Shown piece after piece: positions 1-64,000 of a stretch of 64,000 nucleotides of DNA. This DNA is from Anaerolineae bacterium. GTDB lineage: Bacteria > Chloroflexota > Anaerolineae > VGOG01. The position numbers were made by a program, and so were the translations under genes. A model generated the notes under the pieces. The model worked only from the letters and a program-made list of their open reading frames with translations. It ran no database searches and had not been told where the DNA came from. The stretch spans positions 28,053 to 92,052 of the forward strand of contig DAOUDK010000034.1 of NCBI GenBank assembly GCA_034431315.1, written 5' to 3'. Numbering within the stretch: position 1 is the stretch's first letter; each line of letters starts with the position of its first letter.

Positions 1-27
1 GTTGCACCTGAGAAGGATAAAACGACC

Positions 28-1026
28 GTGATTGATCCTAACCTCCCACTGATTGACCTGCACCGTCATTTGGACGGCAACGTGCGCCTGGAAACAATCC
101 TGGATCTGGCGCGTCGGCACAACCTGCCACTCCCTGCCTGGGATCTCGAAGGGTTGCGCCCCTACGTGCAGGTGACGGAACCCCAACCCGGCGTCATGGC
201 GTTCATCGCCAAATTCAAGTGGATGATCGGCGTCCTGGTGGACTACGACGCCTGCCGCCGGGCAGCGTACGAAAACGTCGAGGACGCCCAGCGAGAGGGC
301 CTTGACTACGTCGAACTGCGCTTCAGCCCGTGGTTCATGGCGGAGTCCCATGGCCTTGATCCGGCGGGGGTGGTGGAAGCCGTTGCCGATGGCGTGGAGG
401 CGGGTACGCGCGACTTTGGGGTCAAAGTTAACCTGATCGGGATTCTCAGCCGCACGTATGGGCCGGAGATCGCCTGGAAGGAATTGGAAGTCCTACTGCA
501 ACACAGGGATCGGCTGGTGGCTCTGGATCTGGCGGGGGATGAGGCGAACTGGCCGGGGGACCTGTTCGTGGAGCACCTGCGGCGAGCGCGAGATGCGGGC
601 TGGCAGGTGACGATCCACGCGGGGGAAGTCGCGGGGCCGGAGAGCGTCTGGCAGGCCATTCTCGATCTGAGGGCTATGCGCATCGGCCACGCCGTTCGGG
701 CCATTGAGGACCCAGCATTGCTGGACTACATGGCCGAGCGCCAGATAGGCATCGAGTCGAGCCTGACCAGCAACGTGCAGACCAGCACCGTGTCCGACTA
801 TGCCAGTCATCCGCTGCGAACCTTTCTGGAGCGGGGGCTGTTGGCGACGATCAATACCGATGATCCGGGCATAAGTGGCATTGACCTGCGCCACGAATAC
901 GAGGTAGCTGCGCCGGAGGCGGGTCTGACAGTCGAGCACACACGCCAGGCCCAACGCAACGCCCTGACCATCGCCTTTCTCTCAGTCGAAGAGAAGGATG
1001 CGTTGGTTGCCCAGAGAGCACGGTAG
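28..1026 (+). CDS. add: adenosine deaminase
   Basis: 332 aa; HRHLDG metal-binding motif, SLTSN and TINTDDP motifs typical of the adenosine deaminase TIM-barrel; GTG start with a GAAGGA RBS-like motif upstream. Confidence 0.85.
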
Positions 1027-1357
1027 GAAGGGTCCTCTTTGGCGAGTTCTTCAGGCGTGGCACGCGGAAGGTGTGCCTGAATGCCGATGCACGGAATCTC
1101 ACCGACGCCATTCGCCTTTACGAGAAAGCTGGCATGCACGTGGAGCATCAGTACGTCACCTACGAGAAGGAACTGTGCCCCGGAGAGGAACTGAGTACTC
1201 AGTCAGTGGGGGGTTGACCATTTGGGAGGTAGTGTGAGGAAATCAAGACCAGACTCCGATGCTCCTTGGGGGTGGAACGCCGCGTAGCCAGGAGCGTCTC
1301 TGAACCATGATAGGATAGCGACTCGAAACGGACCATAGGCAGATGGCAGCCAAGCCG

Positions 1358-1978
1358 TCAGTCCTCTGCTATTGTAGCCCATCTCTTGAAAATAGCTGTT
1401 ATTGTCTCCCAACAGAGTCCAGCGTCGTCTATCGTAACTTGAATTTTCTCTTTGAAGACCGGATTAGATTGAATCGTGTGCAGAAAAGTATCCATGTACT
1501 TGGTCATCGCGAGTGCCATAAGCACATTGGCTAAATCATCTCGGTCCATCACTTTCACACGATCAGACACAGAATCTCTGGGAAGAGATTCTTTTTCCGC
1601 CAGGTAGAATACACCAGAGACGTAGTTGTACTGGCTCATCAATTCCTGATAAACCCGCAAATCATTTACGTACTCTACCACCGTGCCCATACCGGCGTGG
1701 CGGATGCCCCCAGGATCTAAGAACTGAATTCCCCAGAAGTGGTGACCAACGAGCGTGTCTTCTCCCACAACTTCGTAACCTTGTAGAAAGAGGGCCACAG
1801 GAAACAAAGCAGTGAGATCATCGGTGGATAGTCCAGCTATGCCCATTGCCAGGCACTGCTTGATCTGCCGGAGGTCTTCTACCAAACGTGAAGATGTCAG
1901 AAAAGGCTCTGTGTTTTCTGTCAGGCTCTGTTTCACCAAGCTATGAACTATATGTATGCCATTGCTGAGATCAACCAT
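1358..1978 (-). CDS. hypothetical protein (low-GC, no recognisable motif)
   Basis: Roughly 206-aa ORF in a distinctly AT-richer block (about 1290..2010), immediately downstream of the NACHT gene on the same strand; start assigned to the internal ATG (MVDLSNG...) because the listed first codon is TTG. Confidence 0.45.
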   Translation of the reverse strand: MVDLSNGIHIVHSLVKQSLTENTEPFLTSSRLVEDLRQIKQCLAMGIAGLSTDDLTALFPVALFLQGYEVVGEDTLVGHHFWGIQFLDPGGIRHAGMGTVVEYVNDLRVYQELMSQYNYVSGVFYLAEKESLPRDSVSDRVKVMDRDDLANVLMALAMTKYMDTFLHTIQSNPVFKEKIQVTIDDAGLCWETITAIFKRWATIAED

Positions 1979-2016
1979 CTTAAAGTTTCTCTTCTTCAAC
2001 TGCTACAGCCAAATAC

Positions 2017-4896
2017 TCATCGCACCAATACGCAGCGGAACCCAGTAGCACCGTGCCTTTGATTGCAAGGAAGTGCCTGGCGCATGATACACATGATCCG
2101 CCACCTTGTTAGAGCGTTGAAAGATCCGCCCCTGACCGCCCGGTCTTGGGGTGCTTGGGAATACTGCTCGCCGTAGCGCTTGAATTGGTCAGACGTCCAT
2201 TCCATCACATTCCCGGCCATATCCATCACTCTGAAAGGACTGGCTCCGGCAGGGTAGATACCCACAGGGGTTGTAGTGTACAAGTCGATGTTGGCACGGT
2301 CCTCTTCCCATGTCATACCCCAAGGCCACCAACGCCCGTCGCCACCCCGGGCAGCCCATTCCCATTCCGCCTCCGTTGGTAGGCGATAGAGGTGTTCCTG
2401 ACCAGTCTTTTCGGTCATATAGGCCGAGCGCCAATGGCAAAAGGCTTCTGCCTCGTACCAACTCACCCCCAAGACAGGATGGTTGGGCTTTCGAATGCCT
2501 AGCTCGTCGTGGTCCCAGTACGAGGGTTTTGGATCGGCTCCCCATCGCCACCGCCAGCCCTCCTCTGACCAGTATACTTCGTTGCTATATCCTCCGGCGT
2601 CCATAAACTGTTTGTACTGCCAGTTAGTCACGGGATAGCGATCTATCGTGAAAGCAATAACCCGCACTTTCTGTTGAGGGGTGGCGAGGGCCAGCATTCG
2701 CCGCAGATCGGGCCTATCACCAGCTTGGTGAATAATAGCCTCCGCCGCTGCTTCAGAAAGTCCCATCACCGACTCCCCTGCTGAGATTTCTAGCATCTCC
2801 CCAAGTCGAGGATCCCCAACTTCACCCAGGACATCTCCCGCATCCCTTCTAATCTCAAAGCTTTCCTCAGAGGCACTGATGACGGCTATTAGGCCAGCAA
2901 GTACTTCATCTCTGACCTTAACTCTGACTGCACCACGACCGGCATCCCCGAGACATTCTCCGATGAGAATGAAGTAAGATCCCTTCTCCCTCGTTGGGCT
3001 GCCTTCTGCCGTCTTCAACATCGCGGTGAGCAAACCTTCCAACCGCGCGCCTCGCAAGAGGCCAGCCGTGAGTCGGATGCTCTCTCTCCAGCGGAGGTCG
3101 CCCATATGTTTACAGACTAATTCACTGGTGTTCGGCTGGTTGCACATATACTCAGCCGCCAGGAATTCCTCGAAGGTTTGATGGGGAAAACTGTATTCTC
3201 CACTTCCTCGCTCGACAAGCAGCCCCGTTTGCTCAGACACAATCTCGATAAAAGCGCGGGCTTGTTCCTGAGCTCTAATTCTGCTCAGGCCCTCGTGCTC
3301 TTGCAACCAGTCGGCAACGTGCTCCTCCAATTCGGAGCGGGGAATAGTGCTCCCAGGCTCCTGTTCGTGCATCCATAGAGCAATAGGCCCCAGGACGCCG
3401 CTAACGTAGTACCTATCGAACTGGAGTTCTTCGGGCGTTACTGGGCGGTCAGCCATGCTCCGTGCCCAATCCCAGGTCTCAACCAAGGCCTTCACGCACT
3501 CGCTGTATAGTTCGGCCCGATGGTGCGGTAAGTGAGCGCCGCGATAGTAATAGAGTAAGACCATGATAGCCAAGAGCAAAGGGGTTCTGGCCAAGTCAAA
3601 GACGCCGGGATTGCGAAAGATGGTCTTGAGCAAATCATCTGCCGACCCTGCTTCCCTGCCGAAGCCGTAGTTATGAAAGACTTCAAACCAGCGTTCCACA
3701 AAGGTACGAATCTCGTGCTTGGTGAAAGGGGCTATGGAGATAACAGCAAAATCCTTCTCCAGGGGAGCCTGGCGATAGCTGGCCGGACGGCTGGTTACGA
3801 TGAAGCGGTTCTTCGGATAGCGGACGACGAAATCACGGATGTGCTCTACAACCCCCCATCGCTCTCCAGTGGAGATGATCTCATCCAGGCCATCCAGCAA
3901 CACCAGACAGTTGCCTCGCTCCAGCTCATAATCAAAAAGTGGCTTCAATCCCCCTTGCCCACGTCCCCTGAAATACACAGGCAGATAGTCGGCCAGAGAG
4001 ATGTCTGGGTCGTCGCGTAGAGCCCTGGCGTAGGCAGAGACGGGAAATGGCAAAGGAAACCATATTCTGTCTGTAGCGAGCTCAATCCCTAACATATTTG
4101 TTACCGCCGTTGGGCCTCCAGCTAGGGCCAGGGCAATGTACCTCAACAGGGTTGTTTTTCCTGTACCAGGGTCGCCGAGCACGGCGACTTGCTTCTTGCC
4201 TAGGAGTAATTTCCTGAAATCCAGGGGCTCCGTCTGCCCTCGCTCTGCTGCCTCGAGTGGCTCCGGGGCGGGCAGGACAGACTCACTCTCGTATCTGATC
4301 CGCAAAGGGACAAAGAGCTTCGACAAAGGCAAGGAAACGAACTCTTTGAGAAACAAGAGACCCTGGAAGTCCATCTGTCCTTCGCGCTGGACGAGGTAAT
4401 TGAAGTAATATTCCCGTAGCTTATCCCGCTTGTGCCGTTCGGCCGCAGCTGTCTCGGCAAGAAATTCAAATGGGCCAGCAATGCAGCTCCAGAAATCGCC
4501 GGCCGTCATTCCCATCTTGGCTGCTATATCCGGCGGGACAAAGAACACGTATGAACAACCGAAGCGACGAAGAACATCCCGTTCCTGGTTCAAGCGGGCG
4601 ATGGCCAAGTCTCTTTCCTCGGGAGACAACCTGCTCCAACCCTCAACGAACAGAATGCCCGGACGTTCAGTCTCAAATGGTTCCTGCCACAAGTACGTAG
4701 CTACGCTGGGTTGGATACCGTCAATAGGCCAACTCTTGATCTCGAGTTCCTCCCGCAAGTCTGCAAAGAGATTGGCAATGATGGTATTCTCTAGCTCCCA
4801 GTCATCTACGATCACCACGATCAGGCTGCCTGCCTCTTCGTGGTGTCGCAATGTGTTGAGCAGCTTTTGGTATTCTTTATCAGCGACGAACGGCAT
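2017..4896 (-). CDS. NACHT-family STAND NTPase with unknown N-terminal alpha/beta domain, HEAT-like repeats and C-terminal FGE-sulfatase (formylglycine-generating-enzyme-like) domain
   Basis: 959 aa; Walker A GDPGTGKTTLL, Walker B LVLLDGLDEI typical of NACHT; central GDxLGEVGDPRL HEAT/PBS-like repeats; C-terminal region with YPVTNWQY...GVSWYEAEAFCHW...RLPTEAEWEWAARGG...GNVMEWT...RGGSF...GFRCV signature of the FGE-sulfatase (SUMF1) fold; start overlaps the stop of the upstream ATPase gene by 17 nt. Confidence 0.8.
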   Translation of the reverse strand: MPFVADKEYQKLLNTLRHHEEAGSLIVVIVDDWELENTIIANLFADLREELEIKSWPIDGIQPSVATYLWQEPFETERPGILFVEGWSRLSPEERDLAIARLNQERDVLRRFGCSYVFFVPPDIAAKMGMTAGDFWSCIAGPFEFLAETAAAERHKRDKLREYYFNYLVQREGQMDFQGLLFLKEFVSLPLSKLFVPLRIRYESESVLPAPEPLEAAERGQTEPLDFRKLLLGKKQVAVLGDPGTGKTTLLRYIALALAGGPTAVTNMLGIELATDRIWFPLPFPVSAYARALRDDPDISLADYLPVYFRGRGQGGLKPLFDYELERGNCLVLLDGLDEIISTGERWGVVEHIRDFVVRYPKNRFIVTSRPASYRQAPLEKDFAVISIAPFTKHEIRTFVERWFEVFHNYGFGREAGSADDLLKTIFRNPGVFDLARTPLLLAIMVLLYYYRGAHLPHHRAELYSECVKALVETWDWARSMADRPVTPEELQFDRYYVSGVLGPIALWMHEQEPGSTIPRSELEEHVADWLQEHEGLSRIRAQEQARAFIEIVSEQTGLLVERGSGEYSFPHQTFEEFLAAEYMCNQPNTSELVCKHMGDLRWRESIRLTAGLLRGARLEGLLTAMLKTAEGSPTREKGSYFILIGECLGDAGRGAVRVKVRDEVLAGLIAVISASEESFEIRRDAGDVLGEVGDPRLGEMLEISAGESVMGLSEAAAEAIIHQAGDRPDLRRMLALATPQQKVRVIAFTIDRYPVTNWQYKQFMDAGGYSNEVYWSEEGWRWRWGADPKPSYWDHDELGIRKPNHPVLGVSWYEAEAFCHWRSAYMTEKTGQEHLYRLPTEAEWEWAARGGDGRWWPWGMTWEEDRANIDLYTTTPVGIYPAGASPFRVMDMAGNVMEWTSDQFKRYGEQYSQAPQDRAVRGGSFNALTRWRIMCIMRQALPCNQRHGATGFRCVLVR

Positions 4897-6250
4897 CAGT
4901 CATGCGCTCCTCGGTCTCGACACCTTGCAATATCATGCGTACGATGGGGTGGAGGTCGTACCACACACCGTCGTTAACATAGCTCAAAATGTATAGGTTC
5001 AAGATAAGATTATCGCCAACCTCCGTACCTGAGCGCCGAGGGGACTCTAGGAATCTTTGCAGTTCCTCAAATTCGGTTCGCCCCAAAGGTCTGGAGTACT
5101 TGCGCTGTTCAGCATAAGCTGCTTTGCGCGCGGCCAGCAGATCAATCTGGCATTGGGATCTCACCTCAGCTTCGAGAATGGCGTCACGCATCAGAGCAAT
5201 AAGCTGTCGCATCACCCCACCACTCATCGCCACCAAAAGATCGAGCGCCTTAGGGGCAATCACATCTTCCGTCGCCATTCCCAAGCTTTGCAACCGCTTA
5301 TGCACAACCTGCTGCATGGTCTGCGAGCCCTTGTCATACCTGACATCCGGCTGGTCTTCCTCGTGGAGCTTGACGTTAGGAAACTCTATCGTGGGGAAAC
5401 GGCTCCGTACCTGGCTATAGTCAGGGTGATAGCAGAGTACAATGGGCGCAGTATAGATTGCTCGGCAGGGAGGAGTATGCAACACCCAGCTATCAGCGAA
5501 AAAGGCGCGCGCGTGAGCCAAATTGTCTACTTTGTCGAGACCATCCACGATTAGAAAAACCGGCTTACCCGCTTTGTCTTCCACATCGCGCACGATGGCC
5601 TGCACTCGCAAGATGACCTCTGAAAGCCTGGGACTCAGCTCCAACTTGCGCAGCATCTTGCCAGTAGCGCCAAGGGTGAACGGTGCGCCACTCGTCAGCC
5701 CATTGATCACCTTGCCAGCGGCAGTTGCTGCTACAGGCCCTCCTACCAACCCAATCCCAAAGCAGGCGATAGCGCCCAATATCTGGCTCACGTCTATTTC
5801 AAAGTCCTCCTTTTCTGTCTCTTCTCGGATCAGTGTAGTCAGACTCTTCTCTAGCTCATTACGCAATGCCTTATCTGGCTTGTTGGACAACCCAGCCTCT
5901 GCTATCTTACAAACTGCAAAGCCCATCATCGAGAGCACGTCAAGCTGGTTTAAGCTATGAATGTCCCCGCCTGCGCTAGTTTCCAAGTCCAGCCAGATCA
6001 CGAAGTATTGGTCCTGTATCAATTGAGCGAACTTGGCTAATTCCGAAGTCTTGCCACTGCCCCGGTGCCCAGTCAGCACAGTTTGGAGAGCGACCCGGTC
6101 AGGTCGCATTGCAAGCACTAGTTTCTCCAGGGGGCTGTCTTCCCGTTCCACAAAAAATGCTTCGAGATCATCTCCCCACAACGATTTCCACGGATCAAAG
6201 ACATTGTAAATCGGCGTCCAATATTGTCCGATGTTTTGTTGCTCTGCCAT
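4880..6250 (-). CDS. STAND-like P-loop ATPase (Walker A/B NTPase, no sensor repeats)
   Basis: Walker A GHRGSGKTSEL and Walker B FLIVDGLDKV; ATG at 6250 preceded by AAGGAGGAAG RBS (the ORF-track start at 6325 is probably too long); 3' end overlaps the NACHT gene start, consistent with translational coupling. Confidence 0.65.
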   Translation of the reverse strand: MAEQQNIGQYWTPIYNVFDPWKSLWGDDLEAFFVEREDSPLEKLVLAMRPDRVALQTVLTGHRGSGKTSELAKFAQLIQDQYFVIWLDLETSAGGDIHSLNQLDVLSMMGFAVCKIAEAGLSNKPDKALRNELEKSLTTLIREETEKEDFEIDVSQILGAIACFGIGLVGGPVAATAAGKVINGLTSGAPFTLGATGKMLRKLELSPRLSEVILRVQAIVRDVEDKAGKPVFLIVDGLDKVDNLAHARAFFADSWVLHTPPCRAIYTAPIVLCYHPDYSQVRSRFPTIEFPNVKLHEEDQPDVRYDKGSQTMQQVVHKRLQSLGMATEDVIAPKALDLLVAMSGGVMRQLIALMRDAILEAEVRSQCQIDLLAARKAAYAEQRKYSRPLGRTEFEELQRFLESPRRSGTEVGDNLILNLYILSYVNDGVWYDLHPIVRMILQGVETEERMTDAVRR

Positions 6251-6334
6251 CGACTTCCTCCTTGATTGATTGCAAACGTGCGTTAAGGTAGCATGCCTGG
6301 TGGCGCGATTAAGCTGCAAGCACACAGCAGGAAA

Positions 6335-6850
6335 TTACTTGGGCAACGGCGGCAGTTTCTCTGCTGGTATCTCGGTGATCTCAATCCCGTCATTATAAAC
6401 GGTAAAAGCTGGTCGGCCCAGCCGCACAAACTCGGTAGTCACGAATCGCTCACAATATGCCAGGTGCACCGGAGAAGGGCCCATGTTGGTAACGGTGAAG
6501 AATAGATAGCCTCTGTAACCAGGGTCGATGATCCCACCATTGTAGAGTAGCCCCTTGATGGCAAAATAGGAGCGCATTGACATCCGGCCTTTCATGTCAG
6601 AGGGTAAGTGCACCTTTTCCAAACCGTGAATCACTGCGCTGCGACCGACAGGGATCTCAAGACCACCATCGCGCTCGACGTCAATCTTGACGTATCCACC
6701 TTCTCGTTCAGGCAGCACCACGATGGCAGTTTTCCCGACCCTTATGTCGTAGGAAGCCCCCTTTAACACTTCAGGTGAGAAAGGCTCCAGTAAATTGCTT
6801 TCCATCGCTGCCCTTCGGATATCGGCGTCCAACAAAGTCTCATCTGCCAT
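6335..6850 (-). CDS. dCTP deaminase / dUTPase-superfamily protein (Dcd-like)
   Basis: 171 aa; GIIDPGYRG motif corresponding to the conserved (H/G)xIDPGWxG active-site loop of the dCTP deaminase/dUTPase beta-barrel; GGGAGGAAAAG RBS upstream of the ATG. Confidence 0.7.
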   Translation of the reverse strand: MADETLLDADIRRAAMESNLLEPFSPEVLKGASYDIRVGKTAIVVLPEREGGYVKIDVERDGGLEIPVGRSAVIHGLEKVHLPSDMKGRMSMRSYFAIKGLLYNGGIIDPGYRGYLFFTVTNMGPSPVHLAYCERFVTTEFVRLGRPAFTVYNDGIEITEIPAEKLPPLPK

Positions 6851-6932
6851 TTTCTTTTCCTCCCTGACTTGTTTTGTTGTCCAAGCGATTGAAAGGGCTG
6901 TTGCATCTTGCTGAGACGCAAAGCGTTACAAT

Positions 6933-7853
6933 TCAAGCCCAAGGACGGCCATACATCTTGATTCGCACTTCCCTAACGATCTCTTTGAGCTTTAGCTGAT
7001 AGTCCAGAGGCCCCTGCGGTACAATTATTCCAGTTGTGTAAAAATTTACCGGAATGGGCCTTTCCCGCTCGGCGTGGGTAAACAAAGCCTGATAGCCACT
7101 GTTGATGCTTCTGATTGATAGCAAAAACAGATCTTCTCTTTCTGCCGCCAAGTCACTGAAAACGGACATGAGCTGATTTGACCGCAGAAGCGCTCGCTGT
7201 TTCTGCGAGGGCAACCAGTCAGCTCCGAGAAGCGGCTCGACTCTTTGCCTGACAGAATCCCACACTTTTTCCTCCGGCAAGTCGCCCTTGACAATGTGGA
7301 TGTTCTCTGCAAATTGGCGCAGACGCTCCATCACCTCCAGGTAACGATTTTTCACCATTTGCAATGCTTGAGCGTTTTCAAAGAGCTCGTAGTGAAAGCC
7401 GCGACTGCTGGTGATACGCTTCATACAGGTTTCAACCGGCACGTCCAAAAAGATTGTCAGATCCGGGTGGATGCAGCGGTAGTTCAGTTGATATATCCAA
7501 CGCGTCTCAACATCAAGAGACTGATAAGCCAGCGACGACAGGTAGTAACGGTCGCAAACAACATGCCATCCGCTGGCCAGTCGGTGAGCGATGCCGTTGG
7601 TTCGACAGTAGAGGTGATCCAGCCGATCAGTGGCAAAGAGCAAGGCCAGTGTCTGGCGGTCAGCCTTCAGTCTTCCAGTGAGAATCGACCTGATTTGCGC
7701 ACCGGCTGGCCCCTGACTGGGCTCCTGGGTCAAATAGGCCACTCCTGTGGCTCTCGACAACCACGCCTGCAGCAATCGGGCTTGCGTGGTCGTGCCGGCG
7801 CCATCTAGACCCTCGATGACGATGAAACGCCCTGGCCCCTCGTTAAAGATCAT
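6933..7853 (-). CDS. thymidylate kinase-fold protein with P-loop Lys->Thr substitution and about 100-aa C-terminal extension
   Basis: 306 aa; IVIEGLDGAGTTTQ (canonical Tmk is GxDGAGKTT), CDRYYLSSLAYQ (DRY motif), REPSQGPAGAQIR (LID-like); GGGGAAGG RBS. Confidence 0.7.
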   Translation of the reverse strand: MIFNEGPGRFIVIEGLDGAGTTTQARLLQAWLSRATGVAYLTQEPSQGPAGAQIRSILTGRLKADRQTLALLFATDRLDHLYCRTNGIAHRLASGWHVVCDRYYLSSLAYQSLDVETRWIYQLNYRCIHPDLTIFLDVPVETCMKRITSSRGFHYELFENAQALQMVKNRYLEVMERLRQFAENIHIVKGDLPEEKVWDSVRQRVEPLLGADWLPSQKQRALLRSNQLMSVFSDLAAEREDLFLLSIRSINSGYQALFTHAERERPIPVNFYTTGIIVPQGPLDYQLKLKEIVREVRIKMYGRPWA

Positions 7854-7861
7854 GCCTTCCC

Positions 7862-8494
7862 CTACCTCATGAGGTCAGTCACATGCCTCTTGATGTCCCG
7901 TGCAATCGCTGCGGCAGGCCGGTTGCCCTTGATGATAACGATCTTTTCTCCCTCCACGCGCAGCGACTCTATGGTCATCAGGTAATTTTCCCGCACTTTT
8001 TTAAGTCTTTTACGTTCTTGTTCAAGTTTGTCAGCTATATACGAGTTGGTTTTGACTAGGGTCTCCAAGTAAGCGTTGATTGGCGTGTCTAGGAAAAGAG
8101 TCAGATCGGGCTGGCGACACTCGGCGTTGATCCAACGCAGCCACTTCGAGTCGGAATGAAGGGCCTGGTAGGCGAGAGAAGAGAGGTAGTAGCGCAGGCA
8201 AATCACGTGCTCTTCCAACACCAAGCGCGCGAGGATACCCCCGTTCTTGTTCAGATGGTCCATCCGGTCGGTGGCAAAGAAGAGCGCCAGGGTCACCTCG
8301 TCTACGTCCAGTCGCCCATCCAGGATGAAGCGAATCTGGGAGCCAAAGGGCCCGTCGCTGGGCTCGCGGGTGAGATGTACCTTTAGTCTTTCCTCCCGCA
8401 GCCATCCATATAGCCTCTCCCCTTGCTCCTCAAGTTCCTGGCTGTCAATACCTTCTAGCACGATAAACTTGCCTGGGGTAGGGGATTCTTGCAT
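7862..8494 (-). CDS. thymidylate kinase-fold protein with fully degenerate P-loop (pseudokinase-like)
   Basis: 210 aa; FIVLEGIDSQELEEQ replaces the P-loop; CLRYYLSSLAYQA retained; stop of upstream gene 3 nt before its ATG. Confidence 0.65.
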   Translation of the reverse strand: MQESPTPGKFIVLEGIDSQELEEQGERLYGWLREERLKVHLTREPSDGPFGSQIRFILDGRLDVDEVTLALFFATDRMDHLNKNGGILARLVLEEHVICLRYYLSSLAYQALHSDSKWLRWINAECRQPDLTLFLDTPINAYLETLVKTNSYIADKLEQERKRLKKVRENYLMTIESLRVEGEKIVIIKGNRPAAAIARDIKRHVTDLMR

Positions 8495-8497
8495 GCC

Positions 8498-9157
8498 TCA
8501 CTCCTCTGCTGATGACTCACTTGAGCGAAAAATGATCGGGGCAATGAGCTTTACAGTCTGCTGATGGGTTGATTCCATCGAGCCAGAACTATTCACAATT
8601 TGAATATCTTCCTTCCTCTCATCTCGCAATAGGGGAATAATCCGATTGAACTGCATGCTGACCCTCCTGAGTATCTCTGGCCGTTCATATCGCTCTGGTT
8701 CGAACTTTCGCCGGATGCGTTCCATACATACCTCAGGCGGAGATTGCAAAAAGATGGTTAGATCAGGCCGCCAGTTGCGGGCGTTGAGTTGCCACAGCCA
8801 ATCCCAGCCATCTGGCAACAAATGAGACTGGTAAGCCAGGAAGGAAAGATAGTACCTATCACAAATCACATGAATGCCAGCCTCCAGCCTGGGTAGTATA
8901 AAGCGATCCAGGTGGTCTGCCCGATCGGCTGCGAAGAGAAGAGCGAGCGCTTCCTCGCCGATATTCAGTCTGCCCTGCAGGGCATGTCGTATCTCGGTCC
9001 CGGCAGGGCCCTGGCTAGGCTCGGCAGTGAAAGCAACGCGATGCATATCACAGCCACTTCGCCTCAGCCACTCGCGTAGCATCTCAACCTGTTCCGTCAG
9101 GCCAGAACCATCCAGCCCGTCGAAGGTGATGAATTTACCTCTCGATATATCTGCCAT
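8498..9157 (-). CDS. thymidylate kinase-fold protein with P-loop Lys->Leu substitution
   Basis: FITFDGLDGSGLTEQ (K replaced by L), CDRYYLSFLAYQS; start placed at the ATG (MADISRGKF...) 12 nt inside the listed GTG start at 9169; either start is possible. Confidence 0.6.
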   Translation of the reverse strand: MADISRGKFITFDGLDGSGLTEQVEMLREWLRRSGCDMHRVAFTAEPSQGPAGTEIRHALQGRLNIGEEALALLFAADRADHLDRFILPRLEAGIHVICDRYYLSFLAYQSHLLPDGWDWLWQLNARNWRPDLTIFLQSPPEVCMERIRRKFEPERYERPEILRRVSMQFNRIIPLLRDERKEDIQIVNSSGSMESTHQQTVKLIAPIIFRSSESSAEE

Positions 9158-9296
9158 ACTCTCGCTCACCCTGTGGCCATTGGCGTTGCTTCATCCGCAC
9201 CGGCAAAGTATCCTCCATGTAGAACCCTATCAACCGTGCTGCTGCGGCAGGCCGCACGGAAAAGTTCACCATCCCATATCTACTCGGGACGCTACC

Positions 9297-9325
9297 ATTA
9301 TACAACATTATCCCCAAATTGCCAA
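9297..9325 (-). promoter_or_regulatory. sigma70-like promoter candidate for the tmk-like/dcd/STAND cluster
   Basis: On minus strand: TTGGCA - 17 nt - TATAAT, about 130 nt upstream of the first tmk-like start. Confidence 0.4.
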
Positions 9326-9449
9326 ACACCAATATGAAAATCTCATTCAGATAGACACGGAAACGGAGTGAAAGGCGGAAGGCCGGATAAGCGCCTGACA
9401 CCGAAAGCGTCCTCTGCGTCGAACGGGGGCAGATGGATGACACCGGCTT

Positions 9450-9478
9450 TGTACAATCTGATGGAAATGGAGTATAAT
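9450..9478 (+). promoter_or_regulatory. sigma70-like promoter candidate for ATP-cone/uridine-kinase-like gene
   Basis: TGTACA - 17 nt - TATAAT, about 60 nt upstream of ATG 9538 which has a GGGAGAGAGGGA RBS. Confidence 0.4.
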
Positions 9479-9537
9479 TGTGGCTACATTCCCGAAAGCT
9501 GAAGCGGTGATGCCAGAGTGGGAGAGAGGGATACGAT

Positions 9538-10896
9538 ATGGCGAAGATTAAACAAGTAGTCAAGCGAACAGGGGCTGTGGTGCCCTTTAAGAAAGAGCGC
9601 ATCACCAACGCTATCTATCGAGCAGCGGTGGCCGTGGGCGGCCGCGACCGGTCCGTCGCAGAGCGGCTGGCCGACCAGGTCGTGGCTATGCTGGAGGAGA
9701 TCACGCCGCCAGGCCACATCCCCACCGTCGAGGAGATCCAGGACATCGCCGAGAAGGTGTTGATTGAGAACGGCCACGCCAGAACAGCCAAGGCCTTCAT
9801 CCTATACCGCGACGAACGGGCCCGTCGGCGGCGGGAGCGGGCCGAGCGCTCAGCCCATCCCTCCAAGAATATCCCCTGGCACAAGCTCTGGGAGGTGCTC
9901 AACTGGGCCGTTGATCACGACCTCCACACCGTCGAGCGCCTGAACGAGCGCATCGCCCAGGGCGAGTTCCCGGAGATCGTACGGGAAACCGATCGGGCCT
10001 ACAACGAGGACATCACCACCGCGTCGGAGGTGATCGGTGAGCGCCGGGACAGCGTAAAGATTGTCATCATCGCCGGGCCCTCCTCCTCTGGCAAGACTAC
10101 CACGACCATCAAGCTCAGCCATCTGCTGACGAAGATGGGCCTCAGCCTGGTCCCGCTCACTGTTGACAACTACTACCTCGACCTGGAACTCCATCCCAAA
10201 GACGAGTACGGAGATTACGACTTTGAGACGCCCCAGGCTCTCGATCTGGAACTCATTAACGAGCACCTGGCACGCCTGATCGCCGGGGAGGAGGTGTGGA
10301 TTCCGCTCTACGACTTCAAAACCGGCAAGCGGCACGACGCCCAGGCTCCCATGCGGGTCGGGCCCGACGACGTTATCCTCATTGATAGCCTGCACGGCTT
10401 GTTCGCCGACATGACGCGGAGCGTGGACGATGAATTGAAGTTCAAGCTGTACATCGAACCGTTGCTGCAAATGAAGGGGCCTGATGGGAAATTCGTTCGC
10501 TGGACAGACCTGCGGTTGATGCGCCGCATGGTCCGCGACGCCACTCACCGCGCCTACAAACCACAGCAGACGCTGGAACACTGGCATTACGTTCGCAGCA
10601 GCGAGATGCGCCACATCATCCCCTACGTCAACACGACCGACTACATCGTCAACAGCGGCCTGCCGTACGAACTCCCTGTCATGCGGGCCAGGATGTTCGG
10701 CCATTTCGAGGAGTGGGTGGAACAGTACAGGGACGATCCGCTGCGCGAAGATGCTTCCACGCGCGCCGAGCGCGTGTATCATCTTCTGAAGTCCGTCACC
10801 CCGGTCGAGGACGATGGCCGGCCTACGGGCGGCTCGGCCATACCGCCCGACTCGCTCCTGCGGGAGTTCATCGGCGGCAGTTGCTACGAGTATTGA
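9538..10896 (+). CDS. ATP-cone domain fused to uridine kinase/phosphoribulokinase-family P-loop kinase
   Basis: N-terminal approx. 90 aa match ATP-cone (KVVKRTGAVVPFKKERITNAI...); central IIAGPSSSGKTTT Walker A and LIDSLHGLF of the Udk/PRK family; stop overlaps start of next gene (TGATG). Confidence 0.7.
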   Translation: MAKIKQVVKRTGAVVPFKKERITNAIYRAAVAVGGRDRSVAERLADQVVAMLEEITPPGHIPTVEEIQDIAEKVLIENGHARTAKAFILYRDERARRRRERAERSAHPSKNIPWHKLWEVLNWAVDHDLHTVERLNERIAQGEFPEIVRETDRAYNEDITTASEVIGERRDSVKIVIIAGPSSSGKTTTTIKLSHLLTKMGLSLVPLTVDNYYLDLELHPKDEYGDYDFETPQALDLELINEHLARLIAGEEVWIPLYDFKTGKRHDAQAPMRVGPDDVILIDSLHGLFADMTRSVDDELKFKLYIEPLLQMKGPDGKFVRWTDLRLMRRMVRDATHRAYKPQQTLEHWHYVRSSEMRHIIPYVNTTDYIVNSGLPYELPVMRARMFGHFEEWVEQYRDDPLREDASTRAERVYHLLKSVTPVEDDGRPTGGSAIPPDSLLREFIGGSCYEY

Positions 10897-11723
10897 TGAC
10901 ATTTTTAGAGAACACCCACGTCGAAATCATCAACCCCCACGTCCCGCGCGGCCGCATCCGCCACGCCCTGTTCGATTTCGACGGCACGGTGTCGCTCATC
11001 CGCGAGGGCTGGCAGGGGGTGATGATCCCTATGATGGTCGAGGTGCTGTTGCAGACGCCCAAGCACGAAGGCGAAGCCGAATTGCGCACTCTCGTCACCG
11101 AGTTCGTGGACCAGTTGACGGGCAAGCAAACCATCTATCAGATGATCCAGCTTTGCGAGGAGGTGCGGCAGCGTGGGGGGGAGCCGCTGGATCCCCTGGA
11201 GTACAAATGGATGTACCTGGATCGGCTATGGGAGCGCATCGAGGGGCGCGTGGCCGGGCTGAAGAGCGGCCAAATCGAGCCGGAAGAGATGATGGTGCCC
11301 GGAGCGGTGCCGATGCTGGAGGCCCTGCGTGCTCGTGGCGTTTCTTGCTATTTGGCTTCAGGTACTGACGAGGTCTACGTGCTGGATGAGGCGGCGGCCC
11401 TGGGACTGTCGTCCTACTTTGCCAGCATCTACGGCGCGCTGGACGATTACCAGAATTACTCCAAGAGGATGGTCATTGAGCGCATCCTCGCCGAGAACCG
11501 TATGAGCGGCCCCGAACTTGTGACCTTTGGCGATGGCTATGTGGAGATCGAGGACACCAGGGCCGTGGGCGGCATTGCCGTGGGGGTCGCTTCCGACGAG
11601 GTCAACCGCCAGGGGATCAACGAATGGAAGCGGAGGCGGCTGATCGAGGCTGGGGCCGACCTCATCATCCCCGACTTTCGTCAGCACGAGTGCTTGATGA
11701 CCTATCTGTTTGGGTCTGGCTAA
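10896..11723 (+). CDS. HAD-superfamily hydrolase (phosphatase)
   Basis: FDFDGTV motif I (DxDGT) about 25 aa from N-terminus, C-terminal GDG..D motif; ATG overlapping upstream stop by 1 nt. Confidence 0.65.
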   Translation: MTFLENTHVEIINPHVPRGRIRHALFDFDGTVSLIREGWQGVMIPMMVEVLLQTPKHEGEAELRTLVTEFVDQLTGKQTIYQMIQLCEEVRQRGGEPLDPLEYKWMYLDRLWERIEGRVAGLKSGQIEPEEMMVPGAVPMLEALRARGVSCYLASGTDEVYVLDEAAALGLSSYFASIYGALDDYQNYSKRMVIERILAENRMSGPELVTFGDGYVEIEDTRAVGGIAVGVASDEVNRQGINEWKRRRLIEAGADLIIPDFRQHECLMTYLFGSG

Positions 11724-11824
11724 AATCTGTGGAAGGTAGTAGCGACTTCAGTCGCTTGGAACGACTAAAGTCGTCACTACCACAAGTTTAAGCCACACCC
11801 TATCTGTTTGCGGAGGATTGACCA

Positions 11825-12781
11825 ATGCTCTACCCCCTTTTCGACCGGAGCAAGCTGAAACTCAGATCTTTGTCGGAGCGAGTGCACGACATGGCTTTGG
11901 CCGAGGTCTTGAACCTGGACGACGATGTTCTACCCTTTGACGACCCCGGCCTGGATCAAGTGGCCGAGCGCGTGACGCAAGCGCATCAGGCCGGAGCTCA
12001 GGTGATCATGATGATGGGCGCGCACGTCATCAAGCGCGGCCTGTCGCGTTTCGTCGTTGACCTGATGGAGCGGGGCATCATCACCCATGTCGGCATGAAC
12101 GGCGCCGGGCCCATCCACGATTTCGAGCTGGCCCTCATCGGCGCGACCACCGAGAGCGTGGCCCGCTACATCCAGGAAGGGCAGTTCGGGCTGTGGGAGG
12201 AGACCGGCCGCCTCAATGAGGCCATCCGGCAGGGGGCGTGCGATGGCCTGGGGCTGGGCGAGGCGGTCGGGCGGATGATCGAGGAGGAGCGATTCCCCCA
12301 TCGCGACGCGAGCATCCTGGCGGCGGGCTACCGGCTGCGGGTGCCGGTGACGGCGCACGTGGGCATCGGCTACGACATCATCCACGAGCACCCCAACTGC
12401 GACGGGGCGGCCCTGGGCGAGACCTCCTACCGCGATTTCCTGGCCCTGGCCCACAGCGTCTCCAATTTGCAAAACGGGGTGCTCCTGAACTTCGGCACGG
12501 CGGTGATGGGGCCGGAGGTCTTCCTCAAGGCCCTGGCCATGTCTCGCAACGTGGCTCACCAGGAGGGGCGGCGCATCAACTGCTTCACCACCGCCGTCTT
12601 CGACCTCGTGCACCTCGGCTCCTATCACCGCGAAGCGTCCAGGGCTGATGCGCGTTACTACTTCCGGCCCTACAAGACCCTCCTGGTGCGCACCGTCCAG
12701 GACGGCGGCGAGAGTTTCTACATCCAGGGCGACCACCGAGCCACGCTGCCGAACCTGTATCGCCTCGTTACCGAGAGATGA
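11825..12781 (+). CDS. hypothetical protein (possibly deoxyhypusine-synthase-like fold; uncertain)
   Basis: 318-aa ORF with protein-like composition; 4-nt ATGA overlap with downstream PfkB gene suggests an operon. Confidence 0.4.
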   Translation: MLYPLFDRSKLKLRSLSERVHDMALAEVLNLDDDVLPFDDPGLDQVAERVTQAHQAGAQVIMMMGAHVIKRGLSRFVVDLMERGIITHVGMNGAGPIHDFELALIGATTESVARYIQEGQFGLWEETGRLNEAIRQGACDGLGLGEAVGRMIEEERFPHRDASILAAGYRLRVPVTAHVGIGYDIIHEHPNCDGAALGETSYRDFLALAHSVSNLQNGVLLNFGTAVMGPEVFLKALAMSRNVAHQEGRRINCFTTAVFDLVHLGSYHREASRADARYYFRPYKTLLVRTVQDGGESFYIQGDHRATLPNLYRLVTER

Positions 12782-13848
12782 TGGACGAGAGACGCCTCGA
12801 CGAATTGCTGAACCGATTCCCTCACCTCCACGTGCTGGTGGTGGGCGACTTTTTTCTGGACAAGTACTTGATCATTGACCGGCGGCTGAGCGAGGTCTCG
12901 CTGGAGACGGGCCTGGAGGCCTATCAGGTCGTGGAGGTGCGATGCAGCCCCGGCGCGGCCGGGACCATCACCTCCAACCTGCGGGCACTGGGAGTCCAGG
13001 TCGCGGCGCTAGGCGTCATCGGCGACGACGGCGGGGGCTACGAGCTGAGGCGGGGCCTGGCGGAGAGGGGGGTGGACATCGAGTCGCTCATCCAGCGGGC
13101 CGACCTCTTCACGCCGACGTACACCAAGCCGATGGTGCGGGAACCCGACGGCCGGGAGCACGAGATCCAACGGCTCGACATAAAGAACCGTGCACCATTG
13201 CCGACGGAAGTGGAGGAGGAGGTCATCGCCCATCTGCGGGCCCTGGCGCCCAAAGTAGACGCGGTGGTCGTCGCCGACCAGGCGCAGGAGCGCAACTGCG
13301 GCGTGATCACCGACCGGGTGCGGGAGGAGATTGGGCGACTGGCGCTCCGCCATCCGGGCAAAGTCTTCGCCGCCGACTCCCGCGAGCACATCGGGATCTT
13401 CCGGCACGTTATCGTCAAGCCCAACCGACAGGAGGCAACCCTGGCCGTGCGACCGGATTGGAAAGGCGAGTTCACCCTGGAGGCGGCCAGGGAGTGTGGC
13501 GCGGAGCTCTTCCGCCGCAACCAGAAGCCGGTCTTCCTCACTGCTGGAGATCATGGCATCCTCCTGTTCACTGAAAAGGGATGCCAGCACATTCCGGCCG
13601 TGCCGGTAGAGGGCGAGATAGACATCGTCGGGGCGGGGGACAGCGTGATGGCCGGCATCGTGTCGGCCCTGTGCAGCGGAGCCGAGCCTGAGGAAGCGGC
13701 CTTGCTGGGCAACGTCGTCGCCTCCGTCACCATCCAGCAGATAGGCGCCACAGGTACGGCCTCGCCGGCGCAGGTGAGGGAACGATTTAGAACACGGATT
13801 CGCAGGATTGGCGGATTTCTACTCAGTCCGAGCTGTTTGATCCGTTAA
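12778..13848 (+). CDS. PfkB-family carbohydrate kinase (RfaE/HldE kinase-domain-like)
   Basis: VLVVGDFFLDKYL N-terminus and DIVGAGDSVMAG PfkB signature 2. Confidence 0.7.
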   Translation: MMDERRLDELLNRFPHLHVLVVGDFFLDKYLIIDRRLSEVSLETGLEAYQVVEVRCSPGAAGTITSNLRALGVQVAALGVIGDDGGGYELRRGLAERGVDIESLIQRADLFTPTYTKPMVREPDGREHEIQRLDIKNRAPLPTEVEEEVIAHLRALAPKVDAVVVADQAQERNCGVITDRVREEIGRLALRHPGKVFAADSREHIGIFRHVIVKPNRQEATLAVRPDWKGEFTLEAARECGAELFRRNQKPVFLTAGDHGILLFTEKGCQHIPAVPVEGEIDIVGAGDSVMAGIVSALCSGAEPEEAALLGNVVASVTIQQIGATGTASPAQVRERFRTRIRRIGGFLLSPSCLIR

Positions 13849-13944
13849 TCCTGCCCATCCGCTGTTCTGATTTGGAGAATTTGCCGAGAAGGGGTATAAT
13901 AGCCGCGAACCCTGCAAGGGACAAAATTCGAAAGGGGAGTGACG

Positions 13945-14874
13945 ATGAAAATTATGGTTACGGGAGGCGCGGGCTTCATCGGCTCGCACGTGGTGGATGC
14001 TTTGATCGAAAGGGGGCACGAGGTGGTCGTGGTGGACGACCTCTCCACGGGAAAGCGCGAGCATCTCAACCCACGAGCGAAGTTCTATCACCTCGACATC
14101 CGCGATGCCCAGCAGTTGGAAGAGGTCTTCGCCGCCGAGCGCCCTGAGATCGTCAACCACCAGGCGGCGCGCGCCAACGTGCGCGAATCTATGGCCAAGC
14201 CCGTCCTCTACGCCGAGGTCAATGTCATTGGCTCGCTCAACTTGCTAGAACTGAGCCGGAAGTATGAGGTCGAGAAATTCATCTACGCCTCCACCGGTGG
14301 GGCTGTCTACGGCGAGCCGGAGCACCTCCCCGCTGACGAGTCCCATCCCATCAATCCGCTCGATCCCTACGGAGCCAGCAAGCATTTTGTGGAGCACTAC
14401 CTCTACCTCTACGGCGTCAACTACGGCTTGTGCTACACTACCTTGCGCTACCCCAACGTCTACGGGCCGCGCCAGGACCCCTACGGCGAGGCAGGCGTGG
14501 TGGCCATCTTCACCGGCCAGATGCTCAAGGGCGGGGAGCCGGTGATCAACGGCAGCGGCGAGCAAGAGCGCGACTTCGTCTACGTTGGCGACATCGCGGA
14601 GGCCAACATCAAGGCTATGGAAAGGGGCGATGGACAAATCTACAACGTCGGCTGGGGGGTCGGCACCTCTATAAACGAGATCTTCGCCAAGCTGAAGGAG
14701 ATCACTGGCTATGAAAGGAAGGTCGTTCACGGCCCTCCAAAGCTGGGCGAGGTTTTCAAAATCTACCTGGATGCCAGCAAGTCCCAGCACGAGCTAGGCT
14801 GGGCGCCACGGGTCGGATTGGACGAAGGAATGAGGATGACGGTGGAGTATTTCAGAAATGCGCATAGGGATTAA
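13945..14874 (+). CDS. NAD-dependent epimerase/dehydratase (GalE-like)
   Basis: MKIMVTGGAGFIGS Rossmann motif, YGASK catalytic YxxxK; AAAGGGGAG RBS before ATG 13945. Confidence 0.8.
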   Translation: MKIMVTGGAGFIGSHVVDALIERGHEVVVVDDLSTGKREHLNPRAKFYHLDIRDAQQLEEVFAAERPEIVNHQAARANVRESMAKPVLYAEVNVIGSLNLLELSRKYEVEKFIYASTGGAVYGEPEHLPADESHPINPLDPYGASKHFVEHYLYLYGVNYGLCYTTLRYPNVYGPRQDPYGEAGVVAIFTGQMLKGGEPVINGSGEQERDFVYVGDIAEANIKAMERGDGQIYNVGWGVGTSINEIFAKLKEITGYERKVVHGPPKLGEVFKIYLDASKSQHELGWAPRVGLDEGMRMTVEYFRNAHRD

Positions 14875-15994
14875 CGCCCTCTTCCTGGATCGCCCTGAAA
14901 CGGGCAGCGGGCAGTACACGCGCAACTTGCTGGAGGCGCTGGCTAAAGGGGATCCAACGAACGAATACCTTCTTTTCAGCCTAGGCCTACCGCCTCTGAT
15001 GTTTGAGTGCCAGCCTCCAACCTCCAATATCCAATATCCAATATCCAACCTGGCCAAGCTCTGGTTCGAGCAGGTGTCTTTTCCCCTGGCTTGTCGTCGC
15101 GAGGGCATAGACCTGGCCCACGCTCCCTACTTCGCCTCTCCTCTCTTCCCAACGGTACCGACAGTGGTCACCGTCCACGACCTCATCCCCCTCATCTTGC
15201 CCGCCTATCGTGGCTCACTCCTGGTGCGATTATACACTCGATTGGTGGCCGCCGCAGCCCGAAGGGCCGAGGCCATCATCACCGTTTCCCAGGCATCCGA
15301 GAGGGACATCGTGCGTTACCTGCACATCCCGCCAGAGCGGGTCCACGTCACCTACGAGGCCGCAGGGGAGGAATTCCAGCCCGTGGAGGACGAGGCTCAA
15401 TTGGCTGCTATCCGTCAAAAGTATGCGCTGCCCCAGCGTTACCTTCTCTATCTGGGTGGCTTTGATCAGCGCAAGAACCTCTCTACCTTGCTGAGGGCCT
15501 TTGCTCTGCTGGTCAATAAACAGCAGCAGGCCAGGCTTGTTATTGCCGGCAAGTTGCCTGGACGGGACAGCCCGCTATTCCCAGACCCCCGCCGCCTGGT
15601 CAGGGAATTGGGGGTGGAGGGAAGCGTGATCTTCACGGGCTGGGTAGCCGAGGAGGACAAGCCGGCTCTTCTCAGCGGGGCCACGGCTTTCGTTTTCCCC
15701 TCACTCTACGAGGGGTTCGGTTTGCCAGTTGTGGAAGCGATGGCCTGTGGCACCCCCGTTATAGCCTCCAACCGTTCGTCGCTGCCGGAGGTGGTGGGCA
15801 AAGGGGGGATACTGGTCGAACCCACGGACGTGGAAGCCCTGGCCGAAGCCATGGAGGTGCTCCTGGTTGATGACGCTCTCAGGGCTGAGCTGAGGCAAAG
15901 GGCTTTGGCCCAGGCAGCTAAGTTCAGTTGGGAGCAAACGGCGCTGGAGACATTGGCCGTTTATCGGAAGGTAATTGGCGGCAGGAATGTCTAA
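14858..15994 (+). CDS. glycosyltransferase family 1 (GT4-like)
   Basis: EGFGLPVVEAMACGTPVIAS E-x7-E region typical of GT-B family 1. Confidence 0.8.
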   Translation: MRIGINALFLDRPETGSGQYTRNLLEALAKGDPTNEYLLFSLGLPPLMFECQPPTSNIQYPISNLAKLWFEQVSFPLACRREGIDLAHAPYFASPLFPTVPTVVTVHDLIPLILPAYRGSLLVRLYTRLVAAAARRAEAIITVSQASERDIVRYLHIPPERVHVTYEAAGEEFQPVEDEAQLAAIRQKYALPQRYLLYLGGFDQRKNLSTLLRAFALLVNKQQQARLVIAGKLPGRDSPLFPDPRRLVRELGVEGSVIFTGWVAEEDKPALLSGATAFVFPSLYEGFGLPVVEAMACGTPVIASNRSSLPEVVGKGGILVEPTDVEALAEAMEVLLVDDALRAELRQRALAQAAKFSWEQTALETLAVYRKVIGGRNV

Positions 15995-18900
15995 TGATGT
16001 CCAATAATGAAGCTGGCTCGCCCGGAGCTGGAAGCTCCGGGCTGAGAGAACAAAGCCCCCTTCGGGGGCTAAATTGCAGCCCGAAGGGCTTTGTTCTTTC
16101 AGCGTCGAGCTTTAGCTCGGCGCTCAACTCCGTTCTCCTGGGCCTCGGCCTGGGGCTGTATCTGAGCCGGATCATCGCTGAGGCGACGACGATAATCTGG
16201 CCCTGGCTGGCTTCGCTGGCTTTGATCATCGTGTGCAGCGTTATCGGAGTCGGGCTGGCTGCTCTTGGGAACCGCCACGGCTTGACGCTCACCCCCTTGG
16301 CGACGCTATACGCCTACGTCTTGTATCCTCGCATTGAGCCTATCCTCGCCTGGTCTGTGGCCTTCGTGGCCGTGACCGCCCTGGTCATCGCCAACGTCCC
16401 GCAGGCGTGGGAGCCTGCCCTGCTACAAAACCGTAAGGGCAAGCGATCCTTCCCTGTGGACTCCATCGTATTCGTCCTGGGCCTCGGCCTGTATGTGCGC
16501 ACTCTGGCCCCCACTGTTCTTCCGTCGAATAGTGGCGAGTTCCAGTTCGTGGCCGACATTCTGGGCATCGCCCACCCGCCTGGGTATCCGCTTTACACCA
16601 TGCTGGGCAAGCTTTTCACCTTGATCCCCGTCGGCGACGTAGCCTACAGGGTCAACCTGATGTCAGCCTTTTTCGCTGCCTTGACCCTGGCCCTGGTGAG
16701 CCGGACGGTGCGGCGTGCTACCGACTCGGCTTGGGGGGGCGTGGTGGGCGCTTTAGCTCTGGGCACGTCCACCACCTTTTGGGCGCAGGCCACAACTGCC
16801 AACACCCGAAGCTTGACGGCTTTTTTCACCGCCCTCATGCTGTTCGCCCTCGTCAGTTATGCTAAGGTAACCATCCAGCGAAGCTCCACCTCAAACCGAC
16901 AAGTAATGGGACGCAGATACACGCAGATTTCCGCAGATAAAAGGGAAAGTCAGCGTGCATCTGCGTTAATCTGCGTCCAGAATAGGGAAGTTTACCTCAT
17001 TTTGTTCGCTCTAGCTTTTGGGCTAGGGATCACCCACCACGGCTCCTTGGTCTTCCTGATTCTCCCCTTCGTAGCTTTTCTATTAGTGACCAAACTCGAA
17101 ACTCGAAACGGCTCGACTGAGCTCGCCGAAGTCTCGAAACTCGAAACTTCATCGTTTACCGGGCCTCGTCCTCTTCTGAAGCCTCTCCTCGCTTTCCTCC
17201 TCTCGCTGAGCGTGCTCCTCTATCTTCCCATCAGAGGAATCCTGGGTGCTCCCTTTGGTCCGTCCAACATCGCTACGCCGACCGGGTTCTTGAACCACGT
17301 CCTGGCCCGTGGCTTCCGGGGCGATATGTTCTACTTTGCCAGCTCCGGCCTCCTGCTTGAGCGATTCGCCGTGCTGACTAACATCCTGGATTTCCAGTTC
17401 AGCCTGGGTTTGCTCATTGCTGCCGCTTTGGGGGCTCTGATCATGCTGGGCAAAGACCGGCGGCTTTTGCTCCTCTGCGGTGGGGCCATAGCTGTTCAAG
17501 CCGTTATCGCTATTACCTATCGCGCCCCGGAGACAGTGGAGTATTTGATACCTGCCTATGTGCCCCTGGCCATCATCATTGGCTACGGCGCGGCGACGTT
17601 GGGCCGCTGGAGCAGGTTCAGAGCTCTTAATGCCTGTCTGGTGTCCCTCGTCATGTTGCTCGGTGCTATACAGTTAGTTAATCATTATCCCAGCTTCGCC
17701 TGGCTGAGCGAGGACCGCTCGACGCGCCAGTATGCAGAAAGTGTGCTGTCCGACGCCCCCCCTGAGACGCTGGTCTTGGCTAACTGGCACTGGGCCACCC
17801 CGCTGTGGTATCTGCAATACAGCGAAGGTGTGCGCCCCGACGTGGAAGTGAGGTACGTTTATCCGGAGGGCGCGGAACCGATCTCCGCTACCTGGCTGCG
17901 GCGTGTAGAGGAGAACGTGGGGGAGCGCCCCCTGATCGTCACCAATTATTATCAGGAGTTCGGCGTCACGCCGTATCGCTTCACTCCCGTGGGCGAGGCT
18001 TTTGCCGTATTCACTTCCAAGCTGGTGCAAAGCGAGCCAGCCCCCCTAACTTTGGGGGGGAAGCCTGGCGACGTCGCCAGACTTGACGCGACTTTCGAGG
18101 GCAAGATCAGGCTCTTGGGCTATCGTTTGCCGGAAGACAGGGTCCCCTCAGGTCAACCTCTGTACTTGGACCTTTACTGGCAGCCCATGGTCGAGCTGGA
18201 TGGCAACTACTCCTTTTTCGTCCACCTGGTGGGCGATGGCGGGCGAGTTCTGGGACAGATGGACATCGCTCACGATATGGCTGGCTTCAAAACAGGGGGG
18301 GGCTCTGTTGATCGCTACGAGATACAGGTGCTGCCCACGACTCCAGCGGGCTCTTACCAGCTCATCGCCGGCGTGTACATCACTCTCCCCGAAGGGGGCT
18401 GGCAACGCCTGACGACCGAGGAGGGCGGTGAGACCGTGCTCCTGGCCGAAGTGGAGGTAGTGTCACCTGCCCTGCCACCTGTCACCCTACACCCTCTACA
18501 TCAGCCCTTCGCCAGCGGGTTAACCCTGATCGGAGTTGATTACGACACTAGCCTGGAGGGCAGCCGGCGGGTCTATCTCCACTGGCATCGCTTCAGGGTT
18601 GACGACGGAGACTACGATGTGCTTTTGTATGCTAACGACGATGTGGTAGCCGGGAGCCGCCTGCCACAAGTGCCCCTGGGCACCTATCTCACCACGGCCC
18701 ACGACTTGCCGCTGCGTCCTGAGCTTGTCGAAGGACATTTGCAAGTGGAGCTGCGTTCGACCGACAATGTAGTAAGCCGGTGGCTGGGGCCTTGGCATTG
18801 GCCTGGGGGAGGCCGTTTGACCCTGCCGCCCCCGCCTCCGCGAAGCCGTTACGTGGACTTGGGAGGGGAGATGCTGCTGGCGGGTGTTGAATACCAGAGG

Positions 18901-19248
18901 CTGCCAGGGGATACGGTGCGGGTGGAGCTGCGCCTGGTGGCGAAAAAGCCCATCCTCCGCGACTACGTGGTCTCCGTGCGTTTGACCGATGGCGCTGGGC
19001 GACCCCTCTCTCAGGACGATACCGTCCCTGCGCTGGGGGCCATCCCCACCTTGAAGTGGATACGAGGCTCATCTATCGCCGATGTGCATTTTGTACCCGT
19101 TCCCACAGACGCCCAGGCGGGCCCTTTCAGACTGAGCTTGATCGTCTACGATGCCTTCACCATGCGGAAGCTGGGTGTCCTCGACGACCGATTGGTTAAG
19201 CTGGGTCCGAGCGTGCCCCTGGCACAACTGGAGCTTCAGCAAGACTGA
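15994..19248 (+). CDS. DUF2723-family (PMT/GT-C-like) polytopic membrane protein with C-terminal repeated beta-sandwich domains
   Basis: GEFQFVADILGIAHPPGYPLYTMLGKLFTLIPVGD motif of DUF2723; many TM helices; C-terminal repeats with LxLDLYWQ signature; start ATG overlaps GT1 stop (TAATG); contains in-frame repeat insertions (see findings). Confidence 0.7.
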   Translation: MMSNNEAGSPGAGSSGLREQSPLRGLNCSPKGFVLSASSFSSALNSVLLGLGLGLYLSRIIAEATTIIWPWLASLALIIVCSVIGVGLAALGNRHGLTLTPLATLYAYVLYPRIEPILAWSVAFVAVTALVIANVPQAWEPALLQNRKGKRSFPVDSIVFVLGLGLYVRTLAPTVLPSNSGEFQFVADILGIAHPPGYPLYTMLGKLFTLIPVGDVAYRVNLMSAFFAALTLALVSRTVRRATDSAWGGVVGALALGTSTTFWAQATTANTRSLTAFFTALMLFALVSYAKVTIQRSSTSNRQVMGRRYTQISADKRESQRASALICVQNREVYLILFALAFGLGITHHGSLVFLILPFVAFLLVTKLETRNGSTELAEVSKLETSSFTGPRPLLKPLLAFLLSLSVLLYLPIRGILGAPFGPSNIATPTGFLNHVLARGFRGDMFYFASSGLLLERFAVLTNILDFQFSLGLLIAAALGALIMLGKDRRLLLLCGGAIAVQAVIAITYRAPETVEYLIPAYVPLAIIIGYGAATLGRWSRFRALNACLVSLVMLLGAIQLVNHYPSFAWLSEDRSTRQYAESVLSDAPPETLVLANWHWATPLWYLQYSEGVRPDVEVRYVYPEGAEPISATWLRRVEENVGERPLIVTNYYQEFGVTPYRFTPVGEAFAVFTSKLVQSEPAPLTLGGKPGDVARLDATFEGKIRLLGYRLPEDRVPSGQPLYLDLYWQPMVELDGNYSFFVHLVGDGGRVLGQMDIAHDMAGFKTGGGSVDRYEIQVLPTTPAGSYQLIAGVYITLPEGGWQRLTTEEGGETVLLAEVEVVSPALPPVTLHPLHQPFASGLTLIGVDYDTSLEGSRRVYLHWHRFRVDDGDYDVLLYANDDVVAGSRLPQVPLGTYLTTAHDLPLRPELVEGHLQVELRSTDNVVSRWLGPWHWPGGGRLTLPPPPPRSRYVDLGGEMLLAGVEYQRLPGDTVRVELRLVAKKPILRDYVVSVRLTDGAGRPLSQDDTVPALGAIPTLKWIRGSSIADVHFVPVPTDAQAGPFRLSLIVYDAFTMRKLGVLDDRLVKLGPSVPLAQLELQQD

Positions 19249-19280
19249 ATTGCCGTAGTTTGTGATGAAAAAACCCAAAC

Positions 19281-19309
19281 TTGCGTGAAATCAGGAGAAG
19301 TGTTATAAT
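19281..19309 (+). promoter_or_regulatory. sigma70 promoter
   Basis: TTGCGT - 17 nt - TATAAT upstream of 19368 CDS. Confidence 0.5.
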
Positions 19310-19367
19310 CTTCCAAGATAGCCGTCATAACGAGCATCATTATTAACAGTTAGAAAGGAGCATTGAA

Positions 19368-19814
19368 ATGAGCGAAGAAGTACCTCTTGAGCCGAAGGTC
19401 AATCCCAGTCCGACCTGGAAGGTGAACACCAAGGCGCGGCTAAGTGCCTGTGATAATCGCCCTGGCCTGAAGAAGATTTACGTCAGGATCTTAGACGACA
19501 AGGGCGAGCCCCTGGGTGGGATCAAAGTGCGCTTCGATGTCGAGCCCTCCCAGGGCACGGCTTACGATCACCCGAACGTCTGGGGGCTGACTGGCGAGGA
19601 CGGGTACCTGGAGTGGAACCACCTCGGCGTGCCCACCCGCTACATGCTCTGGATGGAGGATGATGAGACTCCCCTCGTCGAGAACATCCGAACCGACCTG
19701 GGGTACGAGTACTGTCGTCCTTCGGGCGCGACACATGGCGGCTGGAGGCCTGTGAACAAGCCGGGTGTCTACTCCTATCGGATCGAAGTCCAGAGGAAGG
19801 GAGAGGGCGACTAG
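19368..19814 (+). CDS. hypothetical protein, stand-alone copy of the C-terminal domain of the 20355 gene
   Basis: 148 aa; aligns almost residue-for-residue with the C-terminal 140 aa of the 251-aa protein at 20355..21110 (PNPTWKVNTK.RLSACDNRPGLKKIYV...YSYRIE.QRKGEG); AAAGGAG RBS. Confidence 0.7.
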   Translation: MSEEVPLEPKVNPSPTWKVNTKARLSACDNRPGLKKIYVRILDDKGEPLGGIKVRFDVEPSQGTAYDHPNVWGLTGEDGYLEWNHLGVPTRYMLWMEDDETPLVENIRTDLGYEYCRPSGATHGGWRPVNKPGVYSYRIEVQRKGEGD

Positions 19815-20070
19815 GGTCTAGCCTGTCGTTCCGACTCCTTGCACATTGCTCTGAAAAGTAAGCGTTCATTGAGGATGGCCAACGGGGGCCATGAAGATTA
19901 GCCTGCAAATGGATGCTTGGCTAGGTGGAGCTAAGAGCATAACCGGCCGTTGACGTGATGTCTGCAAACGGTCGGTTTTTGTATTTTTGGGGGAGGTGTC
20001 ACGCCAGAGGAGGGCTAGCCCGCGGGAGGAAAACGTTAACTGAATCTTAACCTTACCGTCTTTTTTGCCC

Positions 20071-20099
20071 TTGACAAAGGAGGAAAAATCTGGTATAAT
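20071..20099 (+). promoter_or_regulatory. consensus sigma70 promoter
   Basis: Perfect TTGACA - 17 nt - TATAAT. Confidence 0.6.
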
Positions 20100-20127
20100 G
20101 TAATTGGATAAGTAAAAGTATCGTTGC

Positions 20128-20245
20128 AATTGCATAAGGTCCGAGAAAGGTAAACCCATCGAAAGGTGGGGGCGCAAAGCCACAGGTCTACGTTAGCAGA
20201 TAGCAAATCGCTATCAGTTAATATGACAGCCGGGTTGCCGAAGAC
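20128..20245 (+). ncRNA. c-di-GMP-I (GEMM) riboswitch candidate
   Basis: GGUAAACC-CAUC-GAAA-GGUGGGGG-CGCAAAGCC ... AGCCGGGUUGCCGAAG, matching the hallmark GEMM-I elements (AAACC, GNRA-capped P2, ACGCAAAGCC, and 3' GCGGGGUUACCG-like strand); located in a 255-nt leader between a consensus promoter and the CDS. Confidence 0.6.
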
Positions 20246-20256
20246 AGATATCAAGG

Positions 20257-20298
20257 AGCGTGCTGTTTGGAAGCAGGTCGGCCGATAGCACGCTTTTT
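20257..20298 (+). terminator. intrinsic terminator / attenuator hairpin in the riboswitch leader
   Basis: GCGTGCT...AGCACGC 7-bp stem followed by TTTTT, about 55 nt upstream of the ATG. Confidence 0.5.
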
Positions 20299-20354
20299 GG
20301 TTGAGCTTGACGAATGTAGTAACACAAAAAAATCCACAAAGGAGGTAAGAACCA

Positions 20355-21110
20355 ATGAGAATGAATACGAGGTATTTCAGGATGGCGCTGACCGCGCTGA
20401 CGCTGCTGGTGTTGCTGTTTTTAGTGTCTGGAGCAACGCCTGTAAGGGGGCAGATGGCCTTCTTGTTTGTGGATGACGACAACTGCCCAGGGCCTGGCTC
20501 AGGGACTCTAGTTAATCCTTTCTGTAAGATTCAAGACGCCATTGATGCAGCTTCGCCAGGCGCCTTGATCAGTGTTGCAGAGGGGAGATACACCGAGTAC
20601 CTGGACATTCCGACCGAGTATCTCACCATGGTTGTGAGCGATCTAGCGGATGAGATAGTGTCCTTTGACGTACCCGAAGGTTCTGAGGAGCCGGAGGTCC
20701 ATCCCAACCCGACCTGGAAGGTGAACACCAAGGAACGGCTGAGTGCCTGCGACAACCGCCCCGGCCTGAAGAAGATTTACGTCACGGTTTTGGACGACAG
20801 GGGCGAGCCGTTGCGAGGCGTCAAGGTGCGTTTCGACACCGAGCCTAGCGAGGGCATAGCCTACGATCACTCGAACGTCTGGGGTATGACCAACGAACAG
20901 GGATACGTGGAATGGAACCACCTGGGCGTGCCCACCCGTTATCGCCTCTGGATGGAGGATGACGACGAACCGCTGGTCGAGAACATCCGAACTGATTTAG
21001 GCAACGAGTACTGTTACATTGGCGGAATGCCGACGAGTTGGAGGCCAGTCAACCGTCCAGGCATCTACTCCTATCGAATCGAAATCCAGAGGAAGGGAGA
21101 GGGCGAGTAG
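20355..21110 (+). CDS. secreted protein: signal peptide, short beta-helix-like N-cap, and C-terminal domain paralogous to 19368 gene
   Basis: Hydrophobic signal peptide MRMNTRYFRMALTALTLLVLLFLVSGA; AAAGGAGG RBS. Confidence 0.7.
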   Translation: MRMNTRYFRMALTALTLLVLLFLVSGATPVRGQMAFLFVDDDNCPGPGSGTLVNPFCKIQDAIDAASPGALISVAEGRYTEYLDIPTEYLTMVVSDLADEIVSFDVPEGSEEPEVHPNPTWKVNTKERLSACDNRPGLKKIYVTVLDDRGEPLRGVKVRFDTEPSEGIAYDHSNVWGMTNEQGYVEWNHLGVPTRYRLWMEDDDEPLVENIRTDLGNEYCYIGGMPTSWRPVNRPGIYSYRIEIQRKGEGE

Positions 21111-21393
21111 GGCTTAGTCTGCGATTTCGCCCTGACGATCTCAAGCTTTAGGCCTCGAGGGCCTCAGGCCAAAGGCCCGAAGGATTTCGATCCTTGGCAC
21201 ATTGCTCTGAAAAACTGAATGGAGGGATTTGACCGGCTAGGTATTCATTGCCCTTCCCCAGCGGCAGTTGAGACCTGATCTTGCCAGGTAACAAGTATTG
21301 CGCTGGCAGTCTTCAGATGCTGGCGCGATGATCTACGAAACGGCGGCGTCCGTATAGATGCCCGCCGTTTTTCGTTTCCGTCACTTGCGGGTT

Positions 21394-21422
21394 TTGCCAT
21401 TCCATCAAAGATGTGCTAGAAT
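21394..21422 (+). promoter_or_regulatory. sigma70 promoter candidate
   Basis: TTGCCA - 17 nt - TAGAAT; overlaps the ORF-track start, so the true CDS start must lie downstream. Confidence 0.4.
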
Positions 21423-21487
21423 CGGCTAGCACAACGCAAAGCCGGGATCTGGCGATCCCTGGCGAGCAGGTCAACGAGGAAGTGAGT

Positions 21488-24400
21488 TTGGCTGAGAAAT
21501 TGGGCAGGGCGATTGTAAGATTGGGATGGAAGCTCCTCCTGATTTGTCTACTAGGGTTGGTGGCCGTTCAACCCCTGCTTAAACCCGCTATGACCTGCAG
21601 CGACGACGGGGGGCATTACCTCGTTCGCTTTGTGGAGCTCGATCATTGCCTGCGCCAGGGCTCTCTCTGGCCTCGCTGGACCCCCGACCTGGTCTATGGC
21701 TACGGCTACCCTCTCTTCAACTTTTTCCCTCCCCTGTCCTTCTATCCCGCCGAGTTCTTTCACCTGCTGGGCCTCAGCTTCGCCCAGGCCTGGAACACTG
21801 CCCTCGCGCTCTATATCTTACTCGCCGGGATGACCATGTACCTCTTTGCCAAAGATGCCTTCGGCGAGACGGCGGCCTGGGTGGCGGCGGCGGCCTACAT
21901 GTACGCGCCTTATCAACTTTACAATGCTCTCAACCGGGGCAACCTCGGTGAGTCCCTGGCCTTGCCGCTGCTGCCCCTGATACTCTGGGCCTTTCGCCGT
22001 CTCCTCATCAGGGGCAAAATCCGCTACCTGGTCTTGAGTGCCCTGTCCTACGCCGCCCTGGTTCTCACCCACAACGTCATCAGCCTGGTCTTCACCCCCT
22101 TTCTCCTCCTTTACGTTGGCGGTTTGTGGTGGTTAAAGAAAAGAGCACCCAGGCCGCTGGTGCTCGTCGGCGCGGCGCTGTTGCTTGCCCTGGGTATCAG
22201 CGCTTTCTTCTGGCTGCCGGCTTTCTTCGAGAAGCAGTGGGTTAAGATCCACCTGGCGTTTACACCGGCTGGCATGAACTATCGCTATAATTTCCTCTCC
22301 CTGGGCGAGCTCCTCTCCCCGCCAACTCCTGTCCACACCTCTCTCATGAATCCCGCTCCACCTCGCAGCCTGGGGCTGGCGCAGTTGATCCTGGCCCTGC
22401 TGGCTGTGGCTGGCTGGTGGGGCTTCAAGGACAGGGAAGAGCGTTTCAATGTCTTGTTCTTCTCCCTGGTTCTAATAAGCCTGACTTTCATGGTCCTGCC
22501 GCAGTCAGTGGCGGTCTGGGATTACCTGCCCCTGCTCGAATACGTTCAGTTCCCTTTTCGTTTCCTGGGGATAGCCAGCCTGGCTGCCGCTGTACTGGCC
22601 GGGGCAGCTATTAGCCTGCTCTTAGACCGAGTCAGGACAGCTTTGCCCGCCTTCGTTATCGTGCTGGCAGTCGAAGCTCTGATTATCGCCTTCAGCCTGC
22701 CCTGGCTCTACCCGCGCTACTGCTATACCACCGAGGGCCTGTCCATAGCCACTCTGGCCCAGTTGGAACGCGGCCTGGGCGTTATCGGAGCCACTTCCGC
22801 CGGCGAGTACCTGCCCATCTGGGTGAAAGAAGTGCCCTCGGAATCTGGCCTGGAAGCCATGTATCGCGCCGGAGCTCCCATTGAGCGACTGGAACCGTCT
22901 TCCTTGCCCGAGGGGACAGTGGTTGAATCAGCGGAGTACGGCCTGACCTCAGCCGACATTTTAATAGAAAGCCCTCAGCCTTTCCGAGCGGTCTTCAACA
23001 CCTTCTATTTCCCCGGCTGGCGGGTCTACGTGGACGGGAAGAAGGTGCCCATCGTTCCCACCGAGCCCTACGGCCTGGTCAGCTTCGAGGTTCCTGCGGG
23101 GGAGAGCAACCTTCAGGTGCGTTTTCAGGACACACCCTTGCGTCTCGCTGGCAAAGTCCTTTCGACCCTCAGCGCTCTCATCGTCCTAGCGTTGATCATT
23201 TATGGGTTGGAGATTGGGGATTGGAGATTAGAGATTGGAAGATCGTCAGGGGAGGGTGCAATCCGAAATCCATTGTGGGGCTTTCAGGCGGCTTTGGCTG
23301 TGGCTCTGCTCCTGGTCAAAGTGGGCTACGTTGATCGCCACGATAACTGGTTCAGGCGGGGGGGCTTCGATGGGGCTCGGGTGGAGGGGGTGCAGGCGCC
23401 GCTGGAGGTCAACTTCGGTGGGGAGATGGCGCTCCTGGGCTACGATCTTCGCCCCGCTACGGTTGAGGCCGGGGAGACCCTTCGCCTGGACCTCTACTGG
23501 AAAGCGCAGCGGAAGCTGGATACCGAGTACAGTGCCTATGCCCGCCTCCAAGATGCCGAGTCAAACCTCTGGAGCCCGAAGGATAGCCGGCGACCTGGGG
23601 GCTATCGGGACTATCCTGCCACGACCATCTGGCCCCTGGACGAATACGCCCAGGACTCCCACCAGATACTGGTGCTGCCGGGCACGCCCCCCGGCGAATA
23701 CGACTTGGTAGTTGGAGCCTTCTCTAAAGACACCCTGGAAGAACTGGATGTTCTGGACGAACGGGGGATCGCTGTGGGCACCTCATTGGCCGTAGGCAAG
23801 TTGACGGTGGTGCGGCCGAGGAAGCCGCCTTCCATCGAAGAACTGGAGATACAACACCCCGTAACTATCGGGTTCAGGGCTCGGTCGGAGACCTTCGCCC
23901 AACAGTTGGAGCTACGGGGCTACGATATTGATCGCTCTGCCGTCCAGGCGGGAGAAGGTGTGCACTTGACCCTTTTGTGGCGAAGCCTGAGGAAGATGAA
24001 CCAGCCCTACGCTGTCTGTCTGCAACTGGCGGACGAGGGAGGAGGGATTGCATCAAAGAAGATTTTTCCGATTGCTACTGATTCTTACCCCACAACCCGG
24101 TGGCAGGCTGGGGAGGTAGTTCGCAGCCAGCACTACTTCCCCGTGCCGGCGGAGACTTCAGCCGGCCGCCATCGGCTCCAGTTGGCGGTTGTTGACCAAG
24201 AGGGAAAACCGCTCGCGGCGGCGATTGACCTGATCGAGCTGGAGATCGAGGTGCCAGAGCGCAGGATGGCGCTCCCCAGTGTCGAAAATCCCATGGAAAT
24301 CAACCTGGGCGATGAGGTGACCTTCCTGGGCTATGACCTGGGGACCGCGTCCGTCAGGCCCGGCGACACCCTGCGCCTGACTTTGTACTGGCAGGCCAGA

Positions 24401-24700
24401 AGGGAAATAGTCGGCTGGTACAAGGTTTTCACCCATCTCTTGGACAAAGAAGGCCGCATCTGGGCGCAGAAAGACAGCGTACCAGTGGGGGGCACGCGGC
24501 CAACGACGGGGTGGGTGAGAGGCGAGGTCATCGTAGATGAGTACGAGCTGGCGGTGGACGCCGACGCTCCCGGCGGTGACTACATTTTGGAAGTCGGGAT
24601 GTACGAAGAGGGCACAGGCCTGCGCTTGAGGGTGCTCAACGAGGGGGGGCAAGTCGTGGGGGATCACATTCTGCTGGGGAAGGTGAGGATCGAACTATAA
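21488..24700 (+). CDS. large polytopic membrane protein (GT-C/YfhO-like, uncertain) with three C-terminal LxLDLYW beta-sandwich repeats
   Basis: Over 10 predicted TM helices, conserved YGYGYPLFNFFPPLSFY segment, C-terminal repeats homologous to those of the DUF2723 proteins; start tentatively at TTG 21488 (GAGGAAG RBS) because the listed GTG start overlaps the promoter -10. Confidence 0.55.
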   Translation: MAEKLGRAIVRLGWKLLLICLLGLVAVQPLLKPAMTCSDDGGHYLVRFVELDHCLRQGSLWPRWTPDLVYGYGYPLFNFFPPLSFYPAEFFHLLGLSFAQAWNTALALYILLAGMTMYLFAKDAFGETAAWVAAAAYMYAPYQLYNALNRGNLGESLALPLLPLILWAFRRLLIRGKIRYLVLSALSYAALVLTHNVISLVFTPFLLLYVGGLWWLKKRAPRPLVLVGAALLLALGISAFFWLPAFFEKQWVKIHLAFTPAGMNYRYNFLSLGELLSPPTPVHTSLMNPAPPRSLGLAQLILALLAVAGWWGFKDREERFNVLFFSLVLISLTFMVLPQSVAVWDYLPLLEYVQFPFRFLGIASLAAAVLAGAAISLLLDRVRTALPAFVIVLAVEALIIAFSLPWLYPRYCYTTEGLSIATLAQLERGLGVIGATSAGEYLPIWVKEVPSESGLEAMYRAGAPIERLEPSSLPEGTVVESAEYGLTSADILIESPQPFRAVFNTFYFPGWRVYVDGKKVPIVPTEPYGLVSFEVPAGESNLQVRFQDTPLRLAGKVLSTLSALIVLALIIYGLEIGDWRLEIGRSSGEGAIRNPLWGFQAALAVALLLVKVGYVDRHDNWFRRGGFDGARVEGVQAPLEVNFGGEMALLGYDLRPATVEAGETLRLDLYWKAQRKLDTEYSAYARLQDAESNLWSPKDSRRPGGYRDYPATTIWPLDEYAQDSHQILVLPGTPPGEYDLVVGAFSKDTLEELDVLDERGIAVGTSLAVGKLTVVRPRKPPSIEELEIQHPVTIGFRARSETFAQQLELRGYDIDRSAVQAGEGVHLTLLWRSLRKMNQPYAVCLQLADEGGGIASKKIFPIATDSYPTTRWQAGEVVRSQHYFPVPAETSAGRHRLQLAVVDQEGKPLAAAIDLIELEIEVPERRMALPSVENPMEINLGDEVTFLGYDLGTASVRPGDTLRLTLYWQARREIVGWYKVFTHLLDKEGRIWAQKDSVPVGGTRPTTGWVRGEVIVDEYELAVDADAPGGDYILEVGMYEEGTGLRLRVLNEGGQVVGDHILLGKVRIEL

Positions 24701-24751
24701 GACCTGACAGGTTTCGGAAACCTGTCAGGTCTGGCCGGGGCGCGACTTTTT
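24701..24751 (+). terminator. hairpin terminator
   Basis: Perfect inverted repeat GACCTGACAGGTTTC/GAAACCTGTCAGGTC followed by a T-run. Confidence 0.5.
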
Positions 24752-24812
24752 ACAAACTCTTTACATTAGCCTCAACAATTCCTAACATCCCTGTGCTATA
24801 ATAAAGGCAAAA

Positions 24813-27710
24813 GTGAAAGGAGAAAGTCCTATGTTCACCCCGAAGAAATTCGCCTTACTGACCATCGTAGCCCTCTGCTTACTGGCCTGGACATTGCCCG
24901 CGTCGTGCCAAGCCGGGGCCGACGTCCCGCCCTCTCCCCTGCATCTCCCCCACGACGTGGACCGCCTGCCGGACGGCCACACCCTGATCACCGACGGCGG
25001 CCAACACGGCAGTGGTAGCAAGATCATTGAAGTAGACGCCGACGGCAACGTCGTCTGGGTATTCAACCAGGGCCTCGACTGGGCCCACAACGCCGACCGG
25101 CTTCCCAGTGGGAATACCCTCATCTCCGACACCGGCCACGACCGCGTCATTGAGATTGACGCTGCGGGGAGCATCGTCTGGAACAGCGACGACGTCACCT
25201 TCAGCGATGGCTCAGCGTTGGACTATCCCAACGATGCCAACTGGCTGCCCGGCGATCATTTGCTGATCACCGACCGCGACAACCACCGCGTCATCGAGAT
25301 CGCCCGAGACGGCGCCATCGTCTGGCAGTTCGGCGAGACCGGCGTGCCAGGCAACGACGACAGTCACCTCGGCGGCCCCCACAACGCCGACCGACTCTCC
25401 AGCGGCAACACCATCATCGCCGACTCCATCAACAACCGCATCCTGGAAATAGCACCCGACGGCAGCATCGTCTGGCAGTACCCTTCGCTTCCCCCTGCTC
25501 GCTCGCGCCTGCGCACCGGAGCTTCGTCACTTCTTGACTGGCCCCGCGACGCTGATAGGCTGTCCAACGGCAACACCCTGATCACCGACTCCCGCCACAA
25601 CCGGATCATTGAGGTGATGCCGACCGGCCAGGTGGTCTGGGAATACGATGGCCTCGAGCACCCCTACGACGCCGACCGCCTAGACAGCGGCCATACCCTT
25701 ATTGCCAGCGGCCGCGTCATCGAGGTTGATTTTGCCGGCGCCATCGTCTGGCAGTATCCGCCGGCCCCCACATCCATCCTCGCCAGCATCGTCATGCACA
25801 ACGAAGAGCCGCTTAGTGGACGGTACGCCGACTTTGTTAACGACGAGCCGGCCTTCTGGCAGCACCGGTTCGCTCTCGTCCAGTTCGTGAATATGCTCCA
25901 CGACAGCGGCGTGATGTTCAACTACCAATCGGACTGGAACTTCCTGATGGCGGCAGGGCTGTACGACACCGGCACGCCCGAGACTAACGGCAAGAACGTC
26001 GTCCGCTACATCAAAGACCTGGGCTTCGAGGTGGACCCCCACGCTCACGAGACCCAGTACAACTACGCCGACGTCGCCTACTTGATCGATGCGCTGGGTG
26101 TGACCCCGTCCCACACAGCGGGCGGCTTTCTGGCTGGCCCACCTGAGGACTCCAAGCTGGAATACCTATGGCAGCCCCTCACGGCCACCTTGTCCCCCAC
26201 CTACACCTGGCAGGCCGAGATCCTGTGGGGAGGCGCTACCTCTTTGCATCAGAATGAGGAAGCCCTCTGGGCATCCGGTGTCTGGAAGCCGAAGGACAAC
26301 GAGCACTTTATGGAGCACGACGCCGGCGCACCGCTGCCGCACGTGGGTGGCTATGGCCGCGATTGCGAGCGGCTCGTCCAGAAGCAGCAAAACGGCGAAC
26401 TGGAAGAGGACAAGATTCACACCTGCACCATTTTCGTAGGCCAAAACAAACTGCTGCAACCGGGCTTCATCCCAGGTTTTGCGCAACGAATCCAGGCCCT
26501 CGACGCCGCCGGTGATGTCCGTTGGGTGGGGCTGGCAGAGGTGATCGAGATCTGGCAGACAGAGTATGACTCAGAGCCCAACATCCTGCGCTATCTCACG
26601 CCGCCCCCGACGCCCCCGACGCCGCAGCCGCGCGTTTACCTGCCCCTGATCCTCAAATCCTTCGTCACCCCCACGCCGACGCCCACCCCGACACCAGAGC
26701 CAGGCACTTGCGATGCCATCACTCCGGTGGATAACGGCCTGTACTACCAAGGCAGCGACGATGAGTGCTGGCACAAGGAAGACCTGCCGTCCCCTCAACC
26801 CTGGTTCGAGGAGGCGATCCCGCCCGATGTGGGCTCCACGACCACGCCCCTCTACTTCGGGATAGGCGTGCACATTGAGCCGCAGGCCCAGTACATGGAC
26901 GATGTCGTGTACCAGCGGGACCGCGAGCGGCTGCGCCGCCTGGCGGAGACCGTGGCCGAGCACGGCGGGGTGCTCACCATCCAGACCCAGACTCCCTTCG
27001 ACACCAAGGCCCAGCAGTTGGGCGACGCCATCTTCGCCGACCTGGCCGCCCAGGGGCACGAGATCGCCCTGCACTTCCACGAGGACGCCCACATCCCCAA
27101 CGCCGACGACCAGCCGGTCGAGGAGTGGGTGACGACTCTGGAAGAGGAGATTGACCTCATTGAGGAGCTGAGCGGCACGGAGGTGCGCACCTGGAGCGGG
27201 GGCAACGTCTACGACCATCTGTACGAGGCAGCCGAGGCGGTGGGGCTGGAGGTCAACATGAACTACAAGAACCCCCAGACCCAGCAGTCGGACGAGCGCT
27301 ACACCATCCTCACTCCCTGGCGGCCGGCCGGCGCGTCTAGCATGGAGGAGCGCACTACCCACGACCCGGGTGGGGCGGTCATCTACATCCCGTCGGGCGT
27401 GTTCCCCGCCCATTGCGACAAACTGGAGGCCTTCCCCCGCCCCTACTGCCACGAAGCCTTCGATTACGTGACCGTGGCGCTGCGCAACTCGTTGGACGCC
27501 GTGACCGAGGGCAAGGTCAACGCTTTCTACGGCACGTTGCACCCCAGCGACTTCTTCGGGCCGGGCACTGACGAGGAGAAGCTGCAAGTCTGGGACCAGT
27601 GGCTGACGACGGTGGTGGACCCGCTGGTGGCCGATGGGCGCATCCAGTGGGCCACCATGTCCGACATCGCGGACGCGTTTGTGGCCTGGGAGGAGTCGTG
27701 TGGTGGATAA
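24813..27710 (+). CDS. secreted multi-domain protein: signal peptide, beta-propeller-like repeats, Pro/Thr linkers, C-terminal domain of unknown function
   Basis: Signal peptide with AXA-like site; repeats of the form DADRLxNGNTLITD..NRVIEI..DGSIVWQ; PTPTPTPTP linker; extended -10 TGTGCTATAAT upstream. Confidence 0.65.
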   Translation: MKGESPMFTPKKFALLTIVALCLLAWTLPASCQAGADVPPSPLHLPHDVDRLPDGHTLITDGGQHGSGSKIIEVDADGNVVWVFNQGLDWAHNADRLPSGNTLISDTGHDRVIEIDAAGSIVWNSDDVTFSDGSALDYPNDANWLPGDHLLITDRDNHRVIEIARDGAIVWQFGETGVPGNDDSHLGGPHNADRLSSGNTIIADSINNRILEIAPDGSIVWQYPSLPPARSRLRTGASSLLDWPRDADRLSNGNTLITDSRHNRIIEVMPTGQVVWEYDGLEHPYDADRLDSGHTLIASGRVIEVDFAGAIVWQYPPAPTSILASIVMHNEEPLSGRYADFVNDEPAFWQHRFALVQFVNMLHDSGVMFNYQSDWNFLMAAGLYDTGTPETNGKNVVRYIKDLGFEVDPHAHETQYNYADVAYLIDALGVTPSHTAGGFLAGPPEDSKLEYLWQPLTATLSPTYTWQAEILWGGATSLHQNEEALWASGVWKPKDNEHFMEHDAGAPLPHVGGYGRDCERLVQKQQNGELEEDKIHTCTIFVGQNKLLQPGFIPGFAQRIQALDAAGDVRWVGLAEVIEIWQTEYDSEPNILRYLTPPPTPPTPQPRVYLPLILKSFVTPTPTPTPTPEPGTCDAITPVDNGLYYQGSDDECWHKEDLPSPQPWFEEAIPPDVGSTTTPLYFGIGVHIEPQAQYMDDVVYQRDRERLRRLAETVAEHGGVLTIQTQTPFDTKAQQLGDAIFADLAAQGHEIALHFHEDAHIPNADDQPVEEWVTTLEEEIDLIEELSGTEVRTWSGGNVYDHLYEAAEAVGLEVNMNYKNPQTQQSDERYTILTPWRPAGASSMEERTTHDPGGAVIYIPSGVFPAHCDKLEAFPRPYCHEAFDYVTVALRNSLDAVTEGKVNAFYGTLHPSDFFGPGTDEEKLQVWDQWLTTVVDPLVADGRIQWATMSDIADAFVAWEESCGG

Positions 27711-27771
27711 GCGGGAAGTTATATTTAATGAACCCTTAGGGTCTCCCCAGCCACTAGCCAGAACCTGAGAT

Positions 27772-27831
27772 TACCGCTGCTGACTGCAATATTTGTGATT
27801 GCAGTCAGCAGCGGTAATATTTGCGCTTTTC
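27772..27831 (+). terminator. rho-independent terminator
   Basis: 19-bp perfect stem TACCGCTGCTGACTGCAAT / ATTGCAGTCAGCAGCGGTA with 7-nt loop, followed by ATATTTGCGCTTTTC. Confidence 0.7.
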
Positions 27832-27893
27832 TCCTGGCCGTGCTATAATATCCACCAGGAGGTGCGATCATGTTCTTGAACTGAACCCGCGAA

Positions 27894-29294
27894 TTGGGCT
27901 ATCTGGACGACCGCTACCAGCTCCGCCGGGCTGAGATCGTGGTGCTCTACGGACGACGACGGGTGGGCAAGACCGCACTCCTCTTTGAGTGGTCCGAAGA
28001 CAAGCCACGCATTTTCTTCTTCGCCCGCCGGGCCGATAAGTCCATCCTCTTGGCCGAGTTCTCCCAGGAGATACAGGCCTTTGCCACCGGTGGGGGGTAC
28101 GGTCGGGAGACCGGCCCCAGCAGTGGAGCTACGTTCACCTATCCCTCATGGGCCGCGGCCTTTCAGTCCATTGCCGAACTGGCGGCCCGGCAACGAGTGG
28201 TGGTGGTGCTGGACGAGTTCCCCTACCTGATGGAGGCCGACCCCGAACTGCCTACGCTGATTCAGCGTGAATGGGATATGCGCCTCCAGCATACCCAGGT
28301 CTTCCTGGTGCTCACCGGGTCTCTGCAAAGTGTGATTCGCCAGCAGGTGCTGGACCCGGCTGCCCCCCTCTATCGGCGGCACACCTGGCCCTTCGAGCTC
28401 AAGCCGCTTACCCTGGCCGACCTGCCGGCCTTCTTCCCTCACTACACGCCAGAGCAATTGGTAGAGACCTACGCCGTGCTGGGCGGGATGCCCTACTATC
28501 TGATCTCAGTAGACCCGGCGGCCAGTCTGATGACGAACATCAGACGGCACATCCTGGCTCCCCAGGGCAGTCTCTTTGCTGAGATCCGCCTGCAACTGCA
28601 CGAGGAACTGCGCGGCAACATCGAGAATAGCCTGGTCATCCTGCGAGCCATTGCCAGCGGCGCCCATCGCCGGGCCGAGATCGCCCGGCTGTCCGGCCTT
28701 CCCACCCGGTCCACCGATCATCACCTGACAACGCTGGTGGATCTAGGCATCCTGGAATATCGCCAGGCGGTGGGGCGCATCCGCAATCCCAGGCGATGGG
28801 GCACCTACCACCTGCGCGATCCCTTCTTCCGCTTCTGGCACCGATGGGTCTTACCTCACGAGGACTACCTGACCATCGGCCGCCGCCAGGATGAGGTGGC
28901 CGACCAGATCCGACGGGCCATGCCCCATATTGTAGCCCCGGTGTGGGAAGAAGTTGCACGCCGACACCTGCTGGTGGCATCGGCTGAAGGCGCCATCCCC
29001 ATCCACTTCGAGGAGATCGGGTCGTGGTGGAGTGGCCAAGCTCAAATTGACGTGGTGGGCGTCAATAGGGCCGAGCGCAGGGTGCTTTTTGGCGAGGCCA
29101 AATGGACACGTGAGCCCCTGACCGAGGGCGTGCTGGATACGCTGATTGACCGGAGCAACCGCTGGCTGGGTGGTGACACCGGATGGGACGTACACTACGC
29201 CCTCTTTGGCCGGGAGTTCGGCCAGGTGCGGGAGCGAGCGGGCCAGGAGCCAGGCATCTACTTCTTCACGCCGGCCGACATCGTGAAGGCGTGA
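27894..29294 (+). CDS. archaeal-type AAA+ ATPase (Arch_ATPase + DUF234)
   Basis: GRRRVGKTALL Walker A, VVVLDEFPYL Walker B; in-frame upstream ATG (27870) separated by a TGA codon (see findings). Confidence 0.7.
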   Translation: MGYLDDRYQLRRAEIVVLYGRRRVGKTALLFEWSEDKPRIFFFARRADKSILLAEFSQEIQAFATGGGYGRETGPSSGATFTYPSWAAAFQSIAELAARQRVVVVLDEFPYLMEADPELPTLIQREWDMRLQHTQVFLVLTGSLQSVIRQQVLDPAAPLYRRHTWPFELKPLTLADLPAFFPHYTPEQLVETYAVLGGMPYYLISVDPAASLMTNIRRHILAPQGSLFAEIRLQLHEELRGNIENSLVILRAIASGAHRRAEIARLSGLPTRSTDHHLTTLVDLGILEYRQAVGRIRNPRRWGTYHLRDPFFRFWHRWVLPHEDYLTIGRRQDEVADQIRRAMPHIVAPVWEEVARRHLLVASAEGAIPIHFEEIGSWWSGQAQIDVVGVNRAERRVLFGEAKWTREPLTEGVLDTLIDRSNRWLGGDTGWDVHYALFGREFGQVRERAGQEPGIYFFTPADIVKA

Positions 29295-29489
29295 TGCGTG
29301 AGCGGTGGAGGCCATCCCCATCACTTCTGTCGAAAGACCCTCTATTCCAGTCAGTGCAGCGGCATGATCAACTTCTTGCTTTGCGTTTGAGAATCAAGGG
29401 CCGGCGCCAACTTGTCTCTACAGACAAAGTGTGCTATACTTGGTTTGTCGGTCACTATCTCCCAGCAGGTAAACCATAGGAGCCGCACT

Positions 29490-29681
29490 GTGTCCAGGTG
29501 GACAGCCCATGACCGCTACGGCAACGAAATCTACATGACGCAGGAACGATGGGACTACATTCTTCGCTATCACGATGAACTCGATGGTCTCTTGAAAGAA
29601 TACACCTGGCCTACGAAGAGGTGGGCGATATCCTTGAGATCGTGTTCGGCGACGTCAAGGCCACATGTGCCGTCGAACTGA
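29490..29681 (+). CDS. small hypothetical protein (possible 5' part of a frameshifted gene)
   Basis: GTG start with AGGAG RBS downstream of TGTGCTATACT promoter; overlaps next ORF by 61 nt in another frame. Confidence 0.3.
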   Translation: MSRWTAHDRYGNEIYMTQERWDYILRYHDELDGLLKEYTWPTKRWAISLRSCSATSRPHVPSN

Positions 29682-29965
29682 CGGACAACATCGCACTGCG
29701 TTTTCACCGTGAACAAGCCCGCGCCGCTGGCCTCACCATCCTTGACTTCTCCATTCTCGCCTCGCCGACGGAATTCGGAGTTCGCAGCTTCGCCCTCACC
29801 GGCCTGGACGACCTGCCAGAAGAGCTACGGGAGACGGTCGCGCGTATCATCACCACGCCGCCCGTCAACCTGTTCCTCAAGGTCACGACCTTCTACGCCT
29901 CCCCTGCCAACCAAATCCCCCTGACCTATGTCGAAGGCCCCAGCGAGCTGGTCCAGGTGGCATAG
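29621..29965 (+). CDS. small hypothetical protein (possible 3' part of frameshifted gene)
   Basis: 114-aa ORF continuing in +1 frame relative to the preceding ORF. Confidence 0.3.
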   Translation: MGDILEIVFGDVKATCAVELTDNIALRFHREQARAAGLTILDFSILASPTEFGVRSFALTGLDDLPEELRETVARIITTPPVNLFLKVTTFYASPANQIPLTYVEGPSELVQVA

Positions 29966-30204
29966 GCAGCATCTCCAGATATTACACTTTCTTTACAATT
30001 CCTTTACCCCTCTCTAACAACTCTGTGCTATACTGTTTGGTGAAGGTTTGGCACAAGAAACACAACACCTGGCAGTCGGCCACACCCATGCCGATCCCGA
30101 CAACAACTCCACAAGCCGGGCTGGGGGTTATCTACCTTCTATCATCCTGAAGGACGCTCACTCCGCCCCAAGGGGGCGCCAAATATAAAACTGGAGGTTA
30201 AACA

Positions 30205-30897
30205 ATGTACACCATTCGCTTGACAATTCTCATCGCTTTGTTGATCGGCACACTGGCCCTGGTCAGTTGCGGCGGCCAGCAGCCCAGCAGGACACCTGGT
30301 GGCACGCCGGTCCCGGTCACCGTCGAGGTCGGGGAAAAGGTGTCTGAATACGATGCCAGCGAGGCTATCCGCAGCTACGCCAGTAGCGTGCTTGGCATCA
30401 ACGTTACCGTGGAATGGGCTAGCGGCCAAGCTGTCACCATCACCCTGCCCAGCGAAGCGCAGGAGAGCGTGGACGCCGCCGCCACCCTGGCCGGCGCTAC
30501 CTACTACGGCATCCTCGAAGACGCGCTAGCCTCGGTCAGTCTCGGCGACGGTGAGATCAGCGGCGACATGACGGCCGACATCGAATCGGCGTCGCTGGGC
30601 GTGTTTGTGCTGACTCAGCAAGGAGCGCTACCGGCCAGTGAGGCTGATGCCCTGTCGCGGATCAAGAGCACCTTCCCAGGCATTGCCAACCTCGACTACG
30701 TAGCCAAACCGCAAGAGGGCAAGGGCTATTCCTTCCAGGCCACCACCACTACCCAGGGCCTCGATGCCAGCAGTGGGAAGATCGTCGCCGTCGCCCAGTC
30801 GGTCCTGGTCTCGGTCACTCCGGCCCTGCGCCAGAGGCGGGTGCTGGTTTGGGCGGTGGTGGCCAACGGCACGCTGACCAAGGCTCTGATGTTCTGA
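30205..30897 (+). CDS. lipoprotein, hypothetical
   Basis: Signal peptide with lipobox LALVSC; GGAGG RBS; TGTGCTATACT promoter about 170 nt upstream. Confidence 0.6.
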   Translation: MYTIRLTILIALLIGTLALVSCGGQQPSRTPGGTPVPVTVEVGEKVSEYDASEAIRSYASSVLGINVTVEWASGQAVTITLPSEAQESVDAAATLAGATYYGILEDALASVSLGDGEISGDMTADIESASLGVFVLTQQGALPASEADALSRIKSTFPGIANLDYVAKPQEGKGYSFQATTTTQGLDASSGKIVAVAQSVLVSVTPALRQRRVLVWAVVANGTLTKALMF

Positions 30898-31059
30898 GGA
30901 GTAACGAGGAACGAGTAACAAGTCAACGAGGGGTTGCAGTTTTTCGGCAAGTGACCATACTCCCCGCCTCGTTTTACAGACATTTTACAAAACGACAATA
31001 CGGCCTTAACATGGGTGTTGTATAATGGGGACGAATCCGCGGAACAGAAATGACGCGCT

Positions 31060-33085
31060 GTGAGGAATGAGATGAGGAAAACTCTGCGAGCATACTGGCC
31101 GGACCCTGCCATTGCCGTGCCAACTTCGTTGGCCTTCATCTTCGCTCTGGCTCTGGCCGTCTACAACGTCACCTTGACTCCCAGCCTCTCCTACAAGAGC
31201 GCGGACGGGAACGAGCTGGCCACGGTGTGCTACACCCTGGGCCTGGCCCACTCCACGGGCTATCCCCTCTATACCTGGCTGGGCAAGCTCTTCACCTTCA
31301 TTCCTGTAGGCGACGTGGCCCACCGGGTAAACCTGATGTCGGCGGTTCTGGGGGCGGTAGCAGTGGCATTGCTGTATCTGATCATGCTGACTATCACCAA
31401 CCGCCGTCTGCCTTCGGCCTTCACCGCCTTGCTCTTCGCCTTCTCCCTCACCTTCTGGTCGCAGGCCGTCATCGCCGAGGTCTACGCGCCGAATGTGTTC
31501 ATGATCGCCCTCACCGTGTGGCTGCTGCTGAGCCCCCCCCTCGGTCCCCCCCAACCCTTCGACCTTGCTCAGGGCAGGCTTTTTTGGGGAAGTAGGCCGC
31601 AACAGTCTGCCCCGGGCGGCCTGCTTGTTGCTCGCTGCCCTCGCTTTCGGCCTCAGCCTGGGCGCCCACCTGTCGAATCTGGGCTTTGCCCTGGCCTTCG
31701 CCCTCTACGTTCTGCTGGTTGATTGGCGGATGCTGAAGAGGCCGGCAGTGATAGGGGGTGCTTTGGCGCTTTTCCTCCTGGGCTGCTTGCAGTTCCTCTG
31801 GCTGCCCTACAAGGCCTCGACTCTGAACGACGCCTTTATGCTCCGCAACGCGCCGCGCACTTTACAGAGTATCTACCGCTATACCCTGGGCGCGTTTCCA
31901 GAGTTCAAGTTCGCCTTCCCTCTCCAGGCCATCCCCGACCGCATCGTCCTCTACCTGGAACTCCTGCGCCAGAACTTCGGCCTGGCTGGCATCGCGCTCG
32001 GCGTCTACGGGATGTGGGAGATGCTCTTCCGCCACACCAGGAAGTTCTATCTCTTCATCGCCATGTATTTGGTCCACGTTTTCTTCTTCATTCAATATCG
32101 CGTCTTCGACCTGGACGTCTTTTTCATCCCAGCGCACTTCATCTACGTGATTTTCATCGGGTATGGAGTGCACCGGCTGGTCGAGTACGTTCGCATCTTG
32201 TTGAGAAGAAAAGCTGCAGTGAACGTGGGGCTGGCCATGCTTCTCTGCCTGCCCATCGCCAGGGAAGTACAGGCCAACTACGAGAGGAACGACTACTCTG
32301 ACGAAACGGCCATCAACGATTTCTACCAGAACGCCTTCGAGATTCTGCCAGAGGGGAGCGTCCTCTTGGGTCGGGGCGGTGTCTTCGGCCACGATATGTT
32401 CTACTTCCGCCTGGTCTACGATGTGCGCCCCGACGTTTTGATGCCCCACCTCACCGATCCTCGTCCGTCGCCAGAAGATGTGAGGGGACGCGAGATCTAT
32501 ACCACCATGCGCCTCGATTTCCCCCAGGCTGGCCGCGGGCCCTGGGCGCTCCCGCCCGGCCTGGTGGAACCCGACGCCTGGCACATCCCCGTTTTGATGG
32601 GCCAGAGCGACGGCGCGATACCCGGCGGCAGGGGACGCGACTTGGTCATCTACCGGGTCAGCGCAGAGCCGCCGGAGTTGGCGGTGAGAGAAGCGGAGCC
32701 AGAGTATCAAATCGGTCAGCGGTTGGGCGGGCTGGAACTGGTGGGCTATGACCTGGACGGTGAGGAGGTAGACCGAGGCGGCCTCTTGCACCTGACTTTC
32801 TACTGGCGGGTACTGAGGCCGGAGCAAGCCCTCATCGTCACCATGCTTGGAGATGAGCCGCTGGAGGCCCACCCCTTGGGCCTGGGCAACCTGTCCCGCT
32901 ACACGCAGGAATTTCGTCCGCCACGGGACGCCATTATCGTCGAGGATTACCTGCTCGTTGTGCCCTCCCAGACGCCCGTGGGCTGGCAGACCTTGAAGGT
33001 GGGGCTACAGCATCCCTTGCGGCCTGGGCAAGGGGGCCAGTCCAACGGAGAAGTGCTTGAGATCGGGGAGATTCTCGTTACATAG
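31060..33085 (+). pseudogene. DUF2723-family membrane protein interrupted by a frameshift at poly-C tracts (authentic pseudogene, phase-variable gene, or homopolymer sequencing error)
   Basis: Two overlapping ORFs (31060..31722 and 31565..33085) together align colinearly with the 15994..19248 paralog (GYPLYTWLGKLFTFIPVGDVAHRVNLMSA ... C-terminal LHLTFYWRV repeat); the frame changes within CCCCCCCC..CCCCCCC..TTTTTTGGGG. Confidence 0.55.
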
Positions 33086-33179
33086 GCAGTTTGGAGTTTC
33101 GGGTTGAATGAACTCGAAACCCGAAATGGCTCGACTGAGCTCGCCGAAGTCTCAAAACTCGAAACTCATGGAGGTATTC

Positions 33180-33662
33180 ATGTCTAAGAGTCAGAAGTTA
33201 TTGATCAGTTTCGGGGCTTTCATCATCGTAGCCGTCATGGTCATCGGGGCTTTTTCCATGGGGATATACGTGGGGGAGAGGGGCTGGACGGCCGAACCTC
33301 CCTCGATAGCGGGTGCTGGTAGGGCTCAACCTCCGCAGGGCCAAAGGGTAGAGCCTGGCAAGCAACCTCCCGCTCCAGCGGAGCCGTTGCCGAAGGGCAC
33401 CGTCCTGAGCTTGCCGAAGGGCAAGCCCGACTTGATCGGACTCGTACAGAGCGTGGCGGGGAGGAGCGTGACCATTAAGACGGGCGAGGGGTCGCGCCTG
33501 GTGTTGGTCAGCGACGAGACGCGAGTCAGGTGGCATGACGACAGAGAGGCCAGCCTGGCCGATCTCCGACGCAACATGGCTGTCGCTGTCTTCGGCCAGT
33601 TCGGCGACGACGGCCGCACCCTCGTGGCCAACGTGATCGTCATATTGCCGCCGAAGACGTGA
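33180..33662 (+). CDS. membrane-anchored hypothetical protein
   Basis: ATG 33180 with GGAGG RBS; single N-terminal TM helix then Pro-rich region; the longer ORF-track start lies inside a repeat element. Confidence 0.5.
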   Translation: MSKSQKLLISFGAFIIVAVMVIGAFSMGIYVGERGWTAEPPSIAGAGRAQPPQGQRVEPGKQPPAPAEPLPKGTVLSLPKGKPDLIGLVQSVAGRSVTIKTGEGSRLVLVSDETRVRWHDDREASLADLRRNMAVAVFGQFGDDGRTLVANVIVILPPKT

Positions 33663-33677
33663 AATCAGTCGCAGTAG

Positions 33678-35021
33678 CTATCCCTTTCCCCGCTTCCTGA
33701 AACTCAACCTCAGCGGCGTTCCCAGAAAACCGTAATGCTCCCTCAGCCGGTTCTCCAGGTAGCGTTTGTAGGAGAAGTGCACCAGGCGTGGGTCGTTGAC
33801 GAAGAAGACGAAGGTAGGAGGATCAACGGCAGCCTGGGTGGCGTAGTAGAACTTCAGCCGCTTGCCGGCCTTGCTGGGCGGGGAGTGGCGAGCTACAGCT
33901 TCCCGCAGGATGCGGTTTAGCTCGGCGGTGGAGATGCGGATCAGGCGCGCATCCTGGACGCGCAGGGAGGTGGGCAACACCTGATCCACCCGCTGGCCGG
34001 TCAGCGCCGAGATGAAGAGCATGGGCACGTAGTCAAGAAAGCGCAGGACAGTGTACACATGCTCTACGTAAATCTGCATGGTGTAGGTATCCTTCTCCAC
34101 CAAGTCCCATTTGTTGACCACCACTACCACGCTTTTGGCTTCCTCCAGGATATAGCCGGCGATGTGAGCATCCTGGGCGGTGGCTCCCTCCACGGCATCT
34201 ATGAGGAGCAGCACCACGTCGGCTCGATTTATGGCCCTCAGTGCTCTCAGCACACTGTATTTTTCCACCCCTCGCTGGATACTACCCTTCCTGCGAATGC
34301 CGGCCGTGTCTATGAGCACCAGCGGCTCGCCCTCCCATTCCAACTGGGTATCAATCGCGTCCCGAGTGGTGCCTGGGACATCGTGGACGATGGACCGCTC
34401 CTGGCCCAGGATTTTGTTGAGCAGGGAGGACTTGCCCACGTTGGGCCGCCCGACAATGGCGATTTTGACTGCCTCCAGTTCCTCCTCTTCCTCCTCGACA
34501 GGGAAGGCAGCCACTACCTGATCCAACAGGTCGCCGGTGCCTGTGCCGTGCAGGGCCGAGATGGGATACAGCTCGCCCAGGCCCAGGGCGTAGAACTCCA
34601 CCGCCGCCTCTCGGCGGGCCTGGCTTTCGGCCTTGTTGACGGCCAGCAACACCGGCTTGGCTGTGCGGCGAAGCACCTGAGCCACCTCCTCATCGTTTGC
34701 TGTCAGCCCGTCCTTGACATCAACCAGGAAGAGAATCACATCGGCCTCGGCAATGGCCGTCTGCACCTGGGCTCGCACCTGGGCCATGAGATCATTCCCC
34801 AACATCTTTTGAGCTTTGAGCTTTGAACTTTGAAGTTCAAGTCCCCCCGTGTCCACCAGGGTGAAGCTCACCCCGCCCCACTCGGCTTCGGCGTAGAGGC
34901 GGTCGCGGGTCGTGCCTGGAACCTCATGGGTGATGGCCAGGCGCTTCCCCACCAGCCTGTTGAATAGAGTTGACTTGCCAACGTTGGGCCTACCAACGAT
35001 GGCTACGATGGGTTTAGGCAT
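33678..35021 (-). CDS. der: ribosome-associated GTPase Der (EngA), tandem GTPase domains
   Basis: Two G-domains: GRPNVGKSTL...DTGG and GRPNVGKSSL...DTAG, NKxD motifs, C-terminal KH-like domain. Confidence 0.9.
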   Translation of the reverse strand: MPKPIVAIVGRPNVGKSTLFNRLVGKRLAITHEVPGTTRDRLYAEAEWGGVSFTLVDTGGLELQSSKLKAQKMLGNDLMAQVRAQVQTAIAEADVILFLVDVKDGLTANDEEVAQVLRRTAKPVLLAVNKAESQARREAAVEFYALGLGELYPISALHGTGTGDLLDQVVAAFPVEEEEEELEAVKIAIVGRPNVGKSSLLNKILGQERSIVHDVPGTTRDAIDTQLEWEGEPLVLIDTAGIRRKGSIQRGVEKYSVLRALRAINRADVVLLLIDAVEGATAQDAHIAGYILEEAKSVVVVVNKWDLVEKDTYTMQIYVEHVYTVLRFLDYVPMLFISALTGQRVDQVLPTSLRVQDARLIRISTAELNRILREAVARHSPPSKAGKRLKFYYATQAAVDPPTFVFFVNDPRLVHFSYKRYLENRLREHYGFLGTPLRLSFRKRGKG

Positions 35022-35027
35022 ACTTGC

Positions 35028-36752
35028 TCACTTGCTCACTTTCACTGGCACCTCGCAAGGCTCGAGGTAGTTTCCGTCTTTCTTGACTACCACCAAACGG
35101 AACCAGTAATTTCCAGCAGGTAAGTCCGAAGTGTCCCAAACGCCCAGGAGGTCATCAGTCACAGGTTCCCCAAACTGTTGCAGGAACGACCAGTCGGATA
35201 CCCCCTCGCGGCGATACTCGAACTTGTAATAGCCGAAGCCATCGTTGATGGCGTCAACGTGGGCAGAACCAAGAATCTGGACTTGGCCCTTCAACACGGC
35301 GTTCACTGTGGGATAAGTGAGGCGAGCTCCGGGATCGGGGCACTCGGCCAGGAGGGCAGGCGTGGGTGTGGGGGAGGGTACAGGTGTGGGGGTAGGATGC
35401 GGCGGCGTTGGGGTAAGCGTCTCCATGGGTTCTGGCGTCTCGGCAGGTTCTGGCGTCTCGGTAGGTTCTGGCGTCTCAGTAGGTTGCGGCGTCTCGGTAG
35501 GTTGCGGCGTCTCGGTAGGTTCTAGCGTCTTGGTCGGGGCGAGGGAGGGGCCGATGTTTATCTCTACCTCGATGGTATCCGGCAGGATGCTCTCTACCTT
35601 GAGTCCTTCAGGCACGACGACTTCGGGCGTTATCTTGTAGGTACCCGACTGCAGGTCGAAGAGGCCCAGGATGACCTGCACATCCTCCGGCTTCAGCGCA
35701 TCCAGCTTGGGCACGGGGCCTGAGAGGATGACGTCCACCACTTCGGGCGACGGCGTGGCGTTCAGGCCTGGCTGTAATCCCTGGATGACCATTTCCCGCT
35801 GCACCGTCAGACTGCTTTCGATGGCCGTCACGCTGATTGTAACGAGGACAGATTGTTCACCCAGCACGGTGACGCCCTGGGGCAGGGTCAGAGTGACCCG
35901 CTCGACGACATCGGCGCTGGCCTCGCTGACGACGATGGGAGTTGTTTCCAGATAGCCGGGTATCCCCTCGATGGCCAGCGGGCTGCCGAAGATAATCGCG
36001 TTGGAAGGCTCGACAGAAACGCTGCTGATGCTGTGGCCGGGAGCTACTTCGCCCTCCACGATGGGTCTCACTGTTACTTCTTTATAGCCACGCCTCTGAT
36101 CAATGGGCACTCGCACCTCGACCTCAGGCGGGTCAACGTCTACCCAACCCACGGCCTCGCCTTCCTCGTTCCGTGCTGAGAGGTCTACCGGCCGCTCCAG
36201 GGTCTCTTTAGCTCCCCCCAGATAGATCTCAGCCACTAACTCACTCACCTGATCAACCATAGAGGCTGGCCCGCTCACCTTCGCTCTGGAAGGAGTGACG
36301 GCAGGAGCCCGAGCAACGTAGCCCAGGGGGGGATTATCCATGACCCTGGCCTGCACTCCTAACTCTTTCTCCCTATATTCTTCCAGTCGGATGCTGACCT
36401 CAGGGGGCTGCACCTCCAGGATGTTGACGAACCGATCGGTGCAGGTGACCTGGATCTCAATGTCATGCCGTCCGGCGGGCAATCCTTCCAGGTCAACAAA
36501 GGCTTCGAACTTCTCGGTACCCAACCTGTCCCAACTGATCTGAGGCGCTCGGACAACGACCCTGACACTCTTGACGACTTCGGGGAAGATGACCATGCCC
36601 TCGGCCTTGTTCAACACCTGGACAGGTATATTTTCGGGGAAGGTGCGCCTGGTGCTGGGGTTCTGTTCGTTGGTGGCTACCACCCAGACAGTGATCGCCA
36701 GGGCTATAGCCAAGGCCACTGAACCGAAATCGTTAAAAACCCGACGAATCAT
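35028..36752 (-). CDS. cdaR: YbbR-domain protein CdaR (regulator of diadenylate cyclase) with C-terminal Pro/Thr/Glu linker and extra domain
   Basis: N-terminal TM then repeated YbbR-like domains; immediately downstream of cdaA; linker TETPQPTETPQPTETPEPTETPEP encoded by 18-nt DNA tandem repeats. Confidence 0.7.
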   Translation of the reverse strand: MIRRVFNDFGSVALAIALAITVWVVATNEQNPSTRRTFPENIPVQVLNKAEGMVIFPEVVKSVRVVVRAPQISWDRLGTEKFEAFVDLEGLPAGRHDIEIQVTCTDRFVNILEVQPPEVSIRLEEYREKELGVQARVMDNPPLGYVARAPAVTPSRAKVSGPASMVDQVSELVAEIYLGGAKETLERPVDLSARNEEGEAVGWVDVDPPEVEVRVPIDQRRGYKEVTVRPIVEGEVAPGHSISSVSVEPSNAIIFGSPLAIEGIPGYLETTPIVVSEASADVVERVTLTLPQGVTVLGEQSVLVTISVTAIESSLTVQREMVIQGLQPGLNATPSPEVVDVILSGPVPKLDALKPEDVQVILGLFDLQSGTYKITPEVVVPEGLKVESILPDTIEVEINIGPSLAPTKTLEPTETPQPTETPQPTETPEPTETPEPAETPEPMETLTPTPPHPTPTPVPSPTPTPALLAECPDPGARLTYPTVNAVLKGQVQILGSAHVDAINDGFGYYKFEYRREGVSDWSFLQQFGEPVTDDLLGVWDTSDLPAGNYWFRLVVVKKDGNYLEPCEVPVKVSK

Positions 36753-36755
36753 ATC

Positions 36756-37580
36756 CTAAACCCTACTTGTCAATCGCCCAATCCAATCCAACCAGCGAGG
36801 CAACGCCCTGGGGAGCCGTGGCTTGAAAAAAGCCTGCAGGATCTTCCCCAGCCGCTTCACATCGAGGCGACGGATCATGCGGGCGTTGTGGGCGATGGAG
36901 ATGATGCCTGTCTCCTCGGAGACGATGATGGCAACGGCGTCGGTCTCCTCGGTTACACCCACCGCTGCCCGATGGCGGAGGCCCAGTTGACGATCAGGCA
37001 TAATATCGCCTGCCAGAGGCAACACGCAGCCGGCTGCTACTATCTGGTCCTCGCGGATGATGACCGCCCCATCGTGCAGGGCGGTGTTGGGGAAGAAGAT
37101 GGTCAAGAGGAGCTCAGTGGAGACTTTCCCACCTACCCTTATCCCCGTGTCAATGTACTCTTGCAGCCCCGTCTCCCGCTCCAGGACAATGAGAGCTCCG
37201 TGACGACGCTCCGCCAGGTGCTGGCAGGCCTGGCAGACTTCTTCGATCACTCGATCGCCGGTGGATTCCTGGCGGTTCGTTAAGAACCCTGCCCGCCCCA
37301 CGCGCTCCAGAGCCCGCCGCAGCTCGGGCTGGAAAATCACGGGGATGGCCACCAAAAGGGCAGAGAGCGAGCTCCGGATAAGCCAACTAAAGGCCGTTAA
37401 CTTCAGGACGCTAGTGATGAGGATAGTCAGCAAGACCACGATGATCACGCCCCGCAGTAACTGAACGGCCTGAGTGCCCTGCATCAAGCGGAACAGCGCG
37501 TAGAAAATCAGAGCTACCAGTAAGATATCAATTACGCTCAGCAGATTTAGGCGTGTAAACACCCAAAGAATATCGGACAA
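36756..37580 (-). CDS. cdaA: diadenylate cyclase CdaA (DisA_N domain)
   Basis: Three N-terminal TM helices then DAC domain with GALIV...LHDGAVII...RHRAA motifs; TTG start with GGAGAA RBS. Confidence 0.85.
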   Translation of the reverse strand: MSDILWVFTRLNLLSVIDILLVALIFYALFRLMQGTQAVQLLRGVIIVVLLTILITSVLKLTAFSWLIRSSLSALLVAIPVIFQPELRRALERVGRAGFLTNRQESTGDRVIEEVCQACQHLAERRHGALIVLERETGLQEYIDTGIRVGGKVSTELLLTIFFPNTALHDGAVIIREDQIVAAGCVLPLAGDIMPDRQLGLRHRAAVGVTEETDAVAIIVSEETGIISIAHNARMIRRLDVKRLGKILQAFFKPRLPRALPRWLDWIGRLTSRV

Positions 37581-37615
37581 GCCTGTTCTCCAGCTTGAAG
37601 CTCAAAGTTCAAAGT

Positions 37616-38542
37616 TCAAAGTTCAAAGTTCAAAAACAACGCCAGGATCGCTTTCTGGGCGTGCATACGATTCTCGGCCTGGTCGAAGAGCACCGAGTGC
37701 GGGCCGTCGGCTACCTCGTCGGTGATCTCCTGGCCACGGTGGGCGGGCAAGCAGTGCAGCACGATAGCGTCGGGCCTGGCTTGAGCCACCAGGGCGGCGT
37801 TGACCTGATAAGGAGAGAGGTCCTTCAGTCGCCCCTCGGTCTCCTCCTCCTGCCCCATGCTCACCCAAACGTCGGTGTAGATCACGTCGGCTCCGCGCAC
37901 GGCGGCGGTGGGATCGGTCAGCAGCTCAATCTTACTTCCGCTCTGAGCGGCGAATTCCCAGCCCAACTTCACCACGTCGTCGCCCAGCTCGTACCCTTCT
38001 GGCGAGGCCAAAGCTATATCCATGCCCACCTTGGCGGCGGCGAACAGTAGGGAGGCGGCCACGTTGTTGCCGTCGCCCACGTAGGCCAGCTTCGCACCCT
38101 TTAGCTCCCCCCGTTTCTCCCAGATGGTGAAGAGGTCCGACAAAGCCTGGCAGGGATGGTTGTAATCGGACAGGCCATTGATGACCGGCACCCGCGAATA
38201 AGCGGCCAGATCTTCAATATGTCTATGTGCGAACACCCGCGCCATGATGCCATCCACGTAGCGGGACAACACCCTGGCCACGTCCGCCACACTCTCCCGC
38301 GCTCCCAGCTTGATCTCGGCCGGCGAGAGATAGAGGGCCTGGCCTCCCAGGTGAATCATCCCCATCTCGAAGGACACCCGTGTTCGCAGGCTGGGCTTCT
38401 GGAAAATCATGCCCAGGGTCTTCCCTTTCAGAATGGGCTCGTTGCCGCCCTTCCGCCACTCCTCTTTTAGCTCCCTGGCCAGGTTCAATATCTGCCAGAC
38501 CTCGTCCGCCGACAGGTCAGCGATGCTAATCAAGTGTTTCAT
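37616..38542 (-). CDS. argF: ornithine carbamoyltransferase
   Basis: SLRTRVSFE (STRTR carbamoyl-phosphate binding), [10 protein letters not shown] (HCLP) motifs; start at ATG with TAGGAGG RBS (listed ORF start 38656 is an N-terminal over-extension). Confidence 0.9.
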
Positions 38543-38669
38543 GATCTGCCTCCTAAAAGCTGCTGATAACAGTATAGCGCTTAAGGCGAGGAATGTCAAG
38601 CATAAATAGACCCTTAGAGTTTTTGAAACCCTAAGGGTCTGAGTCTGCAGGAACAAACATCAAGCCCAT

Positions 38670-39161
38670 TTATTCAAGTACATGGACCGAAGGTGCTCGA
38701 ATAGAAGTGATGAGCGCATAACGGTAATCGTGCTCCAACCAGGCCAGTTCAAAGTCTCCGCGTGGCACAGCAATAGGCGCTTCAGAGTAATAGGGGTCGT
38801 TGACATACAACTGGCTTTCATCGTAACCCACGACCAACAGAGCATGGTCGGTGCTGTACGTCCAGTAAGGCAGTTCACCAGTGCGCACAAACACAATCGC
38901 CGGATGGCCCTGTTGCAGCATAGCCTCCAGGCCCACCATGTCGGTTTTGCTATAAACGACGTTCAAATTCAAGCTTGCCAGCAGACGGATGTTCCCAGCG
39001 GGAGCGCCGTGGGGTCTGATCTTCAGCAGACTCAGCAGTGCGGCATAATCCATCACGCGATCCAGATACGCTAGCACCATGGAGACGCAGGTGACCAGGC
39101 AATCGCCGTCACTCCGTTGCAGCAGATGCGGCACTGAGAGCAAGATTTTTGGCACGGGCAT
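38670..39161 (-). CDS. papain-like cysteine peptidase, C39-like stand-alone domain
   Basis: 163 aa; Cys in SDGDCLVTCVSM and His in DHALLVVGYD arranged as in peptidase C39-like / BtrH-like domains. Confidence 0.55.
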   Translation of the reverse strand: MPVPKILLSVPHLLQRSDGDCLVTCVSMVLAYLDRVMDYAALLSLLKIRPHGAPAGNIRLLASLNLNVVYSKTDMVGLEAMLQQGHPAIVFVRTGELPYWTYSTDHALLVVGYDESQLYVNDPYYSEAPIAVPRGDFELAWLEHDYRYALITSIRAPSVHVLE

Positions 39162-39657
39162 TTATCTCCGCAATCAATTGAGGGGCAACGTGCATCTGGC
39201 CGGTTTCCACATCCACGTCAATCGCGCCCACTTCTCCCACATCACCTCGGGAAGTGAGCGAAAGGATAACCGGCACGCGCCAGCAGATTCGCTCGCCTAC
39301 GACAAGCATTGAGTCGCCGGCGTGCAGCATGTAGCTGATATCACTCAATACGAAGTCGTTGACCTTTTGTTTGGCGGCATAAGCAGAGATGTGTATGTCT
39401 GCCGCCACCTTGATATCTACTTCCAGCCGTCCCGTTTTAGGCAAGGATTCTATTAGTGATACCATACCATAGCCAACGTGGCCTTCCCGCACAGCCTGCA
39501 CCGTGGTGGCTGCGTTGCGGGCGATCTCGGCTCGTCGTCGCTCTACTAGACGGCGCTGAATCAGGTCTGTCAACGTCTCCTGATCTTCCGGCGGCAGTTT
39601 ATCCACCACGTCCAGTGCTTGCTGAAATAACGAAGTCTTCGCCTGTTCCATAATCAC
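39109..39657 (-). CDS. hypothetical protein
   Basis: 182-aa ORF, overlaps downstream peptidase ORF by 53 nt; N-terminal helical region, no recognised motif. Confidence 0.4.
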   Translation of the reverse strand: MIMEQAKTSLFQQALDVVDKLPPEDQETLTDLIQRRLVERRRAEIARNAATTVQAVREGHVGYGMVSLIESLPKTGRLEVDIKVAADIHISAYAAKQKVNDFVLSDISYMLHAGDSMLVVGERICWRVPVILSLTSRGDVGEVGAIDVDVETGQMHVAPQLIAEINARAKNLALSAASAATE

Positions 39658-39761
39658 CTCCTGCCCGCGCCCCAGGCGCAGTTGCCTGTTGACATGCCTT
39701 AATTGAACTCAGTGTACCACAGAAAAGACTAAACGTCAAACACCAAGTAGGGTCTGCTGGC

Positions 39762-40643
39762 CTAGCGGATTGCCAATGCTGCCAGCAGCATCCCGGCCAT
39801 CAGAAAGGGGCGTGTCCGCCGCAAGTACCACAGCTCCACCTGGCCTTGGCCAAGAAAGGGCTGCAAGAGCATCTGGGGCAATAGCAGGAGGCCCATCACC
39901 CCGGCCACGACAGGCTGCCTCAGGAAGATGAGGAGGACGATGACAGCAGCTTGTGACGCTTTCAGCAGGACTAGCGAGGGCTTCCCACTATTCCTGGCCA
40001 ACTTGAGACAGCTATGATAGACCACTGTGTAGAGAGTTGCTAATAAGAACGACCACAAGGTGAGAGGCCCGAAAGCGATGTGCCCGGCCAGCCAGGCAAA
40101 TCCCATTTCCAGGATGGCTCGTAGGGACAGGGGAGGTGGGCTGTGTCGGTGGGCGCGAAGAAGGGCCAGCACCATGATGGCCAAGGCCGCCACGGTCAGG
40201 ATGATGACGCGCTGCCCCAGGATAATGGCCAGGATCAGCGTCAAAGGCAAGGCAACTACGAGGCCAACAAATGCTGGGCCCTGTCGCGGCCAAAAGACCG
40301 CTCGCCACCAGGCCAGCTTATGCCCCAGCCGACTGAAGATACGGTGGCTGGGCGAGCCCGGCGCGGTGTAGGGCAGGGCAGTCAGGCTGGCCTCCTGAGT
40401 TTGCGAGGGCCAATTGGAGGAGACAAACCAATCCCTCTCAGCGATCAGATGCCATAGGGTACCCCAGAGGGCGTCGGCCAGGAACAAAACTATCAGCAAG
40501 AACAGTAGGTTCTCGCCACTGAGCGTCAGCCAGCCGGAGGCCACAGCGCCGCACAGCGCCGCCCAAGCCGGGCCTAGCCAGGTAAGTGGCCGATTAACTT
40601 GCACCTCTAACTTCACCAGTGGCCCCAACACTCGATGCACCAA
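39762..40643 (-). CDS. polytopic membrane protein, hypothetical
   Basis: 293 aa with about 8 hydrophobic helices. Confidence 0.5.
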   Translation of the reverse strand: MVHRVLGPLVKLEVQVNRPLTWLGPAWAALCGAVASGWLTLSGENLLFLLIVLFLADALWGTLWHLIAERDWFVSSNWPSQTQEASLTALPYTAPGSPSHRIFSRLGHKLAWWRAVFWPRQGPAFVGLVVALPLTLILAIILGQRVIILTVAALAIMVLALLRAHRHSPPPLSLRAILEMGFAWLAGHIAFGPLTLWSFLLATLYTVVYHSCLKLARNSGKPSLVLLKASQAAVIVLLIFLRQPVVAGVMGLLLLPQMLLQPFLGQGQVELWYLRRTRPFLMAGMLLAALAIR

Positions 40644-40825
40644 TCTTCTCCCTTCGGGATGAAGTTGGGCATATTATACCACATTTTTCTTATCTTGTCG
40701 CATTTGAGCAAAGAGTAATGAGGCAATGAGTAACGGGGCAACGAGTTGCCTGTTACAGCGCGAAGTTAAAAGGGAGGGCGAAGAGCCCTCCCTTTTCGCA
40801 GGCAGTACCGGGTGTAACCTCAACG

Positions 40826-41857
40826 CTAGTCTTCAGAAGCCCCTTCCTCTTCAGACTCAGGTTCAGCTTCCTCGCCCTCGGCCTCAATCTCGGCCTCAAT
40901 CTCAACCAGGGCAGGTGGAACGCGGGTTGACAGAGGATAAGTCTGCCTGCCGAAGCGGGTCAGCACCACAGCCCCCAGGCCCGCGCAGCCCACGACGAAG
41001 CCAAAGATAGCCCCTAGACAGGGGATGGCGCGAAGCACAGAGATAAGCAATGTACCCGCCGCCACAGCCATCAGAGAGGTGATACCCCTGACATTGAAGG
41101 CTTCCAGTAACTTCCGGCCTACCAGCAACCCAATGGCGATCCAGCCGAAGATGCCTGCCACAAGCATAGCCACTCCCAGAAGGAAAGCCACCGGCGACAG
41201 GCAGATGGTGATGGCTAACAAGACTATCAAGACTACAGCCACCACGCCGGTCAACAGTCCGACGCCCGCACTCGGCAAGGGGGCGGCGAGGACGGCCTGG
41301 CCCATCACCTCCGTCTGCTTCGGCCAGAAGAGGACGACCAACAAGCCCAGGGCGGCCAGGGCCAGGGCCACAAAAATGTCCCTGAAGATATTGAAGATGG
41401 AGTGGGACCAGAGGTCAACATCTCTGTCAAAGCCGAATCTTGTGGGGAAGGCCCCAAAACGAGGGAAGCCTTCGAATTCCAGGCCCTCCACCTGACTGCC
41501 ACCAACGACAGCCCTATCGTCTCGCACGATATTGGCGCCGATGTTAACCAAATCCCCTTCCACGACGGCTGTTGCCCGGAGCACCAGGTTACCGCCGAAG
41601 GTGACCACATCACCATTTACCTCTCCGGCAACCCTGGCGCTACCTCCCATGACCACCACATTACCGTCAACCCGACTATTCTCCTCCAGGATCGCATTAC
41701 CGAAGAAGATCACCAGATCGCCATCCAGTTCCTTCCCCGACCCCAGGGTGAAATCACCGCCGAAGATAACCCTTCCACCATCTCCATCTGCAAAGACAGG
41801 CGTGGCCGAGAAGGCCAACAACAGTCCCAGCAGACAAGCAAGCAATACCTTTTTCAT
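40826..41857 (-). CDS. exported repeat protein (DUF4097/bactofilin-like beta-helix repeats) with C-terminal TM bundle and acidic tail, associated with ECF sigma module
   Basis: Signal peptide MKKVLLACLLGLLLAFSATPVFA after ATG with AAGGAGG RBS; repeats GDxVxxGG...; C-terminal hydrophobic segments; EIEAEIEAEGEEAEPESEEE tail. Confidence 0.55.
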   Translation of the reverse strand: MKKVLLACLLGLLLAFSATPVFADGDGGRVIFGGDFTLGSGKELDGDLVIFFGNAILEENSRVDGNVVVMGGSARVAGEVNGDVVTFGGNLVLRATAVVEGDLVNIGANIVRDDRAVVGGSQVEGLEFEGFPRFGAFPTRFGFDRDVDLWSHSIFNIFRDIFVALALAALGLLVVLFWPKQTEVMGQAVLAAPLPSAGVGLLTGVVAVVLIVLLAITICLSPVAFLLGVAMLVAGIFGWIAIGLLVGRKLLEAFNVRGITSLMAVAAGTLLISVLRAIPCLGAIFGFVVGCAGLGAVVLTRFGRQTYPLSTRVPPALVEIEAEIEAEGEEAEPESEEEGASED

Positions 41858-42031
41858 CGTAAGTACCTCCTTTGTTTTTGATAGTTCTCTTGGAAGGAGT
41901 AATGAGTCAACGAGTAACAGGTAACGAGTTTGCACTTTCCTCGTCACTTATTTCCCGTTCCTCATTACCCATTCCTCGTTCCTCACTCATTTCCCGTTGC
42001 CTCGTTACTTCCTTTCGCTTCACACCACCTC

Positions 42032-42598
42032 CTACCCATTATTGATCACTGGCTGATACCCGCCACGGCGCCCGGTCACCAGGCGAATCCAAAGGGCGGT
42101 CAAGGCGAGAACGAGGAAGGAATAGCCTAGCAGGGCTGGCTGGTTGAGGGAGGAGGAAAGGGCGGTGATTACCAGCCAGCAAGCCCCACCCAGGGATTCG
42201 GCCAGGTTGAGGAGTTGGGCCACTAATTTCGCCCCGTGGCTCAACAGAGAGGGCTCGGTGACCACCTGCCAGAGCAGGGCCAGCCACCTGACGATCTCAG
42301 GCAGAGCCAAGGCCCCCAGGCTCAGGCAGACTACCAGCAGCGCCGCCCCTGCCAAAAGCCTCTGCCGGCGGGCCTGGCGTCGAGCCAATCGCTGCATCAC
42401 CCTGTCCGCAAAGCCTGCGGGCGGCCCTATCAACGGCGCATCAGTGAAGAGTCGTGAGACTCGCTGCATGGCCTCCCATTCCCCCTGGCAAGTTGGGCAC
42501 TGCCTGAGATGCTCTTCCAGGCCACGGGCCTCAACCTGAGTTAAACTCTGATCCAGCGCTAACGACATCAACAGACCTACATCCTGACAATTTGCCAT
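42032..42598 (-). CDS. anti-sigma factor (zinc-finger, transmembrane)
   Basis: HLRQCPTCQ HxxxCxxC motif near N-terminus, followed by TM helices; directly downstream of ECF sigma gene. Confidence 0.65.
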   Translation of the reverse strand: MANCQDVGLLMSLALDQSLTQVEARGLEEHLRQCPTCQGEWEAMQRVSRLFTDAPLIGPPAGFADRVMQRLARRQARRQRLLAGAALLVVCLSLGALALPEIVRWLALLWQVVTEPSLLSHGAKLVAQLLNLAESLGGACWLVITALSSSLNQPALLGYSFLVLALTALWIRLVTGRRGGYQPVINNG

Positions 42599-42601
42599 CT
42601 T

Positions 42602-43186
42602 TCATCCCTCCGCCACAGTCCTCTGAGCCAGGGTCATCGCCTGCCTGCTCTGATGAGCCAGGGTCCCCTGGGCCAACATTCGCCGCGCTCGGTACAGCGT
42701 GGACTTCACCGCGCTCTCGGTGGTCTCCGTCGCCTCGGCGATCTCTTGATAGGAAAGGTCATACCAGTAGTGCAGGATCACTGCCGCCCGGTAGTGAGGG
42801 GGCAGTTGGTCCAACAACTGGTGTACCCCGTCGCGCTCCTGTCTTCGGATGACGATCTCCTCAGGCCGGCTGCTGCTGGACAGCCAGCGCCAGGGGGGCA
42901 GTTCATCCAGTGACAACGCAAACCGCCGCTGGCGCAAACGGTCTATGCAATGATGCGAAGCGATGGCCAGAAGCCAGGAGGAGAACTTCCTCTCCGAATC
43001 GTAGGTGTTCAGGCGGGTGTAGGCCTTGAGGAAAGCCTCCTGGGCGGCGTCCTCGGCTTCGGCTGCGTTACCCAACATGCGATAGGCCAGGTTGTAGACC
43101 GCAGTCTGGTAGGCTTTCACCAGGCAAGTAAAGGCTTCTTGATCGCCCGCCAGAGCTCTTTGAATCCAGACCTTCTCCTCTTCCAT
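42602..43186 (-). CDS. ECF-type RNA polymerase sigma factor
   Basis: sigma-70 region 2 (FTCLVKAYQTAVYNLAYRML..AEDAAQEAFLKAY) and region 4 (LPPHYRAAVILHYWYDLSYQEIAE). Confidence 0.85.
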   Translation of the reverse strand: MEEEKVWIQRALAGDQEAFTCLVKAYQTAVYNLAYRMLGNAAEAEDAAQEAFLKAYTRLNTYDSERKFSSWLLAIASHHCIDRLRQRRFALSLDELPPWRWLSSSSRPEEIVIRRQERDGVHQLLDQLPPHYRAAVILHYWYDLSYQEIAEATETTESAVKSTLYRARRMLAQGTLAHQSRQAMTLAQRTVAEG

Positions 43187-43348
43187 CTGTCTCCCCCTAT
43201 ATATACGTATTATACCGCAAAAAGTTGCACCTTAAAAATTCCAGAGTGGGGCTCAAAACGCTTGACTTTTCAAAGCAAACAGAGTATCCTATATCCAATA
43301 CTCGATATCTACTATCCAACATCTACAGGCAGTTCTGAGGAGGTTCAT

Positions 43349-44059
43349 TTGCCCGAAAACGTATACATCGCTATCGAAGGGGCTATTGGGGTGGGCAAGA
43401 CGACCCTGGCCCGCCTGATAAGAGATGAGTTCGACGCCGAGCTGCTCCTGGAGGTCTTCGAGGAAAACCCCTTTTTGAGCGATTTCTACACTGACCGAGA
43501 TAGGTACGCCTTCCAGACCCAGATCTTCTTCTTGCTGAGCCGCTATCGGCATCAGCAGCAAGTCGTCCCGGCGACTCTGCAGCGCGGCCCTCTCATTAGC
43601 GACTACACCTTCGCCAAGGACCGGCTCTTCGCCCACCTGAATTTGAGAGACGACGAACTGGAGATGTACGAGCGGGTTCACGCCATCCTGGCGGAGAAGA
43701 TCACCCTTCCCGACCTGATCGTCTATCTCAAAGCCGACACTGACACGTTGATGAATCGTATCACCTTCCGCGACCGCACCTACGAGCGGGAGATGGACAG
43801 GGACTACATGGAGGCGCTACGCATCACGTACGAGCGGTTCTTCGCCGATTACGACCGGGTCCCTGTCCTGCCCATAGACACCAACGAGATAAATATTGTT
43901 CACAATCCCCAGGATTTGGCCCAGGTGGTGGGCCGTATCAAGTCGGCTCTGGAAAAAGGCATTTACCAGCGGCCTCTCCCGCGAATGGACGATGGAAAAC
44001 GGAAGATGGAGGACTGCCTGACCAACCGACCACCTGACCAAAGGAGGATGCAGGGATGA
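43349..44059 (+). CDS. deoxynucleoside kinase (dAK/dGK family)
   Basis: IAIEGAIGVGKTT P-loop, ENPFLSDFY, DRY-like motif typical of dNK family; TTG start with GAGGAGG RBS. Confidence 0.75.
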   Translation: MPENVYIAIEGAIGVGKTTLARLIRDEFDAELLLEVFEENPFLSDFYTDRDRYAFQTQIFFLLSRYRHQQQVVPATLQRGPLISDYTFAKDRLFAHLNLRDDELEMYERVHAILAEKITLPDLIVYLKADTDTLMNRITFRDRTYEREMDRDYMEALRITYERFFADYDRVPVLPIDTNEINIVHNPQDLAQVVGRIKSALEKGIYQRPLPRMDDGKRKMEDCLTNRPPDQRRMQG

Positions 44060-44691
44060 AAAGATTCATCGCTATTGCTGGCAACATGGGCGTGGGCAAG
44101 TCTGCCCTGACCAAGCTCTTGAGCGAGAAGTTGGGTTGGGAGCCCTTCTATGAGGCCGTGGACGATAATCCATATTTGGCCGACTTTTACAAGGACATGC
44201 AAAAGTGGGCCTTCCACTCCCAGGTCTTCTTCCTCTCCCGGCGTTTGCGCCACCACCACCAGGTGCTCAACCGCCCCAACTCTGTGATCCAGGATCGAAC
44301 GGTGTACGAGGACGCCGAGATCTTCGCCGAGAACCTCTACCGCCAGGGGCACATGGGGGAGCGGGATTATCGTAGCTATCGCGAGCTGTACGAAGTTTTG
44401 ACCATGTTCCTGCCTCCTCCTGACCTGGTCGTTTACCTGCGGGCTTCGGTGCCCACGCTGAAACACCGCATCGCCAGTCGAGGGCGCGATTTCGAGCAAG
44501 ACATCCCTACCGAGTACCTGGAGCAGCTTAACAAACTATACGAGGAGTGGGCCCACAGTTTTACTCTCTGCCCAGTGCTTACCGTACCCTCTGACAGCCT
44601 GGACTTCGTCAGATACAACTCCCACATGGAGCTGATCACGGCCAAAATCATGGAGAAGCTGCACGGGAAGGAGACCGTCGTTTTCGCTTGA
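44056..44691 (+). CDS. deoxynucleoside kinase (second paralog, dCK/dGK family)
   Basis: IAIAGNMGVGKSALT, DNPYLADFY; ATGA overlap with previous gene as in tandem dck/dgk pairs. Confidence 0.75.
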   Translation: MKRFIAIAGNMGVGKSALTKLLSEKLGWEPFYEAVDDNPYLADFYKDMQKWAFHSQVFFLSRRLRHHHQVLNRPNSVIQDRTVYEDAEIFAENLYRQGHMGERDYRSYRELYEVLTMFLPPPDLVVYLRASVPTLKHRIASRGRDFEQDIPTEYLEQLNKLYEEWAHSFTLCPVLTVPSDSLDFVRYNSHMELITAKIMEKLHGKETVVFA

Positions 44692-44720
44692 GAACAAAAC
44701 AAATTCTAGGAGGTAAAGAG

Positions 44721-45767
44721 GTGAGCATCAAATGGGACGCCAACAAGAATGTGGCAGGAAACATGTTCGAGGCCATCGGCCGCACGCCGCTGGTGAGGCT
44801 CAATAGTGTGACCAAAGGAGTGCAGCCGCAGATTTTGGGCAAGATAGACTATTTCACCCCCACCGGCAGCTTGAAGGACCGCATCTACTACCGCATGATC
44901 ACCGAGGCTCTCAAGCGCGGCGACCTGAGGCCGGAGATGACCATCATCGAAAGCTCCACCGGCAACGCCGGTATCGCTTGTGCCTTCGTGGGTGGGATGC
45001 TGGGCTATCCGGTCGTCGTCGTCATGCCCGCTGGGATGAGCGAGGAGCGCAAAATGATCATGCGCGCCTACGGGGCCCAGATCATCGAGACGCCAGGGGG
45101 GGAGAGCGACGTTGATCTCTGCCTGGAGAAAGTCGCGGAGATCAAAGCTGCCGAGCCGGGGAAGTACTGGGAAGCTAACCAATTTGCCAATCCGGATAAC
45201 ATCGCGGCCCATTTCGCCACCACTGGCCCCGAGATCTGGGAGCAGACCGGCGGCGAGGTGGACATCTTCCTCGCCACCCAGGGCACCGGCGGAACGCTGA
45301 CCGGCATCGGCCGCTATCTCAGGAAGATGAAGCCTGAGGTCAAGCTCTTCGCTGTGGAGCCAACCGAGGCCCCTATGCTCGCCAGGGGGGAGTGGGGCTC
45401 CCACGGGATCGAGGGCATCGGCGACGGTTTCGTGCCCCGCAATCTGGACCTCTCCATCCTCGACGGCATCGTTCTCACCACCTCAAATGAGGCCATTGAG
45501 ATGGGCAAAAGGCTGGCCCTGGAGGAAGGCATCTTTTGCGGCATCTCCTCCGGCAGCAACGTAGCAGCGGCTCTCAAGGTGGCCCAGCGCTATCCTGAGG
45601 CGGGGGTCATCGTCACCATGATCAACGACACCGGCCAGCGCTACTTCTCCACCGAACTCTGCGGGGTGGCGAAAGAGATCGAGATCCCAGAGCGCGAGCA
45701 CCCCATGGACGAATATACCAGGGAGCAGTTGGACAAGTACCAGGCGGGGTGGGTCATCATCGAGTAG
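44721..45767 (+). CDS. cysteine synthase / cystathionine beta-synthase-family PLP enzyme
   Basis: PTGSLKDRI (lysine-PLP), ESSTGNAGIACA, GTGGT loop; GTG start after AGGAGG. Confidence 0.8.
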   Translation: MSIKWDANKNVAGNMFEAIGRTPLVRLNSVTKGVQPQILGKIDYFTPTGSLKDRIYYRMITEALKRGDLRPEMTIIESSTGNAGIACAFVGGMLGYPVVVVMPAGMSEERKMIMRAYGAQIIETPGGESDVDLCLEKVAEIKAAEPGKYWEANQFANPDNIAAHFATTGPEIWEQTGGEVDIFLATQGTGGTLTGIGRYLRKMKPEVKLFAVEPTEAPMLARGEWGSHGIEGIGDGFVPRNLDLSILDGIVLTTSNEAIEMGKRLALEEGIFCGISSGSNVAAALKVAQRYPEAGVIVTMINDTGQRYFSTELCGVAKEIEIPEREHPMDEYTREQLDKYQAGWVIIE

Positions 45768-45908
45768 ATAGCCGCCAGCTTGAGCTCCCTGAGGTGCAGC
45801 GGCCGGAGAATCAGGGTCATTCAGTTCTCAGCCAGGAGGTGGGCAATCGCTGAAGGGATGATCCCGCGTTGTTATTATCTGTTGAAAGAGACTTGGAGGT
45901 ATGTCTAG

Positions 45909-47138
45909 ATGAGAGCAGTCCAACTTGTGGTCAGTGTCCCGCGCTATGTTTTCACCCTGATAGCCGGCCGACTCTACCAGCCCGCCTTCTACGGCCCGCT
46001 ATCGTTGGTGCAGTATCGTGAGGTGCCAGAGCCCCAGTTGCCGGGCCCCGACTGGGCCAAGGTCAAGGTCCGCTACGGGGGCATCTGCGCCAGCGATGTG
46101 GGCGGCATGGTCTGCCTGAAAGATAGCCCCTCGCTTTCACCCTTCGCCTCAGAGCGATTCACCATCGGTCACGAGAACGTGGGCACCCTGGTCGAAGTAG
46201 GAGAACAGGTGGAGGGCTTCGCCATGGGCGATCGGGTGGTGGCCGATCCATTGTTGACGTGTGCCGCACGCGGGATTGACCTTCCCTGTAGAGCGTGCCA
46301 GGAGGGGCAGTTCCCCCGCTGCGAAAATATCACCGAGGGCAATCTCTCACGGGGGGTGCAGATTGGAGCCTGCGCCGACACGGGGGGAAGCTGGAGCCCC
46401 TACTTTGTAGCCCACCGCTCCCAGTTGTTCCACGTCCCTGAGGATGTCAGCGACGAGAACGCCATCTTGGTGGATGCCTTCTGTTCAACCCTGCATCCCG
46501 TCATCCGCAACTTGCCCCGCGATGAGGACACGGCGCTGATCATCGGGGCCGGCGCCATCAGCATCTGCACACTGGCCGCCCTACGAGCCCTGGACAGTCA
46601 TGCCCGGATCATTGTGCTGGCCAAGTATCCTTTCCAGGGAGAACTGGCTCGGCGGTACGGCGCTGACGAAGTGGTCTACTGGGACAAAGGGGGGAAATAC
46701 TACACCGCGATTGCCGAGTTGGTAGGCGGGAAGTTGTTCCAGCCAATGCTGGGCAAACCGGTGATGATCGGGGGCGCCGACGTGACTTATGACTGCGTGG
46801 GCTCCGAGGTCAGTGTCCGTGACGCTCTGTGGTTTACCCGGGCAGGCGGCACGATCGTTCAGATAGGCTTGTTGGGGCCAACTGGGAAAATGGACTGGAC
46901 GCCCCTGTGGTTTAAGGAGCTTACGATGGCGGGCACCGTTTGTTCCAGCACCGAAGAGTACCAGGGCCAACGGATCCGCTGCTACCAACTGGCTCTGGAT
47001 TTCATCGCTCAGGGCAAGGTGGATCTGGCTCCTCTATTGACCCATACCTTTCGGCTGGAAGACTACCGTCAGGCCCTGGCTATGAACATGAACAAGAGTC
47101 GCCATCGGCTGGTGCATTCGGCTTTTACCTTCGACTAA
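45909..47138 (+). CDS. tdh: zinc-dependent medium-chain dehydrogenase, likely L-threonine 3-dehydrogenase
   Basis: GICASDVG, GHENVGTLVEVG zinc-ADH signatures, GAGAIS Rossmann; convergent partner is a Kbl-like gene. Confidence 0.6.
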   Translation: MRAVQLVVSVPRYVFTLIAGRLYQPAFYGPLSLVQYREVPEPQLPGPDWAKVKVRYGGICASDVGGMVCLKDSPSLSPFASERFTIGHENVGTLVEVGEQVEGFAMGDRVVADPLLTCAARGIDLPCRACQEGQFPRCENITEGNLSRGVQIGACADTGGSWSPYFVAHRSQLFHVPEDVSDENAILVDAFCSTLHPVIRNLPRDEDTALIIGAGAISICTLAALRALDSHARIIVLAKYPFQGELARRYGADEVVYWDKGGKYYTAIAELVGGKLFQPMLGKPVMIGGADVTYDCVGSEVSVRDALWFTRAGGTIVQIGLLGPTGKMDWTPLWFKELTMAGTVCSSTEEYQGQRIRCYQLALDFIAQGKVDLAPLLTHTFRLEDYRQALAMNMNKSRHRLVHSAFTFD

Positions 47139-47212
47139 TTAAGAGGGGACATCGGAGATCAAAAAGCGGGGAGACTCAGCCTGAGCCCCACTCTCTGCGC
47201 ACCCATCACTGT

Positions 47213-48433
47213 TCAGGAGATGATTCCCTGCTCCTTGCCCACCTTCTCAAAGATCTCCAGCAGCCGATCCAGTTGCTCATCAGTGTGGGTGGCCATGTAG
47301 CTGGTGCGCAGTAGGGATTTGCCCTCTGGTACAGCAGGCGGGAGGGCGACGTTAGTGTAGATGCCGGCCTCAAAAAGCGCCTTCCAGATCATCATGGTCA
47401 TCATCTGATCGCCGATGATGACCGGGATGATGGGTGTCTGGCTGTTGCCGATATCCAATCCCAGTTTCTGATAGCGCTGGCGCATCTTCTCGCCGATGGC
47501 GTTCACGCGCTCGATCCGCTCTGGCTCACTTTTCATGACTTCCAGAGCGGCCAGAGCAGCGGCCACGTTAGGCGCGGGCAGGCTGGCGCTGAAGATGAGG
47601 GAGCGGCCGAAGTGCTGGATCCAGTGGATGGTGGGCTCGTCGCCGGCAATGAAACCCCCGATGGAGGCGAAGGACTTGCTGAAGGTGCCCATGATGAGAT
47701 CAACGTCATCGGTCAGGCCGAAGTGAGCCGCGGTCCCCCGTCCGCCGCCCAGGACGCCCATGGCGTGAGCATCGTCCACCATCAGACGGGCCCCATATTC
47801 TTGGCAAAGGGGGACGATCTCCGGCAGAGGGGCGATGTCTCCTCCCATGCTGAACACACCGTCCACGATCACCAATCTGCCAGCCTTTTCAGGACAGCTT
47901 TTCAAGACCCGTTCCAGGCTGGCCATGTCGTTGTGACGGAAGCGCTTCATTCGACCAAGGGCCAGGCGACAACCATCTATGATACTGGCGTGGTCTTCCC
48001 GGTCGGTGATGACCACGTCGCCCTTGCCAATCAGGGCCGAGATGGTGCCCAGATTGGTCTGGTAGCCAGTGCTGAACACCAGGGCCTTCTCCTTGCCCAC
48101 GTACTCGGCCAGTTTGTTCTCCAGTTCGCCGTGCATGGCCAGGGTGCCGTTGAGGAAGCGCGAGCCTGTACAACTGGTGCCGAACTCGCGAACAGCATCA
48201 ATAGCTGCCTGGCGAACCCTGGGGTGAGTGGTCAGCCCCAGGTAGTTGTTGGAACCGATCATGATCATCCGCCGGCCCTGGATGGTCACCTCCGTTCCCT
48301 CGGTCTGATCCAGGGGGATGAAGAAAGGATACAATCCCAGGGCCTGAGCCGTGCGGGGATTAGTAGCGTACCCCATAGCCTGAGCTACCTCTGGGTCAGA
48401 GAAAAAACCCTTACATTTTTCGAATAGGTCCAT
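47213..48433 (-). CDS. kbl: 2-amino-3-ketobutyrate CoA ligase / alpha-oxoamine synthase family
   Basis: [29 protein letters not shown] (PLP-lysine) motifs; AGGAGG RBS before ATG. Confidence 0.7.
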
Positions 48434-48612
48434 CTCACTACCTCCTGTTGAAGATGAAGTACCAGTTGGTCCTGGCCTTAGCAATGATTATACCACTTTT
48501 CCGATTTTTGAACAATGTTTCTCGCTTCTGTCACCAGAGCCAATTGATAGCCCAAGTGTTAGCCGTCTTTGCCGAGAATTGTGCAACGAGATTGCCTCGA
48601 AAGGAGATCACA

Positions 48613-50919
48613 ATGAGAACAAACAAAGCGATCATTGGACTAGTACTGATAGCGATATTCCTATCTTTGCTATCAACCAGTGTTGCGGCTGCACCGCTTG
48701 GGGCCAGGGATGGAAGTGCGAGCGCGGGATGCAACCCCGCTGCGTCAGCAAGCATTTCCGCAGCAACGTGGGGGACGTGGGTGAGCACTATCAGGCGAAT
48801 GGCCACAGGTACGGCCACCACGACGCCGACGAGCACGCCTACGGGTACGCCTACGGCCACGCCTACGGAAACACCGACCAGCACCTTCACGCCGACATCA
48901 ACCATCACCCCCACGGCCACATCTACGCAGACGCCAACCAGCACCTTCACGCCGACATCAACCGCCACGCCCACGGCCACACCTACGGAAAAACCGACCA
49001 GTACTTTCACGCCGACATCAACCATCACCCCCACGGCCACCGCGACGCCAACTCACACCTCTACACCAACGTCAACTGCAACCCCCACACTCACCGCCAC
49101 TCCCAGTCCAACAAATACGCCCACCCCAACCAGCACTCCGACGCCAACTCCTTGCGATGATCTGATTCGCAACGGCGGCTTTGAAACGCCAGGGGACTGG
49201 ACCAACTGGATCCCTGGGAACACCTCACGCCCGGCGGCCTACTCCACTGCTGAGTTTCGTTCGGGTTCCTGGGCCATGCGCCTGGGGATCACCGACCAGA
49301 GCGACGCCAACAGCTATTCCTCCATCTATCAAGAGGTGACTATTCCTGAGGACGCAGCGAGCGCGGTCCTGTCGTTTTGGTACTATCCCCTTTGCCAAGA
49401 TGACGTCGAGTACGATTGGCAAGGGGCGATCATCTATGACCCCACTTTGATTGATATATTAGACTGGGCGATGCCGAAAATCTGCTCTGACAGCCAGGCC
49501 TGGACGCACCATACTTTCGACCTGACGGCCTACACGGGGCAGACGATCATAGTTTACTTCAATGTCTACAACGACGGAGGGGGCAATCTCAAGACAGCTA
49601 TGTACCTGGATGATGTGTCGGTGCAGGTATGGTGCTCGACAATCACCCCAACTCCTACGTCCACACCTACTGCCACCACGACGCTGACGGGTACGCCCAC
49701 AGAAACGCCGACCAGCACGCCCACCCCGACTGGCACATCACCTTCTACCCCGACCTGGACACCTACGCCAACCGAAACTCCCGTGACTTACTCCCTATAT
49801 TTGCCGCTGATCTGGAAACACTATTACCCGCCGGAAGCTCGGGCTCTCTGGGTGAGCCGCTACGATTACGCAGATCTCGAGGACGTTCAAGAAATTGTAG
49901 AGCAGGCTGCCTACGCCAACTTCAACATCATATTCTTCCAGGCGCGCGCCCAGGCCGATGCCTATTACCATTCCAACTACGAGCCCTGGGCGAAGAGGCT
50001 AACGGGCACCTTAGGTCAAGATCCTGGCTGGGACCCTTTGGCCACCGCAGTAAAGCTGGCCCACGCCGCCGGCCTGGAGCTACACGCCTGGGTCAACGTC
50101 TATCCCGCCTGGCTGGGCGAGACTCCTCCGCCCTCCACAATCCCTGAGCACATGTACAACCTCTTCAACGAGCTCTACGGTGACAACTGGGTGCAGTGGA
50201 ACGATCAGGGCCAGCCCATGCGACTGACCAGCGACTACCTCTGGGCCAGCCCTGGCCATGAAGCTGTGTCCGAACGCATCGTGCACGTCTGTGAGGATAT
50301 CGTGGCCAATTACGATGTGGACGGCCTGCATCTGGATAACATTCGTTACGCTGGCCCTGCATTCTCCCACGATCCCATCAGCGAAGCCCGCTTCGCCGAG
50401 GCTCAGATTCTCGATCCGGATCTCACTTGGGAAGACTGGCAACGAGCACAGGTGACGGACTTAGTGAGCCAAATCTACGAGCAAGTTGTTCTCCCCAATC
50501 AGGATGTGACACTGACCGCGGCGGTGTGGCCCATCTACCGGGATTACTGGGACTGGATTATCAACGACGGTTACGATGGCTATTATCAGGATTCCCAGGG
50601 CTGGATGGGGGGAGAGTTGATTGATGGCATCGCTCCCATGCTCTACACCATCACTACCAAGGATTACCCGGACCGCTTCGACGTCCTGGTTCGCGACTTC
50701 ATGTCCAATGCCAATGGGCGCTACGTTTGGCCGGGGATCATCGCCGATTATGCTTCTTTCGATGAAATCTGGTTGAGAATCGAGATTGCTCGTCAGGCTG
50801 GAGCATCAGGGCAAGCCATCTTCCGCTATGCCCTGATCAACGAGCGTGATTACTGGGACGACTTCTTGAGCGGGCCCTACGCCTGGCCTAGCGATGTCCC
50901 ACCCATGCCCTGGAAATGA
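48613..50919 (+). CDS. secreted GHL10 (glycoside-hydrolase-like family 10, YngK-like) protein with Thr/Pro-rich repeat linker
   Basis: Signal peptide [28 protein letters not shown] after AAGGAG RBS; about 60-bp DNA tandem repeats encoding [14 protein letters not shown]; C-terminal domain with [10 protein letters not shown] and [10 protein letters not shown] motifs typical of GHL10. Confidence 0.65.
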
Positions 50920-51023
50920 CGCCAGACGCAAAAGAGCCGCTGATCGCGATCAGCGGCTCTCGCCATTTTCTGCTCGGCCTGGATCGCCAGATCCAGGCCA
51001 AAAGCGGGGAATTGGCAATCCAC

Positions 51024-51758
51024 TCAGAGCAACTTTAGTTCCACTGGGTCCGGCAAAATCTCCCCGGCCACGAGACAATGATGGCCGGTGAAGCCCTGGC
51101 AGACCTGGGGCACGTCCACAGTCAATGTCACGCCGAATTGGGCCAAAGCCCTGGCCAGGTGACAAAGGGGCAATCCCATAACGTTGGCGTAGCAGCCCCC
51201 GATACGCTCCACGGGGCTGAAGTCGTGGTGCTGGATGGCATAGGCCCCAGCCTTGTCCAGGGGATCGCCGCTAGCTGCGTAGCGAGTCATTTCCTCGTCG
51301 GAGTAGGCCCTCATCAAAACGGTACTCTCGGCCAGCTCCGTGATGGCCCGCCCCCCCCAGCCCCCCCAACCTTGGGGGGGAGAGAGGGGGGGCGCTGGCT
51401 GGTAGACCGTCACTCCGCTGAGGACGGTGTGCTCTCGTCCCCGCAATCGCCGCAGCATAGCTACAGCCTCGGCTTCATCGGCGGGCTTGCCCAACACGTC
51501 ACCATCCAGGGCGACGGTGGTATCGGCGGCGACGATCAGACCCCCAGGGTAGGAGGGAGCCACCGCCCTGGCCTTGAGCAGGCTCAGGCGGCAGACCATC
51601 TCCTGGGGGCTCTCTCCCTCTTCGATCTTCTCGTCCACATCGGCCGCCGCGGCTACGAAAGGTACGTTCAAGAGGGAGAAGAGTTCTCGCCGTCGCGGCG
51701 AGGCCGAGGCCAAAATCAATCGTTCTGGGATCAATCTATCTCCTCTGTGCTCGCTCAC
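51024..51758 (-). CDS. maf: Maf-family nucleoside triphosphate pyrophosphatase with low-complexity insertion
   Basis: ILASASPRRRELF signature; GTG start overlapping the upstream OYE stop (GTGA); insertion PPPLSPPQGWGGWGG encoded by a C7/G7 palindrome. Confidence 0.8.
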   Translation of the reverse strand: MSEHRGDRLIPERLILASASPRRRELFSLLNVPFVAAAADVDEKIEEGESPQEMVCRLSLLKARAVAPSYPGGLIVAADTTVALDGDVLGKPADEAEAVAMLRRLRGREHTVLSGVTVYQPAPPLSPPQGWGGWGGRAITELAESTVLMRAYSDEEMTRYAASGDPLDKAGAYAIQHHDFSPVERIGGCYANVMGLPLCHLARALAQFGVTLTVDVPQVCQGFTGHHCLVAGEILPDPVELKLL

Positions 51759-52837
51759 CTATCGGGGGCGCGGCAGGCGATGCCGTATTCTCCCGGCCCA
51801 GGCCAGCAACTGTTGCAGGAGATGCAGGCGGCGGCTTCGGTGCGGCCCTCCCGCCACCGATTGGGCAGGTCAGGTTCCCGAATCAGGGGCCGAGACATGG
51901 AGATGAAGTCAGCGGCACCTTCCTCGAGGATGCTCTCCATGACCTCAAGCGATCTCATCCCCCCTACCAGGATGAGCGGCAGGTCGGTCTCCTCCCGCGC
52001 CCGCCTGGCCTGGAGCAAAAAGTAAGCTTCATCCTCAGGCCTCAGGATGTCCTTTCGGACACTGGTCCCGCCCACCCCACCACTGATCTCCACGGCGTCA
52101 AGGCCCCAATCGGCCAGGTGGCGTACTATCTCGACTCCATCGTCCAGGGTCAGGCCATCCCGTACGAAGTCCTGGATGCCCAGCTTGATGAGCAGCGGGT
52201 AATCGCCCCCCACTTCGTCCCGCGCCGCTGCGGCCACTTCCTCGAGGAATCGCAGCCGCCGGGCGATGCTGCCGCCCCACCGATCGCGGCGCCAATTGCT
52301 GGCTGGCGAGCAAAACTGGTTAATCAGATAGCCATGCGCCCCATGCAGTTGGACGCCATCGAATCCCGCCGCCTTCGCCCGACCGGCGGCCCTGCCGAAG
52401 GCAGCGATCAGCTCTTCGGTTTCCGCCCCCGTCAATTCGTGGGGGCGAGGGCCTCCTTTGACCTGAGACACTGGCGATGGAGCCACCGGCGTCCGACTGG
52501 TCACCTTCTCTGAGGCCTTGCGGCCGGCGTGGTTGATCTGCATGACCACCTTGCCGCCCTCCCGGTGCACAACCTCGCTCAGAGCTCGCAGCGAGGGGAC
52601 GAGGTCATCCCGATGGACGGCCGTCATCGTTGAGTGAGCCTTGCCGCTCTCGTGGACAAAGGCGTGGCCGGTGATGGTCAGCCCCACCCCACCTCGGGCC
52701 AGGTCGGCGTAGAGGTCAATCATAGCTTGCTCAGGCCGGCCATCTTCGTCACACATCCTCTCCGCGGTAGCGGAACGAACGAGCCGGTTCTTCAGCTCCA
52801 GGCCAGCGATATTACCAGCTTCAAACAAGATGGACAT
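51755..52837 (-). CDS. NADH:flavin oxidoreductase (Old Yellow Enzyme family)
   Basis: OYE TIM-barrel motifs (HGAHGYLINQF, GFDGVQLH); ATG with AAAGGAGAAG RBS; the longer listed ORF runs into the antisense of a tRNA gene. Confidence 0.75.
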   Translation of the reverse strand: MSILFEAGNIAGLELKNRLVRSATAERMCDEDGRPEQAMIDLYADLARGGVGLTITGHAFVHESGKAHSTMTAVHRDDLVPSLRALSEVVHREGGKVVMQINHAGRKASEKVTSRTPVAPSPVSQVKGGPRPHELTGAETEELIAAFGRAAGRAKAAGFDGVQLHGAHGYLINQFCSPASNWRRDRWGGSIARRLRFLEEVAAAARDEVGGDYPLLIKLGIQDFVRDGLTLDDGVEIVRHLADWGLDAVEISGGVGGTSVRKDILRPEDEAYFLLQARRAREETDLPLILVGGMRSLEVMESILEEGAADFISMSRPLIREPDLPNRWREGRTEAAACISCNSCWPGPGEYGIACRAPDR

Positions 52838-52911
52838 GCGCTTCTCCTTTGGCTTCGTCGTGAGCTCAGCCGAACGGCAAACAAAGAGCGGGAACTTCTT
52901 CCCGCTCCAGA

Positions 52912-52987
52912 TGGCTCCTCGGGTAGGACTTGAACCTACAACCAACCGGTTAACAGCCGGTTGCTCTGCCAATTGAGCTACCGAGGA
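52912..52987 (-). tRNA. tRNA-Asn (GTT anticodon), CCA encoded
   Basis: Reverse complement folds as cloverleaf: acceptor TCCTCGG/CCGAGGA, D-arm GCTC-AATTGGCA-GAGC, anticodon arm ACCGG-CTGTTAA-CCGGT, T-arm GTAGG-TTCAAGT-CCTAC, discriminator G + CCA. Confidence 0.85.
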
Positions 52988-53018
52988 TCGCTGTTTTATT
53001 ATACACAACCTGGCCCAA

Positions 53019-54668
53019 TTAGTCAAACGCTCCCAGATAATCCTGTAACTGGCGGCGGCGCGTGGGGTGACGGAGTTTTCTCAGGGCTTTGGCCTCGATC
53101 TGACGGACGCGCTCCCTCGTCACCCCAAGGGACTCACCCACCTCCTCCAGGCTGCGACTCTGCCCATCCTCCAGGCCAAAGCGCTTCTCCAGCACCTCGC
53201 GCTCCCGATCTGTCAACTGATTGAGCATCTCCTTTATCTGTTCCTTCAACAAGTGATGAGAGGTGGTATCCACCGGGCCGGGGACGGTCTCGTCCTCGAT
53301 GAAATCGCCCAAGAAGCTATCCTGTTCCGATCCCACGGGCATCTCCAAGGACATGGGCTCCTGAGCCACCCGGAGGATGCGCCTGACCTCGGCTGTCTCC
53401 CGCCGCAACTTCCGCTGGAGAGCCGGGTCAAGACGCTTGTCCGCAGCCCAAGCTGCCTCAATGGCCTGCTTCTCCTGGTTGGATAGCTGGCCCATCTCCA
53501 GAGCGATTTCTTCTGGAGTGGGCTCCCGCTCCAACTCTTGAGTCAGCTTGCGTGAAACCTGTGATACTCGGTTTATGATCTCCACTACGTGCACCGGGAT
53601 GCGGATAGTGCGCGCTTTATCGGCGATGGATCGGTTTATGGCCTGTCGAATCCACCAGGTGGCATAGGTACTGAATTTATATCCTTTGGTGTGATCGAAT
53701 CTGTCTACCGCCTTGAGCAGACCTAAGTTGCCTTCCTGGATGAGATCCAAGATGGATATACCACGCCCCATGTATTTCTTGGCCACACTGACCACTAAAC
53801 GTAAATTAGCCCTGGTCAGTGCTTGTTTAGCCTCCAGGGAACGCTCGCGAACCCACGATATCTCCTCGGCCAGGCTATCCTCATCTTCCAGCCCTTTGGT
53901 GAAAAGCTCAACCGACGGCAATTGCTTGCTTTGCTCATAGTAGGTTCTTAGAAACCGTAAACTCTCATAGGGCATGATGTATAATCCTGTGCAGACGTCA
54001 AATAGCTTGCCCGCAAGCTCATCCCATTTCCCGTTGTCTTCCTGTTCCATCCCATCGAGAAAGGGATGCAAGTAGGGTTCTTGATCCCCAACGGGACCGC
54101 TACGCAGGACTTGGGCCTCCTCAATCAGGGAGAGTATACTCGGCGGTGTTATCGAATGCTCTCTACAATCCTTTTGCACCGCTTTCCAGTCGTTGGTCAG
54201 GGATCTGAACACCTTGGTCATCACCTCCGACCCTGTCGGAGACCTCTTCAGCTTCTTGGCCAACTGCTCCTGGATCTTCCCTAGATACTTCTCAGCCGTC
54301 ATCTTGATGGACAATTGCATCTCTTGATTGGCATTGAGCAAAGGCACTCTGCCGATTTCTCTAAAATACATCCTGACCGGATCGCTAGTCAGCCCAGGGC
54401 CACCCAACGGTAGGACTGCCAGCTCGCTTTCAGTTCTATCTTCTGGCGCCTCCGGTTCTGAATCGCCCGCCTCCTCGGGCAACTCGCCAGCTTCCGCGAT
54501 TTCGATGTCCATATCGAGCAGACGACGATAAAAGTCCTCGAGCTCTTCCACATGTGATTCGGCGTCGGGGAAGACCCTCAAGATATCCTCTAGAGTTAAG
54601 TATCCCTGCTCAGCACCTTGGGCGAGCAGTTTTTTCACATCTGGCCTTTCTTCAAGAGGCTCAGCCAT
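53019..54668 (-). CDS. rpoD: RNA polymerase primary sigma factor
   Basis: Regions 2-4 conserved ([28 protein letters not shown], region 4.2 HTH); classic position downstream of dnaG. Confidence 0.9.
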
Positions 54669-54690
54669 TGTCCTTCTCATCTACACAGGT

Positions 54691-56595
54691 TCAAGCTACG
54701 AGTCCAGGAATTCTGGCCTCGCGTCGTCCGAAAAATGAACGGGCAGCCAGGGCCTGAGAGATGCCCCATAGAGCGCTGCGATAGGAGTCAACTATCTGGC
54801 CATATTCTTCAACTGCAATCTCCCCCAAGCCTTCGGCGTCCGCCTGGAGGAAACGCAACTCCTCAACCAACCTCTGAAGCCTCCGCTGGCGCAGACGCAG
54901 CCCTCCCTCAATCAGGGCCTTTTCTGCCTGGTCGTCGTTGGCGGATGGGGCGCCTCTTGGCCCTTCCAACAGAAGGTCGAAGCGAGGATGCAGCGTCAAG
55001 TCAAGCTCCGCCCGAAGGCTTCCTAAATCCTTCGGGCTCGAACTCTCTTGCCAGGAGGCGAATATCGCCCGGTTCCCGGCCTGGGCGAAATCATCCGCGT
55101 TCAGTCCATCCGCCCCCACGTCCCGCAGCGCATCATCCAAGCTATGAAGCAAGTGTGGTCTTTTGAGTAAAGTGAAGAGGCAATATTCTTCCAGCCCAAA
55201 AGCGAATTCCTCTCTGTCCGGCAGCACCTCTTTCTTTGGTTCGCGCCTTTTCGCCCTTTTACCTTTTACGCCGGCCTGATGCAGAAGCGTTTTCTCGTCC
55301 ACTCGAACCAGACGCGCCAGCTTCTGGACGTAGTGGGTGCGTTCGACGGCGTTACCGATCTCTTGGATCACAGGCATGAGCCTGCGCACAGCCTCCGCCT
55401 TGCCTTTGGGCGAATCCAGATCCAGCTCCGAAGTGATGATCTTGAAATAGTATTCCACTATCGGCAGGGCGCGCTCAACCAACTCGGCCCACAGAGCGGG
55501 GTTCTCCCTGATCACCTGGTCGGGATCCTGCCCCTGGGGCAGGGTGATGATGCGGATATCTACGTCCAGACGGCTTTCGTATTTGATCAGGCCGCGAGCG
55601 GTGGGCACAGGCACCACTCGCTGGGCCAGGGTTTCTTGAGCCAGGGCCATGCTGCGCAGGGTGGCCTGATGGCCGGCGGCGTCGGCGTCCAGGGCCAGGG
55701 CGAACCGCTGACCGAATCTGGCGAGCAGCCTGAGCTGGGTCTCGGTTAGAGCCGTGCCCATGGAAGCCACCACGTTGGCTATCCCGTGTTGGTGGGCCGT
55801 CAGCACGTCCATGTAGCCCTCGACGATGACGGCCAGTCCCTCCCGGCGGATGGCCCCCTTGGCCAAATCCAGGCCAAAGAGGATGGCGCTCTTGTCGAAG
55901 ATAGGGGTCTGAGGCGAGTTGATATACTTGGGAGTGGAATCATCCAGCGCCCTGGCTCCAAAACCCACCACCCCGCCCCGCTCGTCGCGGATGGGAATGA
56001 CCAACCGTCCCCGAAAGCGGTCGTAGTGGCCGCCGTCCTCCCGCTCAATGATCAGTCCCGCTGCAAGGAGGTCCTCTTGTTGGTATCCCCTCCCTTGTAG
56101 ATAATCGCCCAGGGCCTGCCAATCGTCGCGAGCGTAACCCAACTGGAATCTGCCGATGGTCTCTCGGTTGATCTCCCGCTGGTCGAGGTAGCTGCGCGCC
56201 GTCTCGCCCTCGGTCGAATTCAGGAGCAGGTTGTGAAAATACTCGGCGGCCCTCTCGTTGATCTCGCGCAATCGTTTCTTGAGCTTATCCTCAGCCTGGT
56301 CGGCCTCGGTGCGGGGTTTCAGACTCACCCCTGCCTGCCGGGCCAGGAGGCGCAGCGCGCCGGAGAAATCCATGTTCTCCTGCTGCATGACGAAGCTGAA
56401 CACATCGCCGCCTGTGCCGCAGGCCCCGAAGCAGTGCCAGCTCTGGGTGTCGGGGAAGACGACGAAGGAGGGCGTCTTCTCAGCATGGAAAGGACAGAGG
56501 CCCTTATAGTTCCGCCCCGCCTTCTTCAGGGCCACATAGCTGGAAACCACCTCGACTATGTCCAGTCTCTGTTTGATTTCGTCAACCACGCTCAT
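54691..56595 (-). CDS. dnaG: DNA primase
   Basis: Zinc-ribbon CPFHAEKTPSF...CFGCG, TOPRIM domain (EGYMDV); start ATG/GTG ambiguity of 7 codons. Confidence 0.9.
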   Translation of the reverse strand: MSVVDEIKQRLDIVEVVSSYVALKKAGRNYKGLCPFHAEKTPSFVVFPDTQSWHCFGACGTGGDVFSFVMQQENMDFSGALRLLARQAGVSLKPRTEADQAEDKLKKRLREINERAAEYFHNLLLNSTEGETARSYLDQREINRETIGRFQLGYARDDWQALGDYLQGRGYQQEDLLAAGLIIEREDGGHYDRFRGRLVIPIRDERGGVVGFGARALDDSTPKYINSPQTPIFDKSAILFGLDLAKGAIRREGLAVIVEGYMDVLTAHQHGIANVVASMGTALTETQLRLLARFGQRFALALDADAAGHQATLRSMALAQETLAQRVVPVPTARGLIKYESRLDVDIRIITLPQGQDPDQVIRENPALWAELVERALPIVEYYFKIITSELDLDSPKGKAEAVRRLMPVIQEIGNAVERTHYVQKLARLVRVDEKTLLHQAGVKGKRAKRREPKKEVLPDREEFAFGLEEYCLFTLLKRPHLLHSLDDALRDVGADGLNADDFAQAGNRAIFASWQESSSPKDLGSLRAELDLTLHPRFDLLLEGPRGAPSANDDQAEKALIEGGLRLRQRRLQRLVEELRFLQADAEGLGEIAVEEYGQIVDSYRSALWGISQALAARSFFGRREARIPGLVA

Positions 56596-56705
56596 ACTGA
56601 CAGCCTTCCCAACCACGGCTTAATCCTTCAAGCGGTTTCGTCGCGTTGTTTCCGAATCCGCCTGTAGCCCTCTCCCACCTGTGCAGGGGAAACACCACCA
56701 TTGCT

Positions 56706-57176
56706 TTACAAGCCCCCCTTTTTCCGGATCTCCCGCACTAGCTTCCACGCCAGCTTCAAATCGGCCTCTATCTCCTCGCGGCTGTATTCGGTAGGAGGCC
56801 CTGGAGGATAGCGGTCCTCAATATAGTATCTCGTGGCCTTCTCACAAAGCTCGATGAAAGGCTCGTACAGATCAGCCTCGAAGCCAGCCGCAAGGTTAAG
56901 CAGGGTATCCAACTCGTGGACCCACGGTGGTTTCTCTCCTTGGAGGACGAGATAACCTTTCAGGTGCTTTTCGATGGCCTGCTGGATGTGGTAGGCGATC
57001 GCGTCCGTGTATCCCCACTCGTCGTAGAGCAACTGGGCCGTTTCGATATCGTGGTCCCCTCGTTCGAACCATTCCAGCGCCTGTTGCTTCAGCCCTTCAT
57101 CGTTCGACGGCTCGACTGAGCCCCGCCCTGAGCGGGACGAAGGGCTCGCCGAAGTCCGAGGGTCACAAACGTCCAT
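56706..57176 (-). CDS. HEPN-domain protein (HepT-like toxin partner of MNT)
   Basis: HEPN (PF05168-like) helical domain AQQAIEKHLKGYLVLQG...HELDTL; overlaps upstream nucleotidyltransferase gene end. Confidence 0.6.
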   Translation of the reverse strand: MDVCDPRTSASPSSRSGRGSVEPSNDEGLKQQALEWFERGDHDIETAQLLYDEWGYTDAIAYHIQQAIEKHLKGYLVLQGEKPPWVHELDTLLNLAAGFEADLYEPFIELCEKATRYYIEDRYPPGPPTEYSREEIEADLKLAWKLVREIRKKGGL

Positions 57177-57498
57177 AGAGCACCTTTCCCTTCTCTACTA
57201 CCTCTTGGATGAAAAAATCCTTGATGGCAAGCCTTTCTTCAAGCTCTTTGGGGGTGTAGACGAGAGGTGATACGGACGTCGTTCTGCTGCGATCCCTCAG
57301 CAGCCGCTTTACCTCCATCCACCTTTCGATGGGGCGCTTATCGGTATCCTTGACGATAAGCAAGTCAATGTCGCTGTTCTCATCCGGTTCGCCGTAGGCG
57401 TAGGAGCCGAAGAGGATAACCCTTTGCGGCGCGTAGCCGGCAACGAGTTTTTCCAGAATGTCTTGGATGACATCCCATGCTTCATGCCTGTTATTCAT
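57163..57498 (-). CDS. minimal nucleotidyltransferase (MNT/MntA-like antitoxin partner)
   Basis: LFGSYAYGEPDENSDIDLLIV GS..D.D NTase motif; ATG with GGAGGCAGG RBS. Confidence 0.7.
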   Translation of the reverse strand: MNNRHEAWDVIQDILEKLVAGYAPQRVILFGSYAYGEPDENSDIDLLIVKDTDKRPIERWMEVKRLLRDRSRTTSVSPLVYTPKELEERLAIKDFFIQEVVEKGKVLYGRL

Positions 57499-57668
57499 CT
57501 TGCCTGCCTCCGCACAAGAGAAAATCATAGTTTCAGATAGACTCCGCTCATTACTCATTCCCTCCCCTTGGCTGAGCAATTGGTAATTGGAGCCACTTTC
57601 CTCTGCTGGTATTTTATCACAAACAACATGCTAAAGCAAATCTGTTGTCCCCGGTTGGTCTCACGCCC

Positions 57669-57710
57669 AATACAAAACAGTGGCAGCCCCGCGCCAACAG
57701 GGACTGCCAC
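57669..57710 (-). terminator. rho-independent terminator downstream of ppdK
   Basis: GTGGCAG...CTGCCAC hairpin followed by U-run on the minus-strand transcript. Confidence 0.55.
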
Positions 57711-57754
57711 CTGTCTGGTTTTTGTTTCAGGCGAAGATAGGTCTCAAAAGTTAC

Positions 57755-60571
57755 CTACTTGCGCCCGTATTCGTGCTCCAGCGCTGCCTGGGCCGCCGCC
57801 AGCCGGGCGATGGGCACGCGGAACGGTGAGCAGGAGACGTAGTTGAGGCCGATGATATGGCAGAACTCCACGCTGCTGGGCTCGCCACCATGCTCGCCGC
57901 AGATGCCAACCTCCAGTCCGGGCTTGGTGGCGCGGCCCTTCTCCACGCACATCTTCATCAGCACGCCCACGCCGTCCCGATCCAGCACCTCGAAGGGGTT
58001 GTTGGGCAGGATCTTGCGATCCACGTAGTCCAGCAGGAACTTCCCTTCAGCGTCGTCCCTCGAGATTCCATACGTCATCTGGGTCAGATCGTTGGTGCCA
58101 AAGGAGAAGAAATCGGCGTACTCAGCGATCTCGTCGGCGGTGATGGCCGCTCTTGGGATCTCGATCATGGTACCGATCTTGCAGTCCACCTCGATGCCCT
58201 TCTCGGCCATCACATCTTTGGCCACCTTCTCCAGTTTCTCCCGTTCGATGCGCAGCTCGTTCACGTCGGATGTCAGCGGGATCATGATCTCTGGGTGCAC
58301 GTCCACGCCTTCTTGGGCCACGTTGCAGGCCGCCTCGATGATGGCCCGCGTCTGCATCTCGGTCAGGCCCGGGTACATCAGCCCGGCGCGGCAGCCACGC
58401 AACCCCAGCATCGGGTTGACCTCCCACATGGCTTTGACCACCACTAGCATTTCCTCCAGATTGGCCAGCTTCTCCGGGTCCTCGCCGGTGCAGCGCAGAC
58501 GGGTGACTTCCTCGATCAGATCCTCGCGCGGGGGCAAAAACTCGTGCATGGGCGGATCAATCAGCCGGATGATGACCGGATAACCGTCCATGGCTCGGAA
58601 GATGCCCTCAAAGTCCTTTCGCTGGAAGGGAAGCAATTCCTTCAGATTCTTTCGATACTCCTGTACATCTGTGGAGGCATCGACTTTTTGCCGCGCTTCT
58701 TCCAACTCCCGGTGAATTTTCTCGTTGTCGGGGTTAGCTTCCAGCTTCGCCTGGCATTGGATTAGTTTCCTCTCCAGGGGTGCTGCTTCCCTTGAGTTCA
58801 GGATCATCGCCACCACGATTTCTCGCCGACTTGCTTCTTCCCCCTCTTGGTCAAAGAACATGTGCTCGGTGCGGCATAGCCCGATGCCCTCGGCACCGAA
58901 AACACGAGCGCGGGCAGCGTCCGGAGGATTATCGGCGTTGGTCCACACACCCAGCTTGCGGACCTCGTCAGCCCATCCTAACAAGGTGATCAAATCGTGC
59001 TCTTCCTCAAATTTGGCCTCAATGGTAGCGATAGAACCTTCAAATACCTCACCGGCAGCGCCGTTGACGGAGATTAAATCCCCCTCTTTGATCTCCTTGC
59101 CACTTACGCTGAACTTGCGAGCGGCCAGGTCAATCTCGATAGCCTCGCAGCCGGCCACGCAGGGCTTACCCCAGCCGCGAGCTACGACAGCAGCGTGCGA
59201 GGTCATACCTCCGTGCTGGGTCAGGATGCCCTGGGCCTGCACCATACCATGCACGTCGTCGGGGTTGGTCTCCGGACGTACCAGTATGACCGCCTCACCA
59301 GCCTTGCCCCGTTCTTCGGCCGTGTCGGCGTCAAAGACGACGATGCCAGTGGCCGCGCCTGGGGAGGCATTAAGCCCCTTAGCCAGCAAATCGCCCCGCT
59401 CCTTGGCTTCTAACACAGCCTGCGGGTCGAACCGGGGATGCAAGAACTGATCCACTTGCCCCGGGGGCACTCGCATCAGAGCTTCTTCCTTGGTGATCAG
59501 ACCCTCGTTGACCATGTCCACCGCGATCTTGACCGCTGCCGCTGCGGTGCGCTTGCCCGTGCGGGTCTGGAGCATCCACAGCTTGCCCTGCTCGATGGTG
59601 AATTCCATATCCTGCATATCGCGATAATGGTTCTCCAGCAGATCGCAAAACTCCAAGAACAGCTTATAGTTTTCGGGAAATTCTTTCTCCATTTCGGCGA
59701 TCTGACTGGGGGTGCGGGTGCCAGCCACCACGTCCTCGCCCTGGGCGTTCATCAGATACTCGCCATAGAGCTTGTTCTCACCAGTGGAGGGGTTGCGGGT
59801 GAAGGCCACGCCGGTGCCGCTGCCCTCGCCCATGTTGCCAAAGACCATGGTCTGCACGTTGACAGCGGTGCCCCAGTCGTGGGCCAGGCCCTCGGCGTTG
59901 CGATAGGCCATGGCCGGTGCTCCGAACCAGGAGTCAAATACAGCAGCGGTGGCCTGGCGCACTTGCTCGTAGGGATCGTCGGGGAAGTACTCGCCCAGCT
60001 CTTTCTTGTACAGAGCCTTGAAGTCCTTGACCACGTCCTTGAGCATGTCGGTGGTCAGGTCAGTGTCCTTACCACCCTCGGTCTTGGCTTTGTACTCGTC
60101 CAGGATGGCTTCGAACTTGTGACGGGCCACCCCCTTTACGATATTGCCGAACATCTGCACCAGGCGGCGGTAGGCGTCCCAGGCGAATCGCTCGTTGCCG
60201 GTCAACTCGACCATGCCCTTGAGCGTATCGGCATTGAGGCCGATGTTGAGCACGGTGTCCATCATGCCCGGCATGGAGACCCGTGCCCCAGAGCGGCAGG
60301 AGACCAGCAAAGGGTTGGCCTGATCGCCAAGCTTTTTGCCGGCCTGTTTTTCGACCTCCTTCATCGCCTCCAGCACCTGATCCCACATCCCTTCGGGGAA
60401 CTGCTTGCCAGCCTCGAAGTAGGCGTTACAAGCCTCGGTGGTAACGGTGAACCCTGGGGGGACGGGCAATCCAATGTTCGTCATCTCGGCCAGGTTTGCG
60501 CCCTTCCCGCCCAAGAGATCGCGCATGTCTTTGTTCCCTTCTTCAAACAGATAGACCCACTTCTTCGTCAT
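57755..60571 (-). CDS. ppdK: pyruvate, phosphate dikinase
   Basis: 938 aa; N-terminal ATP-grasp (GGKGANLAEM), central phospho-His domain (GGMTSHAAVVARGWG), C-terminal PEP-utilising TIM barrel. Confidence 0.9.
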   Translation of the reverse strand: MTKKWVYLFEEGNKDMRDLLGGKGANLAEMTNIGLPVPPGFTVTTEACNAYFEAGKQFPEGMWDQVLEAMKEVEKQAGKKLGDQANPLLVSCRSGARVSMPGMMDTVLNIGLNADTLKGMVELTGNERFAWDAYRRLVQMFGNIVKGVARHKFEAILDEYKAKTEGGKDTDLTTDMLKDVVKDFKALYKKELGEYFPDDPYEQVRQATAAVFDSWFGAPAMAYRNAEGLAHDWGTAVNVQTMVFGNMGEGSGTGVAFTRNPSTGENKLYGEYLMNAQGEDVVAGTRTPSQIAEMEKEFPENYKLFLEFCDLLENHYRDMQDMEFTIEQGKLWMLQTRTGKRTAAAAVKIAVDMVNEGLITKEEALMRVPPGQVDQFLHPRFDPQAVLEAKERGDLLAKGLNASPGAATGIVVFDADTAEERGKAGEAVILVRPETNPDDVHGMVQAQGILTQHGGMTSHAAVVARGWGKPCVAGCEAIEIDLAARKFSVSGKEIKEGDLISVNGAAGEVFEGSIATIEAKFEEEHDLITLLGWADEVRKLGVWTNADNPPDAARARVFGAEGIGLCRTEHMFFDQEGEEASRREIVVAMILNSREAAPLERKLIQCQAKLEANPDNEKIHRELEEARQKVDASTDVQEYRKNLKELLPFQRKDFEGIFRAMDGYPVIIRLIDPPMHEFLPPREDLIEEVTRLRCTGEDPEKLANLEEMLVVVKAMWEVNPMLGLRGCRAGLMYPGLTEMQTRAIIEAACNVAQEGVDVHPEIMIPLTSDVNELRIEREKLEKVAKDVMAEKGIEVDCKIGTMIEIPRAAITADEIAEYADFFSFGTNDLTQMTYGISRDDAEGKFLLDYVDRKILPNNPFEVLDRDGVGVLMKMCVEKGRATKPGLEVGICGEHGGEPSSVEFCHIIGLNYVSCSPFRVPIARLAAAQAALEHEYGRK

Positions 60572-60649
60572 TGTTATTGAAACCTCCTAAAGTTTTGATT
60601 ATAGCCCAAAGGCTTTTTTACACTTTTTCCTCTAAATGAGGGTGGTGGA

Positions 60650-61039
60650 TCATGAGCCCAATTTGGCTGCCTTGTCCCTGATCCACATTTCAACCTCCTC
60701 CTTGGTCGAGACGGAGGAGGCCACGTCAATGGTGAATTGGTAGAGTTCGTCGTTGGTGGCGCTGAGGGTGTAGCCGTTGATATTGAGAAAACGCATCAGG
60801 GCGAGAAAAGCCGTTCGCTTGTTGCCATCAAGAAAGGGATGATTCTTGATCAGCAGGTAGAACAGAATGGTTGCTTTTGAAAGGACATCGGGATAAAGCT
60901 CCTCGCCGAACATTGTCTGACGAGGGGCAGCCAGTGTGGCCTCTAATCGGCCCAGGTTAAGTAGCTCTGGCGCGCCCCCGTATTCCCGAATGGCCCGGTC
61001 GTGGATGGCGAAGATTTCGTCAATGGTGAGGTATCGCAC
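60650..61039 (-). CDS. doc: Fic/Doc-family toxin (death-on-curing)
   Basis: HPFLDGNKRTA Fic motif HxFx(D/N)GNKR. Confidence 0.8.
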   Translation of the reverse strand: MRYLTIDEIFAIHDRAIREYGGAPELLNLGRLEATLAAPRQTMFGEELYPDVLSKATILFYLLIKNHPFLDGNKRTAFLALMRFLNINGYTLSATNDELYQFTIDVASSVSTKEEVEMWIRDKAAKLGS

Positions 61040-61048
61040 TCCGTCCCC

Positions 61049-61267
61049 CTAGGAGTTGGCCAGGCGCTCCAGCACATCGCCGTATCGCTTCATCGCATCA
61101 TCTAACCAAGCATTCAACTCCCGTCGCTGAGGGTCGTGAGGACGAATAATTACCTCGCTGTGCAAAAAGAGAACCTCCAACTTCCCCTTCTCGGTGACAC
61201 CAGGGACGCTCATCCATTCCTGCATCATATCTAAGAACTTCTCCCGCTCCACCACCACACTGGTCAT
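61049..61267 (-). CDS. putative antitoxin (Phd-like) of the Doc toxin
   Basis: 72-aa ORF 9 nt upstream of doc on the same strand. Confidence 0.5.
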   Translation of the reverse strand: MTSVVVEREKFLDMMQEWMSVPGVTEKGKLEVLFLHSEVIIRPHDPQRRELNAWLDDAMKRYGDVLERLANS

Positions 61268-61318
61268 CTCCCTACCTCCTGGCCTGAATTATATCCCCAT
61301 CGGACGATTTTGGCAAGG

Positions 61319-64000
61319 CTAGAATCCCTCTACCCTGGTCAAATCCACGATCCCTTCTGTCAAGGCGGCGATGCGCTGCAAGAGGGCCAGGCGATTTTCC
61401 CGAAGCGTCTCGTCCTCGGCCATGACCAGCACGTCGTCGAAGAAGGCAGTGATGGGTTCGATCATCGGCTGGAAGGCGGTGAAGAACTGGTCAATGCTGC
61501 CCTGGAGGCCTACTTGCTCCTGACAGGTCAGATATGCCTCGTAGAGACGCTGAGTGGAGGGTTCGACGAACCGGTCTGGCTGCAGCTCGAACTCGGTTTC
61601 GAAGCTCCGCACGATGCGCACACAACGGGAATAGGCGTTGAGCAGACTCATCCAGTCGTCGCGCAGCGTCCAGGCAACGAACTCTTGCACGGTCTGATGT
61701 GCCAGGTAGGGATCGTGGCCGCGCTCGGCTAGAACAGCATCCACCAAGTCGTAACGGAAGGATTGCTCCAGAAGCCAGACTCGCAAGCGTTGCGCGATGA
61801 AAGCCAACGTCTCAGCCTGGGCTCCTTCATCGGCAGCCACAGGGAGCAGGGCCGCTGCCTCGCACAGGCCCTCTCTCAGGTCGAAGGAGATGCCTGCCCC
61901 GGCCAGAACTTGCACGATGCCCAGGGCCGCCCGCCTCAGGCCGTAGGGGTCGGCTGAGCCGCTTGGTTTCAGGCCAACTGAGAAGAGGCCCGCTAAGCTG
62001 TCCAGCCGGTCGGCCAGCCCCACGACGATGCCCGGCAAGGTTTCGGGAAGCCAATCGCCGGCGAAGCGGGGCAGATAGTGCTCGAAGATGGCCTGGGCGA
62101 CAGCAGGATCCTCGCCGGAGCGCAAGGCGTACTCCTTCCCCATCGCCCCCTGAAGCGAGGTCAGCTCCACCACCATCTGGGTGGCCAAATCCGCCTTGCA
62201 GAGGTGAGCGGCTCGCCTGGCCGTGGCTGTCTCTGCCTCCGAAAGGCCAAGCACCGCGCTCAAGCGAGGAGCCAGTTGTCCCAACCGCTTCGTCTTGTCC
62301 AAGACGGAACCCAACTGCTCCTGAAAGGTCAAGGTGTCCAGACGGGGCAAAAAGTCTTCCAACGGCTTCTTCGTATCGGCCTGGTAGAAGAACCCGGCGT
62401 CGGCGAAGCGGGCCCGAAGCACCTCCTCGTTGCCGTGCTGCACGATGTCCAGGTGCTCGTCATCCCCATTGCGCACGGCGATGAAATACGGCAGGAGTTC
62501 TCCATCCTCTTTCACCACGGAGAAGTAGCGCTGATGCTTCTTCATCACCGTGACGAGGACTTCCTTGGGCAGCTCCAAGTAATCTGGCTCAAAGGCGCCC
62601 AAGAGGGCAGTGGGGCACTCCACCAGATTGGTCACCTCGTCCAAGAGCCCAGGGTCGTCGGGGATTCGCCCGCCCACCTCGGCGGCCAGCTTATCCACCT
62701 GCTGGCGGATCATCTGGCGCCGCTTTTCCACGTCAACCACGATGCTGTTGGCCTCCATGAGGGCGAAGAAGTCCTCAGCCCTCCGGATCACGATTTCGGG
62801 CGAGCGCAGCGGCCTGAGTCCGCGCGAGGTACAGCCGCTGTTCACGCCCGCGTACTCGAAGGGGATGACACTGTCGCCCAGAAGGGCCACGATCCAGCGG
62901 ACGGGGCGGGAGAAGGCTATGTTAGTGGCGTTCCAGCGCATGGAGAGGGAAAAGCGCAGGCTGGCGATCAGGTCGGGCAGGAGGTTAGCCAGCACCTCGG
63001 CTGCTGGTTGCCCCTTCTCCACCCTGGCGGCGACAGTGTACTGGCCGCCATCCAATTCGCGAACCTCCAGGCTCTCGACAGCCACTCCCTGGCTCCTGGC
63101 GAAACCCTCGGCCGCTCTGGTAGGTTGCCCCTCTTTGTCGAAGGCTACCTTCGCCGGTGGCCCCTTGGCAAACCCTTCTTCGTCGCGCTGCCTGGCAGCC
63201 AGTTCCTCGACGTAGACGACCAGTCGCCGGGGCGTGCCCGTGACCTGAATCTCGCCGTGCTCCAATCGCGCCTCGGCCAACAACTTGGGTGTGGCCTTCT
63301 CCAGTTGGGCAATAGCAGAGTCAAGATCGCCTGCTGGCAACTCCTCGGTCCCGATTTCGAGTAAGAAGGGTAATGAGGTATGAGGCAATGAGGTAACGAG
63401 GACTTCTCGTTGCCTCGTTGCCTTGTTGTCTTGTTGCCTGACTTCCCTAAGCAAGGGGAATCCCATCTCCTCCCGCTGCCTCACATACGCCTCGGACACG
63501 GCTCGCGCTAGATCCCGCATCCTGGCGAAGTACCTGGCCCGTTCGGTGACGCCAACAGCGCCGCGGGCGTCCAGCACGTTGAAGGCGTGAGAGCACTTTA
63601 GGACATAATCGTGAGCCGGGATCACCAGTCCTCTCTCCAGAGCGTTCTGGGCCTCGGCCTCGTACAGATTGTAAAGCTGGGTCAATCTCCCCACATCAGC
63701 CTGCTCAAAGTTGTAGATGCAGTGTTCGATCTCGCTCTTAAGAAGGACGTCCCCGTAGGTGAGGCCATCGAGCCACTCGATTTCGGTGAAGCCCTGCACC
63801 CCCTGCAATGGGAGCATGATGCGCTCTAAGCCATAAGTGATCTCCACTGAGACGGGGTCGAGGGAGAAGCCCCCGGCCTGTTGGAAATACGTGAACTGGG
63901 TGATCTCCTGCCCGTCGAGCCAGACCTCCCAACCCAGGCCCCAGGCTCCCAGGGCTGGCGACGCCCAGTTATCCTCCACGAAGCGGATGTCGTGCTGGCG
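61319..64000 (-). CDS. glyQS: fused glycine--tRNA ligase alpha/beta subunits (GlyQS), 5'-partial (continues beyond window end)
   Basis: GlyQ C-terminal motifs ([27 protein letters not shown]) followed without a stop by GlyS beta-subunit sequence; the ORF is open to the window edge. Confidence 0.85.

Follow-up and report, generated by a model that had tools for sequence, protein, structure and literature searches.

Membrane effectors that join a ligand-binding domain to transmembrane (TM) segments are a familiar feature of CBASS and Pycsar. A second comparison for the locus described here is with the antiphage dCTP deaminases such as AvcD, which it recalls in its pyrimidine deoxynucleotide theme and in the company of a kinase-fold protein and a protein named "dCTP deaminase." In the Kongming system, immune signaling by dITP depends on nucleotide kinases (bioRxiv 10.1101/2024.12.20.629578); PPK3 is a heteromeric polyphosphate kinase formed from two thymidylate kinase (Tmk) paralogs (PMC12995831); and the pairing of a NACHT module with an FGS sensor has been documented in bacterial NLRs of the antigen-receptor type (bioRxiv 10.1101/2022.07.19.500537; PMC13581612). 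The components of our locus match the models of no single system in PADLOC-DB v2.0.0. The matches obtained were weak, fold-level ones to PDC-M51B/VakA (through the Tmk fold, E values of 1e-8 to 1e-19) and others confined to the P-loop. For the NACHT protein, EruA gave a weak partial match (40 bits against a cutoff of 1000). Our literature search found neither a described tmk/dcd/NACHT system nor anything on PDC-M51, in agreement with an earlier note on this DNA that did not recognize any described system in it.

The locus lies between positions 1358 and 9169 of the window, that is, of the whole 64-kb stretch of DNA from an uncultured member of the Anaerolineae that was analyzed. There, the ORF listing places seven minus-strand ORFs in one block, separated along the operon by 3, 8, 82, and 84 nucleotides (nt), a 17-nt overlap, and 38 nt, exactly the spacings that had been reported for seven same-strand genes. 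The operon likely starts at a predicted promoter-like site on the same strand (9297..9325; TTGGCA-17-TATAAT, 11/12 consensus positions), some 130 nt ahead of tmk1, and a search of the operon plus leader against Rfam matched no riboswitch or other known RNA at an E value of ≤0.1. In composition, the block is foreign. Its GC content is 0.530 versus 0.593 for the remainder of the window, in which every other 7.8-kb stretch has a GC of at least 0.570, and third-position GC is depressed likewise (0.50 to 0.67 for the island genes versus 0.69 to 0.87 for the flanking genes). This bears out the description of the block as AT-richer than its surroundings, as do the values for the two spots singled out as especially AT-rich, positions 1290 to 2010 (GC of 0.474) and 8560 to 8700 (GC of 0.461). 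Purifying selection acts on each of the seven genes (omega of 0.07 to 0.41).

We tentatively prefer to read the block as an accessory operon for conflict, built around a noncanonical module for binding pyrimidine deoxynucleotides and controlled by STAND switches. It would be a single, horizontally acquired unit serving immunity or regulated cell arrest. Its ancient core cassette would consist of a Tmk lacking the Walker A lysine (K-less Tmk), a Dcd/dUTPase-fold protein, and a small helical protein. The K-less Tmk would have been triplicated here, and two STAND NTPases, a short ATPase and a NACHT-FGE protein with an adaptor-like N terminus, would have been inserted into the cassette in this lineage.

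The three Tmk-fold paralogs are tmk1 (8498-9169, minus strand like every feature below; 223 amino acids [aa]), tmk2 (7862-8494; 210 aa), and tmk3 (6933-7853; 306 aa). In tmk3, the Tmk domain (7233..7853) is joined to a C-terminal domain of about 100 aa (6936..7232) with an alpha+beta, TBP-like/KA1-like fold. All three proteins match Pfam Thymidylate_kin (E values of 7e-28 to 1e-42; 98 to 146 bits against PF02223, cutoff 27), and all three exceed the cutoff of the NCBIfam dTMP kinase model (TIGR00041, 111 to 144 bits; cutoff 83.25). The Walker A lysine had been reported as mutated in all three, and so it is: the position is L24 in tmk1 (GSGLTE), L21 in tmk2 (DSQELE), and T21 in tmk3 (GAGTTT). 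The P-loop of tmk2, the most degenerate paralog, is fully degenerate (DSQELEEQ), and that of tmk3 reads GAGTTTQ. The dTMP-site motifs FxxDR and AYQ are present in all three, and DRY is intact in tmk1 and tmk3 (DRYYLSS in the latter) and reads LRY in tmk2. The TREP arginine is present in tmk2 alone (TAEP in tmk1, TQEP in tmk3).

The altered loops are specific to each paralog and are conserved among orthologs: the 1:1 tmk1 orthologs of loci L013, L005, L010, L018, and L049 carry GSG[LI]TEQ, and tmk2 orthologs have DS[QE]x motifs at the P-loop. Natural tmk2-tmk3 fusion proteins also occur (P0034, P0036, and P0037). Omega is 0.23 to 0.26 for tmk1, 0.16 to 0.18 for tmk2, and 0.14 to 0.26 over the Tmk genes as a whole. 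To judge from their sequences, the three paralogs are functional proteins, and the label "pseudokinases" given to them earlier is unsafe because tmk3 belongs to a large, strongly conserved K-less clade that also occurs on viral contigs and because the genes are under purifying selection.

PPK3 offers a precedent for such neighbors in that it, too, is encoded by adjacent Tmk-fold paralogs annotated as dTMP kinases, one of them noncatalytic and regulatory, which assemble as a hetero-oligomer (PMC12995831). However, PPK3 has kept the ATP-binding residues and lost the dTMP-binding ones, and our paralogs show the reverse; membership in PPK3 was rejected for this reason. The PDB homolog 2plr/5h70 (E value of 4.6e-11) is also a weaker match than ordinary Tmks (2e-19), and there is no ppx gene among the operon's neighbors.

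Loss of the lysine extends far beyond the window. Among the best 120 cluster representatives for tmk3, 112 are K-less, and K-bearing members are nested within the K-less clade. The clade includes proteins of Chloroflexota and Acidobacteriota as well as of large phages that have not been cultivated. Across these proteins, the lysine position is occupied by T, L, I, V, or A, and there is no conserved basic residue that could compensate. Viral contigs carry K-less Tmk, in one case (L044) beside a distant Dcd that bears the catalytic glutamate (E value of 1e-14 in an HMM pass over viral contigs), as would suit an ordinary enzyme of dTTP synthesis; a pattern scan of viral contigs confirmed no relatives of the Dcd-like protein described below. 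Among cultured phages, all four INPHARED matches have the canonical lysine. The earlier note had reasoned that its proposal would be refuted if related genomes universally conserved the gene order next to core genes, with the purifying selection typical of housekeeping salvage enzymes. Such a neighborhood was found for part of the block: in many Chloroflexota, a K-less tmk gene occupies conserved positions by core genes (R3H-ATPase-tmk or HAL-tmk-Crp).

The main rival reading is a housekeeping or regulatory role. The K-less Tmk would then be a real but noncanonical kinase of dTMP or a related dNMP, or it would regulate Tmk as a subunit; the Dcd-like protein would be the dUTPase of the lineage, and the operon would tune the supply of dTTP. 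The STAND genes would be unrelated neighbors, or they would make developmental cell death in filamentous Chloroflexota, rather than phage defense, dependent on nucleotide status. The above-cutoff dTMP kinase scores, the largely conserved dTMP-site motifs, the size of the clade with its nested K-bearing members, its occurrence on viral contigs (once beside a true Dcd), and the heteromeric Tmk paralogs of PPK3 with their regulatory subunit (PMC12995831) are all in its favor, as are the positions beside core genes and beside canonical tmk, a gene that is split by the cassette in Dehalococcoidia-type loci, where a C-terminal piece of canonical Tmk of roughly 95 aa remains. Nevertheless, we consider this role somewhat unlikely. 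It must contend with the uncompensated loss of the Walker A lysine and with the intact canonical tmk retained beside K-less copies in L018 and L029. Three paralogs, neighbors of the STAND, TIR, and PDC-S01 kinds, and foreign composition would also be atypical for salvage genes, and two properties of the Dcd-like protein, to which we now turn, are likewise awkward for it.

The dcd-like gene (6335-6850) encodes a 171-aa protein of the Dcd/dUTPase fold that has no coiled coil or TM tail. It matches Pfam DCD (E value of 2e-14) and PF00692 (28.3 bits; cutoff 22). Its assignment to the dCTP deaminase family found no support: it scores 75.5 bits against TIGR02274, under the cutoff of 92.8, no PADLOC dCTP deaminase model matches it, and the catalytic glutamate of Dcd, which we take to be E138 of the Escherichia coli enzyme (within VLEFYN), is replaced (FFTVTN). 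The corresponding residue is T, N, or P in the 17 aligned family members. Motifs I to III are invariant in the family, including the aspartate of motif III (IDPGY), and the invariant residues are S33, Y34, D35, R89, R93, G106, D109, P110, and Y112; the C terminus is divergent, with Y152 nearly invariant. Selection on the gene is strong (omega of 0.07 to 0.13).

The best solved chains are those of archaeal-type Dcd-like dUTPases, 9ln0_A and 8y1w_A (E value of 1.6e-22 over residues 19 to 154), deposited as "dCTP deaminase" with lengths of 155 to 156 aa. They share with our protein a similar compact size, the same motifs, and the lack of a glutamate at the E138 position. Pyrococcus has an enzyme of this kind and size, and such proteins function as dUTPases. 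By sequence, then, the Dcd-like protein resembles the archaeal-type dUTPases and not the zinc-deaminase fold. Unlike those dUTPases, it is obligately paired with K-less Tmk, whose gene immediately precedes the Dcd-like gene in all 31 metagenome loci with upstream DNA and in 8/8 genome loci at ≥40% identity, and its simpler relatives bear a tail of a coiled coil and two TM helices. Such tails would be odd on a soluble housekeeping enzyme, and the gene is rare (14 loci among 185,579 species genomes in a pattern-limited search); both points weigh against a housekeeping role.

The first proposal for the locus was that an active kinase and a dCTP deaminase convert or deplete dCTP and dTTP upon infection, the locus being the antiphage kinase-deaminase enzymes in a split and amplified form. 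The matches to Tmk and Dcd at the family level speak for it, as does the standing of nucleotide depletion as an established defense strategy (PMC10511110), and the invariant motifs I to III would be compatible with a dNTP-pyrophosphatase role for the Dcd-like protein. We now regard it as highly improbable. The deaminase glutamate is missing in every member of the Dcd-like family, and the Walker A lysine is missing in 3/3 Tmk paralogs. Moreover, AvcD and its kind have a domain of the zinc cytidine-deaminase fold, fused to a kinase-like one, whereas the protein here has the Dcd/dUTPase beta-fold. None of the seven operon proteins matched the PADLOC dCTPase model (0/7), which did recognize a true CDA-fold neighbor in L024 as a positive control (E value of 6.5e-22). 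The different fold, the missing glutamate, the sub-cutoff score, and the lack of a PADLOC match together undo the "split and amplified" analogy. Kongming shares with our locus the idea of immunity built around deoxynucleotide-converting enzymes and kinases, not cyclases, but it employs an active phage-encoded kinase, a host adenosine deaminase, and a SIR2-complex effector, none of which is among the seven operon genes.

Downstream of the dcd-like gene come the two STAND genes. The first (4880-6250 from an ATG start, or to 6325 if an upstream GTG is used) encodes a short, STAND-related P-loop ATPase of 456 aa. Its Walker A motif reads GHRGSGKTS and its Walker B motif VDGLDK, it lacks sensor repeats, and its Pfam matches, to AAA_16/KAP, are weak. 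In sister lineages, this gene is split by an IS insertion. The second (2017-4896; 959 aa) encodes the NACHT-FGE protein. Its adaptor-like N-terminal domain (4417..4896) also exists as a stand-alone protein of 152 to 159 aa in relatives with three ATPases (hhalign probability of 96%, E value of 3e-9). The claim that a NACHT NTPase here carries an FGE-sulfatase domain was sound, the former (3682..4191, residues 236 to 405) matching PF05729 at 4e-11, with Walker A GDPGTGKTT and Walker B LLDGLDE, and the latter (FGS; 2029..2799, residues 700 to 956) matching PF03781 at 4e-44; no HEAT repeat was found in the protein by Pfam at an E value of ≤0.01. The FGS domain lacks the CxxxxC catalytic pair of FGE and is presumed to be a ligand-binding sensor. 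Diversification of this domain by a DGR was considered and rejected, as positions 2017 to 2500 are not repeated in the 64-kb window and omega for the domain is 0.12 to 0.14.

We compared this protein with the NACHT and NLR-related antiphage proteins of bacteria that bear FGS sensors (Kibby et al., bioRxiv 10.1101/2022.07.19.500537; a survey of STAND proteins, PMC13581612; Kaur et al., PMC7159879). The NACHT module with intact Walker A and B, the helical region after it, the FGE/FGS domain at the C terminus, the adaptor-like N terminus that is also a separate protein, and the filamentous, multicellular type of lineage are all shared. What differs is that our protein has no recognizable N-terminal enzymatic effector, that no sign of a DGR was seen within the 64-kb window, and that the gene is set in a multigene operon with Tmk-like and Dcd-like proteins. 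The words thymidylate, Tmk, dUTPase, and dCTP do not occur in PMC7159879, nor do thymidylate and dCTP in PMC13581612.

The last gene, an orphan (1358-1978 from an ATG start), encodes a conserved, mostly helical protein of 206 aa with omega of 0.38 to 0.41 and no family match in Pfam, NCBIfam, PADLOC, or PHROG. Its AlphaFold2 model was poor (pLDDT of 45) and hence unusable for a fold search. Homologs follow the NACHT-FGE gene in L005, L013, L016, L047, and L049, and they come right after the Dcd-like gene in L011, L021, L022, L070-73, L076, and L078. By this distribution of its homologs, the orphan belongs to the core cassette, and since it directly follows the Dcd-like gene in the minimal loci, the cassette encloses the STAND genes.

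MAGs that carry the cassette include GCA_964625745.1, GCA_016931315.1, and the assemblies of L018, L020, and L022. The gene order tmk1-tmk2-tmk3-dcd-ATPase(s)-NACHT-FGE-orphan is conserved with 1:1 orthology in other Chloroflexota, at protein identities of 70 to 82% to L013 and of 35 to 55% to L005 (= L017), L010, L018, and L049. The adjacency recurs in at least five lineages at 35 to 80% identity, and the claim of a single unit with NLR-type components stands in the form of a conserved accessory block of seven genes. This bears on whether the Tmk/Dcd cassette and an independent STAND defense pair might be adjacent by chance, which we judged from the loci collected here. The ATPase belongs to a large family (2169 representatives at an E value of ≤1e-3) whose members mostly have the length of stand-alone proteins, and minimal Tmk/Dcd cassettes without STAND genes exist, as would be expected of unrelated neighbors. 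Yet adjacency is maintained across all of those lineages, the genes lie on one strand and are tightly spaced or overlapping, and the orphan, the cassette's last gene, lies downstream of the STAND genes. In L018, furthermore, 182 nt from the 5' end of tmk are repeated, with 93% identity, on both sides of the island, which is there an insertion bracketed by a tmk-derived repeat, and this single repeat pair encloses everything. Chance adjacency is therefore quite improbable.

Relatives of the locus differ in what accompanies the K-less Tmk. In the minimal relatives, L020 and L022 among them, the Dcd-like domain, a nucleotide-binding domain, continues into a coiled coil and a pair of TM helices; by analogy with CBASS and Pycsar, membrane effectors triggered by a nucleotide are built in this way. 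The copy in the window differs in having no tail, in having no signal-generating cyclase beside it, and in the fold of its binding domain. Locus L029 has tmk2-like, tmk3-like, and canonical tmk genes followed by a TIR protein (with ThsB-like and PDC-S66 model matches), and one tmk2-tmk3 fusion adjoins PDC-S01 (E value of 5e-144).

A constant K-less Tmk with changing partners (a TM-tailed Dcd-like protein, TIR, or STAND) is also what would be expected if the K-less Tmks and the Dcd-like protein were disabled copies of host enzymes, acting as decoys for phage proteins or for nucleotides such as dUMP and 5-hm-dUMP derivatives, with the ATPase and NACHT proteins, or in other variants the TM tail or TIR protein, as the readout. 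The paralogs descend from a Tmk clade and are often located at the tmk locus of the host or within it, they appear to retain the substrate pocket without the lysine for phosphoryl transfer, and NLRs that guard host proteins have been discussed for bacterial NACHTs (bioRxiv 10.1101/2022.07.19.500537). Still, we find such a guarding role unlikely, as the NACHT protein has an FGE sensor of its own, the ATPases (1 or 3 per locus) and the Tmk paralogs do not vary together in number, and the phage contigs with K-less Tmk are difficult to reconcile with a bait made by the host. An EAD-type adaptor common to the tmk3 C terminus or the orphan and to the STAND proteins was sought and rejected (hhalign probability of <2%). 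An equally doubtful possibility is that the cassette is an unrecognized selfish or defensive element targeting host tmk, in which the pseudo-kinase and the dUTPase-fold trimer would sense pyrimidine deoxynucleotides. Ancestrally, it would have been a nucleotide-gated trimeric membrane effector, whose tail was replaced in Anaerolineae by an NLR-type switch of two ATPases. The cassette appears to be inserted in, or beside, the essential tmk gene. If it were such an element, disabled copies of nucleotide metabolism enzymes would be bacterial immune receptors.

Returning to the accessory conflict operon that we tentatively favor, the gene content, motif losses, gene order, selection, and variants described above are the observations from which we infer complex formation, ligands, trigger, and output. 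The NACHT-FGS architecture, the TM tails of relatives, and the TIR and PDC-S01 neighbors hint at conflict, and the depressed GC, the rarity of the Dcd-like gene, the repeat in L018, and the IS insertion speak for an accessory, mobile unit. The three Tmk paralogs, with the dTMP pocket apparently kept and the ATP-phosphate lysine lost, would probably form a hetero-oligomer. The ligands of this complex may be nucleotides of the thymidylate type or else proteins directed against Tmk, and it may regulate the Dcd-like protein, a putative trimer with its nucleotide-binding and hydrolysis motifs kept and its deaminase glutamate lost, which would bind or hydrolyze a pyrimidine dNTP. The STAND pair may act as an oligomerizing switch that senses a protein or ligand, and the outcome would be a block of DNA replication or growth in the infected cell. 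In the simpler relatives, output may instead pass through the coiled-coil and TM tail of the Dcd-like protein or through the TIR protein. Several findings do run against a conflict function. No component matches a validated defense family, PADLOC giving only the weak PDC-M51B/VakA hits, and the version in the window has no recognizable toxic effector. K-less Tmks are widespread in Chloroflexota at housekeeping-looking positions and also lie on viral contigs, once by a glutamate-bearing Dcd. The flanking genes are themselves those of nucleotide metabolism (adenosine deaminase; ATP-cone/PRK kinase). Finally, the island is inherited stably and syntenically within the genus, with about 88% nucleotide identity in island and flanks alike, and its FGE domain is not hypervariable. 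Faster divergence of the island than of its flanks was considered and dismissed, both being about 86 to 89% identical to relatives.

If the operon is indeed a conflict system, it would represent a new input/output logic for NLR-type immunity in bacteria, with catalytically altered deoxynucleotide-binding proteins wired to STAND switches, membrane tails, or TIR proteins. If the K-less clade should instead prove to be enzymatically active, the assumed indispensability of the Walker A lysine in this kinase family would be challenged. As matters stand, annotation pipelines call members of the K-less clade "dTMP kinase."

Seven genes lie on the minus strand between 1358 and 9169, and ORF listing confirmed the arrangement read from the sequence in the earlier note: tmk1 (8498-9169), tmk2 (7862-8494), tmk3 (6933-7853), a dcd-like gene (6335-6850), a P-loop ATPase gene (4880-6250), a NACHT-FGE gene (2017-4896), and a small orphan gene (1358-1978), joined in that order by gaps of 3, 8, 82, and 84 nt, a 17-nt overlap, and a gap of 38 nt. 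With curated models, the three Tmk paralogs matched Thymidylate_kin (E values of 7e-28 to 1e-42) and TIGR00041 (111 to 144 bits), the Dcd-like protein matched DCD (E = 2e-14), the NACHT-FGE protein matched both NACHT (E = 4e-11) and FGE-sulfatase (E = 4e-44), and the ATPase gave weak AAA_16/KAP/ORC-like matches; the same models found no family for the orphan, nor did Rfam for the island. The reported AT richness also held in windowed GC (0.530 for the island versus 0.593 for the remainder of the window, every other 7.8-kb stretch being at least 0.570) and in GC3 (0.50-0.67 in island genes versus 0.69-0.87 in flanking genes). Some 130 nt upstream of tmk1 there is a promoter-like site close to consensus (TTGGCA-17-TATAAT).

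Aligning the three Tmk paralogs to Thermus Tmk and to their orthologs elsewhere bore out the mutated Walker-A lysine in each of them. The residue is Leu in tmk1 (GSGLTE) and Thr in tmk3 (GAGTTT), while the tmk2 loop is wholly degenerate (DSQELE) and its DRY motif has become LRY; no conserved new basic residue substituting for the lysine was found in the alignment. Each replacement is kept in 1:1 orthologs from loci just 43-52% identical, so the triplication and the loss of the lysines date far back. Motifs on the dTMP side (FxxDR, DRY, and SSxAYQ) are mostly retained, dN/dS against two relatives is 0.14-0.26, indicating purifying selection, and natural tmk2-tmk3 fusion proteins (P0034, P0036, and P0037) argue for a physical hetero-complex. 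Among the best 120 cluster representatives from a tmk3 search, 112 carry G[AS]G[T/S/A]TT and just 3 carry GAGKTT, and proteins of this clade are labelled "dTMP kinase" in source databases. In a neighbor-joining tree, tmk1-3 share one clade with the single lysine-less (K-less) Tmks from Dehalococcoidia and Acidobacteria plus a few lysine-bearing proteins; the canonical Tmks encoded by these genomes fall outside it. Lacking the Walker-A lysine, the island Tmks do not match the motif pattern of an active Tmk. As to their description as pseudokinases, the lysine loss stands, while catalytic inactivity is plausible but unproven in so large and conserved a clade, whose members are functional proteins.

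K-less Tmks, with the P-loop G[SA]G[TSI][TS]T, are also encoded on 10 IMG/VR contigs of uncultivated viruses (L035-L044; 11.6 to 452 kb, 9 of them at least 84 kb); Tmk matches in cultured phages carry the lysine. On L035 the K-less tmk adjoins genes for a cytidylate-kinase-like protein and MT-A70-like methyltransferases, and on L044 it is divergent from an adjoining Dcd gene whose product retains the catalytic Glu. The strongest rival explanation, which we consider rather unlikely, assigns both the K-less clade and the Dcd-like protein to nucleotide metabolism, as ordinary or regulatory proteins. It draws on these viral copies, including the one beside a Glu-bearing Dcd, on conserved neighborhoods beside core genes, and on PPK3 (PMC12995831), a precedent for heteromeric Tmk paralogs. 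The residue pattern of PPK3 is, however, opposite to that of the island Tmks, which are not members of that system.

The fourth gene did not keep its assignment as a dCTP deaminase. Its product scores below the NCBIfam dCTP-deaminase cut-off and reads FFTVTN in place of VLEFYN, lacking the catalytic Glu of E. coli Dcd (E138). The closest solved relatives, chains of 155-156 aa deposited under the name dCTP deaminase (E = 1.6e-22), lack it as well. Nucleotide-binding motifs are invariant throughout the family, and the gene is the most constrained of the island (dN/dS of 0.07-0.13). Together, the low score, the missing Glu, and the invariant binding motifs indicate from sequence that the protein is a dUTPase-type nucleotide binder or pyrophosphatase, not a deaminase. 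The analogy to antiphage dCTP deaminases likewise falls away, since the fold is unrelated to that of their zinc deaminases and a PADLOC search gave no match for the protein. A literal depletion model, in which a kinase and a deaminase drain nucleotide pools, is thus very improbable. The family is rare, with 26 clusters in the protein search and 14 loci among species-representative genomes.

The two STAND genes provide the NLR-type part. In the 456-aa ATPase the Walker motifs are intact. Its family is sizeable, with 2169 representatives at E ≤ 1e-3 and 132 at E ≤ 1e-30, and gives only generic matches (AAA_16/KAP/nSTAND5) plus weak similarity to mad8. Bacterial NLR-related proteins in which NACHT is joined to an FGE-sulfatase-type (FGS) sensor have been described as "antigen-receptor-type" (bioRxiv 10.1101/2022.07.19.500537; PMC13581612). 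The FGE domain here lacks the catalytic Cys pair in its sequence. It shows no template repeat in the 64-kb window and, at a dN/dS of 0.12-0.14, is not hypervariable; on this evidence it does not belong to the FGS receptors linked to template-repeat-based diversification (DGR). That the Tmk and Dcd-like proteins act as bait or guard is improbable in our estimate.

A search for conserved co-occurrence bore out the association of tmk-like, dcd-like, and NACHT-FGE genes at 35-82% identity. The full order recurs in L013 and L014 (70-82% identity), in L016, L047, and L048, and, at 35-55% identity, in L005 (the same as L017), L010, L018, and L049, where three ATPase paralogs take the place of the single one, together with a separate protein of 152-159 aa whose homology is to about the first 140 aa of the NACHT protein (hhalign 96%, E = 3e-9). 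A minimal form, one K-less tmk followed by the Dcd-like gene, occurs commonly in sequences of Dehalococcoidia-like and acidobacterial origin, and this pairing, with the tmk directly 5', holds in 31/31 metagenome loci whose sequence extends upstream and in each of the 8 more closely related genome loci (at least 40% identity). In minimal forms the Dcd-like protein ends in a coiled coil plus two TM helices, intermediate forms retain the coiled coil only, and the window's copy has neither. Orphan homologs lie directly 3' of the Dcd-like gene in smaller loci (L011, L021, L022, L070-73, L076, and L078), so the STAND genes of the large form lie inside the cassette of K-less tmk, Dcd-like, and orphan genes; mere adjacency of two systems seems quite improbable to us.

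Other variants bring different partners. In L029 (Anaerolineaceae; 9357-13199), an R3H/SpoIIIAA-like ATPase, a tmk2-like gene, a tmk3-like gene whose product includes a C-terminal domain, and an intact canonical tmk precede a 454-aa protein that ends in a TIR domain (ThsB-like and PDC-S66 matches) and gives a weak MazG-like match at its N terminus. In L081 (8200-10809), a 423-aa tmk2-tmk3 fusion is followed by an AAA_14/DUF4143 ATPase matching the PADLOC candidate PDC-S01 (E = 5e-144); a PIN/MazE pair and a Uma2 nuclease gene lie nearby.

We tentatively read the locus as an accessory conflict operon in which a noncanonical pyrimidine-deoxynucleotide core is coupled to an NLR-type switch. This reading draws on what was observed: a distinct base composition, lost motifs, orthologous genes in a conserved order, fusion proteins, variants with TM tails or a TIR protein, an insertion bracketed by repeats, and purifying selection. 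The evidence is wholly computational, and most of the sequences are MAGs and metagenome contigs. The conserved core would be a K-less Tmk hetero-oligomer, a Dcd-like trimer, and the small protein, which in Anaerolineae would be controlled by, or linked with, a two-ATPase switch of NLR type. The Tmk-like proteins would bind thymidylate-type nucleotides without phosphate transfer and regulate the Dcd-like protein, which may bind or hydrolyze a pyrimidine dNTP; activation would lead to replication or growth arrest or, in TM-tailed relatives, to membrane damage instead. Any single one of these steps is unlikely to be right as worded.

In relatives, the host tmk gene appears to figure in the island's history. 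In L018, a Chloroflexota MAG, a 182-nt direct repeat (93% identical; 6181-6362 and 16787-16968) flanks the whole 10.4-kb island, which contains no integrase. Its sequence is that of the opening 182 nt of canonical tmk, an intact copy of which follows the island, and, judged on this match, the repeat is a signature of insertion into tmk. In Dehalococcoidia-type loci the cassette is flanked by canonical-tmk fragments: N-terminal ones upstream of the K-less tmk (L051 and L059) and, directly 3' of the TM-tailed Dcd-like gene, a ~95-aa C-terminal remnant (LID and C terminus) in nine loci (L012, 9745-10074; L051, 10796-11257; L057, L059, L064, L065, L068, L069, and L077), its junction identical in 8 of them. 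The remnant's dN/dS of 0.08-0.29, with dS saturated, indicates purifying selection and hence a half-Tmk that is maintained, not decaying.

Within the window's genus, the island is flanked by an adenosine deaminase gene and an ATP-cone/PRK kinase gene and is syntenic in relatives of ~88% nucleotide identity. A DDE_5 transposase is inserted in the ATPase gene of such lineages (L001, ~10.5-12.3 kb; L004, ~5.5-7.3 kb; L045 and L046), leaving a 95-aa N-terminal fragment; L004 keeps the rest of the ATPase and the NACHT gene beyond the insertion, and L001 has other genes in place of the distal island part. Against L047, dS varies several-fold among adjacent genes, from 0.15 (NACHT-FGE) to 0.96 (tmk2), which implies a mosaic history and suggests that lineages have recombined inside the island. 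Elsewhere in the window, ~3 kb (10898-13913; HAD-like, 318-aa protein, and PfkB-like kinase genes) is absent from the otherwise collinear L001 and L004. The sole tRNA gene called, a minus-strand tRNA-Asn (GTT) at 52912-52987, is distant from the island and falls within a minus-strand ORF (51755-53026) from a mechanical ORF finder.

The view that this is not a described system was upheld: no PADLOC v2.0.0 system matches the island, and literature searches yielded no description of its arrangement. On these grounds we rate the nucleotide-protein core as undescribed and new here, NLR-type operons being already known. In overall working the locus most resembles NLR-type multigene conflict systems, and its minimal relatives resemble effectors that join a ligand-binding domain to TM helices.

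More distant Dcd-like proteins (26-35% identity), also with TM and coiled-coil tails, occur in Acidobacteriota and Bacteroidota (L024-L028, ~9200-12400 in each) in a conserved cassette where the Dcd-like gene comes first, followed by genes for a thymidylate-synthase-family protein (Pfam support in L024, L025, and L028) and a dCMP-deaminase-like protein (Pfam support in L024 and L025), in that order. A second pyrimidine-nucleotide cassette, likewise undescribed, may be represented here. In L024 the deaminase hits the PADLOC dCTPase model (E = 6.5e-22); the cassette adjoins a C5 methyltransferase and, by eye, a Vsr-like gene in L024, whereas its neighbors in L025 encode an N6/N4 methyltransferase and a nuclease of NucS type.

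Follow-up and report, generated by a model that had tools for sequence, protein, structure and literature searches.

A two-gene STAND-type unit of a small ATPase and a NACHT-FGE-sulfatase protein headed by a putative AAA+-like docking domain

The bNACHT and related NLR-like proteins with FGS/HEAT arms are described as encoded mostly by single genes and as carrying enzymatic effectors or EAD/Death-like adaptors at their N-termini (bioRxiv 10.1101/2022.07.19.500537; PMC7159879). The NACHT protein of the gene pair analyzed here (gene 2) resembles these 'antigen-receptor-type' proteins in its central NACHT domain with GxxGxGKT and DGLDE motifs, in an FGS or HEAT C-terminus as the presumed ligand-binding arm, and in an N-terminal slot of the non-catalytic 'adaptor' kind. 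It differs in that its N-terminus is an AAA+ core lacking the P-loop (pAAA) and that a second gene, encoding a NOD-only ATPase (gene 1), is an obligate neighbor. The Avs and other defence-associated STAND clades likewise have an FGE-sulfatase-like sensor attached to a STAND NTPase (PMC13581612, Fig. 1c), whereas two genes and no fused effector are found here. PADLOC searches with the Avs1-n, bNACHT, and EruA family models gave only P-loop-level matches at E ≥ 3e-4 and no Avs match, and the NCBIfam EruA model scored 40.4 bits against a cut-off of 1000.

In BREX, the P-loop-less BrxB sits in the position of a BrxC protomer, gives R182 to the ATP pocket, and blocks more BrxC stacking (PMC13326643). 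The resemblance of the present pair to BrxC-BrxB is structural only, with no relationship at the sequence level, and the pseudo-domain is here fused to a receptor. No match to the BREX models (PglX/PglZ/BrxL) or to DUF1788/DUF499 was detected by PADLOC and Pfam among the eight proteins scanned. The iSTAND component of MoxR-vWA ternary conflict systems is a dead STAND/AAA+ nucleotide-binding domain that serves as the constant component (PMC7159879). pAAA is similar in appearing to be a catalytically dead STAND/AAA+ nucleotide-binding domain used as a constant part, but it consists of the alpha/beta core only, lacking the helical and winged-helix domains, and it is paired with an active NOD-only ATPase and not with MoxR or vWA. 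MoxR AAA+ and vWA genes were absent among the genes at 28-9169 of the window (the whole 64-kb stretch of DNA analyzed), and a MoxR-DUF58 pair was found downstream in one locus only (L008). Plant sensor/helper NLR pairs consist of co-encoded NOD proteins, one with a recognition arm and the other a minimal NOD that possibly executes the response, and the helper may act on membranes. The likeness of the present pair to them is one of analogy only, because the coupling would here be made by a pseudo-AAA+ domain and not by CC/TIR domains or integrated decoys.

Table 1. Features of the gene pair and its downstream neighbor (window positions)
Feature	Positions	Strand	Basis or remark
Gene 1, NOD-only STAND/ORC-like AAA+ ATPase, 456 aa (NBD, lid, C-terminal winged helix)	4880..6250	-	
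Walker A GHRGSGKT (aa 61-68)	6047..6070	-	direct sequence reading
Hydrophobic Gly/Ala-rich insert between Walker A and B (aa 157-201)	5648..5782	-	one Lys in ~43 residues
Walker B LIVDGLDKV (aa 233-241), NACHT-like DGLD form	5528..5554	-	
Gene 2, pAAA-NACHT-(HEAT-like)-FGE-sulfatase protein, 959 aa	2017..4896	-	
pAAA domain (aa 1-150), AAA+ alpha/beta core without Walker A loop; putative docking domain for gene 1	4447..4896	-	
Linker and pre-P-loop segment of NACHT module (aa 151-235)	4192..4446	-	alignable with other NACHT partners, among them the Mrr_cat variant
NACHT NTPase domain (aa 236-405), GDPGTGKTT and LLDGLDE	3682..4191	-	Pfam NACHT
Helical and winged-helix part of NOD, ~1 degenerate HEAT-like repeat (aa 406-699)	2800..3681	-	alignment with NACHT-HEAT relatives
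C-terminal FGE-sulfatase (FGS, C-type-lectin-like) domain (aa 700-959), presumed sensor	2017..2799	-	Pfam
Possible accessory gene, 206-aa orphan 38 nt downstream	1358..1978	-	public gene call

The exact proteins of both genes are present in public gene calls. Gene 1 starts with an ATG at 6250 preceded by AGGAGG and stops at 4880-4882 (a longer GTG ORF reaching to 6325 has a start different from that in the public calls), and gene 2 runs from an ATG at 4896 to a stop at 2017-2019. The 17-nt overlap described in an earlier note on this DNA was confirmed at 4880-4896 with both genes on the minus strand, as were the motifs GHRGSGKT and LIVDGLDKV in the ATPase and GDPGTGKTT and LLDGLDE in the NACHT protein. 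The length of the overlap is not conserved, a relative of 82% identity having a 3-nt gap; the tight adjacency is kept. Both genes are under purifying selection (dN/dS of 0.12-0.29 against one relative), which indicates that they are real genes.

Gene 1 encodes a NOD-only STAND/ORC-like ATPase without a sensor and without an effector. It possesses the NBD, helical lid, winged helix, and Walker A/B motifs of a STAND/AAA_16-type NOD, with a STAND-type FVER...L motif ahead of the P-loop, a DGLD Walker B, and an MSGGVMR motif with a sensor-2-like arginine. Its Walker motifs are intact; in 51 homologues, G61 of Walker A is invariant and G66 and K67 are kept in at least 90%, and the Walker B residues D236, G237, L238, and D239 are nearly invariant to invariant. 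Structure comparison revealed a fold of the ORC/STAND type, with the KAP-type RdrA among the fold matches. Named STAND family HMMs remained below threshold (AAA_16, 22.1 vs 32.6; Sll1717 family, 20.2 vs 75), the cut-off of the ORC/Cdc6 family HMM was not reached, PADLOC contained no corresponding model, and sequence comparison with the NACHT of the partner gave a match at the P-loop only. We regard it as scarcely credible that gene 1 encodes an ORC/Cdc6/TnsC-type factor for replication, transposition, or loading, functionally unrelated to the NACHT gene and adjacent to it incidentally. Identity is 14-17% with every HMM score under its cut-off, Orc1/Cdc6 is not used by bacteria, to which most of the hosts belong, there is no conserved transposase or origin context, and both the STAND-type motifs and the adjacency to pAAA in at least six phyla, seen in both search directions, argue against such a factor.

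The insert between Walker A and B showed a peak 19-aa Kyte-Doolittle hydropathy of 2.02, and the AF2 pLDDT was below 50 at aa 169-187 within it. KAP P-loop NTPases (PF07693) reportedly carry a hydrophobic segment between Walker A and Walker B. Gene 1 is similar to them in its hydrophobic inter-Walker insert and gave a weak KAP_NTPase match (E 0.0016), which missed the Pfam cut-off (18.2 vs 20). Unlike KAP NTPases, however, it has a single clearly TM-like stretch, and the insert is missing in the TPR-paired half of the ATPase family. ATPases with NACHT partners contain the insert; their inter-Walker regions span 158-179 aa with a hydrophobic stretch, and their Walker B reads DGLDK. The insert is absent from most ATPases with TPR partners, of which the inter-Walker regions measure 138-155 aa, mostly without a hydrophobic stretch, and the Walker B reads [DE]DLDK.

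In gene 2, the Pfam NACHT model matched with E 4.2e-11 and 43.4 bits (gathering cut-off of 26.7), and the Walker A GxxGxGK[ST] and Walker B hhhhDGxDE signatures are present and conserved across partner proteins. The HEAT repeats previously proposed to precede the FGE domain held up only in part: about one degenerate repeat was recognized, which resembles the HEAT units of relatives and is matched by AlphaRep at E 0.03-0.07. Pfam HEAT gave no match in gene 2 at E ≤ 0.01, and relatives of gene 2 carry HEAT arrays. The FGE-sulfatase model of Pfam covered aa 700-956 with E 3.7e-44, and PDB sequence matches of this domain were ToxD, EgtB, CalU17, and FGE. Catalytic equivalog models scored far under their cut-offs (EgtB, 97.6/360; SenA, 85/420; OvoA, 74.5/400; PvdO, 53/500); the domain matches only the generic FGE-sulfatase fold and no catalytic family. 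In a comparison by eye with the human sequence, the catalytic cysteine pair of FGE seemed to be absent. The FGS C-terminus is 97-100% identical in close relatives; the FGE sensor is conserved, not diversifying, and nearly identical between lineages. No second copy of 2017-2500 that could act as a template repeat was found in the 64-kb window, and a crude test of its six-frame translation revealed no DGR reverse-transcriptase-like signature; a DGR elsewhere in the genome is possible. The interpretation of this domain as a sensor fits published STAND/NACHT architectures (PMC13581612 Fig. 1c; bioRxiv 10.1101/2022.07.19.500537; PMC7159879). Because FGE-sulfatase sensors are known in them, a non-TPR sensor is not unusual in itself.

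The N-terminal stretch of about 230 aa, which had been left unassigned, contains a globular domain without a Pfam match, but this domain, pAAA, comprises only about 150 aa, and residues 150-235 are the linker and pre-P-loop segment. A search of 1.84 billion representative proteins yielded only 22 relatives of pAAA at E ≤ 1e-3. The model of the domain was confident (pLDDT 86.9), and its fold matched ORC/Cdc6, TnsC, STAND proteins, and the degenerate AAA+ proteins ORC3, Rif2, and BrxB, the match to BrxB being no better than those to generic AAA+ cores. Most family members retain GLD after beta3 and R-P after beta4, and these motif remnants suggest that pAAA is a degenerate STAND nucleotide-binding domain. 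R-P is lost in gene 2 of the window (FFVPP). R106 and D134 are the sole invariant residues of the family, and R106 sits in helix alpha3, ahead of beta4 and off the canonical post-beta4 position of an arginine finger. Profile comparison between the pAAA and ATPase families was not significant, and members of the pAAA family showed no DUF1788/DUF499 matches.

Since bacterial NACHT modules usually have their effectors N-terminal and a syntenic relative has an Mrr_cat nuclease at this very position, the N-terminal ~230 aa could act as an effector enzyme (TIR, nuclease, or SLOG-like) in a conventional effector-NOD-sensor STAND protein, with the ATPase as a mere accessory. The earlier note had expected an effector here. 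This is very improbable, since the model resembles AAA+ cores only, TIR, SLOG, and nuclease folds are not among its top matches, no family match was obtained, the invariant residues are limited to one Arg and one Asp, and pAAA also heads NOD-less TPR-only proteins, always beside the ATPase gene. Neither protein contains an enzymatic effector. pAAA thus looks like a crippled ATPase-like docking domain rather than an effector.

The ATPase gene is directly followed by a pAAA-bearing gene in about 50 loci (Chloroflexota, Acidobacteriota, Binatia, Cyanobacteria, and Methanoperedens); the two-gene unit is spread over many uncultured bacteria as well as some archaea, with the adjacency spanning at least six phyla. 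When searched from the ATPase, a pAAA ORF was directly downstream in 36 of the 41 genome loci; the remaining five comprised one Mrr_cat-NACHT partner, two loci ending within ~200 nt past the ATPase gene, and two with ATPase fragments only. When searched from pAAA, 11 metagenome loci were obtained, and the ATPase gene was upstream in all nine having upstream DNA. The spacing of the two genes is usually -4 to +15 nt, and no third gene conserved across the pair loci was found. The adjacency of ATPase and pAAA is strict, bidirectional, and cross-phylum, whereas everything C-terminal to pAAA varies, the partners being pAAA-NACHT-HEAT, pAAA-NACHT-HEAT-FGE, and pAAA-TPR without a NOD. This bears out the two-component arrangement that had been noticed as a genuine STAND-type unit. 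In the syntenic variant where an Mrr_cat nuclease replaces pAAA, the ATPase gene is still there, so that pAAA may not be the sole contact. Against the close relative L001, amino acid identity is 82% for the ATPase and 83% for pAAA, and 93-98% from the NOD to FGE; the ATPase and pAAA form a co-diverging block. Each of four MAGs contains two diversified copies of the pair. The distribution is patchy, and some loci adjoin toxin-antitoxin, HNH, IS66, or RAMP genes.

We propose, with about even confidence, that the pair acts as a STAND-type molecular switch of two components, with pAAA docking on the ATPase in the manner of BrxB on BrxC. Gene 2 would be the sensor arm, with an active NACHT NOD, a HEAT remnant, an FGE-sulfatase-fold domain, and pAAA in front. 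From the co-occurrence and the BrxB/BrxC analogy, we infer that the nucleotide face of the ATPase is where pAAA binds, in the role of a pseudo-protomer. Through such docking, the ATP state or oligomerization of the small ATPase would be linked both to the recognition of ligands by FGE/HEAT and to NACHT oligomerization. Most speculatively, the output might be delivered by the ATPase, of which the KAP-like hydrophobic insert in the NACHT-paired clade could engage a membrane, and the biological role, equally speculative, might be defence against invading elements. Proteins that combine NACHT with FGS/HEAT sensors have an established place in phage defence, and the Mrr_cat swap, the paired diversified copies in four MAGs, the patchy distribution, and the toxin-antitoxin, HNH, IS66, or RAMP neighbors of some loci are likewise immune-like. 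An immune role of the pair is plausible but unproven, because neither an effector nor a defence-island signal was found.

The logic could also be the opposite, the ATPase capping the NACHT protein via pAAA as its guard or inhibitor and keeping it inactive; loss or hijacking of the ATPase would free NACHT oligomerization, and the freed oligomers would act through some host target. BrxB binding precludes more BrxC stacking, the ATPase-pAAA block has diverged more rapidly than the sensor, as would be expected were it the part targeted by invaders, and the Walker A Lys is lost in some ATPase homologues (P0026 and P0028; GHHSSGIS), all of which are consistent with a guard. We nevertheless consider a guard improbable, since an effector is still lacking and the TPR-only partners have no NOD to free.

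Three Tmk-like genes and one dUTPase-like gene, all nucleotide-metabolism-like, lie nearby in this lineage. The sole strong promoter-like site is upstream of Tmk1, no terminator-like site precedes the pair, and the pair may be co-transcribed with these genes in this organism; a seven-gene block is kept in relatives. PADLOC analysis of 120 flanking ORFs from 17 loci revealed no real defence enrichment, the top 'mad3' matches being ordinary ABC transporters, and many genes flanking the pair loci are metabolic. Together with the lack of an effector domain and the conserved, non-diversifying sensor, these data would suit a module with a regulatory or assembly function outside immunity, working as an ATP-dependent switch upon recognition of a cellular ligand via its FGE/HEAT or TPR arm and here serving the nucleotide-metabolism-like operon. 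Many STAND proteins are regulators, such as MalT and AfsR. However, the Tmk/DCD linkage is confined to close relatives and absent from all distant pair loci, including L053, another FGE variant, and neither protein has a DNA-binding output domain save the winged helix of the ATPase. The multiple diversified copies within genomes, the patchy phyletic spread, the Mrr_cat swap, and the link of NACHT-FGS/HEAT architectures elsewhere to conflict systems also argue against such a module, which we judge to be rather unlikely.

The 206-aa orphan matched nothing in Pfam or PDB, even with the threshold relaxed to E 10. Its homologues were found in close relatives only (L001-L006, L011, and L012) and were absent from distant pair loci, and its dN/dS was 0.38.

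The earlier note described two overlapping, co-oriented genes, and these were confirmed on the minus strand with an overlap of 17 nt: gene 1, which encodes the ATPase, and gene 2, which encodes the NACHT protein directly downstream. Public gene calls contain exactly these two proteins, and all the motifs quoted for them are present in the translations.

Coordinates of the gene pair and of neighbouring features in the window
Feature	Position (nt)	Strand	Remarks
Adenosine deaminase gene	28-1026	plus	Convergent, intact, 332 aa; NCBIfam equivalog, 518 bits
206-aa orphan gene	1358-1978	minus	38 nt downstream of the NACHT gene; dN/dS 0.38
Gene 2 (NACHT protein)	ATG 4896, stop 2017-2019	minus	959 aa
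Gene 1 (ATPase)	ATG 6250, stop 4880-4882	minus	456 aa; AGGAGG box before ATG
DCD-family protein	6335-6850	minus	171 aa; directly upstream of the ATPase gene
Three tandem thymidylate-kinase (Tmk) paralogues	6933-9169	minus	Walker A lysine missing in all
Sigma-70-like promoter match, TTGGCA-17-TATAAT	9297-9325	minus	11/12, best of the region; upstream of Tmk1
Divergent promoter-like match	9450-9478	plus	Faces the ATP-cone/uridine-kinase gene
ATP-cone + PRK/uridine-kinase-family fusion	9538-10896	plus	452 aa; divergent from the Tmk cluster
PfkB-family kinase	12778-13848		
Cell-envelope glycosylation gene run	13939-24700	plus	

Distant homologues of the ATPase gene are also followed by a gene for a NACHT-HEAT protein, in neighbourhoods that are otherwise unrelated. 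An ATPase-based scan with one genome per species gave 41 loci, whose hosts were Anaerolineae and other Chloroflexota, Acidobacteriota, Binatia, Entotheonellaceae, Chamaesiphon, Candidatus Methanoperedens, and others. Downstream ORFs were searched with HMMs built in this analysis for the N-terminal domain of gene 2, a pseudo-AAA+ domain (pAAA), and a pAAA-bearing ORF was found directly downstream of the ATPase gene in 36 of the 41 loci. The remaining five comprise one with an Mrr_cat-NACHT partner, two in which the sequence stops within ~200 nt of the end of the ATPase gene, and two with only an ATPase fragment, which in one case sits at the contig start. The reverse search from pAAA gave 11 metagenome loci, and the ATPase gene was directly upstream in all nine having upstream DNA. 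The conserved unit is the ATPase gene and the pAAA-bearing gene, adjacent in both directions of search and across phyla. This co-occurrence is the strongest result of the analysis and moves the domain in the 'effector slot' to a putative coupling role. What follows pAAA is NACHT-HEAT, NACHT-HEAT-FGE (in the window, in P0089, and at locus L053), or TPR repeats alone; the pAAA-TPR form without a nucleotide-binding oligomerisation module (NOD) occurs in Acidobacteriota, Methanoperedens, Chloroflexia, and Cyanobacteria. No conserved third gene emerged when the flanking ORFs were clustered all against all.

In gene 2, Pfam assigned NACHT to aa 236-405, at 43.4 bits where the cut-off is 26.7, and the C-terminal FGE-sulfatase domain to aa 700-956 (E 3.7e-44), in agreement with the earlier note. 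The HEAT repeats that it placed before the FGE domain were borne out only in part: Pfam detected no HEAT, and what there is consists of AlphaRep matches at E 0.03-0.07 and a single degenerate repeat. This repeat resembles the HEAT units of relatives, in which long HEAT arrays occupy the place of the FGE domain. Gene 2 shows every testable feature of the NACHT clade and therefore belongs to it. It falls outside the named antiphage families (EruA 40 bits against a cut-off of 1000, no Avs model match), and its FGE domain lies within the fold family and outside every catalytic equivalog.

Neither gene 1 nor the N-terminal region of gene 2 gave anything above threshold in Pfam, NCBIfam, or PADLOC. 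For the N-terminal region, a word-indexed homologue search with the first 236 aa gave no match and a 14-sequence profile gave 8 short fragments only. Finding relatives required exhaustive searching with HMMER, and among 1.84 billion representative proteins this detected only 22 at E<=1e-3. The match was N-terminal in 21 of the 22; among ten relatives scanned with Pfam, nine carried NACHT after pAAA and five a C-terminal HEAT or FGE-sulfatase domain. The ~230 aa described as unassigned have no family match; the conserved globular part is ~150 aa, and residues 150-235 are a linker and a pre-P-loop segment common to these NACHT modules. The suggestion that this region holds an effector domain found no support, as no TIR, SLOG, or nuclease fold was among the top fold matches, and an effector role was rejected on fold grounds. 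Two residues, R106 and D134, never vary in the family, N103 and F135 hardly vary, and a two-residue turn occupies the P-loop position, with no GxxxxGK[ST]. Most family members keep 'GLD' after beta3 and 'R-P' after beta4, similar to DGLDE and TSRP in NACHT proteins. From these remnants we infer descent of pAAA from a STAND nucleotide-binding domain by decay, which the profile comparison does not confirm. A recent duplication of the ATPase nucleotide-binding domain was also considered and was rejected because the profile comparison was not significant.

The ATPase has 85 homologues, and the AF2 model built from 51 sequences was confident (pLDDT 89.4, pTM 0.89). Since the modelled parts are an AAA+ core, a helical lid, and a C-terminal winged helix, the ATPase is a NOD-only protein without sensor or effector. 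Its fold is of the STAND/ORC type, and it remains below every family threshold, KAP and ORC-CDC6-like included. Its profile comparison with the partner NACHT was not significant, so the two are not close paralogues. The segment separating Walker A from Walker B includes a Gly/Ala-rich hydrophobic stretch of ~43 residues with one Lys; this stretch has a 19-aa hydropathy peak of 2.02 and low AF2 confidence. Which of the two ATPase sub-families a locus carries goes with its partner type: where the partner is a NACHT protein, the insert is long and hydrophobic and Walker B reads DGLDK; where it is a TPR protein, the insert is shorter and mostly non-hydrophobic, and Walker B reads [DE]DLDK. The Walker A lysine is lost in some homologues (P0026 and P0028, GHHSSGIS). 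At locus L010 the partner gene is in fragments and the ATPase P-loop is disrupted, a sign that the pair may be decaying in some lineages.

Bacterial NLR-like proteins are generally described as one polypeptide, with effector, NOD, and sensor in a single chain. Here, by contrast, two proteins share these tasks, a minimal NOD-only ATPase and a receptor, with a dead AAA+ domain as the putative link. No description of the pair turned up in Pfam, NCBIfam, or PADLOC. A non-exhaustive literature search found no NOD-only ATPase paired with a pseudo-AAA+-headed receptor, and an equally non-exhaustive one on 'Sll1717' and two-gene or helper STAND systems found no description of the pair.

The 'effector slot' has undergone a natural domain swap. 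At L008 (8910-12014), L009 (8901-12299), and L020 (8826-11087), which are syntenic with locus L007, an Mrr_cat restriction-endonuclease domain replaces pAAA and the linker while the upstream ATPase gene is retained. In P0012, the ATPase of this variant, the C-terminus is altered, and ~118 nt separate its gene from that of the partner. Compared with the close relative L001, the ATPase is 82% identical in amino acids (dS 0.72) and pAAA 83%, with the highest dN/dS in gene 2 (0.29); the NOD-to-FGE part is 93-98% identical, and the ATPase and pAAA form a diverged block. Over window positions 1000-9700, blocks of 96-99% nucleotide identity to L001 alternate with blocks of 76-84%, and dS ranges from 0.04 to 0.96 across adjacent genes and domains. 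This mosaic pattern points to recombination inside the cluster.

The analysis establishes how the domains are arranged, which folds they have, and that the ATPase and pAAA genes are obligate neighbours. By analogy, pAAA would dock as a pseudo-protomer on the nucleotide face of the ATPase. Ligand recognition by the FGE/HEAT (or TPR) arm would in this way be tied to the ATPase, either to its ATP cycle or to its oligomerisation. The nearest precedent on record is BrxB/BrxC of BREX, and both window domains match those chains structurally. BrxB, which is P-loop-less, takes a BrxC protomer position, gives R182 to the ATP pocket, and stops further BrxC stacking (PMC13326643). Since R106 of pAAA is off the canonical arginine-finger position and the Mrr_cat variant keeps the ATPase without pAAA, we consider docking about equally likely to hold or to fail. 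If it holds, it would represent a new wiring of STAND receptors to downstream components, bear on how sensor/helper NLR networks can evolve, and offer a testable role for two domain families that so far lack annotation. It would also correct a tempting mis-annotation, by showing that the N-terminal slot of a bacterial NACHT protein can hold something other than an effector.

No enzymatic effector was found in the ATPase or the gene 2 protein. Speculatively, the only candidate for the output is a hydrophobic insert of the ATPase that is specific to its clade, KAP-like, and possibly membrane-active. The pair might be a prokaryotic counterpart of sensor-helper NLRs, an idea to which we give only a slim chance. 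The NACHT-HEAT/FGE (or TPR) protein would recognise an invader and, through its degenerate nucleotide-binding domain, recruit the ATPase and nucleate its oligomerisation; the Gly/Ala-rich hydrophobic hairpin of the ATPase would then enter the membrane, with death or arrest of the cell as the outcome. If so, pseudo-AAA+/AAA+ docking would be a new adaptor principle in immune STAND proteins, separate from the Death-like and EAD adaptors, which are homotypic.

An immune role is favoured by NACHT with FGE-sulfatase-fold or HEAT sensors being an established antiphage architecture, by the nuclease that can stand in place of pAAA, by two diversified copies of the pair in each of four MAGs, by the patchy phyletic distribution, and by toxin-antitoxin, HNH, IS66, RAMP, or baeRF neighbours at some loci. 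A non-immune regulatory role is nevertheless a serious, if unlikely, rival, because PADLOC has no model for the ATPase, the FGE sensor is not diversifying, the window has no diversity-generating retroelement (DGR), the pair may be co-transcribed with nucleotide-metabolism-like genes in this organism, and, among 120 flanking ORFs from 17 loci, six apparent PADLOC 'mad3' matches were ordinary ABC transporters in Pfam. A defence-island signal from the 'mad3' matches was discarded, since Pfam showed ABC transporters with permeases. The flank matches to 'mad3', 'AriA', and 'GajA' at L015, L031, L033, L036, and L044 are ABC-transporter ATPases beside permease genes; matches to defence models can be generic at E<=1e-10. 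The FGE domain as a target of a DGR was likewise rejected, as the window has no template repeat or reverse transcriptase signature and the C-terminus is conserved. At L007, ~4.5 kb upstream of the ATPase/NACHT-HEAT pair, lies a bAvd/23S_rRNA_IVP-like gene (3372-3749), whose family is that of the DGR accessory proteins; no reverse transcriptase was seen among the genes listed for this locus.

Consensus matching detected no promoter-like or terminator-like site between the DCD and ATPase genes, so the three Tmk genes, the DCD gene, the pair, and the 206-aa gene may form one transcript. The Tmk and DCD genes were rejected as components of the system since their linkage is confined to close relatives. 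The Walker A motifs of the Tmk paralogues read GSGLT, SQELE, and GAGTT, against GSGKT in T. thermophilus Tmk, and the middle one has LRY instead of DRY. All three are under purifying selection in comparison with a relative (dN/dS 0.14-0.26), and the 64-kb window has no canonical Tmk elsewhere. Tmk3 has a C-terminal extension of ~100 aa and a PADLOC PDC-M51B match at 2.4e-19, which may reflect generic Tmk homology. The best PDB relatives of the DCD-like protein are 9ln0 and 8y1w (155-156 aa, deposited as 'dCTP deaminase'). At what we take to be the catalytic-Glu position of E. coli Dcd, no Glu was seen by eye in the window protein or in 9ln0/8y1w; a dUTPase-like or dNTP-binding role therefore seems more likely than deamination.

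For the 206-aa orphan, Pfam and PDB searches relaxed to E 10 gave nothing. L001-L006, L011, and L012 carry a homologue of it in the corresponding place, and none was detected in the other loci covered; in other clades an unrelated 120-122-aa gene, also without a family match, takes this position (L007/L008). The adenosine deaminase is reduced in cluster-sharing relatives to a 116-aa gene call with A_deaminase matches (L001 8453-8803). Together with the Tmk-like, DCD-like, ATP-cone/uridine-kinase, and PfkB genes, it gives the area a nucleotide-salvage theme. The glycosylation run includes an NAD-dependent epimerase, a GT4 glycosyltransferase, and large TMEM260-like and YfhO/PTPS-related membrane proteins of ~1100 aa each.

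What the first reader, a model, noticed from the sequence alone, without database searches (positions are those of the whole stretch)
6933..9169. Three tandem thymidylate-kinase-fold paralogs that all lack the Walker-A lysine
Canonical Tmk has GxDGAGKTT. Here the three copies read GLDGAGTTTQ (K->T), GIDSQELEEQ (P-loop obliterated) and GLDGSGLTEQ (K->L). The DRY/AYQ motif (CDRYYLSSLAYQ) and the REPsqGP..IR region are retained, so the fold and probably dNMP/dNTP binding are kept but phosphotransfer is likely lost. One copy carries an extra ~100-aa C-terminal domain. This pattern suggests nucleotide-sensing or sponging modules rather than kinases.
Basis: seen in the sequence. Interest (0 to 1): 0.8.

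Follow-up and report, generated by a model that had tools for sequence, protein, structure and literature searches.

The report
Lysine-less thymidylate-kinase trio heading immune-like cassette
Three adjacent genes that databases would call "thymidylate kinase" all lack the lysine such kinases need; they belong to a large, overlooked lysine-less branch of that family and here form the front of a swappable gene cassette, with a dCTP-deaminase-like gene and NACHT-type sensor ATPases, that looks like an antiviral or nucleotide-pool control system.

Summary
Window 6933-9169 (minus strand) encodes three Tmk-fold paralogs with P-loops GLDGSGLTEQ (C), GIDSQELEEQ (B) and GLDGAGTTTQ (A). Alignment to solved Tmks is ungapped there, so no lysine comes from a shifted register. 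All three are under purifying selection (dN/dS 0.11-0.24).

- **Family:** they sit in a large clade (EP[ST] plus DRYYLSSxAYQ), annotated everywhere as "dTMP kinase". Of the 150 nearest 50%-identity clusters, 112 lack the lysine. It is replaced only by uncharged residues. Every other catalytic residue stays about 100% conserved.
- **B-type:** additionally loses the glycines, the DRY aspartate and the lid arginine, but keeps the dTMP pocket.
- **Cassette:** TmkC-TmkB-TmkA-Dcd-like-KAP/AAA_16 ATPase(s)-NACHT/FGE-x206 recurs in at least four divergent lineages. Between close relatives it is exchanged as a block (flank dS 0.36-0.54, interior saturated).
- **Wider context:** most lysine-less homologs elsewhere lack STAND or Dcd-like neighbours.

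My best reading, at moderate confidence, is non-canonical thymidine-nucleotide-binding subunits working with the Dcd-like enzyme in a STAND-gated system aimed at the dNTP pool. Residual catalysis, possibly helped by a co-varying lid His/Arg, is not excluded. I found no literature or PADLOC match.

The parts
9297..9325 (-). Sigma-70-like promoter TTGGCA-17-TATAAT upstream of TmkC
   Evidence: 11 of 12 consensus match. The sequence is conserved in L007, L087 and L089 and as a remnant in L116. It is a consensus match only; function was not shown.
9158..9296 (-). Conserved 5' leader of the cassette, about 140 nt
   Evidence: Most columns are identical in L007, L087 and L089, although coding dS is 0.09-0.65 for the adjacent TmkC gene and up to 1.3 elsewhere in the cassette. 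No Rfam match. There is too little variation to test a structure.
8498..9169 (-). TmkC: Tmk-fold paralog with P-loop GLDGSGLTEQ (K->L), DRY intact, TAEPS, DRYYLSF. The probable true start is ATG 9157.
   Evidence: The C-type subfamily (GSG[L/I]TEQ plus LSF) is conserved at 50-87% identity. It was found only in cassettes of this type.
7862..8494 (-). TmkB: degenerate Tmk-fold paralog. P-loop GIDSQELEEQ, DRY->LRY, lid arginine lost. TREPS and the thymine pocket are kept.
   Evidence: B-type orthologs share the same losses. dN/dS 0.18-0.24.
7236..7853 (-). TmkA, Tmk domain: P-loop GLDGAGTTTQ (K->T), DRY intact, lid RITSSRGFHYELFE, TQEPS
   Evidence: More than 100 homologs carry EGLDGAG[T/S/A]TTQ. 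AF2 pLDDT 92 and TM 0.85-0.88 to solved Tmks.
6933..7235 (-). TmkA C-terminal extension (about 100 aa): a confidently modelled alpha+beta domain of unknown family
6335..6850 (-). Dcd/dUTPase-fold protein (171 aa), non-canonical
   Evidence: Pfam DCD E 2e-14. TIGR02274 gives 75.5 bits, below the 92.8 cut-off. The closest solved chains are 9ln0 and 8y1w, 'dCTP deaminase', E 1e-22. It follows the lysine-less Tmk genes in L007, L087-90, L116, L120, L121, L123, L023, L028 and L033.
4880..6250 (-). P-loop ATPase (456 aa from M26 of the 481-aa ORF) with weak AAA_16/KAP/Sll1717-like similarity and an intact GHRGSGKTS motif
   Evidence: Orthologs start at residue about 22. Present as 2-3 paralogs in L116, L120 and L123. 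Overlaps the NACHT gene by 17 nt.
2017..4896 (-). STAND protein: unannotated N-terminal domain, NACHT NTPase, and a C-terminal FGE-sulfatase (C-type-lectin-fold) domain
   Evidence: Pfam NACHT E 4e-11 and FGE-sulfatase E 4e-44. Conserved at the same cassette position in L087, L089, L090, L116 and L123.
1361..1978 (-). x206: conserved 206-aa protein with no family match, last gene of the cluster
   Evidence: No Pfam, NCBIfam, PADLOC, PHROG or PDB match. 77% identical in L116, where the interior genes are 40-53%. Distant homologs follow Tmk-Dcd in L121 (two copies) and L023.

Best explanation
TmkC, TmkB and TmkA are functional, selected members of a large lysine-less branch of the thymidylate-kinase family. 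They are not decaying copies.

Shown:
- They have the Tmk fold and an intact thymine/deoxyribose pocket.
- No Walker-A lysine is present in any register.
- B has also lost the glycine loop, the DRY aspartate and the lid arginine.
- The three genes are separated by 3 and 8 nt here and overlap in divergent cassettes.
- In divergent cassettes they are also tightly coupled to a Dcd/dUTPase-fold gene.
- The whole block TmkC-TmkB-TmkA-Dcd-like-ATPase(s)-NACHT/FGE is inherited and exchanged as one unit at a fixed chromosomal site.

Inferred:
- The three proteins assemble into a hetero-oligomer. Tmks are dimers, and the related PPK3 is a catalytic/regulatory heterotetramer of two Tmk paralogs.
- They bind a thymidine-type deoxynucleotide (dTMP, dUMP or a modified analogue), and probably a second nucleotide in the neutralised P-loop of A and C.
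- They act as ligand-binding regulatory or sensor subunits rather than as ATP:dTMP phosphotransferases.
- They control or scaffold the adjacent Dcd-like enzyme, and so the dCTP/dUTP-to-dTTP branch of the dNTP pool.
- In this Anaerolineae lineage that nucleotide module has been wired to a KAP-like ATPase and a NACHT-FGE STAND sensor. Together they form a conflict (probably antiviral) system that reads or depletes pyrimidine deoxynucleotides on infection.
For: Reality and selection.

Family-wide lysine loss:
- Replacements are uncharged only: 234 of 303 sequences (T155, L23, I16, S13, Q8, V7, C6, A5, G1).
- 112 of the 150 nearest 50%-identity cluster representatives lack the lysine.
- 106 of 108 and 94 of 94 hits in the other two searches lack it.
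- Orthologs in one syntenic context carry K or T interchangeably (L044/55/66/75 vs L029/30/37/51). The lysine is therefore not needed for whatever the clade does.

B-type: it loses donor-site residues but keeps TREP R (76%), D-R (100%), R of xRY (88%) and SS..YQ.

Co-existence with a canonical Tmk:
- A K-bearing Tmk lies next to the lysine-less copies in L001 and L009. In L028 a partial ORF with the canonical DRFADST motif lies next to them, but its P-loop is not in the ORF.
- Peptococcaceae members lie outside the usual tmk-holB context (the synteny rule is from my own knowledge).

Link to the Dcd-like gene: it sits directly downstream in 12 loci from Anaerolineae and Dehalococcoidia, including a Dcd-Dcd fusion followed by a dGTPase in L121.

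Link to the STAND genes:
- The same order recurs in L116, L120 and L123 at 37-53% identity.
- The C-type paralog is never seen without them (8 of 8 loci).
- Window vs L116: flank dS is 0.36 and 0.54, while all six interior genes are saturated (pS 0.74-0.83). A remnant of the window-type promoter, leader and TmkC 5' end lies upstream of L116's own TmkC.
- G+C is lower over the cassette (0.52-0.55) than in most of the window.

Precedents:
- PPK3 is a heteromer of Tmk paralogs (PMC12995831).
- Inactive enzymes and FGS domains occur in NTPase conflict systems (PMC7159879).
- A kinase-like domain is required in defensive dCTP deaminases (10.1101/2021.04.26.441389, 10.1101/2021.03.31.437871).
Against: - In lysine-less members with an intact glycine loop, all other catalytic residues are 91-100% conserved (P-loop Asp and Thr, DRY Asp and Arg, lid Arg). 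A lid His/Arg is enriched. This pattern fits an enzyme better than a passive binder.
- Lysine-less members occur in small-genome lineages (Patescibacteria, DPANN archaea, Dehalococcoidia) and on some predicted viral contigs. A working kinase would be expected there.
- Whether those genomes hold another tmk could not be checked.
- Most lysine-less homologs have no STAND or Dcd-like neighbour. The family's core function is therefore not defence.
- No PADLOC model matches the cassette beyond weak Tmk-like hits.
- The cassette is flanked by nucleoside-salvage genes (adenosine deaminase, ATP-cone/uridine-kinase-like). A housekeeping dNTP-homeostasis role is therefore equally natural.
- Heteromer formation, ligand identity and any effect on the Dcd-like enzyme are inferred, not shown.
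Confidence: 0.4

Rival explanations
1. The lysine-less proteins A and C, and the clade in general, are still enzymes. They would be non-canonical (deoxy)nucleotide phosphotransferases or hydrolases in which a lid His/Arg or a second metal replaces the Walker-A lysine. The donor or substrate may also differ, for example dUMP or a modified dNMP. B would be their inactive regulatory partner, as in cPPK3/rPPK3.
For: - Near-invariant P-loop Asp and Thr, DRY Asp and Arg, and lid Arg in 234 lysine-less sequences.
- A lid basic residue two positions before [ED]-L-F-E in 249 of 440 lysine-less sequences vs 7 of 68 K-bearing ones. TmkA has H154 in RGFHYELFE.
- Presence in reduced genomes and on viral contigs.
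- Precedent of an active plus inactive Tmk-paralog pair (PMC12995831).
Against: - The Walker-A lysine is regarded as essential in P-loop kinases (established knowledge).
- The replacing residue is chemically unconstrained (T, L, I, V, Q, C, A, S, G).
- The phosphate-binding Arg of TREP is also unconstrained (K 26%, R 25%, Q 13%, H 11%).
- K and T alternate between syntenic orthologs.
- A canonical Tmk is encoded next door in L001 and L009, and probably in L028.
- The lid covariation is not corrected for phylogeny.
Confidence: 0.27
2. The Tmk trio, the Dcd-like gene and x206 form a housekeeping dNTP-pool homeostasis module of Chloroflexota. The ATPase and NACHT-FGE genes are an unrelated immune module that happens to be inserted in the operon and is carried along during recombination.
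For: - Tmk-Dcd(-x206) occurs without STAND genes in L121, L023, L028 and L033. The neighbours there are DNA polymerase III alpha, a dGTPase, a ycf45-like ATPase and, in L028, a partial ORF with canonical Tmk motifs.
- In the window and in L117/L119, adenosine deaminase is adjacent to x206. An ATP-cone/uridine-kinase-like gene flanks the other side in the window, L007 and L116.
- In L117-119 the ATPase-NACHT-x206 part persists without Tmk genes upstream, after an IS insertion.
Against: - The C-type paralog is found only with the ATPase/NACHT genes, in four divergent lineages.
- Gene order is kept at 37-53% identity.
- The whole six-gene block, not just its STAND half, is the unit of allelic replacement.
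- No terminator-like site lies in the intergenic gaps.
Confidence: 0.25
3. They are PPK3-type polyphosphate kinases, with catalytic and regulatory Tmk paralogs.
For: Adjacent Tmk paralogs with one degenerate partner resemble cPPK3/rPPK3 (PMC12995831).
Against: - PPK3 keeps its ATP/ADP-binding residues and has lost the dTMP-binding ones. Here the opposite is seen.
- Similarity to the solved cPPK3 homolog 2plr is lower than to canonical Tmks: 46-62 vs 73-81 bits, and TM 0.75 vs 0.85-0.88.
- No PPX, CHAD, SixA or Pst genes are in the cassette.
Confidence: 0.03
4. They are decaying tandem duplicates of tmk with no function.
For: Loss of a canonical catalytic residue in all three copies.
Against: - dN/dS 0.11-0.24.
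- Paralog-specific motifs are conserved down to about 46% identity.
- Hundreds of lysine-less homologs exist in many phyla.
Confidence: 0.01

Closest known systems
Canonical thymidylate kinase (Tmk, EC 2.7.4.9; Pfam PF02223, TIGR00041)
   Same: Same fold (TM 0.85-0.88). Same thymine-pocket residues, DR(Y) motif and arginine-bearing lid in A and C. All three pass the curated family cut-offs.
   Different: - No Walker-A lysine in any of the three.
- The TREP arginine is lost in A and C.
- B lacks the glycine loop, the DRY Asp and the lid Arg.
- A carries an extra domain of about 100 aa.
- They occur as a co-translated trio. In related genomes lysine-less copies lie beside a K-bearing Tmk.
PPK3 heteromeric polyphosphate kinase of Sulfolobus (cPPK3/rPPK3; PMC12995831)
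   Same: Adjacent Tmk-family paralogs that were annotated as dTMP kinases. One is an inactive regulatory subunit that acts through oligomerisation. These paralogs co-exist with a true Tmk.
   Different: PPK3 keeps the nucleotide-phosphate (P-loop) site and has lost the dTMP site. It sits in ppx/CHAD/SixA operons. Here the P-loop lysine is lost, the dTMP site is kept, and the neighbours are Dcd-like and STAND genes.
Defensive dCTP deaminases (DcdV/AvcD and the Tal et al. dCTP deaminase)
   Same: A P-loop kinase-like module of unknown role is combined with a deoxycytidine-nucleotide deaminase. Both parts are required, and the outcome is depletion of a dNTP (10.1101/2021.04.26.441389, 10.1101/2021.03.31.437871). 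L121 additionally carries a dGTPase.
   Different: Those are single polypeptides with a zinc-dependent CDA-fold deaminase. Here the parts are separate genes, the fold is dUTPase/Dcd trimer-type, there are three Tmk-fold paralogs, and STAND NTPases are present. No PADLOC dCTP-deaminase model matches.
STAND/NACHT conflict systems with FGS (FGE-sulfatase, C-type-lectin-fold) domains (PMC7159879; bNACHT, Avs)
   Same: NACHT NTPase with a C-terminal FGS domain, an accessory P-loop ATPase, presence in a filamentous/multicellular-type phylum, catalytically silent enzyme paralogs in the locus, and allelic hypervariability.
   Different: No vWA-MoxR, TPR or EAD architecture was recognised. No DGR template repeat was found in the window. 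Tmk-like and Dcd-like partners are not described for these systems in the paper I read.
Nucleotide-kinase folds turned into binding modules (MAGUK guanylate-kinase domain; APS-kinase-like allosteric domain of fungal ATP sulfurylase; sulfotransferase PSB loop with Thr at the Walker-lysine position). Recalled from memory and not tested here.
   Same: The P-loop kinase fold is retained, phosphotransfer is lost, and the ligand pocket is reused for sensing or binding.
   Different: These are different families. In those cases several catalytic residues decay. Here only the lysine is lost in A and C.

Membership tests
Thymidylate kinase (functional dTMP kinase) | Tmk alpha/beta fold and sequence-family membership | tested here: met
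   Pfam E 1e-28 to 1e-42. TIGR00041 scores of 111-144 bits against an 83-bit cut-off. AF2 model TM 0.85-0.88 to solved Tmks.
Thymidylate kinase (functional dTMP kinase) | Walker-A P-loop GxxxxGK[ST] with the catalytic lysine | tested here: not met
   A reads GLDGAGTTTQ, B reads GIDSQELEEQ and C reads GLDGSGLTEQ. Alignments are ungapped.
Thymidylate kinase (functional dTMP kinase) | DR(Y/H/F) motif and arginine-bearing lid | tested here: inconclusive
   Met in A and C (DRY; lids RITSSRGFHYE and RIRRKFEPERYE). Not met in B (LRY; lid LETLVKTNSY).
Thymidylate kinase (functional dTMP kinase) | dTMP-binding residues (REP Arg, stacking Phe, D-R..H, S..YQ) | tested here: inconclusive
   Phe, D-R..H and SS..YQ are kept in all three. 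The REP Arg is kept only in B; A has Q and C has A.
Thymidylate kinase (functional dTMP kinase) | ATP:dTMP phosphotransferase activity | not testable with these tools
   Needs an enzyme assay or tmk complementation.
PPK3 polyphosphate kinase | Conserved ATP/ADP-binding residues, with dTMP-binding residues not conserved | tested here: not met
   The pattern here is the opposite (against the description read).
PPK3 polyphosphate kinase | Operon with ppx, CHAD, SixA or Pst genes | tested here: not met
   The cassette genes are Dcd-like, AAA_16-like ATPase, NACHT/FGE and x206.
PPK3 polyphosphate kinase | Adjacent catalytic plus degenerate regulatory Tmk paralogs | tested here: met
   B is degenerate and lies next to A and C. 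B-A pairs recur in L001, L009 and L121.
dCTP deaminase Dcd (TIGR02274), for the neighbouring gene | Score above the equivalog cut-off and the catalytic Glu in the TLE motif | tested here: not met
   75.5 bits against a 92.8-bit cut-off. Where I recall Dcd having its catalytic Glu motif, the window protein reads LFFTV and the closest solved chain reads LTLML. The position of the Glu is from my memory of E. coli Dcd.
Known anti-phage systems (PADLOC-DB v2.0) | Matches of the component proteins to system models | tested here: not met
   Only weak Tmk-like hits to PDC-M51B and VakA, and P-loop-only hits for the NACHT protein. Nothing matched the Dcd-like protein, the ATPase or x206.
STAND (NACHT) conflict/immune systems | NACHT NTPase with intact Walker A, fused to a sensor-type domain | tested here: met
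   NACHT E 4e-11, GDPGTGKTT motif, C-terminal FGE-sulfatase E 4e-44.
STAND (NACHT) conflict/immune systems | Protection against phage or other invaders | not testable with these tools
   Indirect signs only: block-wise allelic replacement and low G+C.

The most novel reading that the evidence does not exclude
The cassette is a bacterial guard-and-decoy immune system. In this reading the lysine-less Tmk trio and the non-canonical Dcd-like protein are enzymatically silent mimics of the host thymidylate-pathway enzymes that phages bind, inhibit or feed with modified nucleotides. Engagement of these decoys would be read out by the KAP-like ATPase and the NACHT-FGE STAND protein. This would be analogous to plant NLRs such as ZAR1 that monitor pseudokinase decoys. 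Block-wise allelic replacement of the cassette would then reflect an arms race.
Probability: 0.12. Interest if true: 0.9.

Novelty: new variant of a known kind. Interest (0 to 1): 0.72.

Why it matters
1. **Annotation.** Hundreds of proteins in many bacterial and archaeal phyla are named "dTMP kinase" by curated models although they lack the residue that defines P-loop kinase chemistry. Metabolic reconstructions for Chloroflexota, Peptococcaceae, candidate-phyla bacteria and DPANN archaea that rely on that name may be wrong.
2. **Enzymology.** The clade either contains a new way of doing phosphoryl transfer without the Walker-A lysine, or it is a large case of a nucleotide kinase converted into a nucleotide sensor. 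Either outcome is informative, and it can be tested directly with a few purified proteins.
3. **Immunity.** A conserved cassette exchanged as a block joins Tmk-fold and Dcd-fold proteins to NACHT and KAP-like NTPases. It would extend nucleotide-pool-based defence (dCTP deaminase, dGTPase) to a STAND-gated multi-subunit form, and it is absent from current defence-system catalogues.

Tried and rejected
- **Shifted P-loop register supplying a lysine:** rejected. Alignments are ungapped.
- **Pseudogene decay:** rejected by dN/dS and deep conservation.
- **PPK3 membership:** rejected.
- **Canonical tmk elsewhere in the 64-kb window:** none found. The weak hit at 43.3-44.1 kb looks, by motif inspection only (no family scan was run), like a deoxynucleoside-kinase-type protein with a normal GK motif.
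- **DGR targeting of the FGE domain:** no template/variable repeat pair in the window.
- **Riboswitch or known RNA in the leader:** no Rfam hit. There is too little variation for covariation analysis.
- **x206 as a probe in metagenomes:** returned only three near-identical contigs in which an IS element has truncated the ATPase gene and replaced whatever lay upstream. This was uninformative about linkage.
- **Literature:** searches for lysine-less Tmk paralogs, for PDC-M51/VakA and for PDB entries 9LN0/8Y1W found nothing relevant. The dU-DNA phage paper was not relevant.
- **Sole-Tmk question:** The origin record of the window could not be retrieved.


Full report
**1. The observation**

The minus strand of window 6933-9169 carries three back-to-back ORFs:
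- TmkC, 9169..8498
- TmkB, 8494..7862
- TmkA, 7853..6933

They are separated by 3 and 8 nt. All three match Pfam Thymidylate_kin (E 3e-39, 7e-28, 1e-42). All three exceed the curated cut-off of the NCBIfam equivalog TIGR00041 "dTMP kinase", so annotation pipelines will name them dTMP kinase.

Alignments to Thermus thermophilus Tmk run without gaps through EGLDGSGKTTQ. They place T (A), L (C) and a wholly rewritten loop (B, GIDSQELEEQ) where the lysine should be.

- B has also lost the aspartate of the DRY motif (LRY) and the lid arginines.
- The arginine of the "REP" motif survives only in B.
- TmkC probably starts at ATG 9157 (219 aa, as in database entry P0215).

Other P-loop proteins in the window keep their lysine.

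The AF2 model of A is confident (pLDDT 92). It superposes on human, Plasmodium and Thermus Tmk with TM 0.85-0.88.

**2. Not decay, but a family trait**

Orthologs of all three genes in related metagenome and genome contigs keep the same three P-loop states. dN/dS is 0.11-0.24, the same as for the neighbouring genes.

Database searches with A, B and C returned thousands of relatives named "dTMP kinase". A scan of one genome per species gave at least 580 species hits.

The relatives form a clade marked by EP[ST] in place of EPGG, and by DRYYLSSxAYQ. Of 303 collected sequences:
- 234 have an intact glycine loop but no lysine (T155, L23, I16, S13, Q8, V7, C6, A5, G1).
- 35 have the lysine.
- 34 are B-like degenerates.

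Other samples agree:
- Among the 150 nearest 50%-identity cluster representatives, 112 are lysine-less, 32 have K and 6 are degenerate.
- In the B search, 94 of 94 listed hits lacked K.
- In the C search, 106 of 108 hits lacked K.

The replacements are always uncharged. Arginine occurs once, and Glu, Asn and Met do not occur, although each is one nucleotide change away from a lysine codon.

Holders include Chloroflexota, Peptococcaceae and other Bacillota, Acidobacteriota, Gemmatimonadota, Myxococcota, Latescibacterota, Patescibacteria, and archaea (Altiarchaeales, Methanofastidiosia, Aenigmatarchaeota). One cultured species is among them, Thermanaerosceptrum fracticalcis. Seven of 24 related viral-contig loci are also lysine-less.

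K-bearing members are nested inside lysine-less groups. Orthologs in one conserved neighbourhood (TrpE ... membrane protein-Tmk-phosphatase ... AspS) carry either K or T.

**3. What is and is not conserved**

In the 234 lysine-less sequences the rest of the catalytic apparatus is almost invariant:
- P-loop Asp 100%, Thr 91% and Thr 95%
- D-R of the thymine pocket 100%
- DRY Asp 97% and Arg 100%
- SS..YQ 97-100%
- first lid Arg 100%

The phosphate-binding Arg of TREP is free to vary (K 26%, R 25%, Q 13%, H 11%).

B-type proteins lose the glycines, the DRY Asp and the lid Arg. They keep TREP Arg (76%), D-R, the Arg of xRY and SS..YQ.

A basic residue in the lid, usually His, two positions before [ED]-L-F-E, is present in 249 of 440 non-redundant lysine-less sequences and in only 7 of 68 K-bearing ones. 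This count is not corrected for phylogeny. TmkA has it (RGFHYELFE).

The pattern cuts both ways. B looks like a true pseudoenzyme that can still hold a thymidine nucleotide. A and C look either like high-affinity two-site nucleotide binders or like enzymes that have found a way round the lysine.

**4. Context: a cassette**

In the window the trio is followed on the same strand by:
- a Dcd/dUTPase-fold gene (6850..6335);
- a P-loop ATPase with weak AAA_16/KAP/Sll1717 similarity (6250..4880);
- a NACHT protein with a C-terminal FGE-sulfatase domain (4896..2017, overlapping the ATPase by 17 nt);
- a conserved 206-aa protein without any family match (1978..1361).

A strong promoter-like site (TTGGCA-17-TATAAT, 9325..9297) lies upstream of TmkC. 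No terminator-like site falls in the intergenic gaps.

The same order recurs in close relatives at 66-99% identity: L007, L087, L088, L089 and L090.

It also recurs in three deeply divergent versions, L116, L120 and L123, where A is about 46% and NACHT about 37% identical. There the ATPase is present in two or three paralogs, and a small 153-173-aa gene is added. In those versions the Tmk genes overlap each other, and A overlaps or abuts the Dcd-like gene.

The C-type paralog (GSG[L/I]TEQ, DRYYLSF) was seen only in such cassettes (8 of 8 loci).

**5. The cassette is exchanged as a block**

Window and L116 are close relatives at the flanks:
- dS is 0.54 for the first 45 codons of the divergent ATP-cone/uridine-kinase-like gene.
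- dS is 0.36 for x206.

All six genes between the flanks are saturated at synonymous sites (pS 0.74-0.83) and only 40-53% identical in protein.

L116 still carries, upstream of its own TmkC, a 265-nt remnant that is 77% identical to the window's promoter, leader and first 30 or so TmkC codons. The remnant has a frame-breaking indel.

Among the closer relatives the genes are mosaic. In L007, Dcd has dS 0.016 while TmkB has dS 0.79. G+C over the cassette (0.52-0.55) is below that of most of the window.

Two highly divergent alleles at one locus, with a recombination scar, is what one sees at immunity loci. It also argues that the Tmk/Dcd half and the STAND half travel together.

**6. The family outside the cassette**

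Most lysine-less homologs have other neighbours:
- histidine-ammonia-lyase and a Crp-type regulator in Chloroflexia;
- a ycf45-like ATPase and a canonical, K-bearing Tmk in other Anaerolineae, where L001 and L009 read B-A-Tmk(K), with a TIR protein next in L001;
- varied housekeeping genes elsewhere.

Of 46 lysine-less species loci, only 4 have a Dcd-like neighbour. None has a NACHT hit, although L007, the window's 87% relative, is cut by its contig end within the ATPase gene, before the position where NACHT/FGE would lie.

The Tmk-Dcd pair is nevertheless recurrent in Chloroflexota:
- Dehalococcoidia loci L023, L028 and L033 have it.
- L121 has B'-A-(Dcd-Dcd fusion)-x206-like (two copies)-dGTP triphosphohydrolase.
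- L023 has Tmk-Dcd-x206-like.

The recurrent core is therefore lysine-less Tmk(s), a Dcd-like gene and often x206, with a theme of dNTP-pool enzymes. The ATPase/NACHT pair and the C paralog are additions in one Anaerolineae lineage.

**7. Interpretation**

I commit to the following, at about 0.4 confidence. A, B and C are co-produced subunits of a thymidine-nucleotide-binding complex that no longer performs ordinary ATP:dTMP phosphotransfer. The complex works with the Dcd-like enzyme on the dCTP/dUTP-to-dTTP branch. In this cassette it is coupled to a KAP-like ATPase and a NACHT-FGE sensor, forming a system that senses or depletes pyrimidine deoxynucleotides during conflict with phages.

Shown:
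- fold and motif states;
- selection;
- co-linearity and coupling of the genes;
- cassette conservation and block replacement.

Inferred:
- oligomerisation;
- ligand identity;
- control of the Dcd-like enzyme;
- the defence role.

The main rival (about 0.27) is that A and C are still enzymes with a lid His/Arg compensating for the lysine. A second rival (about 0.25) is that the STAND genes are merely inserted into a housekeeping dNTP operon. PPK3 membership and simple decay are rejected.

**8. Comparison with what is known**

- **PPK3.** The nearest described parallel for paralogous Tmk subunits is PPK3 (PMC12995831). Its conservation pattern is the inverse of the one seen here, and its gene context differs.
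- **Defensive dCTP deaminases.** The nearest functional parallel for "kinase-like module plus deoxycytidine deaminase" is the defensive dCTP deaminase family (10.1101/2021.04.26.441389; 10.1101/2021.03.31.437871). Those are single chains with a different deaminase fold.
- **STAND conflict systems.** NACHT-FGS proteins and catalytically silent enzyme paralogs are features of the NTPase conflict systems of multicellular bacteria (PMC7159879). Tmk-like or Dcd-like partners are not mentioned in that paper.

No PADLOC model and no paper in the searchable library describes lysine-less Tmk paralogs or this cassette. I therefore rate it a new variant of known kinds: a Tmk-fold pseudoenzyme or atypical enzyme, and a STAND or nucleotide-pool conflict system. 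It is of clear interest but functionally unproven.

Noticed in passing
window 9158-9296 (-), and L007, L087, L089: The 5' leader of the cassette, about 140 nt, is nearly invariant between contigs whose coding regions have dS of 0.4-1.3. It has no Rfam match. It could be a cis-regulatory RNA or an sRNA; the avcD deaminase is controlled by an upstream sRNA.
   Followed up: partly
L116 451-715 vs window 9326-9068: L116 keeps a remnant (77% identical, with a frame-breaking indel) of the window-type promoter, leader and TmkC 5' end upstream of its own, very different TmkC. This looks like a recombination scar of cassette replacement.
   Followed up: yes
window 1361-1978 (-); L121 8077-9477; L023 1982-2578: x206 is a conserved protein of about 206 aa with no match in Pfam, NCBIfam, PADLOC, PHROGs or PDB. 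It ends the cassette, and distant homologs follow Tmk-Dcd pairs in other Chloroflexota.
   Followed up: partly
window 9538-10896 (+): This divergently transcribed gene fuses an N-terminal ATP-cone, as in ribonucleotide reductases and NrdR, to a uridine-kinase/PRK-like P-loop kinase. It is conserved next to the cassette in L007 and L116. This is an unusual allosteric-domain/salvage-kinase fusion.
   Followed up: no
window 28-1026 (+): An adenosine deaminase gene flanks the other end of the cassette. The same adjacency to x206 is seen in L117 and L119.
   Followed up: no
L116 6466-6927, L120 7235-7708, L123 5790-6311: A small 153-173-aa gene sits between the ATPase paralogs and the NACHT gene in the divergent cassettes. 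It shows weak similarity (pairwise E 3e-4) to the N-terminal domain of the NACHT-FGE protein of the same locus, so it may be a homotypic adaptor domain.
   Followed up: partly
L121 6716-10428: A tandem Dcd-Dcd fusion protein (457 aa) is followed by two x206-like genes and a dGTP triphosphohydrolase, downstream of a degenerate plus lysine-less Tmk pair. This is a cluster of dNTP-pool enzymes without STAND genes.
   Followed up: partly
L001 9357-13199: In an Anaerolineaceae genome the order is B-like Tmk, lysine-less A-like Tmk, canonical K-bearing Tmk, then a 454-aa TIR-domain protein.
   Followed up: no
L117, L118, L119 (e.g. L118 3732-5195): An IS-type transposase gene has truncated the N-terminus, including the P-loop, of the cassette ATPase in three near-identical metagenome contigs. 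No Tmk or Dcd genes lie upstream there.
   Followed up: yes
L029/L030/L037/L051 vs L044/L055/L066/L075: Orthologous Tmk-like genes in the same conserved neighbourhood carry Thr in some genomes and Lys in others at the Walker-A position. Everything else in the proteins is conserved.
   Followed up: partly
Tmk lid region, family-wide (TmkA residues 146-159): A His or Arg two residues before the [ED]-L-F-E motif of the lid is present in 57% of lysine-less members and in 10% of K-bearing members of the clade. The count is not corrected for phylogeny.
   Followed up: partly
window 6933-7853 (-), database entry P0001: The public record of this gene product is 266 aa and starts at Met41, so the deposited annotation cuts off the P-loop region. 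Homologs show that the 306-aa form is the real one.
   Followed up: yes
window 6335-6850 (-): The Dcd-like protein scores below the dCTP-deaminase equivalog cut-off. Together with its closest solved relatives (9ln0, 8y1w), it appears to lack the catalytic Glu of E. coli-type Dcd, so its reaction is uncertain. The position of the Glu is from my memory.
   Followed up: partly
window 43350-44059 (+): The C-terminal part of this ORF has motifs of a deoxynucleoside kinase (dNK-type), with a normal GVGKTT P-loop. This rests on motif inspection only; no family scan was run. It is the only other Tmk-superfamily hit in the window, and no canonical tmk lies in the 64 kb.
   Followed up: yes
window 17093-17148 and 33111-33166: Two copies (95% identical, 16 kb apart) of a 56-nt element with internal AACTCGAAAC repeats, possibly a small repeated intergenic element.
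   Followed up: no
window 48791-49748; 19389-21121; 24948-25717: Three repeat regions: a long Thr/Pro-rich coding repeat array; a tandem duplication of about 1.3 kb (80-83% identical); and a six-fold repeat of about 145 nt typical of beta-propeller-type repeats.
   Followed up: no
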